Shown: in pieces, positions 1 through 64,000 of the stretch | Position numbering within the stretch: position 1 is the stretch's first letter | Layout: every line of letters begins with the position of its first letter | Source: Eledone cirrhosa | Lineage: Eukaryota | NCBI GenBank assembly: GCA_964016885.1 | Contig: OZ024745.1 | Coordinates: forward strand, 29,016,001-29,080,000 | Reading direction: 5' to 3' | DNA length: 64,000 nucleotides | Made by a program: the position numbers and the translations under genes | The notes under the pieces: model-generated | Databases searched by the model: none | Seen by the model: the letters and a program-made list of their open reading frames with translations, nothing else | What the model was told of the DNA's origin: nothing

Positions 1-8655
<8,655 letters not shown>

Positions 8656-8767
8656 ATAAGGTAAATATCTCTGTGAGTACTAAGTACCCATATATATATA
8701 CTTATATATAGGGTGTCTATAATATAATTGTTGTTCTATGGTACTAATTTGAGATACAGAAACTATA

Positions 8768-8940
8768 AAAATTGAGAGCAGCAGAACAAACAAACATTAA
8801 ACAATCCTTAATAATAAATTAAAAAATGATTTAAATATCTACCTGTTCAAATACCATTTGAACAGGTAAATATTTAAATCATTTTTTAATTTATTTAAAG
8901 GATTGGTTAATGTGTGTTTGTTCTGCTCATCTCAATTTTT
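8768..8940. repeat. Imperfect fold-back palindrome (~85-bp arms)
   Basis: aaaattgagagcagcagaacaaac...tacctgttcaaat-acc-atttgaacaggta...gtttgttctgctcatctcaatttt. Confidence 0.8.
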
Positions 8941-8988
8941 ATATATATGTACATCATCATCGTTTAACGTCTGATAATGATGTATAAA

Positions 8989-9042
<54 letters not shown>

Positions 9043-9169
9043 CATATAAATGTATACATATATACATATATATATGTACATATAAATGTATACATATATA
9101 CATATATATATATATATGCACATATAAATATATACATATATACATACATTTATATAAAGAGAGAGAGAG

Positions 9170-9201
<32 letters not shown>

Positions 9202-10101
9202 ATATATAAATATTTACACATATATAACCATAAATAAGTATGTGTTGAACAATGAAATCAAAAGGTGAAGATTAGTCTTTATATATATAAATATATACAT
9301 AAATATATTCATATATATATATGTATATATATTCATATATATATGTATATATACGTGTGTCTTACATACGTATATACATTCATATATTGCTATATATATA
9401 TATATATTAGAGAGAGAGAGATAGTTATTTTTCTATAAGTGGGTATATTGTTATAAGTAGAGAGCTAGATTAAAAATGTACATAACAGTGTGTATACATA
9501 ATTGCGTATAGAAATATGTGTATATAGTCGTGTAAGTGAACAACGACTGAAAAATCGAGGTGGGGGGCGATTCGGGTGAATGAGTCAGGGATGTGGAGGG
9601 AGCAGGAGGAGTAGAGAGATTGAAGATGCAATGTAGGGAGAGGAGGAGGAAACAATGTGATGGGATAGAGCCTGGGGGGGGGGGGGGTAGAAATTCTGAC
9701 GTGGTTGGAGAAGGGTGTGAGGGGAGGAGGAGGCAAAATATAAAAACAATAACAAACAATAATATACATAACTATAAATATGATACTGGGATACAATAAT
9801 AATGATATACATAATTATAAATATAACAAACATTAATAATAAACAATGATAATATATGTGTAACAATAAACAATGATAATGTACGTAACAATAAACATAA
9901 GAGGATAATATACGTAACAACAATAACTATAATAAGAAACATGATATACGTAACAGTAATATCCATAATAATGAACATATTAATACATATAACATCAATA
10001 CCAAAGAACAAATACGAAATATTACAGGAAAAAATTCATCCAGGTTTTCCGCTACCACCCAACCCTCTTCCTAGACGAAAAATCAATCATTATTGACTTA
10101 C

Positions 10102-10677
10102 CGCAGTGGTGTAAGGTGGACCAGACAGATCGATCTCATCACGAACAAGTTTGTCACGGACTATATGTTTTAACTGTATCTTGGGGTAAGTGAGCAAAGC
10201 AGACTTGCCATCTTCATAATCGTTGGGTAATCGTCGGGAATAATGGATGGGCTCATTTGTGGAGGAACAATCTCCTACGTTGTGATCGATATTTCCACCA
10301 CCAGTACCACTACCATTGCCACCACCCAGACACACCAGACCACCAGTTCTATGGTAGGTGCTGTCTGAATTGTTGGCAGTGGTGGTGCAAGCCACATGTC
10401 CATGTCCGTCAACTATACTAGCTGCTACATCAACATCATTATTGGGTTTTTCGAGGGTAAAATAGACGGCGGTACCACCCTGTTCGCGAAGAATCCTTAC
10501 AGCATCCAAGATTCGCTGACGATGTTCCTGTTTGAAGACTCCTATGGCGTCCAAGTCAGGATCACCGATCTGTTTGCAAATTTCCAGATCGTCGTAACCA
10601 TTATCCAAGAAGGCTTGTGTGTAGTGCACCAGATTCAAAGAACGAAGCCAGTCTGTTACTATGTTCCAGTCGGCCAT
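10102..10677 (-). CDS. SAMD5: SAM-domain protein exon, SAMD5/SASH1 (SKIP-like) family; probably the first coding exon
   Basis: The translation MADWNIVTDWLRSLNLVHYTQAFLDNGYDDLEICKQIGDPDLDAIGV...RQRILDAVRILREQ...YFTLE...YPKIQLKHIVRDKLVRDEIDLSGPPY matches both conserved blocks of vertebrate SAMD5 as recalled. ATG at 10677. Candidate acceptor ccttcag ends at 10681. Canonical donor GCG|GTAAGT at 10102/10101. In-frame TAA at 10090-10092 if unspliced. Confidence 0.88.
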
Positions 10678-11387
10678 ATCCTGAAGGCAACGAAGCACCA
10701 CTCACACATAAGACACAACACACTTCTGCATTCACTCATACACAACATATATAGACCAATATGTATGTATGGATATATAATAAAATATAATTATATATAT
10801 ATATATATATTATATATATATATATAGTAGATAGATAGCTAGGTATGTATATATATATATGTATATATATATATAGTGTGTGTGTAGGGAGAGAGAGAGA
10901 TATTACACAGAGAAAAGCAGATATATAAATATTTATATATATCTATTTAATTCTGTATATATATATATATATATATATACATATATAAACTGAAGAGGTT
11001 GTTTTATGTACGAGTGTACATAAAACATATATTAACAGAATGAGCACTCAATACATGTGAACATTATACGTAGAAATTTTTAAGGAGAGAGAAAAAGAAA
11101 ACATAAATGTTTATATATTTATGTGTATTTATACAATTATGAATACACGCACGCTTTTACGTGCGATCTCAAATTAACTCATTCATTCACCTCGGTGAAA
11201 ATACATATATACACAGAAGCTATATATATATATATTTAAATATATATATATAAATTGTGTTTATACAAGTATATAAGAGTATTTAACACACACACACATA
11301 CATATATGTAACAAATACCTATCTACCAATCTCTCTCTATAAATATATGTTTATATATATATTCATACGCATAGACAGAGAAACTGA

Positions 11388-12930
11388 CTTCCTTAATAAC
11401 TTTAGATAGATATAGATGTGATGGTGATGGTGGTGGTGATGGTGGTGGCAGCGGGTATGGATTCCTCGGTTTGCTTTCTTGTTTGGTATCCACTCACAGA
11501 ATATTTTGTTTTCCTTCTGTACTATTCCATCTATTATAAATATATCTCACAAATATGTATGTGTATATATATCCTCAGGTCGATGATGATGATGTTGTGG
11601 TGCTGGTGTATGGAGCCTACACCAACGATGTAGGTTCCATTCTAACTAGCAGGACTCCACGAACTACAGTAAGCTGGCCTGCTTAATACACACATACACT
11701 AAACAAAGCTAAAACTACTTTCACACATTGCTACAGAGAGTGACACATACACAGCGCCAGGGTGGGAGGAGAGAGAAAGAGAGTCACGGTGACGTTTGGC
11801 TTTAAAATCTATAATATTCCTTTTCCGCTTTTCTCTCTTTGCATTGTCTGCCTTTTTCTTTTTCCCCTCTCTTACTTTTATTGTCTTCTACTCCTCACAC
11901 TATAACCTCGCTACTATTTCCTCTACCCCTTTCTTTTTGTTACCCTTGCTACTGCTGTTCTTACTGCTGTCGCTTACTCTCTCCGTCATCCCCCTCTCTT
12001 ACTGTTCCTTATTTCTTTCCCTTTCCCTCTTTATTCCACCCCTTCTTTTTTTCTTTACCTCTCACTCTCGTTAAGATGCTGTATTTCCCTCACTCATTTT
12101 TTATTAGTCTCTCTCACTTTCTCACTACTACTCCAACGGCCTGCCACTCCAGTGATGCCTACAGTAGCAGCAGCAACAGCAGCAGCACTAATAGTAGTAG
12201 TATTAGTAGTAAATACTGGAGTGGTAGCAGCAGTTTGCATAGTTGTGTGAAGATGGAGATGGTGACGGAGCGGAGTCGAATAAATGAAGGGGTGGATTGA
12301 TGTTTAAACAACAGAGGAGTAGCATGAGAATGCTGAAGAGAGGAAGAGGAAAGAAAAGTACGTGGGGGTTAAAGAATAGCAATATAGTGACGTAATAGGA
12401 GAAAGTACCTGGGTCGGAAAGAGAGGGAGAAAGATGTTAAGAAATGCTAAAAGTTATATAGAGAGGGTGTGTATGGCTCGCAAAAAAAAAAGAAGAAACA
12501 GATAATGTATGTATGTGCGAAAGAGGAAGGGAGAAAAAATTAAAAAAGCCGATAAAAAGGGGTTAAAGTTATAGAGAGAGGGAATAGCTGACAGACGAAA
12601 AGGAAGAAAGGGTTTTAGTTATATATGAAGGGGTGAGTATAGCTGACGGAAAAGAGGAAAGAAAAAATAATGTGTGTAAGTGGGAGAGAGAAAGAAATGG
12701 AAAGCTGATAAGAAAGGGTTGAAGTTATATAGGGAGGGTGCGTATAGCTGGCGGTCGAAACGGAAGAAAGGGTTGAAGTTATATAGGGAGGATGTGTATA
12801 GCTGACAGAAGATAGGGGGGAAAAAAGGATAATGTGTGAGAGAGAAAGGAACAGATTAAAACAGTGCGATAGTGTGAGAGAGCCAGTATTAAAGACAGGC
12901 TATAACAAGTAAGGGTTAGAGAAAGAGCGT

Positions 12931-12988
<58 letters not shown>

Positions 12989-13290
12989 TGTGTGTGTGTG
13001 TATGGAACAGATAAGAATGAGAGAGAGAGAGAGAAGTAGTATGAGGTATGTAAGGGCACTGTACGAGAAATAATGAAATAATGAGAGAAAGGAAGAGGGG
13101 AAGATAGGGAGGGGGTTAACGGGAGCTGTACACATATACATACATATACACAGACACACACACATTTATATATATACATTCAAACACACATACATATAGA
13201 TATCCACACACATCCATATATCTATAGATATACGTACACACTGTGAACTAAAGATATTTCTCTCAAACAATTTAGCAACCACTACCAACA
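11388..13290 (+). repeat. Left arm of inverted segmental duplication (partner 21240-23260)
   Basis: 11388-12760 is almost base-for-base the reverse complement of 21903-23260, and near-identical ORF translations appear on opposite strands. The inner ~0.5 kb is homologous but clearly more diverged. Confidence 0.95.
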
Positions 13291-13640
13291 CCCCCTTCAT
13301 AACTAGTACTAATAACAATATTAATAAAATCTAAGAACCACTGCTGTTATTACTACTACTGCTACTACTGCTACTACCACAACTGGTAATTCTGTTGATT
13401 GTCTGTGATATCTCACTGTGGGTGTTTGATATCATTGGTACAGCTGGTTGTCTGTGATATTTCACTGTGGGTGTTTGATATCATTGGAGCTGTTGGTTGT
13501 CTGTGATATCTCACTGTGGGTTTATGATAACACTGGGACATTTGGTTGCCTGTGATATATTACTGTGTGTATATGATATCATTGGTACTGTTGGTTGCAT
13601 GTGGTATCTCACTGTGGGAATATGATATTATTAAGACTGT

Positions 13641-13835
13641 AGGGCAGTGGATTGGCAGTATCAGTAGAAGGTCGAACGCCATGCTTTGACGCATAGAGTT
13701 ACGGCCCTTACCATTCTGAGTTCAAATCCCGCCGAGGTTAGCTTTGCCTTTCATCCTTACGGGGTCGATAAAATAAAGTACCAGTAATACACTGAGTAAT
13801 TGCTGACCTTGTGCAAAAAGTAGAAACAATTATTA
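13641..13835 (+). mobile_element. tRNA-derived SINE with Meta-like central domain, near full length
   Basis: B-box gttcaaatccc. Core gcctttcatccttacggggtcgataaaataaagtaccag. Flanking direct repeat attattaagactgt (13627-13640 / 13829-13842) is consistent with a TSD. Many other copies in the window. Confidence 0.85.
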
Positions 13836-14039
13836 AGACTGTTGGTTGTCTGTAATATCTCACTGTGGGAATATATCACTGGGAATGTTGGATCACTGTG
13901 GATCTTTGATATCACTGATAATGATGGGTCATCATCATCCTCATCTTCTGGTTTAACATCTTTATTTGTCACAAACATTGGACATTTTGGGAGCCTCTTC
14001 AAAGCATCTCTCCAGAGTGTTTGTTCCAGGGATAAGGTT

Positions 14040-14170
14040 TAGTCCAGGTTCCAGGTTTGCAGATCATACTTAATTACCTCTTCCCAGGTCTTATGTGGGC
14101 ACCCCCTTCCTCATCTACCAGGAGCCACAATGTTCACATGTCCAAACCAGCACAGTCTGTGGGATCTTAA
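14040..14170 (-). mobile_element. RTE LINE 3' fragment (decayed)
   Basis: Minus-strand translation RLCWFGHV...GRGCPHKTWEEVI. Confidence 0.55.
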
Positions 14171-14394
14171 AACAGAGTCAATATTTGGTAGAGAGATACC
14201 ATGTGGACTGTCAGAGATTTTGTTTAATGTTTGTGTTCGATCTGTGTTATTGTATGGAAGTTTTTGGCCCCCTCAGGATTAAGGACAAATTGCAACTGGA
14301 GAGAAATTAAAATACTATGGTTCATTGGATGTGTTGTCAAAATCTCAGAAACCTCTTGTTTCAATGGATAGGGACCTTCTTGTCAGGATTTGTA

Positions 14395-14776
14395 CTAGGG
14401 TAATCCCAAAAGTAAGGTCTCCAAAGCGATGGGGACGCAGAGAAACTATTTGTGTGGCTGTTGTGATTGGTGCTTCCTTCACTCCCAAACAAGCATGCAC
14501 GCGCTTCGCTGGGATGCTCAATCCTGGCTTGGCAGCCGTTGAGAATGGAGCTCCCGTTGAATGCTACCGCCAAGTGTGAATTTCGCGCAGTTATTATATA
14601 GAGGGCAATCCCAAAAGTAAGGTCTCCTTCCGAGGAAAACATGCGTAAAGATCGGCGGATCACTCTGGATGCTCTCTGCATTTTGATTCCTGAGGTTTCC
14701 ACAGGATTTTAACGGAAAATTGCAATATTGGAAGTTGCAATATTGGAAGGAGACCTTACTTTTGGGATTGCCCTCA
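14395..14776 (+). mobile_element. Mariner transposon 5' fragment followed by a 177-bp MITE of the same TIR family (14600-14776)
   Basis: TIR gagggcaatcccaaaagtaaggtctcc at 14601, with a variant at 14395 and the reverse complement at ~14749-14775, in TA context. Transposase-like start MELPLNATAKCEFRAVI at ~14547. Confidence 0.8.
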
Positions 14777-16169
14777 TATGAGCTCTTGAAGGGATTTCCA
14801 TGCAGATCTGCATCTGGCAATAGAAGCACATAAAAAAAAGAAACAACCTCCACTGGCTCCTATCACGTCACCAAGGTAGCAAAAGCAGTCAACAACATCA
14901 AATTTGGTTGTCAGTGATATCACACTGGGTATATGATAACACTGGGACTGTTGGTTGTCTATGATATCACACAGTGGGTATATGATAACACTGGGACATT
15001 AGGTTTTCTGTGATATCTAACTGTGGGTATATGATAACACTAGGACTGTTGGTTGTTTATGATATCTTGCTGTGGGTATATGATAACACTAGGACTGTAG
15101 GTTGTCTGTGATATCTTACTGTGGGTTTTTGATATCACTGGGACTGTTTGTTGTCTGTGATATCTCACTGTAGGTATATAATATCATTGGGACTGTTGGT
15201 TTTCTGTGGTATCTCACTGTAGGTATATATATGATATCATTGGTACTGCTGGTTATCTGTGATAGCTGGTTGTCTATGATATTTCACTGCAGGTATATAA
15301 TATCACTGGGACTGTTGGTTGTCTGTGTGTGATATATTACTGTAATTATTTGATATCATTGAGACTGTTCGTATCTGTAACATCTCACTGTGGTTTGTTG
15401 ATATCATTGGTAGTGTTGATTGAATGTGATATCTCACTATGGGTGTTTGATATCACTGGGATTGTTGGTTGTCTGTGATATCTCACTATAGGTGTTTGAT
15501 ATCAATAGGACTGTTGGTTGTCAAAGACATCTCAATGCAGATGTTTGATACATGGAGACTGTTCATCAGCTGTTATATCTTACTATTCTTTGTTGATAGC
15601 ATCGAGAGTGTTGGGTGTCTGTGATATCTCACTGTAGGTATATGATATCATTGGGACTGTTGGTTGTGTATGATATCTTACTGTGGGTATTTGATATCAC
15701 TGGGATTGTTTGGTGGCTGTGATATCTTACTGTGAGTATACAATATCATTGGGATAGTTGGTTGCTTGCAATATCTCACTGAGTATATGATATTATTGGT
15801 ACCATTGGTTGTCTGTGATATTTCACTGTGTGTAGAATTTGATATCACTGGGACTGTTTCCTTTTTCTTTTTTTTTTCTCTCATTCACTATAAATGCCAC
15901 CGTTTATTTTTAAAAGTTAGGTCCATAAACACATTTCTTTCTTTTCTTCTCCTGGTTCTCTCCCTTTATGGAACCCATCCCCTATCTATTTACCTCCTTC
16001 TCTCACTCCCTATCCATCCTTCTCCTCTCTCTATCCCTCCACACACCTATCCTCTTATTCATCCCCCATCACTCTCTTTCTACTTCTCCCTCATTCTATC
16101 CCGCTACACATCTACCAACCACCCCCATACTCACCCCAATTATAATTTTCTGCCTCCACCACCAACACG

Positions 16170-16820
16170 CCAGTGAAAATGCCCTCCTCTCCTCAGCCTT
16201 TCACCCTGCAGAAGGTCCATCAGGATCACTCGTGTGATGCGAGCAACAGGTGCAAGATAGGAAGGAACTGCTCCAAATGTAACATTCTTCCACCTTTCTT
16301 GTGTCAAACTCACTTGGCATGTGGTGGATTCCTGCACCAGTGGCACTGCCTGCAACGCCTATCCTCCTCGATGCCACAGATGCTTGGCACAATGGGGACC
16401 TGAATCTGCTCAAACATGACGAGGCCCTGGTGGCGATCTTCCACCTCAGTCAGTTGTGGAGATCATCACCAAGCTCCCCAAAGCTTCCTGCACTCTTATG
16501 GCCAAAGCACTTGCATCATCCATCGATCAAGCGCTTGACTCAGGTGGCCCGCAAAACAGTTTAGTTTTGCTACCCTCACACTCAAGATCTCAATGGCAGG
16601 GAACTCAATGGTGGGGAAGAGATCAGGCCCCTCCCCTATTTTGAGGCTCAAGGGCAATATTGCTTTTTTCTAGGCCCTCTCATGCTGACACAGCGCATGC
16701 AGTCCACTGCTGACCGCACAAAACTTCTTTGGGACAGAGTCAACCTGAAACTAATTGAGGGCAACATTTCAGTTGCTGTACATGTGCTAGTCTCAAGTGA
16801 CACTGTACTCCGGCCCACAC
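16170..16820 (+). mobile_element. Decayed 5' part of a CRE-like (RLE-type) non-LTR retrotransposon ORF with PHD-finger remnant
   Basis: Frameshifted C..C/FHLSCVKL/WHC motif, followed by IITKLPKASCTLMAKALASSI, which resembles the RIPKGAR motif region of CRE-clade ORFs. Confidence 0.45.
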
Positions 16821-17354
16821 CGGATGTCCTATCTTTCTGTCGGTTTTTTATTGTGCATGGGCTGAAGCATACATTTAGTATGCACCTCTTAACCCCTATC
16901 CTCCCTCCCCCTTCCATACACTTCCCACACCCTAACACCCCACCCACATCTGATCACACCACCCTTCTCTTATGCCATTACACTCTTGCTCCTGTCCCTG
17001 CAAAGTGGCAGTGTTGTTATCATGACAAAAAGCACCCAGCCCACAATGTAAATATATGGACAAGATTCTTCAGAATATAAAAGAGAGGAATTTAGTGCAA
17101 ATATATCAGGAAATATTAAGTTTATTTGCAGTTGTTTTTTCTTTACCACCTGCCCACCTTTTAAACATCCCCAAAGGTGATTTACCAGACACATTCAACT
17201 ATTTTATTGTTTAAATATATGAACTGAATGGGACTGGGCCAAACTTATCTCCATGCAGTGGTCCTTGGAGGCCCTGCTTGGGAGAATATTTGTTGTAATG
17301 CTTTGCTAACAAAGATCTGTGTATGAAAAAAAATATGTTGATGAACAATAATTT

Positions 17355-17660
17355 TTCCTTGAGCAAGACACTTTATTTCACATTGCTCCAGTTTACTCAG
17401 CTGTAGAAATGAGATGATAGGGACTGGGGCCCCTATCATTCCACTGCATAGTGGTTGTGGAGGTGCCACGGCAAAAAAGCACCCAGCCCACACTGTAAAG
17501 TGGACATATAGGTACCATGGAAAAAAAAGCACCCAGCACTCACTGTAAATGAGGTTGGTGTTAGGAACGGCATCCAGCTGTAGAAATCAAGCCAGAATCA
17601 GTTCCCGTCCCACCCTTGCAAGCAGGGAAAAGCGGACGTAAAATGATGATGATGATGATA
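17355..17660 (+). mobile_element. SINE-like repeat with RTE-derived 3' tail ending in (GAT)n
   Basis: ccttgagcaagacact...ttggtgttaggaacggcatccagc...cccttgcaagcagggaaaagcggacgtaaaatgatgatg. The tail matches the RTE 3' end at 40535-40572. Related copies near 24770, 28310, 36690, 54810, 57290, 58920, 59150 and 62070. Confidence 0.7.
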
Positions 17661-18049
17661 CACACAATGATGTACACATACACCCATATAAGTCATAATT
17701 GTTTATCACATATTTGCCAACAATCAGTCATATGACATGAAAAGAAGACATGAACTGTAGCAGCTTTTCTTAATATAAGCAAGTAAATTAAAAATGTTTA
17801 AACTATCCCAATTTCTTTGTAAACTTATTGGATTATTAAAGTTGTACATGGTAGAGAGAGAAAGCCAGTGATAGGAAGCTACTAATCTTTTGTAGATTGA
17901 AACTTTCTCTAGACCTACATGTTCCTTTTATATTGGGTTTATTGAAGATGAATGCTGGCAAATGTTTGTAGTCGATATAGTCTTTCTGTGTCTGACAAGA
18001 TGGAGGAACAATCTTCAAGGATACCAAAACCTGAAGTGGTTAACAAGGA

Positions 18050-18600
18050 AGATATTACAGACAACCAACAGACCCAGTGATATTATATACCTACAGTGAA
18101 ATATCACAGAAAACCAACAGTCCCAGTGATATCATATACCTACAGTGAGATATCACAGACAACAAACTATCCCAATGATATTATATCTTTACAATGAGAT
18201 ATCACAGACAACCAACAGTCCCAGTGATATTATATACCTACAGTGAAATATCACAGAAAACCAACAGTCCCAGTGATATCATATACCTACAGTGAGATAT
18301 CACAGACAACAAACAGTCCCAGTGATATCAAAAACCCACAGTAAGATATTACAGACAACCAGCAGTCCCATTGATATCAAACACTCAAAGTAAGATATCG
18401 CAGACAACCAACAGTTGATATCAAACATGACAGTAAGATATCACAGACAACCTAGAGTCCCAGTGATATCAAATATAACAGTAAGATATTACAGACAATC
18501 AACAGTCAATGCGATATCCTCTACCTGCAGTAAGATATCACGCACAACAAACATTACCAATGATATTATATACCCACTCTGAGATATCACAGGCAAGACA
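18050..18600 (-). repeat. 49-bp minisatellite array, reverse orientation of the 13.4-15.9 kb array
   Basis: acagacaaccaacagtcccagtgatatcatatacctacagtgagatatc units. Confidence 0.9.
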
Positions 18601-18750
18601 CAGAAGTACCAGTGGAAGATTAAGGGGCAGCTCAAACTAATCAGGTTGTAGCTAGGAGCCCCACAATATTTAAAGGCACCCAAAATTAATTTTATTTCTC
18701 CCATGAATATTACATAAGGGCTGCTCAGATGTAAACTTGATGCACTGTTG

Positions 18751-18771
18751 AGTAGTAGTAGTAGTAGTAGG

Positions 18772-18804
<33 letters not shown>

Positions 18805-19031
18805 GGTGGTGGTGGTGGTGGTGGTGGTAGCAGCAGCAGCAGTAATAGTTGTGGTGGTGGTGTTGGTGGTAGTAGTAGTAGTAGTAGCAGCAGCAGCAGC
18901 AGTAATAGTGGTGGTGGTGGTGGTGGTGGTGGTGGTGGTAGTAGTAGTAGTGGTGGTGGTGGTGGTGGTGGTGGTGGTAGCAGCAACAGCAGTAATAGTT
19001 GTGGTGGTGGTAGTAGTAGTAGTAGTAGTAT

Positions 19032-19064
<33 letters not shown>

Positions 19065-19227
19065 CATCAGCAGCATCAGCATCAGCAGCATCAGCAGCAG
19101 TAATAGTGGTGGTGGTGGTAGTGGTGGTGGTAGTAGTAGTAGTAGTGGTGGTGGTGGTGGTGGTGGTAGCAGCAGCAGCAGTAATAGTTGTGGTGGTGGT
19201 ATTGGTGCTAGTAGTAGTAGTAGTAGT

Positions 19228-19259
<32 letters not shown>

Positions 19260-19340
19260 TAGTGGTGGTGGTGGCGGCGGTGGTAGTAGTAGTAGTAGTA
19301 ATGGTAGCAGCAGCAACAGCAGCAGTAGTAGTAGTAGTTG
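18751..19340. repeat. Compound trinucleotide microsatellite (AGT/GGT/AGC) with higher-order repetition
   Basis: Recurring blocks (agt)n(ggt)n(agc)n-agtaatagt. Confidence 0.95.
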
Positions 19341-19499
19341 TTGTTTTGTTGTTGTAGGAGGAGGTATTGTAATGATAATGAATTCTTTATTAGCCATGCA
19401 GGGCTCCCATTAAGAAAACATTAGGGACACCACAGAAGGTACAGTGTGGGCTTTGGTGTTTAAAAAAGTTTTAAACAAAAACAAAGAAAACATGTAAGA

Positions 19500-20690
19500 A
19501 TAAAAAAAAAAAATTCCCAATAGGGAAGACTTCTGAGGGTCACACATGGAAAATAGCCACAAAAAGCCACGGTCACTCTGATCACTAGAGCTTCTTCTAG
19601 TTTTCCTACTCCAATCTACAGCCACATACTCAGAGCAGATGCATTCACGTGGGCCATGTTCACCCACCTTTCAATAAACTGCTTGGAAAATAGCACTTCC
19701 CTCTCCACCCGGATTTTCCTCAAGTGAAGCCTGAAAAAGTTAATCAGGTCTTCGCCGAAGATGAAAGTGCTTGTCTTCAGGCTCACCAACTTTTCCTGGT
19801 TAATTTTTGCTCCCGTTACTGCTTTGTACTCCCTCAGAGCAGTGCCGATCACCTCAATGTGTTTGGTGTTCGACATCACCATAGTGCGGTTGCCAGTATA
19901 AGCTGACACCGATCTCCCATATCCTGGTTTGTGCAGGATACCCCCTCAATATCTCCAATTTGTGTAGTAATGGCTTGAGAGTCAATACATACAAAAGGAA
20001 CAGGAGGGGACAACCTTGGAGGACCGAGTACATGATGTTGAACGGTTCTAACCATAGAGCAGACATTGCTGTGCATTTCAGTGATTCAGCCTCTGAAGAC
20101 AGGCCTAAAGCTGGCTGCCTTGAGGACTGCCACCAGATAGCAATGGTCAACTCTATTGAAAGCTTTCGATTGATTTAAGTTGATCAGGGCTCCACCCTTG
20201 CCAGTTTCTTTAGCCATCCTCTCTACGATATGTTGCATTAGGTGGAGGTTGTCGTGGATGGATCTGTTTGGGATGATACATGTTTGCTCCTCTCCTATTA
20301 GATCATTGATGACAAACGCCCACTTCATCACAAACAACTTGGCAAAAATTTTAAACTCTGTATTTAGCAGAGTTATGGGACTAAAATGATCAATATGGTC
20401 GCCGAATTACCTTCTGGGTCCAAGAAGATAGCCTATATCATGAGATCAAAGCCTTTCCAAAACAACATAATGGCTCCACCTCCAGATCCAGGATGGCTAG
20501 GAGATGCATATACCTCATAGCTGCTGAAAATGGGTGTGAAGGCCTGTACCTCGGAAATCCTGGTCTTGCTGATAGCCACCACATCTCTGTTCAGTGACCT
20601 GAGGTCGTTGAGCAAGTGACTCTACTTTCAAGATGACCCCACCCCACATGCACTTATACTGTCTATTCTGAGTAAGGCCATGTTAGATAA
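19500..20690 (-). mobile_element. Tx1/L1-clade LINE remnant (APE start plus RT, internally deleted and frameshifted)
   Basis: LIGEEQTCIIPNRSIHDNLHLM, LNQSKAFNRVDH, QGCPLLFLLYVLTLKPLL, YKAVTGAKIN; APE-like DVVAISKTR. Confidence 0.85.
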
Positions 20691-20929
20691 GGAGTAGGAA
20701 AGTAAGAAAGGGTTAATGATCTCTTCTCCCAGCCAGTTGAGGGTTCCTCCACAAAGATGTTGGAGTATATCTGGTTGGATTAAGTGGCCCGGAAGTCCCC
20801 AATAACATTGGGGGAATTTTTCTTCTAATTCGATGTTTCTTGTATGATTTGTATGTGTGTGGGTAGTGTAATCTTTTTTTTGGGGGGGGGGGGGGGGGTA
20901 ATTCGTTTCTTCAATTGTAGCGTTGTGTT

Positions 20930-20994
20930 TTTAGTAGTAGTAGTAATAGTAGTAGAATTAGTATTAGTAGTAGTAGTAGTGGTGGTGGTGGTGA

Positions 20995-21053
<59 letters not shown>

Positions 21054-21102
21054 ATAGTAGTAGAATTAGTATTAGTAGTAGTAGTAGTGGTGGTGGTGGT
21101 GA

Positions 21103-21165
<63 letters not shown>

Positions 21166-21245
21166 CAGTGGCAGCAGCGGCGGCGGCGGTAGTGGTGGTG
21201 GTTGTAGTAGTAGTAGTTGTATTGGTTGTGGTGGCAGTGGTAGTG
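20930..21245. repeat. (TAG)n/(TGG)n microsatellite
   Basis: Direct reading of the sequence. Confidence 0.95.
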
Positions 21246-21857
21246 GTTGCTAAATTCTTTTTAGGAAATTGCTTGATATCATCGTGTGTGTATGTGTATA
21301 TATAAATATATGTGTGTGTGTGTGTGTGTGCATGTTGGTGTGTATATGTGTGTGTATGTGTACAGCTCCTGTTAACCATCCACCCCTTCATCACGTCCCC
21401 CCTCTTTCTCATTATTTTATTATTTTCCTCACACTACCCCCACATACCTCATACTATTTCTCTTTCTCTTTCTTTCTCTCTCCTTCTCTCAATCTTATCT
21501 CTGTTCCATACACATACATACACTATCTCTCTCTAACCCCTGTTATACCACGTCTTTAATATATTCTGTCTCTCTCTGAACAACCCGCTTTTCCTATCAT
21601 CCTCTAGCACACTCTCACGCGCACACATTATCCTCTTTACTTTTTCGGCTACCAGTTATACTCCCTTTCTCTATATAACTTTAACCCTTTCTTCCTTATC
21701 GTCTGTCAGCTACACGCACACATTTTCTTTAACTTTTACTTCTCTTATTCGCTTCTTCTCTCTCACACACATTACTTTTTCTTCCTTTTCGTCTGCCAGC
21801 TATACACACCCTCTCTCTATAACTTTAACCCTTTCTTTGCTTTTTCTTTCTTTCTTT

Positions 21858-21890
<33 letters not shown>

Positions 21891-23260
21891 TTATTCTCTC
21901 TTCTTTTTCGTCCGCCAGCTATACGCACCCTCCCTATATAACTTCAACCCTTTCTTATCAGCTTTCCATTTCTTTCTCTCTCCCACTTACACACATTATT
22001 TTTTTCTTTCCTCTTTTCCGTCAGCTATACTCACCCTTTCATATATAACTAAAACCCTTTCTTCCTTTTCGTCTGTCAGCTATTCCCTCTCTCTATAACT
22101 TTAACCCTTTTTATCGGCTTTTTTAATTTTTTCTCCCTTCCTCTTTCGCACATACATACATTATCTGTTTTTTCTTTTTTTTTGCGAGCCATACACACCC
22201 TCTCTATATAACTTTTACCATTTCTTAACATCTTTCTCCCTCTCTTTCCGACCCAGGTACTTTCTCCTATTACGTCACTATATTGCTATTCTTTAACCCC
22301 CCACGTACTTTTCTTTCCTCTTCCTCTCTTCAGCATTCTCATGCTACTCCTCTGTTGTTTAAACATCAATCCTCCCCTTCATTTATTCGACTCCGCTCCG
22401 TCACCATCTCCATCTTCACACAACTATGCAAACTGCTGCTACCACTCCAGTATTTACTACTAATACTACTACTATTAGTGCTGCTGCTGTTGCTGCTGCT
22501 ACTGTAGGCATCACTGGAGTGGTAGCCAGTTGGAGTAGTAGTGAGAAAGTGAGAGAGACTAATAAAAAATGAGTGAGGGAAATACAGCATCTTAACGAGA
22601 GTGAGAGGTAAAGAAAAAAAGAAGGGGTGGAATAAAGAGGGAAAGGGAAAGAAATAAGGAACAGTAAGAGAGGGGGATGACGGAGAGAGTAAGCGACAGC
22701 AGTAAGAACAGCAGTAGCAAGGGTAACAAAAAGAAAGGGGCAGAGGAAATAGTAGCGAGGTTATAGTGTGAGGAGTAGAAGACAATAAAAGTAAGAGAGG
22801 GGAAAAAGAAAAAGGCAGACAATGCAAAGAGAGAAAAGCGGAAAAGGAATATTATAGATTTTAAAGCCAAACGTCACCGTGACTCTCTTTCTCTCTCCTC
22901 CCACCCTGGCGCTGTGTATGTGTCACTCTCTGTAGCAATGTGTGAAAGTAGTTTTAGCTTTGTTTAGTGTATGTGTGTATTAAGCAGGCCAGCTTACTGT
23001 AGTTCGTGGAGTCCTGCTAGTTAGAATGGGACCTACATCGTTGGTGTAGGCTCCATACACCAGCACCACAGCATCATCATCATCGACCTGAGGATATATA
23101 TACACATACATATTTGTGAGATATATTTATAATAGATGGAATAGTACAGAAGGAAAACGAAATATTCTGTGAGTGGATACCAAACAAGAAAGCAAACCGA
23201 GGAATCCATACCCGCTGCCACCACCATCACATCTATATCTATCTAAAGTTATTAACGAAG
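21240..23260 (-). repeat. Right arm of inverted segmental duplication (partner 11388-13290)
   Basis: Reverse complement of the left arm; near-identical over 21903-23260. Confidence 0.95.
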
Positions 23261-23719
23261 CCTGTCTATGTATATAAACACACATACATTTATTTATTTA
23301 TAAGAGGTCACGTGCAATGACAGGGAAATGGTAATTTGATATCTTCCTCTCTACCTATATTTTTTACATTATGTATCCATCTTCTGACAATAAATACATC
23401 TATCTATCTGTCTGTCTGACTGGATATCTATCTACCTATCTATCCACACATCTGTATATCAGTCTAATCGATCAACCTACTTGTCTATCTATAAATTTAC
23501 CCACCACTCTATCTGTTTACTTGTGTATCGGTCTGTATACAATGTATTTATGAATATTTACCAATGTATCTATTTTCGTATAAGAACAAAGCCCAGATTC
23601 CAATAATTGCCTTACATCACACATGACGGGTGTGATGTAAGGCAATAAACTGAAGTGGAATATGTAAAATCATCTCTTTTCTTACTTAATATTGATACTC
23701 TATCTGATATATATGTTAA

Positions 23720-24215
23720 TGAGGAATTCAAGGTACAGGCTGGGTACTAGCTCACTGCTAGTCATCATAGTTCTCCAGGCCATAAGAGAAGAGTTTAAGA
23801 CTGGCTGTCCATGGGAACTTCCCTATGTGGATGATCTGGTGATTATTGCTGAATCCAATTATGGAAACAGATGTTGGGATCAAAAGGTCTGAGAGTAAAC
23901 TTAGCCAAAACTAAAGTGCTACTAAGTAGGAAAGAAGATAGGACCCTGATTCCCTCAGAGATTTGGGCCTACTCAATATGTAGAAAAGGAGTTGGCATAA
24001 ACTCTATATGATGTACACAATGTAAATCTTGGATACACAAGAGATGTAGTGAGATAACAAGTAGACTAATAGGAAGAGAAGACTGAAAAAGATGAACAGG
24101 AGAAATAGAGAGGAAGAGTGTCAGTGATATAAACTTTTTCCAATCACATGAAGGATCCATAGAAATGGTTGATAGCTTCTGTTATATAGGTGACTTAATT
24201 AGCAGCAGAGGAGAG
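23720..24215 (+). mobile_element. RTE LINE RT fragment (family 2, with Cys-rich insert), decayed
   Basis: EEFKTGCPWELPYVDDLVIIAES, GLRVNLAKTKV, ICRKGVGINSI, CTQCKSWIHKRCS. Confidence 0.8.
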
Positions 24216-25144
24216 TTAGGTTTAAGATTAGGCCTAGTGTTCTGGTTAAAGGTAGGTTTTAGGTTAGGAGTTAGACATTAGGATTGGAGTGTTAAAGTTA
24301 TGAAATAGTGTTATGGATTAGGTTTAGTTGTTAGGTGCTAGGGTGTTAAGGTTAGGTTTAAGATTAAGATCAGCATTGGGGATAAATTTGTGTATAGGTT
24401 AAAGGTTACTGCTTAAGTTTGGTTAGAGTTGTATAAAAAGTTTAGGGTATATAAAGAAGTTTGGTTAGTGTTTTATAAAAACAGCCTCATGGATAGTTAT
24501 ACTTCATAATATAAATGGAGAAATTATTACTGAGTGATAAAATTAGAACCAAGCAACAGCTAAATGACAAAGAATATGAGTAACATTATAATTAAAAGAT
24601 ATTAAAAAGTCAAATAATAAAAAGAAATAAAACTTCCATATATAACAACAGCTAACTGCAAAAGTTTGGTCTATAACATTGGGAAAAAACTAATGAATAC
24701 ATAAATGAAACAAAGAAGAGATGCAACGTGCCAAAAGTGACATAATTCTAATCTACAAGGTGTTTGGAAGGACATCCAGCCATAGAAACCAAGCCAACCA
24801 GTTGTGTATGAGCAAAACATGGTCATCAGACTTGGCTTGTCTCACAACAGGGCATCTTGTCCGACCCATGTTACCGTAGAAAAATGGATGTTAAACAGTG
24901 ATAAAAATGAATGATGAATACAGCTGATAGACTGCTATTTATTTATTTATTTTTAATCAAAAGGAATACATATATGATAGTAAGTGGGATATGTGAATAA
25001 GTACTAAAAGTATAAATTTCTGTTTCAAATTTTCCTTAATTTCATTTTTACTTTTAAATTCATTTTTTTCTGTTTTCTCCTAAACATTTTTCCTAAACTT
25101 TATAATTTTGATATAACCGTTCATCCATTATGAAATTTAGCAAT

Positions 25145-25722
25145 CAGCAGGTGGAGAAGTTCAAGTACCTTGGGGCTGTGTACACAAGTGATGGAAGACG
25201 GGGCTGAATTACGTCCAAGAATTGCAGGAGCTGGTGCAGTAATGCACCAGCTTCAGGAGTCAGTAATCAAAAGAAGGGAGGTAGAGGTAAAAGCCAAACT
25301 TGCTATCTTCAATTTGGTATCGTGCCAACCCATACCTATGGTCATGAATCTTAGGTAATGATCGAAAAAATACGATTGCGGATACAAGCGGCTGAAATGG
25401 GGTTCGTCTGAAGGGTGTTTGGAGTAACGTTATTCAATAGAGTTCATAGCTTGGAATTCAGAGAGTCACTTCAGGTAGAGCTGCAAATTCTCTGAATTGA
25501 GAGATCACAGCTCTGATACTATGGGTATGTGGTTAGAATGTCTTAGGAAAGAATAGCTGGACAGATTTTATGGGCAAACCCAACCAACAGGAGACCCAGA
25601 GCAAGATGGTTAGATAACATCCATGAGCTTTGCTGGTCTTGCTTGGAGACAGTTGCTTCTGACAGGACCCATTTAAGAACTCTTCCCCCATGAACCTCCC
25701 AGGAATATGTGGGTGAAGAAGC
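25145..25722 (+). mobile_element. RTE LINE 3' fragment (family 1), decayed
   Basis: QVEKFKYLG, YGHES*VM, IQAAEMGF, IERSQL*YYGYVVRM, RPRARWLDNI. Same family at 30281, 39705 and 46287. Confidence 0.85.
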
Positions 25723-26451
25723 TAAAAAGCTAAGATAAATCTATCCATAAACCATACTGTTAAGCTTATCTCTAGTCATTACTCTAACAGTAACCCTTAA
25801 TTAAACTCTTAATCCTTAACCCTAACCCTAATGCTAAACCCTAGCTCTCACCCTAACCCTAACTCTAACCCTAGTTCTAATACTAACTGTACCCCTAGAC
25901 CAATCCTTAACCCTAACCCCAACCCTAAATACTAACCCTACAAGACAGCTGAAAGATTCAAAGGCTAACCAAGATACTCTCATGGAATGACCAAATGAGG
26001 AAAGAAACAATAAGGGTTGAAATTAATGCCTGCAAGATTTCACAGCCTCGCATCACTCACTCCTTTATAGTCAACCTATGAACTTTTCAGCCCATCCTCG
26101 TAACTCTAATACTTACAGTATTTGTAATACAAGGGAAATAACTCCTACAATTAATTTTTTTACGATTAATAACGGAAATTGAGAATGCAACTAAAATCAA
26201 TGAGAATTGATTAAAAAAATTTATAATACAAGAAAAATAACTCCCATAAAATAAAACTTTCATTTGTAATGCAAGGAGATAACTCCCACAAATAATATTA
26301 TACAATTTAGTGGGTGACAACTCCGGGATGATTGAGAAGAGATTTTAAAAAACATTATATATATAGTGTGTAACTCGCTATTTACGAGTATATGATATAT
26401 ATATATTTTTTGTTTCCGGGTATGTCAATATTTATTTATAAAACAAATATG

Positions 26452-26517
26452 TATTTTATCTGATGAAAGCGCACCATAATTTGCCTTGGTTGCCCTTGAA
26501 ATATGTATAATAAAATA
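26452..26517 (+). ncRNA. Type I hammerhead ribozyme motif (minimal, PLE/retrozyme-like; family A copy 1)
   Basis: Stem I tattttat/ataaaata (8 bp). CTGATGA at 26460. Stem II aagcgcacca...tggttgccctt. GAAA at 26498. Short near-palindromic stem III (tatgt). AUA cleavage triplet at 26507-26509. Confidence 0.75.
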
Positions 26518-26717
26518 AATATGGTTTTATAAATATAGTTTCCATTTATTAATATATTGTATATTTTTTACTCCACTAAATTGTTGAGTGCTTTATATCA
26601 GTTATAACATTTAAAAAATTAAATATAACCTCTGCATATATATATAATCATACACCCGTATATAGCGAGTTACACAGAGTGAAAGTGAATTGAGTTTATA
26701 CTGCCAACTAATAATTT

Positions 26718-27235
26718 TTTCAAGCTAAATGTATTATGTCATTTTAGATCTAAACAGAAATACATAAGAAGGTAGTTTACCAATGGTACATCGTTTTTTA
26801 AATTTTTTATAGATGTTTCTTTCCAGATCAATGTGTAATCATTTATTTTTCTTTCTAATGATATAATGTTTTGTTGTCCTAAGTTGAGCATAACAAACAT
26901 TGATTAAATATATTGTACTGAAACATATGTCAAATAAAGTAAATAATATATATAAATAAACATAAAAATGTTGCAGGTTTGGTGTTGTAATTTCTGGCCC
27001 TTTTACTCTGGAATAACCTATTAAGGAACGGTATGTGGTGTTGTGTTTGTAGTGAGGTTATTGGGGTGAAGTAATAGTTGGTTGTAGCTATTGTAGTTTC
27101 TGATGTATACTTTAGTTGTGATGTGTGGTTGTAGTTAAGATGTGGTTTTGGAGGTTCTATGATTGTTATAGTTGTGATCTGGTGGTTCAGTGTGTGTACG
27201 AGATGGAGAAGAAAAGAAGAAGGTTGAGCCATCAA
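26718..27235 (-). repeat. Inverted, diverged copy of the 3' half of dispersed repeat B (34690-35240)
   Basis: Reverse complement of ...ccgttccttaatagattattccagagtaaaagggccagaaattacaacaccaaacctgca... Confidence 0.85.
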
Positions 27236-27299
27236 AAATAGCATCAACCAAGTTAAAGTTGTTGAATCCAATGGGAGGAATGCAATTGGAGTCTTCATG

Positions 27300-27740
27300 A
27301 ATAGCTTCACGCATGGTGTCCTGGACCCACCATTCCCAAGGCCTCTTCTTTTCAACCAACCTGACTGCTGTTTGGAAAAGAGAAGGTGATATTATCCATA
27401 TTGCTGTGCATAATGTCTTCAGATGGCCGGCTGCAGATCATCTGCAAGTTCAACACCTCTGAACTGATCAAACAACTAAGCTTGGTGCAACTAGGGGTCG
27501 GCATGGCTGGTAAGTGTGAGGAGTCCACCCACGTCATTAAAGAGTGCTTCAATGACTCCCCACTCGAGCTGATGCCCAGAGATTCCAGGTATCCCATCAT
27601 TAACCTTGACATGAGAAACATCTTCAACTATCTACACTGCAGTCAGTTGCTCAAGGCTTACCTCAGCCATGCCCTGTCCACCTACTCATTGGACCACCTA
27701 TCATACTTGTCTCTAAGCTCCTCTCTGTGGATAAAGTCAT
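27300..27740 (+). mobile_element. Decayed CRE-clade (RLE-type) reverse transcriptase fragment
   Basis: LFFSTNLTAVWKREGDIIHIAVHNVFR and QLGVGMAGKCEESTHV...INLDMRNIFN resemble the CRE motifs IRPIAVG, QLGVG..GGCE and LD..NAFN. Confidence 0.65.
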
Positions 27741-28090
27741 ATCATCTACAACCTACATGTATTTAGGTTAAGATTTAGTTTAAAATTAGGTTTGGAGTTT
27801 GGGATTAGGTTTAGTGTTATGGTTAAAGTTAGGGTTAGGCTTAAGTTTAAGATTAGCATGAGGGTTAGGGTTAGGTTTAGATTTAGTGTTAGGGTTAATA
27901 TTAAAGGTTAGTGTTAGGTTTAGGCACTGTCATTCTGAATCTCCCTGAGAACTACGTAAAGGGTAATTGTGTCTATGGAATGCTTAGCCACTTGCACATA
28001 TATACATATATGTGTGTGTTTATATATATGTGTATGCTTGTGTGTGTTTATATATATATATGTGAGTGTCTATGGATCTCTATATATATA

Positions 28091-28165
28091 CAGGGTGTCC
28101 CAAAGAAATGTATACACACTGATTAGAATGCTGTTGAAGTGTGTATACATTTTTGAGACACCCTG
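28091..28165. mobile_element. 75-bp Tc1/mariner-type MITE
   Basis: TIRs cagggtgtcccaaagaaatgtatacacact / agtgtgtatacatttttgagacaccctg, flanked by TA. Confidence 0.8.
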
Positions 28166-28949
28166 TATATATATATGTGAGTGTGTATGTATATATATAT
28201 ATATATTATATATATATATATTATATATATATATATAATATATAACGAATCACACATCACTACTTAATAAATGTAATGATGACATAACAAATCGTCCTTT
28301 TTATTCATCATCATCATCATCATATAATGTCTATCTTCCATGCTAACATGGATTAGACAGGTTCGTCCCATTTGAGGCAATTTGGGTTGGGTGACTGTGT
28401 ATAGGACTGTTTCTGGCTGGTTTTCTACGGCTGGATGCCCTTCCTAACACTAACCACATTTACCGTGTGTGCTGGGTGCTTTTTGCTGTGTCTCCTACAT
28501 GACCATTTTACAGGAAATACTTACTCCACACATCATGTCCTAAACACAAGTTATATGATACATATGACTTAATATTCAGTCACCAAATTCGAGTTAGATA
28601 CAGTAATGGTGTATTCGATTCTTTGAAATCACTTGATAAAATTCCATTCAACAATACCACCAGCTCCCTCTCTCTCTTCCATTTTCCTTCTCTGTCTCCT
28701 TCTCTCTCTCTTTCAATATATTCTCTCACAACCACTATCTCTTTCAGTCTCTCTATTTATGAAAGTACCTGGAAAAATCCTGTATCTCGGGAACCCATGC
28801 TCTGATTTACACAAAACTTGTTTTATTCCATTTGTATTCCCATTTCAGGGGCAACTTCTTTTCAAAGTATTTTCCCATTATGCGCCATTTTGTCTGTATT
28901 AAATTGCAGACAAGCACACAACCACAGAGTTTCAGTAGTATATAGATAG

Positions 28950-30275
28950 ATGTTAGGGTTAGGTTTAGAAACTTAGTGTTAGAATTACAGATAGGTTTAG
29001 GTTTAATGTTAGTGGATAGTGTTAATTTTAAGGTTAGGTTTAGGGTTCTGTTTATAATTAGAACTTAGGCTAGTGTTATGTGTAGGGTTAGGATTATGGT
29101 GTAGGTTACATTTAGTGTTAGGGTTAAGATTAACGTTAGCTTAGGTTTAGAGTTAGGATTAGATTTAGGTTTATTTCGGGTTAGGTTTAGGGTTCAGATT
29201 TAGGATTTAATTTTTGCTTTAAGGTTTGGTTTACATTTAAGGTTAGGCTTAGTTTAAGATTAGGGTGAGGTTTGGGGTTAGCATTAGCCTTAGTTTTATT
29301 TTTATGTTTAAGGTTAGGCATATAAGGTTAGGATTCTGTTTAGGGCTAATGTTAGGTTAAGGCTTTTTGTTAGGGTGATGATTAGGGTTAGGTTTAGTAT
29401 AGGTGTTAGTTTTACGGTTAGGGAAAGTTTTAAGATTAGCCTTAGGGTTAGTAATAGGGTTTAGGTGAGAGTTAGTATTTAGGTTAGGATCAGGATTGAT
29501 ATTCAGTTAGCTTTATGGTTCAGGGTAATGTTATGGTTAAGTTTAGCCATAAGAATATGGTTAGGATTAGGTTTATTGTTAGTGTTTGGCTTAAAGTTAG
29601 GTTTTGATTTAAGGTTAATGTTAGGGATAGTGTTATGGTTTGGGTGTTTAATTTTAATGTAATGTTAATGCTTAGGTTATTTTTAGGTTAAGAACTAGGG
29701 CTAGTACTATATGTAGTATTAGAGTTAAGGTAAACTTTAGGCTTAGGGAATTAGGGTGAATTTTAAGGTTTAGTGTTAACTTCAGTTTTTTTTTTTTATA
29801 TCTGTTTAAATTTAGGGATAGTGTTAGATTCGGGTGTAGGTTAGCATTTCCAATAGGGTTAGGTTTAGGTTTAAGTTTCAGTTTATTGTTACTGTCAGAT
29901 TAGGGTTAGGGTTATGGAAAGTATAGTGTTATGGTAAACTTTAGAGTTATGGTTAGTTTTAGGATTGCAGTAATGGTTATGGTTAGGTTTGGGTTTTCAT
30001 TATGGTGAGGTTTAGGGAAAGCGATATAGTTAGTGTTACCATTAGGCTTAAGGTTAAGATTAGGTTTAGAGTTAGGGTTAGTTTCAGAGTTAGGCTTAGT
30101 TTTAGGGTTAACTTCAGTGTTAGCTTAGGGTTATAGTTAAATTTAGGATTAAGATCAGGGTTAGATTCAGGGTTAAGGTTATTGTTATGTTTAGGTTTAG
30201 AATTATTGCTAGGGTTAGTTTTAGTATTAAATCTAGGTTATGGGTATGTTTAGTATTAATGTTAGGGTTTGGTTA
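28950..30275 (+). repeat. Degenerate (TTAGGG)n-like hexamer array; smaller blocks at 24215-24460, 25790-25940 (CCCTAA strand) and 27765-27925
   Basis: Hexamer periodicity of ttaggg/ttaggt/ttaagg variants. Confidence 0.85.
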
Positions 30276-30790
30276 ATGTTATAGAGAAGTTCAATTATCT
30301 CGGGGCCGTGTTCATGAGTGATGGAAGGCAGGAGGCTAAATTAAGTGCAAGAATTGCAAAGGCTGGTGCAGTAATGCACCTGCTTCAGTATTCAGTGATC
30401 AGAAGAAGTGGGGGTAGGTGTAAAAGCCAAACACGTTATCTTCAATTCAGTTTTCTTGCCAATCCTTATCCAACCTGAATCTTGGGTAATGACTGAAAGA
30501 ATACAATCGTGAATACAAGCGGTTGAAATGGGATTCCTCCAAAGGGTCTTTGGAGTAATGTTACTCGATAAAGTGCATAACTCAGAGATCAGAGAATCAC
30601 TCTAGGTAGAGCTACTACTTCTCCGAATTAAGAGATCACAGCTCTGATACTATGGGTATGTGGTTAGAATATCTTAAGAAAGAATTGCTGGACAGATTTT
30701 ATGGGCAAAACCAACTGACAAGAGACCCAGAGCAAGATGGTTGGATAACATCCATGAGCTTGGCTGGTCTAGCTTGGGGATCCAGCCGGA

Positions 30791-33429
30791 TTATAATAAT
30801 AATAATGAAATTATTGTGTAAAGTGCTCAGGTGCACTACAACTCGTCAATATAGTACATAGAATAATACACAAATGCCAGGGAAGTACATGTTTGTATGT
30901 GTTAGCTGTAGTGTTGGCGGATCTCGGGAAGCATGGAGGCCTTAAAGGATGCAGCGTCTCGACAGCTAACAACTGATGCAGGTAGTTTGTTCCATGCTTC
31001 AGCAACTCTGAGCGTGAAAAAATGTTTCCGAAAGTCATGGGAACTGTGCTGTTTTCTTACTTTGTGGGCATGTCCACGTGTGTTAGACACATGGAAATCG
31101 AAAAGGCACTCAGGGTTGTTGTTGGCAACATGGTTAACAATTTTGTGGGTGTTTACCAAGTCAGTTGCCAGGCGTCGGAGCTTCAATGAATCCATGCCCA
31201 GGGAAGCAAGGCGATCAGAGTATGGTAGATGCCTGATGGAGGGTATTCGCTTGGTTGCACGTCTCTGAACAGTTTCCAGGCGGTCAATGTCCTGAGCAAG
31301 ATAGGGGTTCCAGACTGGTGATGCAAATTCTAAGTGTGGTCGCACCATAGCTGTATACAGCCTTAAATAGATATCTGGAGAGCGGCTGACAAAGGTCTTG
31401 CTGAGTGATGCTAAGACACCCTCGGCCCTCTTGACAATTTTAGAGACGTGCCTCGTCCAACGCAAATCGCTGCTGACCGTAATGCCCAGGTCACGTTCAC
31501 AGGAAGACTTCTTGATATTAGTGCTGTGGAGGGAATATGTGGACGCTGGGTTTTTACTCCCAAAATGCATGGTGGTGCACTTGTCCACAGCTAGCTTGAG
31601 TTGCCAGTCTGAGATCCACTGTTGCATTGTGTCCAGGTCAGACTGCAAGCAAGATCTATAGTGTTCAGGATCTGTCCTTTTTATCTCAAGGTACAGCTTG
31701 ATGTCGTCTGCGTACTTTAGTACTGTGGCATTCCTTAAGTTGGCATCTATGTCATTAATATATGCCACAAACAAAAGGGGGCCAAGAACAGATCCCTGAG
31801 GTACACCAGATGACATCTCATATGGTGAGGAATGCTGTCCCAGAACCGTGACTACCTCTCTTCGACTGAGAATGAAGGACTTCAACCAGTTAAAAAGATC
31901 ATCCTTCACACCCATTGCAGAGAGTTTTGCCATAAGCCTTTTGTGCGGCACAGAATTGAAGGCCTTCGCAAAGTCAAGGTAAACAACATCCACCCATGAG
32001 CCGCCATCAGTGATCCGGGTGATGTCCTCAAGAAACTCTATAAGTTGATCACAGCAGCTGGAGTTGGGGATAAATCCAAATTGCGAAGGCCGGATAAGAC
32101 TGTGAGAGCTCCAGAAGTTCCAAAGTGTTTCTCTGACACAGGATTCCATCAGTTTGGCGATGCAACTAGTAAGACTGACTGGACGATAGTTCACAGGTGA
32201 TGTGCGGTCACCCTTTTTGAACAGAGGAATTACACTGGCAGTTTTCCACTGTTCTGGAGTAGCACTGTTGTTCAGACAGAATTGGAAGAAGCGTGATAAC
32301 TGGTGTAGAAGGAAGTACCCACCACGTTTAAGAAGCAGGTACGTAACACCATCAAGACCAGGAGAGGCATGGTTGCGTTTATTTTTTAGGTGACGTCGCA
32401 GCATTGCAGGTGTAAATTCCATGGTTGTAATAGAGTCCGGTGTCATAGGTGGTGGAGATGGTACACTCTGGTCTTCAATGGTGAAAATGCCTGCATAGCA
32501 TTCAGCAATGAGCTCTGCGCATTCCTTGGGGTCGTCAGTAACCTGGCTTGTGTGGGGATTGCGAAGAGGACCAACTGGAGAGTGAGGCCTCTGCTTTGAG
32601 TGAACATACTTCCAGAACACCTTACTGTCAGGGCTGGTTGCTATGCGCTGCTCAAATTGAAGCACTGCCTTTTTTGTCACCTGTTTGAGGTGGTTGGACG
32701 ATCTATTTCGCCTCTTCCTATTAATGTCTGATTTGTGAAGTTTGTACTCACGTTCAGCATTGCGCCGTTCTTTTCTGGCAAGACGGACTGCTGCAGTCTC
32801 CCAAATTGCGCTTTTAGGATGTTTTTTCCGCTTACGTGGCACCGATGCTGCACATGCTGTCCATATTGAGCTCAGGATGTTCTGGAGTACAGTGTTGACA
32901 TCTCCAGAGTCATAGAACTCAAGCCAGTTTGGCCGTTGCAACTCGGTGCAGTAACAGTTCCAGTCTGCTCTATTCCAGTCAAAGTGAGCAGTTTGGAGAT
33001 GGTTGTGGTTCTTGTTACTGCCCATGAGGGATAGATTGGCAATGATCATAGCATGATCAGAGTCACCTAAAGGTTCCTCAGCAGTAACACTAATGACCGT
33101 TTCAGGAGTAGTGGTGAAGAGTAGGTCCAAAGTGTTGTCACCTCTTGTTGGGGAGGTGACCACCTGGGACCAACTCGAGTCCAGCACCAGCTCAAGGAAG
33201 TCATTTGCACTTGGCGGCCAACGAAAGGTCTCCCAGTCAATCTCAGGGTGATTGAAGTCACCTGCAATGAAAACATAAGTGGCTGTCTTCCTGGCAACAG
33301 CTCTGAGGATATCACAAAGTTGAGTGTCCTGATGGTAATTTGGGGGACGGTAAACGACTCCAAGTAGCAGTGTTGACATGGTCATACGTATATCGCAGAA
33401 AAAAACTTCCTGCTGTGATTGGTTCACAG
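30791..33429 (-). mobile_element. 5'-truncated CR1-clade LINE with (ATT)n tail
   Basis: Contains the intact ORF below plus a ~100-bp 3'UTR and a tail at 30791-30806; visibly more GC-rich than its flanks. Confidence 0.92.
30902..33427 (-). CDS. CR1-type ORF2 (C-terminal half of APE endonuclease plus reverse transcriptase), 841 uninterrupted codons, true start truncated
   Basis: APE motifs: GVVYRPP, AGDFNHPEIDW, PTRGDNTLDL, SDH. RT motifs: NYRPVSLTS, YLDFAKAFNSVPH, SGVPQGSVLGPLLF, YADD. CR1 C-terminal motifs: RPHLEFASPVWNP, VQRRATK, TRGH, RVAEAWNKLP. Confidence 0.95.
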   Translation of the reverse strand: MNQSQQEVFFCDIRMTMSTLLLGVVYRPPNYHQDTQLCDILRAVARKTATYVFIAGDFNHPEIDWETFRWPPSANDFLELVLDSSWSQVVTSPTRGDNTLDLLFTTTPETVISVTAEEPLGDSDHAMIIANLSLMGSNKNHNHLQTAHFDWNRADWNCYCTELQRPNWLEFYDSGDVNTVLQNILSSIWTACAASVPRKRKKHPKSAIWETAAVRLARKERRNAEREYKLHKSDINRKRRNRSSNHLKQVTKKAVLQFEQRIATSPDSKVFWKYVHSKQRPHSPVGPLRNPHTSQVTDDPKECAELIAECYAGIFTIEDQSVPSPPPMTPDSITTMEFTPAMLRRHLKNKRNHASPGLDGVTYLLLKRGGYFLLHQLSRFFQFCLNNSATPEQWKTASVIPLFKKGDRTSPVNYRPVSLTSCIAKLMESCVRETLWNFWSSHSLIRPSQFGFIPNSSCCDQLIEFLEDITRITDGGSWVDVVYLDFAKAFNSVPHKRLMAKLSAMGVKDDLFNWLKSFILSRREVVTVLGQHSSPYEMSSGVPQGSVLGPLLFVAYINDIDANLRNATVLKYADDIKLYLEIKRTDPEHYRSCLQSDLDTMQQWISDWQLKLAVDKCTTMHFGSKNPASTYSLHSTNIKKSSCERDLGITVSSDLRWTRHVSKIVKRAEGVLASLSKTFVSRSPDIYLRLYTAMVRPHLEFASPVWNPYLAQDIDRLETVQRRATKRIPSIRHLPYSDRLASLGMDSLKLRRLATDLVNTHKIVNHVANNNPECLFDFHVSNTRGHAHKVRKQHSSHDFRKHFFTLRVAEAWNKLPASVVSCRDAASFKASMLPEIRQHYS

Positions 33430-33739
33430 TAGTTGGAGACAGTCACTTCTGAGAAGACCTGTTGGAAGGAGTGTTTGAGGCTTCTGCCCCTAGGACCCCC
33501 TCAGGAATAAGTGGTTGAAGAAGACGGTTTGGTTAAGCAATAGAGTTTGGGTTCAGTGTTCGGTTTAAGGTTAAAAGGGTGGAATGCAGTCATTATTAAT
33601 TTTACAGAAAGAGAGAAAGCTGAGTTTTCCAATTTCTTATTTTTTTAATAGATACAGAATTGAAATTGAAAAATTTTACAATTAAGTTTTTAACTATCAA
33701 ATACAGTATGTGTAAATTCTTTTTGTATGTGAGTGTGTG

Positions 33740-35240
33740 ACAATTGAATGAGGTGTTGCGTTTGTATACACACGTGCTTTATAAATGCGTCTGTATATGT
33801 TTTGTAAATGCGTGTGTTATAACATGAATGTGAAGCGGGAAGCGTTAATAGAAGAATGTGTATAAGAAGTGGTAATAGAGGAAGACAGACACACAACAAC
33901 GTTAATGAAAATGAACCAATCAGAACACGCCATTCAATCACTGCTGTTGACATCTGCTCAATAGTAAGACGTTTTACTAGCACCAATCAACGATCTCTAT
34001 TGTATCACATGATCAATGACCACCATTGCGCGCTTTTACACTCCCTCTCTCTGTTTATATATATGTATATTTCTATTGCTCCCATATCTTTCTCTTAGTC
34101 TTTCACTTCCTATATCACTTTTTTTGCCTTTTCCTCTTCTAATCTTTCTCTTTCCTCAATGTTGTTCCCTCTTTATTTTCCCCTCCTTCCTTATTTTAAC
34201 TCATACTACTACTCTACCTCCTCCCCCAATTGTTAGCCATGTAATTCCGACATGTCTGGTTTGTTTTGTTTTCTTTTCATAGATTCATTACACCACACAC
34301 ATTCTTCTGTTATAGTTAAGTACTAGATTACTATTACATACTCTAGTACGCTCCCACCCCCTCCACTCACCTATAATTTAACTCTCTATTGATCTATATT
34401 GGTGGAATTATCACTTCTAATATCACAGGAACGGGGCACTCCAAACCAACGTCCATAGAAGTCTGTATAGGCAAACGTTCCATCGTAACTATTATTGTAA
34501 ACTAATACTACTTATTTTTCTAACATTGCACTCTTTACTACGAACTATTATACATGTTTCCTCTTTCACGGAGATAGAAAGAGACAGAGTCAGAACACTC
34601 CACAACGGATATGACTCGTCACACCGCCATAACAAAAACATCAATAGCAGCAAGGTTATAAACAACATAACCCATACAGCAACATTACTACAATTGATGG
34701 TTCAATCATCTTTTCTTCTCCATCTCGTATACACACACCGAAACACCACCAGATCACAACTACAACAATCATAGAACCACCACAACACCACATCTTAACT
34801 ACAACCACATATCACAACTAAAGTACACACCAGAAACTTACCATAGCTACAACCAACACCTCACTACACCCCAATAACCTCACTACAAACACAACACCAC
34901 ATGCCGTTCCTTAATAGATTATTCCAGAGTAAAAGGGCCAGAAATTACAACACCAAACCTGCAATTCCGGAGCCAAAAAAGCCGTAAGTTTGACATTCTT
35001 ATGTTTGTTGATATATATCATTTACTTTTTTTTACATATGTTTCAGTGCATTATATTTAATTAATGTTTGTTATGCTCGACTTAGGACAACAAAACACCA
35101 CCAGAAACACGAATAAAAGATTACACATTGATCTGGAAAGAAGCATCCATAAAAAACAAAAAAAAACGATGTACTGTTTATAAACTACCTTCTTAAGTAT
35201 TTCTGTTTAGATCTAAAATGACATAACACATTTAGCTTGA
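33740..35240 (+). repeat. Dispersed repeat B, copy 1 (possibly the 5'/pLTR region of a Penelope-like element)
   Basis: Direct repeat of 42440-43795 with identical ORF text (HSLLRTIIHVSS...). Two CCAAT boxes. The family assignment is inference. Confidence 0.8.
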
Positions 35241-35261
35241 AGCTATTATTACTTGGATTGT

Positions 35262-35398
35262 TACGTCCCTTTATGATCTGAGTTCAAATCCCGCCGAGGT
35301 TAACTTTGCCTTTCATCCTTACGAGGTCGATAAAATAAAGTACCAGTAATGTACTGAGTAATTGCTGGCCTTGTGCCTAAAATAGAAACAATTATTAC
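35262..35398 (+). mobile_element. Meta-like SINE, partial
   Basis: Same B-box, core and tail as 13641-13835. Confidence 0.8.
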
Positions 35399-35541
35399 TT
35401 GGATTGTTTCATCCGAAGCAAACCATCAGGAAAGCACTGATGATTGATTTCCTTCGAAACCATTTCTATATTAAATTTGTTTACACTCTACTAATGTATT
35501 GAGTACCTTACTTACTACTGTGGCTACCCCCGATCGAACCC

Positions 35542-35599
<58 letters not shown>

Positions 35600-35656
35600 C
35601 GTATCATGTTTTTGCAACATTAAAAGAATATTTGGAATCTGGCCTTCTTTTTTCAT

Positions 35657-35750
35657 TATATATATTGCTGAGTAGCAACGATGAGTGATATTACATATAT
35701 TTTATGTGAGTGTATCTATATATGTTTATTAATCTGTGAATCTCTCTCTC

Positions 35751-35782
<32 letters not shown>

Positions 35783-35862
35783 TTCACAGATTAATAAACA
35801 TATATATATACACACACAAAATATATGTAATATCACTCATCGTTGCTATTCAGCAATATATA
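35657..35862. repeat. Fold-back palindrome (~95-bp arms) centred on (TA)n
   Basis: attgctgagtagcaacgatgagtgatattacatatatttt... / ...aaaatatatgtaatatcactcatcgttgctattcagcaat. Confidence 0.9.
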
Positions 35863-35986
35863 TGAAGTATTTCCGTCAGAAAGGTACAGGAAAAAAGAGT
35901 GCTCTATGTAGGCTACAGAGCTTATTAGTTATGTAATAAACAACATAAGATAATTATTTCATTTAATAAATACACCATGTTTTTTA

Positions 35987-36047
35987 TTCATTCTGACGAC
36001 CGAAGACAGACACAACATGTGTCTTCAAGAAACCACTGGTAAATGAA
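35987..36047 (+). ncRNA. Type I hammerhead ribozyme motif (separate family)
   Basis: Stem I ttcatt/aatgaa. CTGACGA at 35993. Stem II gaagaca/tgtcttc (closing two pairs mismatched). GAAA at 36029. Stem III CC-act-G(G). GUA triplet at 36039-36041. Confidence 0.7.
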
Positions 36048-36297
36048 ATAATTATCTTATGTTGTTTATTACATAACTAATATATAAAGGGGTCCCCAGT
36101 CACTGAAGGGGTCACGGAGTGTGTGACGAGGGAACTTTGACAATATATGAACGGTCGTCTGGTTGTGGGGCCAACCAACCAACCTGAAATTTATAAATTT
36201 ATAAATTCCTAAATTTATAAATTTAATTTATAATAAATTGAAATGAAAACAACTGGTGCATGTGTTTCTTATTGGCAACATGACCCTCCCAAAGTAT

Positions 36298-36357
<60 letters not shown>

Positions 36358-37559
36358 CATTTATTAATGTTCCACCCAATGAAGGTAGGATTGACTTATA
36401 ATAATTTTAGTAATTGATGTGCACAGTAAAATACATTGCAAAGTAAAATACATTGTTTCTGAGGATAGACGGTAGAATGTTTGTTTTATTTTTGCGATGC
36501 TTCTGGTATGGAGTTGCATAACTGCCATCGATTGGTCTGCATTTTGACAATTTTGCTTTCTGGAACGATCTTAAAACAGCGGATTAATTAACTATTGCAC
36601 CTTTTCCTTATTCCTTCATTGTTTAACATTACATATATTTATATATACACACATATATCTATATACACACATATATATATATATCTAACGTGTATTATCC
36701 ATGCTTGCATGGGTTAGATCGGTTATGTTATGTGGCTAGCCAGGTCAGGTGATCACGTCTTGCTCATACAGATGTTTTCGGCCTGTTTTTCATTTTACGG
36801 CTGAATTTAACCAGATTACAGCATGTACTGGGCGCATTTTCCATGGTACCACGACTATCCCTTTCTACGATGGACAGGGTACTTTTTATCGTAGTTCTAG
36901 AATGACCACCTAACATGGTGTACTGTATGCTTTTTTGTCGAGGTACCAGCACGATCACACTACAGAATAGACTAGGTGCTTTATATCATGGCACCAACGC
37001 TGTGGGAAAGTAGGTGTCGAGCGTGTCCGCTCTTCCATGCATGCATGGGTTGAACTGGAAAGGCATGTAAAAGGGGGTGGTGTCATCGTCACCGTTAGAC
37101 ATCAATTGCCCTTTGGGTCAGACAGGTTGCGACCTAGCAAAATAGGCCACGCCAAGTTCATACATTGTTTCTGTTTTGGCATGGCCACCCCACCGAGTGC
37201 CCTTCCTAACCCTAACCAAATATTTTGTTGTTGTACAAGATGGGCATATATGTGTATGGGTTGGGCTGGGTTAAGAGAGGGGATCAGGGAGGGAATGTTG
37301 ACAGAAAGAAATGAGTGGAAGAGGTCTACAGTGTGTACATAGATAATAAGGGTGTCCTGAGTATTAAATTGGGGAACGTGTTTGAAGAAGAGTGGTGCAG
37401 GCTGTCCTCTTTATGTTTGTTTCATCCTGTATGTGTGGGAAGGCAGGTCTTCTGCAGTATGACTTATTGCCAGAAAACTCAATGCTGCACCAATTTCTTT
37501 GAGAGTCTTAATTGCATGGGATCATACGCACACGCACATGATGGCTGCAACACAATTTC

Positions 37560-37800
37560 GAGTAATGTTATCGCTTGATACTTAAGCTTGAGCAGCACTG
37601 ATGTGGCTTTTTAGTCCTGCTAGGGACTTGCACAGACGTTGCAACAATGGGGGCCCTCTCGCAGTAGGTGTCATGGTCCTGTTTTGGTGCACTTTCAAAT
37701 GACGTTTCAGTCCACCAACTGAGGCACACTCTGATTATGTTAGTCTCCTCCCTGAAAGGCTTGCGGGGTAATCGTGTCAGTTTTACGACGAAGCCTGTAG
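37560..37800 (-). mobile_element. RTE/BovB-like LINE C-terminal remnant; part duplicated at 39461-39560
   Basis: Frameshifted RLPRKPF..GGLKRHLK..PHC..RLCKSLAGLKSH (C-terminal zinc-finger motif). Confidence 0.55.
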
Positions 37801-37884
37801 GTCTGCTGCTGGACTCAAGCGGCACATGAGAGTGCATAAGGAGCAAATTATATTCAGGACTATCTGGGATATATATATATAGAG

Positions 37885-38270
37885 AGAGAAAATTGAGGTT
37901 GGTAATGGCACATGGAATATATAAGAGACAGAATACTTTTTTGTGAAAAAACATATAATTTTATAAGGTAAGGAAATAATAAAGGGTATAAAAAATGACC
38001 GGTTTCGATGGGTCTGCAAAAGCCATCTTTTCAAATGTTGATTAATATTAAGAAAAATTAATAATACGAAGAGTTAAAATTTGAGATTTGAAAATTCAAT
38101 TCTTAATATTAATCAACATTTGAAAAGATGGCTTTTGCAGACCCATCGAAACCGGTCATTTTTTATACCCCTTATTATTTCCTTACCTTATAAAATTATA
38201 TGTTTTTTCACAAAAAAAGTATTCTGTCTCTTATATATTCCATGTGCCATTACCAACCTCAATTTTCTCT
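37885..38270. repeat. Inverted repeat (~170-bp near-identical arms, ~45-bp spacer) carrying a degenerate hammerhead-like motif
   Basis: Arms 37885-38054 and 38100-38270; motif ttgaaaa-GATGG...CCATC-GAAA-CCGGTC. Confidence 0.88.
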
Positions 38271-38301
38271 ATAACCTTCGTTTTGTGTAGAAAATTACAC
38301 T

Positions 38302-38354
<53 letters not shown>

Positions 38355-38590
38355 AAAATTTTATTTAAGATTGTTGGGTTACAACGAGTAAATATTTTAT
38401 AACTGATATAAAAGCACTCAACAGTTTCTGGAGTAGGTTTACGATATTAAACAAATGGAAACTATATTTATAAAACCATATTTATTTCGTTATATATATT
38501 TCTGGGATATCATATTAAAAATCTTTTTAAATGGAAGTTGCATTATTACAAGGTATGTCACTAATTATTTATAAAACAGCTTATGTATTG

Positions 38591-38656
38591 TGTTTTGTCT
38601 GAGGAAGGCATACCATATTTTTAATATGATATCCCAGAAATATATATAACGAAATA
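38591..38656 (+). ncRNA. Type I hammerhead ribozyme motif (family A copy 2)
   Basis: Stem I tgttttgt/acgaaata. CTGAGGA at 38599. Long imperfect stem II. GAAA at 38637, then tatat-AUA. Confidence 0.65.
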
Positions 38657-39060
38657 AATATGGTTTTATAAATATAGTTTCCATTTGTTTAATATCGTAT
38701 ATATATATATATATATATGTTAGTTTCAGAAGATCCCGTTAAGGGTGAAAGCAGCGATTCTTTGCTTAAACTTTAATCTGTTATTTTAATATATATATAT
38801 ATATATATATATTATGTATATGTATTATATATATTATGTCATTTATTTTGTCTGACCTGTTTAGCTTGACTTGTTTTTTGGCTTAGGTGGTTAATGCCTT
38901 CTTGTCAGTTTGTATGGCGTTTATAACCTATGTTTATAGCTCTGGTTTTTTAGCCCATGGAGCGCTTGCCAGCATGACTCTGAATTTGCGTTACGTTCCG
39001 CTTTTTCTACCTGCCGAAATGCGATTCTCTGTGAATTTATATATATATATATATAGTAAT

Positions 39061-39358
39061 AATTGTTTCTACGTTAGGCACAAGGCCAGCAAGTACCCAG
39101 TGCATTACTGATACTTTATTTTATCGACCCCGTAAGGATGAAAGGCAAAGTCAACCTCAGCGGGATTTGAACTCAGATCGTAAAGGGACGTAACTATGCT
39201 GGAAAGCACGGCGTCCGACCCTCTACCGATACTGCCAATCCACCGCCCTTATATATATTGTTTCTACTTTTGGCACAAGGCCAGCAATTATTCCAGTGTA
39301 TTACTGGTACTTTATTTTATCGACCCTGTAAGGATGAAAAGCAAAGTTAACCTCGGCA
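39061..39358 (-). mobile_element. Two tandem Meta-like SINEs (near full length 39061-39250; partial 39257-39358)
   Basis: Reverse complement of the 13641 SINE. Confidence 0.85.
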
Positions 39359-39631
39359 TATATAGTAATAATAATAATAAATTTGAAGACTAAAATCCAA
39401 AGAGGGCTCGATAAGGATAAATATATATCAAATATATAAGAACCATAGAGCAAATATTTATTGGTGCACTTTCAAATGACGTTTCAGTCCACCAACTGAG
39501 CACACTCTGATTATGTTAGTCTCCTCCCTGAAAGGCTTGCGGGGTAATCGTGTCAGTTTTGTTATTTTAATATATATATATATATGTGTGTGTAAAAAAA
39601 AATATATATATATATATACACACATACATAC

Positions 39632-39689
<58 letters not shown>

Positions 39690-39704
39690 TTCTTTCTTTT
39701 TTTC

Positions 39705-40245
39705 TTTTCCCACTTATTCCTGAGAGGGTCATGGGGGCAGAGTCCTCAAACACTTCTTCCAGCAGGTCCTGTCAGAAGCAACCGTCTCAAACAGATCTGG
39801 CTGGATCCTCAAGCAAGACTAGCCAAGCTTATAGATGTAATCCAACCATCCTGCTCGGGGTCTACCCCTGGGCCTCATGTCGGTTGGTTTTGCCTGTAAA
39901 ATGTCCAGAGATTCTTTCTTGAAGCATTCTAGCCACATGCCCATAGTATTGGAGCTATGATCTCTCAATTCAGAGAAATAGCAGCTCTACCTAGAGTGAC
40001 TCTCTGATCTCCAAGCCACACACTCTATCAAGTAACGTTACTTCAAAGACCCTTCGGAGGAACCCCATTTCGGTCACTTGTATTCTTTCGGTCATTATCC
40101 TTACCCAAGATTCATGACTATAGGTAAGGGTTGGCATGAATGCCGAATTGAAGATTAAAGATAGCAAGTTTACCTCTCTTTTCTGATTACTGAATGCTGA
40201 ATCTGGCACATTACTGCACCAGCTCCTGTAATTCTTGCACTTAAT
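39705..40245 (-). mobile_element. RTE family-1 3' fragment
   Basis: PTLTYSHESWV..TERIQVTEMGFLRRVFEVTLLDRV. Confidence 0.85.
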
Positions 40246-40254
40246 ATATATATG

Positions 40255-40572
40255 ACCAAGCATAGACGAGTTGAGAAAGAAACTGGGTATAAGAGGGATA
40301 AGTTGCGGTGTGCAGGAGAGAAGGCTGAGATGGTATGGATATGCGATGCGCATGGAGGATGACCGCTGGGTAAAGAAGTGCCAAGAAATCCCAGTAGAAG
40401 GAGGATACAGTAGAAGTAAACCACCAAAAACATGGGTGGAGGTGGTGAGAGCAGACCTCAGATCGCTGAAACTCACCGAGGAGATGACGAAGGACCGTGA
40501 TAAGTGGAGAGATGCTGTGCTGAATAGGACCCGTCCAACCCTTGCAAACAGGGAAAAGCGGACGTAAAATGA
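40255..40572 (+). mobile_element. RTE family-2 3' end
   Basis: LGIRGISCGVQERRLRWYGYAMRMEDDRWVKKC...PPKTWVEVVRADL...DRDKWR. Confidence 0.88.
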
Positions 40573-40769
40573 TGTGTGTGTGTATGTATATATATATATA
40601 TAATTTGTACAGATTAAAGTTTAAGCAAAGAATTTCAGCTTTCCCCCTATACGGGATCTTCTGAAATCGTTTCAGACCCCATATAGGGTGCAAGCAGAAA
40701 ATCTTTGCTTAAACTTTAATCTGTACTAATAATATTTGCTGTACAGGTTTATATATATATATATATATA

Positions 40770-40907
40770 TAGGAAAAGGTATGACCCCGACTGCAGAGCT
40801 CAAGCCATTTCGACGGCCATTTCTGGACTGCAAAAATCGGTCTAGCGAGTCCAGAAATAGCCGTCGAAACGGCTTGAGCTCTGCCATCAGGGTCATACCT
40901 TTTCCTA
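40770..40907. repeat. GC-richer 138-nt hairpin (60-bp arms, 18-nt loop)
   Basis: taggaaaaggtatgaccc...ttctggact / agtccagaa...gggtcataccttttccta. Confidence 0.9.
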
Positions 40908-40984
40908 TTACCCACTCTACTACCCTAAGTATTGAGTACTCTGGTGCGTTATGGTCCATCTGGTTCCTTACCACAATTCCTTCG

Positions 40985-41022
<38 letters not shown>

Positions 41023-41028
41023 GAAAAA

Positions 41029-41075
<47 letters not shown>

Positions 41076-41151
41076 AAAGTTCTATTTAAAATTGTTGGGA
41101 TACAACAAGTAAATATTTTTATAACTGATATAAAGCACTCGACAAGTATTT

Positions 41152-41241
41152 GACTTTGCCTTTCATCCTTACGAGGTCGATAAAATAAAGTACCAGTAAT
41201 GCACTGGGTAATTGCTGGCCTTGTGCCTAAAGTAGAAACAA
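41152..41241 (+). mobile_element. 5'-truncated Meta-like SINE inserted into hammerhead family-A element copy 3
   Basis: TSD acaagtattt at 41142-41151 and 41238-41247. Confidence 0.8.
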
Positions 41242-41299
41242 GTATTTGGAGTAGATATACGATATTAATAATTGGAAACTATATTTATAAAACCATATT

Positions 41300-41364
41300 T
41301 ATTTCATTATACATATTTCAGGGATACCAAATTAAGTTATGGTATGCCTTCATCAGACAAAATA
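41300..41364 (-). ncRNA. Type I hammerhead ribozyme motif (family A copy 3)
   Basis: Minus strand: tattttgt-CTGATGA-aggcatacca-taacttaatt-tggtatccct-GAAA-tatgt-ATA-atgaaata. Stem II pairs 9 of 10 positions; stem I is 8 bp including 2 G-U. Confidence 0.78.
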
Positions 41365-41461
41365 CAATATATAACAGTTTTACAAATAAGCTTTGACGTA
41401 CCCTATTAAAATGCAACCATTATTTTTGGAAGCCATATATATATATATACACACACACACA

Positions 41462-41502
<41 letters not shown>

Positions 41503-41559
41503 CCTTATTGACTCCTCTTTGGATTTTGGTCTTTGTATTCATTATTACTATATATAAAA

Positions 41560-41817
41560 GTTTCTACTTTTGGCACAAGGCCAGCAAATACCCAGTACAT
41601 TACTGGTACTTTATTTTATCGACCCCGTAAGGATGAAAGGCAAAGTTAACCTCGGCGGGATTTGAACTCAGATCGCAAAGAGTTACCCCCCTTTACGATC
41701 TGAGTTCAAATCCCGCCGAAGTTAACTTTGCCTTTCATCCTTACGGGGTCGATAAAATAAAGTACCAGTAATGTACTGAGTAATTGCTGGCCTTGTGCCA
41801 AAAGTAGAAACAATTAT

Positions 41818-41818
<1 letters not shown>
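41560..41818. mobile_element. Head-to-head inverted pair of 5'-truncated Meta-like SINEs
   Basis: 41560-41677 (-) and 41690-41818 (+), near-complementary, short spacer. Confidence 0.88.
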
Positions 41819-41861
<43 letters not shown>

Positions 41862-41862
41862 G

Positions 41863-41990
41863 TCATTGTTTCCGAAGAAGACGGTATGATCGAACCTATA
41901 TATTATGTCTGATAATATAGTTCTCTAACTGCTATAGATCAGTCAATATATCAATATGATGAACCCTCCGAAACGATCGTAAAACAATGA
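41863..41990 (+). ncRNA. Hammerhead-like motif with extended (~90 nt) stem II region
   Basis: Stem I tcattgttt/aaacaatga (9 bp perfect). CCGAAGA (U4>C) at 41872. GAAA at 41970. Palindromic stem III ACGATCGT. GUA triplet at 41979-41981. Confidence 0.55.
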
Positions 41991-42439
41991 AATGAATATG
42001 TAAAATAACTTGCCTTCGTTATAAAGTCGATAAAATAAAGTACCAGTAATACACTAGGATAATTGCTGGCCTTGTGCCAAAAGTAGAAAGTTATTTTTAT
42101 CATTGTTAAATTAATATCTAATATATATAATTTGATTAAATAATACATATATATATAGAGAGAGAGGAAGAGATAACGTCAAAAAGAGCGTTCAGGTCGT
42201 TAAATCTTAAACGTAAGTTGTTTATGTATGAGTCATACATATATATAAATATAGATGACCAAGGCTCTCATTGACCATCAGATGTCTGTCTGGACAATCT
42301 TTCTTTGCAAAAATCGGTCTAGCGAGTCACCGTTATCGATAAGGAAATTTAAAAGAAGGGAAAATATACTCCGAAACGAGGAAGAGCGTAAGATATATAT
42401 GCGTATGTGGTCAACATAGACATCTTTGTGTAACCTGAT

Positions 42440-43795
42440 ATGTGTGTATATGCACGTGCTTTCCAAATGTGTGTCTAATTGTATATGATTTGTAGATGTG
42501 TGTTTATGTATAGGTTTTGTTAAATTGTGTGTGTGTATGTATATACTTTGTAAATATGTGTGCTAATGTGAATATGAAGCGGGAAGTGTTAGTAGAGGAA
42601 TAAGAGAGGGTAAGATGTATAAATAGAGAAAAAGAGACACACAACAGCATTAATGACAATGAACCAATCAGAGAGCGCCATTCAATCACTGCTGTTGACA
42701 TCTACTCAATAGTAAGACGTTTTACTAGCACCAATCAACAACCCCTATTATATCACGTGATCAACAACCAGGATCGTGCGCGTTCACCCTCTTTCACTCT
42801 GCTTACCTTTCTTTCTTTCTCTCTCTATTTTATTTCTATTTCTAAGCCTTTCATTACCTCCCCTTCTTTCAATGTTTATATCTTGTTCCCTCTTTATTTC
42901 CCCCTCCCTCGTAACTGTTACTCATACTATTACTCTACCTCCTTCCCCAATTGTTAACTATGTAATTCAGACATGTCTGGTTTGGTTTGTTTTGTTTTCT
43001 TACCATAGCTTCGTTACACCACACACACACATCTCTCTCTCTTAGATTGTTTCCATTCTTATAGTTAAGTACTAGATTACTATTACATACTCTAGTACGC
43101 TCCCACCCCCTCCATTCACCTATAATTTAACTCTCTATTGATCTATATTGGTGGAATTATCACTTCTAATATCACAGGAACGGGGCACTCCAAACCAACG
43201 TCCATAGAAGTCTGTATAGGCAAACATCGTAACTATTATTGTAAACTAATACTACTTATTTTTCTAACATTGCACTCTTTACTACGAACTATTATACATG
43301 TTTCCTCTTTCACGGAGATAGAAAGAGACAGAGTCAGAACACTCCACAACGGATATGACTCGTCACACCGCCATAACAAAAACATCAATAGCAGCAAGGT
43401 TATAAACAACATAACCCATACAGCAACATTACTACAATTGATGGTTCAATCATCTTTTCTTCTCCATCTCGTATACACACACCGAAACACCACCAGATCA
43501 CAACTACAACAATCATAGAACCACCACAACACCACATCTTAACTACAACCACATATCACAACTAAAGTACACACCAGAAACTTACCATAGCTACAACCAA
43601 CACCTCACTACACCCCAATAACCTCACTACACCCCAATAACCTCACTACACCCCAATAACCTCACTACAAACACAACACCACATGCCGTTCCTTAATAGA
43701 TTATTCCAGAGTAAAAGGGCCAGAAATTACAACACCAAACCTGCAATTCCAGAGCCAAAAAAGCCGTGAGTTTGACATCTTTGTTTGTTGATATA
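42440..43795 (+). repeat. Dispersed repeat B, copy 2
   Basis: Direct repeat of 33740-35015; 19-bp unit acctcactacaccccaata triplicated at 43602-43658. Confidence 0.85.
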
Positions 43796-44273
43796 GTGAG
43801 TGAGTGTGTGTGTATATATATACTCTTTTACTTTTACCTGTTTCAGCCATCCGGCTGAGGCCAATATATATATATATATTACTGAGATTACTCTCCGTTG
43901 CTACTACCTGATTCATAAACTCGGAGTAGCTGCTGAGAGAGTAGTCTTAGTAATATTGATTTCTAATTTCGGCCCAGAGCCAGCGAATTTAGAGGTAGGG
44001 TAAAGTGGATTAAATTAACCTCAGTACTTGACTGGTAATCTATTTTATTGACACCGAATGATGAAAGGCAAATTTGGCCTCGGTAAGGGTTGAACTCAGA
44101 AAGTTGAGAGCCGTAACAAATACGGCAATGGCAGTTTCATTTGGTGATCTACCAATTCTGAGAATCTATTACCCTAGTAGCCCCAGTTTATTATTAAATA
44201 TATAATATTCTCTACTTTGGTTGTGAACACTTTTTCCTCGTTTTAATAAACCCAAGGTATGGTTATGCGGTAC

Positions 44274-44310
<37 letters not shown>

Positions 44311-46286
44311 ATGTGTGTGTATGCATATCTATATTTGTCTGTGAATCTCTTCCCTCTCTATATTTATATATGTGTATCTCTCTTTATATAGCTGTATATA
44401 TGTATATATCATCATTTTACGACCGCTTTCCACGCTGGCATGAGTTGGACAATGTTACACTTCGAGACCAGACAAGTCAGAGTGACCTTAACTTGCTTAT
44501 ACGTTCCATATTTGGCAAGTTTTCTACGATTGCATACCTTTCCTGTTCAATACCCGACTTAACGTATGGCACCATCACTAGCGAGGTTGCCATACGCTCC
44601 TAACCACTAATGAGTCCTCTCTATTCTACATTGATTGCTTGTCAGTTACATGACAAAATGTACTAGGTGCATTTTATCATGGCACCAACACTAGAGAGGA
44701 TGCCATAACCTCAGCATGTGTAAAGAGTCTTCGTTGTCGGATATTTTTGTTTGCTTGTCAACCATGTAGCATAGTGTGAAGTAATTATAATTAAAAAAGA
44801 AAGTACTGGACTATACTAAAGGTATGATATGAAATTACAAGTCTTCCTCATCCAAGAGGACACTATGATAAAATTAAAATTTACAGCTCACACTTATATA
44901 GGTTTAGCCTCTTATAAGGTTGCATCTCATACAAGGTTTCTCCAGTATTTTAACAATTAGAGCCCCCAGTCCCTTCCTGTTGTTGTAGGTACAGCTCACA
45001 CCTATGTAGGTTTACCTGGTCTTATATGAAGTTACCTCTCATACGAGGTTTCTTGGAATATTTTAACAAAAAGAGCCCCCAATCCTATAATGTTGTTGGT
45101 ACAGCTTACATCTATGTTGGTTTAGATGGCCTCCTATGAGGTGTTATGGGTGTTTTAATAATTTGGATCCCAGTTCTAACATGGTAAGCAATCTTGCTCA
45201 AGAACATAAATTACCACTTTATTCAAGCTCTCTACATTCTGAGTTCAAATCCTGCCATGGTCAACTTTGCCCTTCATTCTTTTGAGGTCAATAAAAAATG
45301 TATATCTTTTATATTTCTTTCTCATTTCCTCTCTCTCACTCTTTCCTTGGAGAGAAGATGGTCCACCAGGCTTAAAATGCCATCAGGAGTTCAGGTTAAA
45401 AACACATATTTTATGTATATAATACATTAAACCAATATAGATATATGGGTAATTAAATTCAGTTATTCTTGTGGCACAGCAGAGTAATGATTTATTAAAT
45501 TTATGAGGTTGACTATTACATAAATACTACTTTTGATGGGCTAAAATTCACACTACTATTCAAAATACTGTAACCATTAGTAGAAGCTCAAATAGACTCA
45601 AAATGAATTACCGTAATAATGCCAATGTTTCTATGGACCAAACTCACTTCCTGAATAGCTCTTATATTTTTACAATTGCATACTTCAGGATATATGTAAA
45701 ATTAATTTCTTCATCATAATATCTATGTTCAGGATAATACTTTGATTTGCAAATGTTGATCTGTTGTCCATAAGGAACCATTTACATGAGATGCATGAAG
45801 AAATTCAAATTGGGGTTGGACTTTTACACAAGCATATACAGTATTTAAATGATGTTTTCGTGTGTAGCATTACAATTGAAAAATGAAACATCTTTCTGGA
45901 GTACATTTGATATGGCAGGGGCAGTGGCAGTGAACGTGGGGGTTGATTTAATATTTACTTCCAGAATTTCCAAAGATGGATGCAAACTTAGCATGGATCC
46001 AGTTATTCTGGATTCCTGAGCTGTGAGAAATATCAGTAAGATAACAAGGTGTCTGAGCATTCGAGCAAAGTTTAAAATTTCCACCATGTAATATGGATAG
46101 ATTAAATAATATTTGGTGGGGTATCATTGACAAATGCATATATATTTGAAGAAAATTAAAATATATTATCTGATTCACTGGATTCTTTGCATATATTATA
46201 TAAATATTGCGTATATACATGTAAGGGTTCTCTTGTAGGTATGTGTGTGTGTATGTATGTATATATACATACACACACACACACAC

Positions 46287-46836
46287 TGAATTAAGTGCAA
46301 GAATTGCAGGAGCTGGTGCCATAATATGCCAGTATCAGCATTCAGTAATCAGAAGTAGGGAGGTAGGTGTAAAAGTCACTCGCTACCTTCAATTCGGCAT
46401 TCGTGCCAACCCTTAGCTATGGTCATGAATCTTGGGTAATGATGGAAAGAATACGATCGCAAATACAAGCGGCTGTAATGGGGCTAGTCTGAAGGGTCTT
46501 TGGAGTAACATTACTCAATAGTGTGTGTAGCTTGGGGATCAGAAAATCATTCCAGGTAGAGCTACTACTTCTCCGAATTGAGAGATCACAGCTCCAATTA
46601 TATGGGCATGTGGTTAGAATATCCCAAGAAAGAATTTCTGGACAGATTTTATGGGCAAAACCAACTGGCAGGAGACCCTGAGCAGGATGGTTGGATAACA
46701 TCTATGAGCTTAGCTGGTCTCCCTTGGGGATCCAGCTAGACCAGTTGAAGACAGTTGCTTCTGACAGGACCTGCTGGAACGAGTCTTTGAGGACTCTGCC
46801 CCCATGACCTTCTCAGGAATAAGTGAGCGAAGAAGC
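46287..46836 (+). mobile_element. RTE family-1 3' fragment
   Basis: YGHESWVMMERIRSQIQAAVMG, IERSQLQLYGHVVR; co-linear with the 25145 copy. Confidence 0.85.
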
Positions 46837-47113
46837 CATACATACATGTACGCAGAAGATGGAAGCAATTATAGGGTGTGTGTGAGAAAGACAGATGTCA
46901 TCAGGCTGCGGCTGTCATTACATGGTTTTTATATAATTCCCTATTGACCACTATATATATATATATATTTTAACACTCCTAATGCCATTAGTTCTTCAGT
47001 CATAGATCTTTGTTGAGATGGCACATTGCAAGGAATAGACATTTCATGTAACATGCGTGAAAACAAACATATATATATATATACACACACATATGCATGT
47101 AAATGTTCACATA

Positions 47114-48059
47114 TGTTAGTGTCATCGAGAAATAAAAGACTGGTCGGTAAAAAGCTGGAAGAATTCATCACATTCATGAACCCTTCAAATGTTACCGGAC
47201 ATGAAAACCCTACTCTTTATTTCAGGCACAAAAGCCCTACACTAACCCTTCCAATATATCCTAAACCACCTCTACTTTTGCGAGTTTCAAAACTTTAAGG
47301 GTGAAGAAATAAAGCTGTACAGGCTAGATTCTGTTTCTGTAAGACACAGGGAGTAATCACTTCTAATATCACTGCAGAGAGTAGACGGGGATGCTACAAG
47401 TTATAGAAAGCAGCCTGTCTAGGAGAGCAGTAACTCTAAATTCTAACTGATACAGGGTAGAGAAAACTCTTAGGTCACTACTGCTGAGAGACATGATAAA
47501 ATGCACCCAGTCCATGTAAAGTAGTTGGCAATAGGAAGGGCATCCAGCCAGAAAACTGTTACAAGAGAAAAGGGAATGAGATCAAAAGAAGCAACTTCAG
47601 AAGCATTAAACTAATAGATCAAATTATGAAAGTGACAGAAAGACTATTAGCACAACTCATTAGAGAAAGAGCAAAATTAAATGAGTTGAAGTTTTGTTTC
47701 ATATCAGAGAAGAGCACCACAGATACCCTCTTCTTAGTGAGACAACTACAAGAAAGTTCCTAGCTAAGCGTAAGCCACAATATCTTTTGTTGATCTAGAG
47801 AAGGCCTTTGACAGAGTCCGATGATCTGTCATCTGGTGGGCCCTAAGGAAACTTGGTGTAGAAGAAAGGCTTGTGAGAGAGCAGTGCAAACTATGTATAG
47901 AGCAATTGTAGGAGTAGTGAAATGAATCTTTTCCAATCCCAAGAAAGTAGTTGATAGTTTCTGTTACTTAAGCGACTTTATTCGCAGAGGAGAAGGTTGC
48001 TCTGAAAGCATAGTAGCTAGAATAAAAACAGGCTACTGTTGACAACAAAGGGTTATTTT
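47114..48059 (+). repeat. Left arm of second inverted duplication (partner 49870-50835); contains decayed RTE RT
   Basis: Near-identical reverse complement of the partner; includes DLEKAFDRV and VIWWALRKLGVEE. Confidence 0.93.
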
Positions 48060-49418
48060 TTAGACCTTATGTATATGAGGTCTGAAAGAGAGGACATCTT
48101 GAAGCTACTCTTTAAAAAACTACTAAGATGGAAGATACAATACATATTCTCAAAGATCTACCAACTATAAACAGGATCTTTCAGTACATGGAGTCTACGA
48201 AAAGATTCAGCTCTTTTACAGTTCTTGTGTTTCACTCTTTTACTTATTTATACTTCCTTTGCCTCTTGTTCTCTTTACTTTTTTTTTCTGACTTTTGTTT
48301 TTGTTTCTTAATTGTAAGGGGTACCAGATACCACTCCTAGTCTGTCCTGGCTTACTAGCTCTATATGGACGTTTAAATTGATTAAATAAATAAATAGAAT
48401 TTATGACAAACTTTCTACGATACTGGACAAAATCCATTACATAGTCAAAAAAACAAAACAAAAAAAACAATTTCAATAGGTAGTTTTAGTTGTTTGTTTA
48501 CCAGGTAAATTTCATTTAATAATTTTAGCTATTAAAACTAGATAGATTTCGTTTTATTTTTTACTATGTGGTGTTTTGTCTGGTAGGAGTGGAAGATTTT
48601 GTCTTGGGGATTATTGTTTAATAGTAGTAGAGAGGCGGAGGCTGTCTAGTAGGGATTTTGTTCCTATCCTTATATAGGTAATGTACACACTAGTAAATTG
48701 GGAGAATCTGTGTATGTGTGATTGGATTTACATGGGAATATATGTATGTTGTATGAGTGCTTGATAAAACACTTATTTCCTGCGTGTGTGTATGTGATGT
48801 GTGATTCAGCGTTTAGATGTGTATGAGATATATGTATGTTTGTATGTGTGTCTAGTAGCAGATGTCAACATCCTAGTTTATCTGTCTATCTGTGTGTGTG
48901 TATGTGACTCAACAAGTAGTTGTGTATGCATGTTTGTGACTACAGATATCAGCATACTAGACTGTCTGTCTGATGTGTGTATGTGTGGTCTATGACTGCA
49001 TATCAACATGCTAGTCTCTGTTTTTGAGTGCTTGTATGTGTATATGTGTATGTCCTATGACTGCACTATCAGCATGCCAGTCTGTTTGTATGTGTCTGTG
49101 CCCTGTGACCACAGATATCAGCATGCTAGTCTGTTTGTCTTTCTGTGGTTGTATGTGTATGTAGAGAAAGACAGATAATGCGGGGGAGATGAGTGGAGGA
49201 ATTCTCGGTTGGGCATATTGAGATGTTCATTACCATAGCAGCAACAACAGCAGTTTCTCACAAGACCAGACAGCTTATGTCATTCTCTTTTTCTCTTCTA
49301 TACATGTATCTGACTCTCTCTTTTATATTAGTGGACCTGTGTTGTCAATAATGACGGTAATAAGTGTTTAACATATTTAATTTTTGGTGTCCAGGATTGA
49401 TATGCCATATTAATCAAG

Positions 49419-49454
<36 letters not shown>

Positions 49455-49479
49455 TGTGATATATATAGCTTTTCCTTGC

Positions 49480-50835
49480 TTGCCTGGGTTGGGTGGATCT
49501 TTTCCAGCACATACTCCTTCCACTTGTAGTGTTCCTTTGTCATCTCCTCTGCCCAGTTTTTTTTTTGGTCTTCCTCTACCACAACTTCCTTCCACTAGCA
49601 TCATCTGGCACTTCACCCAGCATTCATCATTTATACCCATCACATGTCCATTCCAACACAGTCTTCTCTCTTGCACACTACATTTGATTCCTCTTATACA
49701 CAGCTTTTCTCACAGTTCATCCATACCACACTGTTTGTTAAATCCAATGGAGCTTGCTTACTTCATTTCTCTCCAGCATTTGTATATCCTCTACATTTAC
49801 TGTTTATATCTCTCTGCCATGCAACATTGCACTTCCCACGCAAGTATCATACAATCTACCCTTCGTTCAAAATAACCCTTTGTTGTCAACAGTAGTATTC
49901 CCTAAATTTTTTCTAGCCTGTTCTTATTCTAGCTACTATGCTTTCAGAGCAACCTTCTCCTCTGCGAATAAAGTCGCTTAAGTAACAGAAACTATCAACT
50001 ACTTTCTTGGGATTGGAAAAGATTCATTTCACTACTCCTACAATTGCTCTATACATAGTTTGCACTGCTCTCTCACAAGCCTTTCTTCTACACCAAGTTT
50101 CCTTAGGGCCCACCAGATGACAGATCATCGGACTCTGTCAAAGGCCTTCTCTAGATCAACAAAAGATATTGTGGCTTACGCTTAGCTAGGAACTTTCTTG
50201 TAGTTGTCTCACTAAGAAGAGGGTATCTGTGGTGCTCCTCTCTGATATGAAACAAAACTTCAACTCATTTAATTTTGCTCTTTCTCTAATGAGTTGTGCT
50301 AATAGTCTTTCTGTCACTTTCATAATTTGATCTATTAGTTTAATGCTTCTGAAGTTGCTTCTTTCGATCTCATTCCCTTTTCTCTTGTAACAGTTTTCTG
50401 GCTGGATGCCCTTCCTATTGCCAACTACTTTACATGGACTGGGTGCATTTTATCATGTCTCTCAGCAGTAGTGACCTAAGAGTTTTCTCTACCCTGTATC
50501 AGTTAGAATTTAGAGTTACTGCTCTCCTAGACAGGCTGCTTTCTATAACTTGTAGCATCCCCGTCTACTCTCTGCAGTGATATTAGAAGTGATTACTCCC
50601 TGTGTCTTACAGAAACAGAATCTAGCCTGTACAGCTTTATTTCTTCACCCTTAAAGTTTTGAAACTCGCAAGAGTAGAGGTGGTTTAGGATATATTGGAA
50701 GGGTTAGTGTAGGGCTTTTGTGCCTGAAATAAAGAGTAGGGTTTTCATGTCCAGTAACATTTGAAGGGTTCATGAATGTGATGAATTCTTCCAGCTTTTT
50801 ACCGACCAGTCTTTTATTTCTCGATGACACTAACA
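49480..50835 (-). mobile_element. Decayed RTE family-2 element plus flank; 49870-50835 is the right arm of the inverted duplication
   Basis: RT remnants continue into QERRLCWNGHVM...GRGRPKK and the 3' tail. Confidence 0.85.
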
Positions 50836-51199
50836 AACCACCACCTCAAAATAAGCACAACATATCTGTTAGTTCACAGTATAGAAGAAGATTTTGAAAT
50901 CGGCAACATAGGTAGATTTTGAGCGATAACTTACTTCACCTCAAGTAGATGAAGGGTGGAATATAGAGTAGAAGTGATGATGAAACCTTAGAAACAAGCA
51001 TGAAAAACTGGAAAAATAGGGTAATCAGAGAAGAGAAACTAAGCAGCAGGTACACTTAGCAAGGAGGGAGGCAGAAAGTAAGAAGTTTGTGCATGTTTTA
51101 CACTGTGAAGGCATGAGGTGTTCAGTGTTGCAAGGCAGTGTGTGAGGGAAAATCAAAATGTGGGGGAGTATATTTGTAATGACAGTGGTGCACTTGCTT

Positions 51200-52250
51200 T
51201 CAACACTGGTAAAAAGAAAGAGGTGTGAAAGTACCATAATGAGAGATTTTTGAATGAGGAGAATATATGAGAGGAAGATAGTCTGCCCCAAGTAGACCCA
51301 ACAGAGGGACCAACCATTTAAGTTAGCAACAATATGGTAAGGTAATTAAGGATATGAAAACTGCTGGCCCTTCAGGAAAAGTTGCTACATTGTTGAAAGT
51401 ATCTGGTATGGTGAGTCACATGTTAACTGTGCATATAGTAAACCAGGTCATTACAGGATGGCATCATATTTAATGACTGGCATAGCAGCATCATTGTCAA
51501 CTACTGCAAGAGCAAAGGGGATATACAAGACAGAAGAAACTATTGAGGCATCAAGTTGGTAGATCAGGTTATGAAATTTACTAAAAGATTTAATTGCATG
51601 ACTGTTTAAGGATCAAGTCAACCTAGACAAGATACAGTTTGGAAACTGTGGCATGTGAGAGTGGTACAAGCCTTGTATAGAGGTACAGTCAGCAAGGTTA
51701 GTTAACAATGAGTGAGGTTTCACTTGGGCTTTGTCCTCAGCTCCCTCCTATTTATTATTGTCTTCCAGGCTACAACAAAGTTAAACGCCGATGATCTAGT
51801 CTTCATAGCTGAATCTTCGATGTAATTAGAGAAGAAATTCTGGAATTGGAAGGCCTTAATATCAATTTGGCAAAGATTAAAGTCCTAAATGGTCTTGCTG
51901 AGTATGCAGGAAAGTAGGTGGTAGAAATTCCATTGTGTACCAAATGTAAACAATGAGTACACAAGAGATGTAGTGGGATCTCAGGCAGATGCACAGACGC
52001 AGTAAGCAGCAAGTGCTCACATGAAACAAGCTCTATAAAATACTCAGAGGACCCCATAGAAGTAGTTGATAGTTCCTGCTACTTAGGTGACCTAATTTGT
52101 AGTGGCAGTGGGTGTCCTGAAAGTAGAACAGTGTGGAAGATATTCAGGGAGCTACTACTGCTACTGGCTACAAAAGGTTTCTCTCATAGTAAATAGCAGA
52201 TTGTATGATGTTTGTGTAGGGAACAGCAATGCTGCATGAAAGTGAGACCA
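51200..52250 (+). mobile_element. Heavily decayed RTE family-2 RT region
   Basis: NY*GIKLVDQVMK, LSSLLFIIVFQA, ADDL, CTKCKQ*VHKRCSGI, EVVDSSCYLGDL. Confidence 0.75.
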
Positions 52251-55200
52251 CCACCCATTTAGCTCTAATATACCCCACCCTTAGATAATGGTGGGTTTGA
52301 GAGGATAGAGGGAAAAACTGTATTGTTTTATGTCCTCCTGTAGGGTAGTGGTGGTGAGGCTAAGAAGTTGTGAGTACTACTGTATTGCCTTGCCCTTTTT
52401 CAGTAATATTGGGGTGGTGGTGGTTCTCAGCCGATATAGGCAATACTATATTGCCTTATTACCCTGTACTGGTGGGGGTCGGTGGAAGAGGATAAAAGTA
52501 ATATTGTATTACCTTCAAGCTTCCTACCCAAGTGTGTATGTGTCTGTTTTCACCTAGGTTTTTCCTGGCTATTTATATATTATGTAATATGTTCCTTGGA
52601 GAGCTGTACTGTTAGTTGTGGTGGTGGTGTTAGTAATAGTAGTATTTTTAGAAGTGATAGCAACAGTAGTATTGAATGTAATATTAGTAGTAGTTTTTCT
52701 TTTTTTTTTCTTTCTCTGATTACTTTCATTCTGCAAATTGTTAATCTTTTGAGCAGTCAGGTAAATAAAATTACTTTGCCACATTTATTAAGGATGAAAA
52801 TATTATTTCAAATGCAACCAAAATATACTTTGTAGAGAATGATTTATATATAAGACAAACTTGCACTAAATAATTGGCAGATAATCAGTATTGACCATAT
52901 CGGCCATTTTGCTGATTAATCAGCTTTTATAATTGGCTTTTATTGTTTTAGAGCCAGAAAATTATGAGTGACAGAGACATTTGGAAACATATTGGATTCA
53001 ATATGTAGATACATCTTCTTCTTGAGTCATCCTTTTTTTTCTAATGGCTAGAATATATGTGGCTTAACACACCTGCATACTCACAGAGATTTCTCCTCTA
53101 ACTGGAGCAGTTGTGCCAACCTATTGTCGAATTAATAGTCGATCATCTGTGAAGTCACTGGTGTTCACAGCGCTGAGGTCATCTAATTAAATTGATGATC
53201 GTCACATGAGCTATTGCTTACTATGAGACAAGCAGGATTTTTATTGAGGCTTGTTCCTCTAGATCCGACCTCTTCTGCTAGACTATCCTATGATAGGCTT
53301 ATCAGAAACTCCTCGTGTAGGATGTGGCTCTTCACCACGCAGGTCTGTCTTTGAACTGAGAGATGCTAGGTGCTCAGCTTCACTGAGCATATATTGTGCG
53401 TCATCAGTTCGCTGAGTGGCAAGTTGAACTGAAACTGGGACACATGGGTATGTCACAAAAGACCATCCAGTGTCAATCAGTGAAAGCTACTACAGCTCTG
53501 TACACTCTTAAATACATAAGAAACATTAGTTCCTAGGGCACACAATCTACGCACATAAGTGTAATATAACTCTATTCCTAGTGCTAAACATTCTGACTTA
53601 GACAATTAGAAATTTCTTACATGAAACAAGCTTTACCAAATGTTCTGAGGGTTTCACAGAAGTAGTTGACAGCTTCTGTTACCTGGGTCACCAATTTGGC
53701 AGTGGAGATGGGTGTTATTGCCCAGGGGGCATAATTCCCTCTAGGTTAAAATGTGTCAAAGTAGAAGAGACCCTCTTACCCTCCCGAAAGGATATGTTTA
53801 CTGATCTTTTAAAAAGGAATTATTTTATGATATTAACAAATTTTCCAGTAACAATGATTCTGTTATCTTAACTTCCTCAAACAAAATATAAAGTTTAATG
53901 ATCAAATTTAAGAACTCATAAATTATAATGTAAAAACATTCAAATTTCTCCAGTTTCAAAGCATAGCTAATTACTTGCAGACTTGTATATGTTACCTACT
54001 GGAGTAAAATCAACCAATTTTGTTATTATGTTGCCCTATAATTGTGACTAATTATGAAATATTTTACTTAAAATTAATTATAATACACATTTTCATATCA
54101 TCATAAAACATAATTACGTTATAGATAATCAGTGGTTGATTAGTCAGTATCAGCTGATAATGTAAGGCCAATTAATTGGTAATCGGCCAATTTACTTATT
54201 GGTGCTTCTAATATATGAACTGCAGCCTTATTTCCCTTAACCACAATCAGTTGCATGGTCTAGTGGCTCAGGATCATTCAATTTCTGCATCAGGAAGTGT
54301 ATTATGTTTAAGAGCAAAATACTTCATTTCAAATTGTTCCAACAGATAGTATTAGCAATGGAAACATTTCAAATTGTTCCAACAGATAGTATTAGCAATG
54401 GAAACATCTAATGATTGACCTATTTTGCTAGGTGTTGTGACTGTCAAATAGTATCTACACTGTAAAGACCAAAGGAAACATTATTTACTTGGTCTAATTA
54501 ATGATCGGCTCCTTTTCCTTTAATTGTAGAATTTACATTTCTTTGAGATTTCCCAAAAAGTTTTTGCAAACGAAATACACTTGAAATAAGAAAGATTTAT
54601 ATAAGTGGCAGCAGTGTTGATTATATTAGGTGTAGCAGTATTGAATGCAATAGTAGTCATAGTAGTAATAGTATTGCTTGTAATTGGTGTCACTTGATTA
54701 ACTACTGACAGTCAATTATTATCTACTAGTCCACAATCCATTGTTTTACAGATGGTATAAGTAACAAGTTACTCCACCAAACTTTAACAATGCTATGTTT
54801 GTGAATTGAATCATCATCATCACTGTTTAATGTCCGTTCCATGCAAGCGTGGGTTAGATGAGTTGCTCCATTGGGAGACAAGCTAGGTCAGATGACCATG
54901 TCTTGCTCATTCAGAACTGGTTTTGGCTTAGTTTCTATGAATGGATGCCCTTCCTAACACTAACCACATTTAGTGTGTGCTGGGTGCTTTTTCTTGTGAC
55001 ACCTACACGACCACTTTACAGTGTGGGATGGACACTTTTTGTCATGTCGCCATCACAACCAGTTTACAGTGTGGGGGGATTGGGGAGGTAAATCTAGAGG
55101 GGTGTGCAAGGGGTGGAGTGTTCATGTGTGGGAGGTGCAAGGGGTGGAGTGTTCATGTGTGAGAGGTGCAAGAGGGCTGGGACATGGACGAAGGGAGGGG

Positions 55201-55847
55201 TGTTAAGGTGGGTATATGAGAGGGGGAGGGTAGTGCATACAAGATGCATGCTTCAAACTGTGCACATGGGAAGGTGGGTCTTCTGTATTACTGCATAATG
55301 CTAGAGATCTCAATCTTTTGAGAGGTGCAATAATGCAAGCTCAGCTTTTATCACCTAATCCCAAGTCTTCCTACATCTTCCTACACCATAGCTTTCATCA
55401 ACTTTGAGCCCCTTGGACCTTTTTATACAGCTGCCATCCTTCATATGCATCATATATAGGAACTTGAATAATGGTCTTACTAGTCTCAATTAGTAACCAA
55501 TTATCTCACCCTCTCCCTCTCTCTCTATATATATACACACACACACACGCATATATACACAGTATATATATATATATATATGTATAAATATATGTGTGTA
55601 TATATAATATAAATATCTATGTATGTATATGCATTCCCCCTACACCCCTCTTTTGCCATACATGTGTTTTCCATGAATTCTAAATATACATTTTTGACTG
55701 TTTTTTGAGAATTTGACAGATGGAACAAAAACTCCAGTACACTACTTTTAATAAAATAGATATACAGTACAATATAGTGTGTTGTATTGTATGACTTGTC
55801 TACAATGTGTGTGTGACATAGTTGGTCAATGTATCGACACTATATAG

Positions 55848-56191
55848 CAGTCATGGGCAAACTGCAGCATGTGAGCTGCATGTGAGCTGCATGTGACCCA
55901 TCTAGCTTTCTGAATGGCACACCTAATTTCTATATTGCCTTGAATTTTTTAGTAGTGTGGCCTGCCTTATGTGGCCCACCATATGATGAGCCACATCCTA
56001 TGTGGCCCACCATATGATGAGCCATATCCTATGTGGCCCACCATATGATGAGCCACATCCTATGTGGCCCACCCTATGATGAGCCATATCCTATGTGGCC
56101 CACCCTATGATGAGCCATATCCTATGTGGTCCACCTTATGATGAACCACATCCTATGGGGCCCACTGCTTGAAAAAACTTGCCTATTCTTG
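55848..56191 (+). mobile_element. hAT (Charlie-like) MITE containing six 31-bp tandem repeats
   Basis: 8-bp TSD ctatatag (55840-55847 and 56192-56199). Ends cagtcatgggcaaact / aacttgcctattcttg. Unit tatgtggcccaccatatgatgagccacatcc at 55968-56165. Confidence 0.8.
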
Positions 56192-57054
56192 CTATATAGT
56201 ATAGTAGTATATCATATAGAATAGTACACAGTACAATATATAGTACAGTATATTATATTACTGTGTTATAGTACAGAAGTTCTCAAAGTGGATGCTACCA
56301 CCTCCTGGGGGGGGGGGGGGGCATTGAGAAGGTCCAGAGTGGTGGTGGGGGGTGCTACAGATATAATAGTATATTAAATATCAAATGATACACATATATA
56401 GTAAATATAGTAAAATAAAAATCGCGTATCATTCCATATTTAAGTATGGTCAATGAAGAATATGTGCCAATAGCCGGCTCTGGTTGGATTTCAGGTACTT
56501 TTGCATGTCGTATATTACTGTGCAGTACAGTATAGTATATTACAGTGCAGTACAGTATAATATACAGTATATTATATTACTGGATAGTGTACATTATACT
56601 ATAGTATATTACTGTGTAATACAGTATAGTATATTACAGTATATTACAGTATATCATATTACTGTATAGTATACAGTATATTTATTATATTATATTACAG
56701 TGGAATGCAGTATAATGAGTTGTCATATGAACTCTCTACATTTTACATGTGACATATTGTGTCAATGACTTCTCAAAATTAGGGTGTGGTGTGCTATGAC
56801 TATTGGGGGTGGGTGGGGTTGGTAAAGTTATAGTACTTGTTCATTTATTGAATCTGTGTGTTTTAGCACTAGCATGGTGTGATTCATATTAAAGGTGTAT
56901 ATGGAAGCACAAATAATGTTTTTGTATATTAAACATGTCTCATTGGGTGTGATATAATCTGTGACAATGGCCAGGCACTAACATTTCAGGAATTTTAAAA
57001 AACCATTTTGAAAATCTATAAGGTGTATATTATCCTTTCTTGCTACTGAGTGAG

Positions 57055-57107
57055 TAAATGTCACTGAAGATAGGTAAATCATCCTGAAACACTGATGTCA
57101 GGTGTTC
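57055..57107 (+). ncRNA. Type I hammerhead-like motif, weak stem I
   Basis: CTGAAGA-t-AGG-taaatcat-CCT-GAAA-CA-ctga-TGTC (GUC triplet at 57097-57099). Stem I is mostly G-U pairs with an A-A first position. Confidence 0.45.
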
Positions 57108-60100
57108 TCATGGCTACTAGGGTAACCATAGGACACCCCAACTTATACACATGCACACACTGTCATATGACCACTCATGTGAGCTCTGTGTGTGTGTATA
57201 TATACACACACATATATGTATTGCTAGGAAGGGCAGTCAACTGGTCAGACCTCCTTCATCATGAGACCACCCAGTTCCACACTGTAAACATAGCTGGTTT
57301 GGTGTTAGTAAGGGCATCCAGCCGTACAAAAACGAGCTGGTCAAACTTATTTCATAATGGGGACAACCCGTCTAACCCATGCAAGTGAAGAAAAACAGAC
57401 AAATGGTGATGATGATGATACACACCCACCTAGATACTTAATACACATCTGTAGTATGTGTATATTTATAGACGTATATATGTGCGTATGTGTATACACA
57501 CACACACACATATGTATACACAACCCTTATCTAGTCCTCTGGATTTTGGTCTTTGTATTGATTATTATATATATGTCTGTATATAATGTATATATATGTA
57601 TATATATAATGTATATATACATACACACATGTATGTGTGTGTGGCTGTATGTACACACACACACACACACACTCACACACAGCTCACATGAGTGACCATA
57701 TGACAGTGACTGTGTTTTGTGATCTTGTTGAATGACATGTAGTAGAGCTAGTGTATGTATATGTGGGTGTGTAAATGTTGATAAATCCATAAGTAGAGGG
57801 GGAGTGGTAACTGATGTTAGTGGGGGGGGGGGGGGTTGTTCCTGTCTTAATGTAGGCCACTTTGAGACTAGGATAATAGTGATGGAGGTGGTGGTGGTTG
57901 TGTTAGTAATAGTAGTAGTGGTGGTCTTGGTTGTGGTTATGGCAGTAGTAATCATAGTTGTGGTGTTGGTTGTAGTATTGGATGTGATAGTAGTAGTGGC
58001 GGTGGTAGCAAGTATTGTAGTAGTAGTAGTAGTAATCCTAAGCCAGACACGGGTGGGGGGTGGGGTGATATTTGTGTGTTGTCTAGATATATAGATATAT
58101 ATATATATATGTATGTGTGTGTATAATAATCATTTAACATGGTGGCATAGCATTGGTTGAATTTGTGTGGTGTTTGTATTATGTTGAAGTGTGTGTACAT
58201 ATGCATATTTATATATATTCGTGCCTGTGTATATGTGTGTGTAAATTAATTTTCTCACATGGTAAACCTTTATTTCTTTTTCTAGTTATTCATTATTTGT
58301 TTTTGTTGTTATGTAATAAAATAGAAAATGGCAGTCAGTTATTACACACACACATAAAAGATATATATATATATATATACACACATACACACACCCTACC
58401 CAGGGTTACCTCTCACTCTATTATAATTACTACCCCTCTCCCTGACACACCAGTCATAGCCCTCTAGTAGCTGTTTTCATCTCAGTATCTCCCACACTCC
58501 TTGGTGTCTCTCCTTCATCGTAACCCTTTCCTCATAGTTGACAACACCTTGCCCTCATCTGTTGGGTAGAGGGTGCTCCACAGTTGTGTTAGGGGCACAA
58601 CAACCTCTCTAGCTTTGGTGAACTACAAGATAAACACACCCAGTACTCAATGTAAGGTGGTTAGTGATAGGAATGGTATCTAGTGTAGAAAGCTTGCCAA
58701 AGGGTTGGGAGGATTCTCTAGCTATGCCATGAATATGGCAACCTCCCTAGTGTTGGTGCCATAATAAAATGTATTCAGTAGAGCATGGGATTGTATGTTT
58801 GGCCTCCAGCCCACTTGGAGGTCAATAGCTTTACTTGAGTACTCACCAGTTTGTGACGTTATGTCCAACACTTGCTAGTAAGGAAAATGGATGTTAACTG
58901 ATGATTATATATATATCATCATCAGCATAACTACTTTATATCTGTTTTTCACATTGGCATGGGTTGGATGAGTTGTTCCGCTCTGAGATAATGCAGGTCA
59001 GGCAACCATGTCTTGTTTATACATTTTGTTTTGACATACTTTCTATGACTAATGCTCTTCCTAATGCCAACCACTTTACAGTGTGTACTGGGTACATTTT
59101 ATTATGGCATCATGTATGTGTGAAGTAGCAGTGGCAGTTCACACTAGTAGAAAATACCCCATGCACACTGTGAAATGGTTGGCATTAGAAAGGGCATGTA
59201 GCCATAGAAAGCCTGCCAGAGAGATAGAGCAAATAAGCAAGAAAAATTGACCTCAGTACTAGACTCGTATTTTATCAAACTTGAAAGGGCGAAAGGCAAA
59301 GTAAACCTTTCAAGGGATTTGAACTCATAATGCAAAGCGCTAGAATAAATACTACAAAACATTCTGACGCCCTAATGATTCTGTAATTTTATTGCTTGTT
59401 CATCACTATTTTATGTTCACTTTCCATGCTGACATGGGTTTGATGTGTTATGTTCTGTGTCTAGACAGGTTGAAAATCATGCCTTGCTCATATGTTTCAT
59501 ATTTTCACATGGTTTCTAATACTGGTTGTCCTTCTTAATGCTAAACACTTAGTGTTTTTCATGTTATGAGCATAGTATACTTGGTACATATTATCATAGC
59601 GCCAGTAGTACCACTTTATAAAGTGTAGGTGGGTGTATTTTAGCACAGCATGAGCACTTTACAAAGTGCATTGAGTACATTTTATCTTGGTATCAACACT
59701 ACCACTTTAAAAAGTTTAGTGGGTGTATTTTATCACAGAGCACCAGCATTAACATGGGATTGATAAAATAAAGTACCAGTAACACACTAGAGTAGATTTA
59801 ATCGACTTTCTCCACCCCTTCAAATTGCTGGCCTTGTGCCAAAAGTAGAAACAATTATTATTTCTTTGGTTGTTTACCAAGAACATGAGATCCAATATTT
59901 TTCTTTTTATTCAGTGTAAATATTTTCATTATACATATTTTAAAATGTTTTTCCTCATCATTGTTATTTTAATGTTTGCTTTCCCTGCTAGCGTGGGTTG
60001 GATGGGTCTGCATAGGACAAGTCAGCACTGAAGTGGAGCTACTGATCTTCCAGACAAGCCAGGGATCTGTGTCTCGCTTATTTACTATCTCACGTTCTAC

Positions 60101-63100
60101 TGAGTGAACAGAAGACATTGTGATGTCTTTTACACAACTGAGGAGCCTCTCAACCCTTTGTTTGGCATATATTGTGTTCATCATTTCTTCTTTTTCCCAC
60201 CTTTTGTTTAATTTGTTTTATCCTTTCGTGGTGGTCAATTTTGTCTTTTCTTCCACCTTATTTCTCTTAATCTGATTTTGTCATTTTAGCCGACATGCGC
60301 AAACGCACGCTCTCTTTCTCTCTCTGATTCCACTTTCAAGGTATTGGTCAATAGTAGAAAACACTTGCCCAAGGGTACACTCAGTGGGACTAAACCTGAA
60401 ACCACATGGCTGCAAAGCAATCTCCATAACCACCCAGACATACCTGCACATAATAGACTAAAGTCTGTTTTAATTAGTTTAATTAACAATGCCTGTGAAT
60501 TAACTATATCTTCAGACTATATCAGAATGTCTGTGATTTCATTTAGTCTTTGAAATAACTGCAAATGTCTCTCTACTGTTGACATTCAACTTCCATTATC
60601 TACTCCCTTACTACTCTACCACCCTCTCATACTCCCACCTGGTGGTGTGTTGTCTAATTATCAGGTCTTTGGTGGTGGTGAGGATGATGATAGTAGTGGA
60701 TATGTTGGTAGTGGTGCACTGGTTGTGCTTCTGATCATGGTGGTGGTGGTGGTGATGATGGTTGTTTTGGTGGTATTGTCATGGTGGTGGACTAGATATG
60801 TTGTTGTTTGTGCTATAAACAGTCCCATTACATTGACCAAACACCAACAACCAGTCAGTTGTAAATAGTTCTTCACTAATTGTTGTTGTTATACAGACTT
60901 CATTAACTAGGTGTGCTCTAATGGAAGACTATCTTCCCCTGTCTGTATGTAAGTATGTCTATAGAAATAAACACAAACACACACACATACCTATACTCTT
61001 TCTCTCACTCTCCCTCTGACACATTCTTTCACTAATTTTTCCTTCTCATAATCACACACACTTTAATTTACTTTCTCTCTTTCTCTCATACACTCTCCTA
61101 CATTCTTCCTTTTACACACACACACACGTGCACACACACTTCCATTTAATTTCTCACTTCCATATACACTCTGAATTTGTCATACACTCACTCATACACA
61201 GATGCACATAGATTCACACACATAGACACACAACTCCCATTCAATTTCTCTGCTTCATACATTCTCTCACATTCACATAAACAATGATGATGATGATGAT
61301 GAAACTCACATTTACACACACACACTCCTATTTACTTTCTGTCATAGACTCTCTCATTCTCATACACATTCACTCATATACTCTTACATTCACATGCATC
61401 CACACACTTTCACTCACTTATTCAATTGCTCTTTTATACTTACACTCTAATACATACATGCTCACCCATATGTGTCTGTGTGTGTATGTCGTAAGCGGTA
61501 GATTTGGGAGAGCATCAGATAAATGTGAAATTCAGTTAAATTACTAAATCTCTCCAAATTGTTGATTATTTACAAAATTATTTGAAAATTATAGGCTGTG
61601 TCTTTCATTGAAAGGACTATTCAGTCTGGATAAACTTGGGACAACTTCTCTAGTGTTGGTGTCACAATAATATGCACCCAGTCCACTTAGTAAAGTGGCT
61701 GTAGTGTTGCCACAATAATATGCACCCACTAAACTCTGTAAGTGCTTGTTAGCTTTGGTTAACAGTCTGTCTAGGAAAAAAGATCACAACTGTGGTAGAT
61801 GTGACTCCATAGTCACCTTAGTGATAACTTTTCTAGTGGTCAACAGCTTTGTCTTTGTGATGAAGGTGAATGAACTGCAGCTCGGTAACCAGTTTTTAGG
61901 TAATGGTTGGACAAGGATCCAGAACCCATCGACGTTACTTTTCTCAATAAATCATAAACATACAGTATCATATAGATTTGCAGTGGTGCAAATGTCCATG
62001 GTCCCCAACCCTCAACAATGAGGATGGGAAGAGACCAAATTTAGTACACTCTGTAATGGTTCAATGAAAAAAATGCATCCAGCACATTCTGTAAGGTGGT
62101 TGGCATTAGGAAGGGCATTCAGCCATAGAAAACTATGCCAAATATGGAATGCATGAGTAAGATGGTTGCCTGACCTATTTGATCACGGACCATGACGAAC
62201 CTGTCCAACCCATGCTAGCATGAAAGATGGGTGTAAAATAATGGTGATGAAAGGGTTAAAAGATACTTTCTCACGGAACCCTGATCTTTCCTCAGAAGCT
62301 AGTTTTAGGAGACATTGATGTGTAGCATACACCTGCTGCTTAAATTACTGTCCTTGTGACAATATTTACATCACCCACCTAAGATATCTTCCATCTCTCC
62401 ATTCTAATCTACAGCAGAAACCATCTTCACTTATGAAGGAGCATGGCCTAGTGGTGAGAGTGTTAGACTCATGATTGTAAGATCATGGATTCATTCATGG
62501 ACTGGATGGTGCATTGTGTTCTTGAGCAAGATGTTTCATTTCATATTGCTTTTCATGATAGGATTTGAGGCTCTATCATTGAAGCATCCAAGAATCCAAT
62601 GAAATTCAACTTTGTAGGAAGCCAGTTAAACTTACATGGGGTGAGCTGTAACAACAAATACACACACACACCTAACATAGTACTTGGGCCTCTATCATTA
62701 AAACACTCCCAAAAATCTGAGTTGCAACCTTGTAGGAGGCTAGCTAAACCTCACAGGTGTGAGGCAGATACTGTCAGCCTCTATGCACTGCAACCCCAGA
62801 TATTGTCAGCCAATCCTGGTACTGATGGGGTACACCATATATGTGAGGACCAGATATTAATTGATCCTACTTGATTGTACCAGTCGATGTTTTCAACTGC
62901 TCACCTTACTGTTACCCAGTACCAGGAGGGGCTCTGATGTGACTGTATCATGGAGTTCACCTCATGGGCAACAGGGTGTGTGGCCAAACAAACAGATGTA
63001 TGTTTTGAGCAGGAGTTGGTGGAGAAAATCAATCTGGCACACGATGAGTTTTGGAGTTTAGTACAAAATCCAATACACAGACATGGATATGGTAGACTGA

Positions 63101-64000
63101 CAACACAAATAAATAACTTCTGTTCCAGCCATGGCCACCACCACCATCATCATTTGTGACTCACAGGCCAGCTGAGTTAGTCTAACATCTACTATCATGT
63201 AACAACACTTTATCATCTTGATTCATTACACCGTAGACGGATAGTGGTAGTGGTGGTGGAGGAGGTGAATCTTTGTGGCTAAATATTGCTGGCATAGAAG
63301 AAATGTGCCTGCATCTGTCTATATATGTCTGTGTCTCAGTGTGTAGGTGTATCTGTAAGTGTGTGTAAGTTTATTTATGTATGTGTGTAGTGCAAGGCAT
63401 GCAGCAGTTGCTAGTAGCAGTGGAAGAAACATGCTGCATGTGGAATAGTAGCATTGATGGAATGGAAGGTCTGGGAGGGAAGTGGAAGTAAGTCTGGAAA
63501 GGAGGGATAAATATATATATACACAAATAGAGGTGAGGCACGTAGAAGTGGGTGAGGGGAGTGTAAGTAGGTCAGGGCGGTAGGGATATATATATATATA
63601 TATATATTAGAAAATGTTGGAATTCCAAACATAGAAACTGACTGTAGCAGTCGATTGCTATAAATATCTAAGAAAATGGGTTAGAGTATCCTTATGGAAA
63701 GAAAAAAGTGGTCAGCAGTCACTATGGAGAATTGAACTCAATATCTCTTGAATTCTGAACTAACTATTGATCTGTAGCCTCTGGCAGTACTGTATAGCTT
63801 GGATGTTAACAACCTTCTATACAAACAATTAAAGCACTGGGTAATTTGAAATTCTTTTAGACAATGTAGGAATCCCAAATGCAGAAAATAACTGTAAGGC
63901 TGTTTACATCAAAGAGGTTGGCGCTTGTCAATGGCCTAATTGGAGAATTGCAAACTTGTACGATCCCGAACAAATCCATCCACAACAAACTTCACCTAAT

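Follow-up and report, generated by a model that had tools for sequence, protein, structure and literature searches.

A type I hammerhead family in TA microsatellites of Eledone cirrhosa, with one copy built of head-to-head arms and a one-sided tail

A type I hammerhead motif is found at three scattered loci, all of them within (TA)n tracts, in the window analysed here, a stretch of 64,000 nucleotides from Eledone cirrhosa (contig OZ024745.1, positions 29,016,001 to 29,080,000) of which both strands were searched. With a relaxed type I descriptor, four matches were obtained on the two strands, with cores at 26460 (+), 38599 (+), 41356 (-) and 35993, the last being a motif unrelated to the three-copy family. 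Stem I has at least 7 bp in three of these four matches, and 100 block-wise dinucleotide shuffles gave 0.09 matches on average and none with a stem I of at least 7 bp. Cleavage is predicted after positions 26509 (copy 1), 38648 (copy 2) and 41308 (copy 3, minus strand); the descriptor recovered exactly the cut sites of the original prediction, together with its three loci and their shared core. A strict descriptor recovered two of the three copies and missed copy 2, which has an A opposite an A at the closing pair of stem II and a C-A mismatch. In an alignment, the three copies are 82-88% alike, i.e., 12-18% apart. The family is also present in public sequencing runs under three organism labels: 3224 contigs of run X1, 70 of X4 and 4 of X5 align to copy 2, as do 31370 of the 12467656 reads of X13, which is a restriction-site library.

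Copy 1 (26407..26636, +) is a single, 5'-truncated arm that is flanked on both sides by (TA)n (26395-26406 and 26636-26646) and ends in TGCA, 127 nt past the predicted cut. Its hammerhead (26452..26517, +) consists of a stem I of 8 bp, CUGAUGA at 26460-66, stem II at 26467-97, GAAA at 26498-501, a self-complementary 8-mer at 26501-08 and the triplet AUA at 26507-09. Copy 3 (41072..41434, -) is likewise a single arm with (TA)n on both sides, with a hammerhead at 41300..41364 (-) in which CUGAUGA starts from 41356. This copy had been described as one element, and it is indeed a single arm, but one interrupted by a later insertion (41142..41248, +), in which an 85-nt foreign repeat piece (41153-41237), which we take to be SINE-like, lies between 11-bp duplications. 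After this insert is discounted, the terminal TGCA of copy 3 lies 140 nt past the cut. Copies 1 and 3 are without terminal inverted repeats.

Copy 2 is composed of two head-to-head arms. The long arm (38351..38522, -) starts at its 5' side in the stem II loop and spans the cut site, so that this antisense arm contains the 3' half of the ribozyme only, whereas the short arm (38523..38699, +) carries the whole hammerhead (38591..38656, +), with CUGAGGA at 38599-605 and with A10.1 (38606) facing A11.1 (38636). Positions 38617-38699 are identical (83/83) to 38522-38440 on the other strand. Both arms end at (TA)n, the long one with TGCA, 140 nt past the cut, and the short one with ATCGTA, 51 nt past the cut. 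The stretch between the two 3' end sites forms a one-sided tail of 89 nt (38351..38439, -), which is also present in copies 1 and 3. The long end is seen at all three loci, and the short end at one locus and in five X13 reads. The claim that every copy ends in TGCA(TA)n holds for copies 1 and 3 and for the antisense arm of copy 2 but not for its sense arm, which ends 89 nt earlier; the proposed preference for TA microsatellites is borne out, with (TA)n flanking every end. All four arms, including both arms of copy 2, read through the predicted cut site. Four adjacent, unrelated palindromes likewise have a tail on one side only that ends in TA, with lengths of 35, 77, 14 and about 150 nt. By analogy, the layout of copy 2, in which a truncated copy is inverted and a tail is present on one side only, suggests the footprint of a Penelope-like element (PLE), a meaning that had not been attached to the antisense-plus-sense piece when it was first noted.

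The hammerhead core is well preserved. CUGANGA, GAAA and NUH are present in type I order, and all 12 core and triplet columns of the three-copy alignment are invariant while 26 of its 79 columns vary. N7 is U or G in the copies, and A accounts for 9% of the depth in X1 and 82% in X13. In the same alignment, 55 of the 57 stem cells are paired (96.5%), compared with 36-51% in slid controls, and both unpaired cells belong to copy 2. Two-sided compensations affect 4 of 19 pairs (one in stem I and three in stem II) in what are only three sequences, a level reached by 11 of 500 shuffles. The second pair of stem I is A-U, G-C and G-U across the copies, as had been noticed, and the stem II changes likewise agree with the expectation of altered but paired sequence. 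Stem II comprises 9 bp around a C-C mismatch, and the statement that it still pairs in all copies stands for copies 1 and 3 and fails at the closing pair of copy 2: pair 10.1-11.1 is A-U in two copies and A-A in one, while C at 11.1 makes up 21% (X1) and 16% (X13) of the depth. The self-complementary stem III 8-mer self-pairs at 8 of 8 positions in the three copies. The compensations are predicted to record selection on parent lineages and not on the three copies in the window.

In folding calculations, the hammerhead fold lies 6-12 kcal/mol above the monomer minimum, a gap as expected from such models for a dimer- or protein-dependent motif. The proposed check against hammerhead models was negative for Rfam: at E<=10 the 4 matches on copy 1 and the 2 on copy 3 included no hammerhead family, and none was present among the best 150 of 409 matches to the whole window. 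The triplet AUA, which had been put forward as uncommon, is a permitted NUH triplet with a middling to low rate in the parts of the literature available (PMC8879150, PMC3138052) and is therefore a detail, not new chemistry. A hairpin with a UCAGU loop is conserved in the 89-nt tail; since the folding energies of five of five tail and downstream regions did not surpass those of shuffles (z -1.12 to +0.49), this hairpin is only a lead.

Just 3' of the cut, a 32-nt block (38652..38683, +) is identical in the three copies and is the deepest-covered part of the family in the public runs; it may represent a candidate recognition signal. In a metagenome scan, this block had no matches, while bare hammerhead words gave 118 loci in 36 of 64 parts, one of which passes a loose stem filter. 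These loci were rejected as chance occurrences, as none of the 118 has both stems like those of the window and none has a BLAST match to the family. Upstream of the core, at a distance of 40-46 nt, the string G|GTAYGT occurs in all three copies (38552..38558, +; 26419-26425, +; and in copy 3) and is a putative splice donor, splice-donor-like only by its letters.

Coding capacity was examined in 209 window ORFs of at least 55 aa, taken outside positions 1-9000 and low-complexity frames. Pfam found GIY-YIG in 0 of the 209 ORFs and RVT_1 in two, which correspond to an AP-endonuclease LINE, whose ORF looks intact, and a fragment; the adjacent reverse transcriptase plus GIY-YIG ORF that had been suggested was thus not found in this set. 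No ORF was found downstream of the ribozyme. A coding 5' end was considered and not accepted, given about 16 codons with many replacements and single-base deletions in some contigs. By eye, the three copies share a frame that terminates at the same TAA.

The search for tandem copies was equally negative, with no head-to-tail unit within the window. Past the 5' end of copy 2, the upstream letters continue identically in X1 and X5 for 21 letters, and these have no match in the window, tail included, at up to five mismatches, so that any closed unit must be longer than about 287 nt. The known extent of the family is at least about 287 nt, and its 5' boundary lies further out. Between the core and the 5' end, summed depth drops 139-fold in X1 and 225-fold in X4, a fall in which the divergence of subfamilies from the reference is a confounding factor. 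Joints connect the two orientations at other points as well, 11 of them in X1 and several in X13, and in five X13 reads the short end is reused at both sides of a TA run. Of the 22 arm ends in the 11 X1 joints, 19 lie 3-25 nt past the cut on its downstream side, with unknown letters between the two sides in 7 of the 11 rows; many other copies could have been made from cut RNA, although these ends weigh little either way. No joint from the TGCA end to the 5' side was present among the 15 of 17 joints listed, the TGCA end being the reference edge and poorly tested.

Together, these data support a hammerhead-bearing retroelement of the PLE and retrozyme world that lands in TA microsatellites. The earlier description as an uncharacterised hammerhead retroelement, either a retrozyme or a solo pseudo-LTR, can be kept as regards the type of element, while a tandem unit is missing from the window. 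The three-copy family appears undescribed in the searched literature on octopus and cephalopod hammerheads and on Penelope, in which its kind is well described; Repbase, Dfam and paper supplements may contain it, and the squid genome paper, in its accessible part, gives just a count of 235 hammerheads.

With moderate confidence, the copies are explained as 5'-truncated hammerhead RNA ends written into nicked TA repeats by a Penelope-type reverse transcriptase and GIY-YIG endonuclease; the most likely such end is the pseudo-LTR of a PLE with its coding part at another place in the genome. By analogy with the described system (PMC11167929), the enzyme would nick AT-rich DNA on both strands, each of the resulting 3'-OH ends would prime at one of two internal RNA sites, and both cDNAs would stop early and then be joined head to head; copies 1 and 3 would be the one-sided outcome of insertion. 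Since stem III has 2 bp alone and 8 bp between two molecules, the ribozyme is predicted to depend on a second copy or on the assistance of a protein. The PLE reading is favoured because the arms of copy 2 are identical (83/83) while the copies are only 82-88% alike, an identity that could alternatively come from gene conversion after insertion. Two rare variants are common to both arms of copy 2, the A at 11.1 (at most 0-7% of depth across arms and runs) and the stem I C (at most 0-8%), from which we infer that the two arms go back to a single RNA or a single source locus. One of these variants breaks the closing pair of stem II, so that the template RNA would have been uncut, and it is likely that an uncut RNA with a probably weak ribozyme was copied to make copy 2.

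The layout has counterparts in the available portions of the PLE literature. An inverted truncated copy, a one-sided tail and a microsatellite target have been described as the PLE layout (PMC8557442, PMC3846280), the tail being the stretch between two internal reverse transcription starts, with both strands nicked and extended (PMC11167929), and the one-sided tail has been described as PLE-specific (PMC11167929, PMC8557442). Like EN+ PLE insertions (Craig et al. 2021, PMC8557442; Arkhipova et al. 2013, PMC3846280) and Anolis Poseidon (Frangieh et al. 2024, PMC11167929), the window family has 5' truncation, an adjacent inverted truncated copy, a one-sided tail, an AT-rich or (TA)n target and 3' ends downstream of the ribozyme; it differs in that no ORF begins within or downstream of the ribozyme and that the tail is of 89 nt instead of 30-40, and the tail length counts against a PLE. 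The (TA)n bias is common to Naiads, which, as far as described there, are without canonical hammerheads. Metazoan PLE pseudo-LTR hammerheads (Cervera and de la Pena 2014, PMC4209133, as available) are also of type I, with a long helix II and a tiny palindromic helix III (15.2-16.2, loop 3) predicted to need a dimer, a fit that supports the PLE reading; most are single dispersed motifs from truncated PLEs, with covarying subfamilies, and some are separated by 100-700 bp and lie on opposite strands. In contrast to these, the window family has A-U and not G-C at 10.1-11.1, the AUA triplet, no extra base between 9 and 10.1, a stem I of 8 bp compared with 4-5 bp and no linked ORF. The missing extra base after A9, the missing G10.1-C11.1 and the long stem I are points against a PLE, as is the lack of a PLE protein among the 209 window ORFs.

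A possible but rather less probable source is a protein-less retrozyme parent, in which a unit of about 290-470 nt from tandem arrays would be cleaved by ribozymes acting in pairs, closed into a circle and used in trans as a template by a PLE enzyme, with the loci as sub-unit copies. Metazoan non-LTR retrozymes, in the accessible parts of their descriptions (Cervera and de la Pena 2020, PMC7229834; Li, Clavereau and Pollet 2026, bioRxiv 10.64898/2026.07.22.740005), share with the window family a low GC content, a type I hammerhead, a length of a few hundred bases, no ORF seen (here, none downstream of the ribozyme) and possible dispersed monomers. Retrozyme families often leave many such monomers and derive from pLTRs (bioRxiv 10.64898/2026.07.22.740005), a self-complementary stem III suits dimer cleavage (PMC7229834), and a template ligated into a circle would likewise be expected to yield copies that span the cut site. 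However, a retrozyme is defined, in what is available, by a closed non-coding unit of 150-450 nt, head-to-tail, each with a hammerhead, and the window family, known here from DNA alone, shows no such tandem unit and no TGCA-to-5'-side joint among those listed at that poorly tested edge; its unit must exceed about 287 nt, the template of copy 2 had a damaged stem II, and copies 12-18% apart are not a young array. In addition, eight of nine tested retrozyme dimers did not cleave, according to the portion available (bioRxiv 10.64898/2026.07.22.740005), so activity of the ribozyme cannot be assumed. Between the two, the truncated PLE end is preferred.

Movement of a ribozyme-bearing SINE-like repeat by LINE machinery, with inversion by twin priming or fold-back, is improbable. 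Twin priming inverts parts that do not overlap, whereas in copy 2 the two arms have 83 identical bases in common; both arms moreover end at TA runs at fixed sites. The window does hold the intact-looking LINE ORF and, inside copy 3, a LINE-type insertion with target duplication, but the family has no poly(A) tail, and its one-sided tail is of the kind described, in the parts available, as PLE-specific (PMC11167929, PMC8557442). A TA-targeting MITE or chance hairpin with an accidental hammerhead, to which the AT-rich sequence, TA flanks, inverted arms and missing Rfam hammerhead matches on copies 1 and 3 could point, is very improbable in view of 0 of 100 shuffles giving such a hammerhead, 0 of 118 metagenome loci with both stems alike, copies 1 and 3 without terminal inverted repeats and, above all, four two-sided compensations around an invariant core, which largely refute it.

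A more far-reaching version of the PLE reading is speculative and rather improbable. Copy 2 would then record, in the genome, how a Penelope-type enzyme primes from the two sides of a broken TA repeat on a single RNA whose ribozyme is dead, at two internal starts 89 nt apart, so that cleavage and circularisation would be dispensable in vivo. Members with a competent ribozyme would leave arms that end immediately 3' of the cut; the enzyme would recognise the RNA by the 32-nt block, and a retained intron would contain the ribozyme.

As an object, the family is one more of a described class. Ribozyme mutants still insert in vitro, as stated in the accessible part of PMC11167929, which bears on the role of the hammerhead in Penelope-like elements. 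A family that is abundant and contains broken ribozyme variants next to ones that look functional may offer a genome-only test, in which ribozyme state is set against the cDNA stop, and two-armed insertions, which record one template twice, would aid this test.

Three copies of a hammerhead-carrying repeat, at 26407..26636 (+), 38351..38699 (two arms) and 41072..41434 (-) and here called copies 1, 2 and 3, are well supported as a real hammerhead element by their sequence and predicted fold. The positions of the copies in the original prediction were borne out by reading the sequence, and its predicted cleavage sites (cuts) after 26509, 38648 and 41308 (-) were recovered with a relaxed type I hammerhead descriptor. 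The window contains four matches to this descriptor, three of which are copies 1-3; 100 dinucleotide shuffles averaged 0.09 matches, and in no shuffled match did stem I reach 7 bp. In the three-copy alignment, 55 of 57 stem cells are paired and the core and triplet columns are invariant (12/12), with variation in 26 of 79 columns. The compensatory changes proposed for the stems were also found, with 4 of 19 pairs altered on both sides, three of these in stem II. Pairing and two-sided changes together were equalled by 11 of 500 shuffles, and slid controls were 36-51% paired. Since there are only three sequences and these are mutually related, the covariation is taken as support and given no P value. 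Intramolecular stem III has 2 bp, and in each of the three copies the 8-mer A15.1-U16.1 (hammerhead numbering) can pair with itself along its whole length. No Rfam hammerhead family was listed on copies 1 and 3, which were scanned singly. This is not counted as refutation because hammerhead variants of the Penelope-like element (PLE) type were, according to passages of PMC4209133, described using custom descriptors.

Copies 1 and 3 each consist of one arm flanked on either side by (TA)n, and their TGCA ends lie 127 and 140 nt past the cut, respectively. Later, an insertion of 85 nt from a common, SINE-like repeat divided copy 3; an 11-bp duplication accompanies it. Copy 1 lies in the TA centre of a ~32-bp inverted repeat (26368-26400 and 26636-26676), perhaps an older tail-to-tail pair. 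Copy 2 consists of two arms joined 5' to 5'. Its short arm (38523-38699, +) carries the entire ribozyme and extends 51 nt past the cut, as far as a TA run; its long arm (38522-38351, -) runs from the stem II loop to TGCA(TA)n, 140 nt past the cut, leaving an 89-nt tail at one end only. The expectation that every copy ends at TGCA(TA)n thus holds for copies 1 and 3 and the long arm, but not for the short arm, which stops earlier at its TA run. The arms are identical over 83/83 bases, and the copies match pairwise at 175/214, 177/205 and 197/224 positions.

The same build, two arms with a one-sided tail ending at TA, is observed in four unrelated neighbours. The palindrome at 37885-38305 (169/170 identical, 35-nt tail) shares a TA run with copy 2, and no hammerhead was found in it. 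Two insertions at 40598-40990 have arm identities of 56/61 and 54/62 and tails of 77 and 14 nt, respectively; they directly adjoin the 3' TA run of copy 3. The fourth, at 35773-36082, is a second hammerhead family, unrelated to copies 1-3, with a core at 35993, a predicted cut after 36041 and imperfect closing of stem II. Its arms (35923-35965 and 36040-36082) are 43/43 identical, the long-arm 5' end lies at most 2 nt from the predicted cut, and the TA run of its ~150-nt tail joins it tail to tail to another copy (35658-35750). Another four palindromes were examined: one tail-to-tail pair, two unclassifiable ones, and a head-to-head pair of the SINE-like repeat also found in copy 3, which is cephalopod-like in appearance (41549-41826, 128/132 identical, bordered by TA-rich sequence at both outer ends). 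This pair may have inserted via the same two-armed route. The window also holds an intact-looking LINE ORF (30905-33442, -; AP-endonuclease and RT domains within an open frame of 846 aa), an RT fragment (20089-20406), a ~9-kb degenerate TA/TAC microsatellite of 7-9% GC (1-9000) and what is probably a host exon for a SAM domain (10093-10701, -); the elements may be located within an intron of this SAM-domain gene or upstream of it.

By analogy, the copies very probably inserted in the manner of PLEs. Passages of PMC11167929 describe how the purified Poseidon protein of Anolis introduces nicks into both strands of AT-rich DNA and extends them, with reverse transcription from two internal start sites whose spacing equals the genomic tail. 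Endonuclease-bearing PLEs are described, in parts of PMC8557442 and PMC3846280, as showing a truncated copy in inverted orientation next to the insertion, a one-sided tail of 30-40 bp and a microsatellite bias. Copy 2 agrees on every point but tail length (89 nt). The 35-nt tail of the 37885-38305 palindrome has the textbook length. An alternative route to head-to-head repeats, self-priming on an antisense template, is offered in a passage of PMC3846280.

Part of copy 2 is present in nine public runs, which carry five organism labels between them; none is recorded as RNA. Four runs, X1, X4, X5 and X13, were aligned to it; the label of X1 is also that of X13, and X1 may represent the source individual. 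Contigs on copy 2 numbered 3224 (X1), 70 (X4) and 4 (X5), and X13 contributed 31370 of 12467656 reads, which begin at a CATG-centred restriction site within stem II, so that X13 proportions are biased. Summed depth, which does not equal copy number, is highest in the block immediately 3' of the cut. At the 5' end it is down 139-fold in X1 and 225-fold in X4; in the tail the drops are 4.5-fold and 25-fold, respectively. This profile would fit strong truncation from the 5' side and a short end that is often used, with subfamily divergence as a confounder. The runs vary at ribozyme-tolerant sites: N7, the stem III centre (A/G, both self-complementary) and 11.1 (U or C). X1 and X5 have identical letters upstream of the 5' end of copy 2, indicating that the element exceeds any window copy, at no less than ~287 nt; 21 of these letters match nowhere in the window. 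In addition, 11 X1 joints and several X13 joints link the two orientations at other points, indicating that the two-armed form is general across the family.

Two rare variants, A at 11.1 (at most 0-7% of depth, by arm and run) and a stem I C (at most 0-8%), occur in both arms of copy 2. The simplest reading of these sequences is a single event in which one RNA, or one source locus, gave rise to both cDNAs; the alternative is that gene conversion made the arms alike. The A at 11.1 stands opposite A10.1, and copy 2 has the worst monomer hammerhead fold (+0.3 vs -4.8 and -6.3 kcal/mol), which points to a template ribozyme that was probably weak. Both arms cross the cut site. This suggests an uncut template RNA, within the limits that the site is likewise crossed in copies 1 and 3, whose folds are intact, and that arm ends in X1 cluster past it; a ligated circle equally allows the crossing. 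Among the X1 joints, 19 of 22 arm ends fall past the cut by 3-25 nt, a pattern that frequent copying of cut RNA might leave, with unknown letters between the sides in 7 of 11 rows and with the conserved block biasing which sequence aligns. Poseidon can insert without cleavage by its ribozyme, which requires the protein in order to cut (passages of PMC11167929). The AUA triplet satisfies the NUH rule; it is ranked alongside GUA and CUC and below AUC and GUC in a passage of PMC8879150 and is far slower than GUC in one of PMC3138052, and the portion of PMC6155905 consulted yielded no passage on it. AUA fits a slow, conditional predicted ribozyme.

The parent RNA was, somewhat more probably than not, the end repeat (pseudo-LTR) of a coding PLE. 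This is preferred because most PLE-type hammerheads are single motifs left by truncated elements (passages of PMC4209133), because the 5' side keeps extending, and because the copies are old and diverse. A further, weak reason is a conserved donor-like GTAYGT, 40-46 nt 5' of the core; introns within pseudo-LTRs are characteristic of PLEs (parts of PMC8557442 and PMC4209133). The adjacent ORF with RT and GIY-YIG domains that was sought did not appear, with GIY-YIG in none of the 209 window ORFs and no PLE protein in the window. A protein-less retrozyme, which would arise from tandem units, is a less probable parent, and the search for tandem copies found no such unit within the window. No description of this family was found in the papers searched, and it belongs to an already known kind of element. 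Set against junction contigs of depth 8-44, the depth suggests, as a rough inference, thousands to tens of thousands of family copies.
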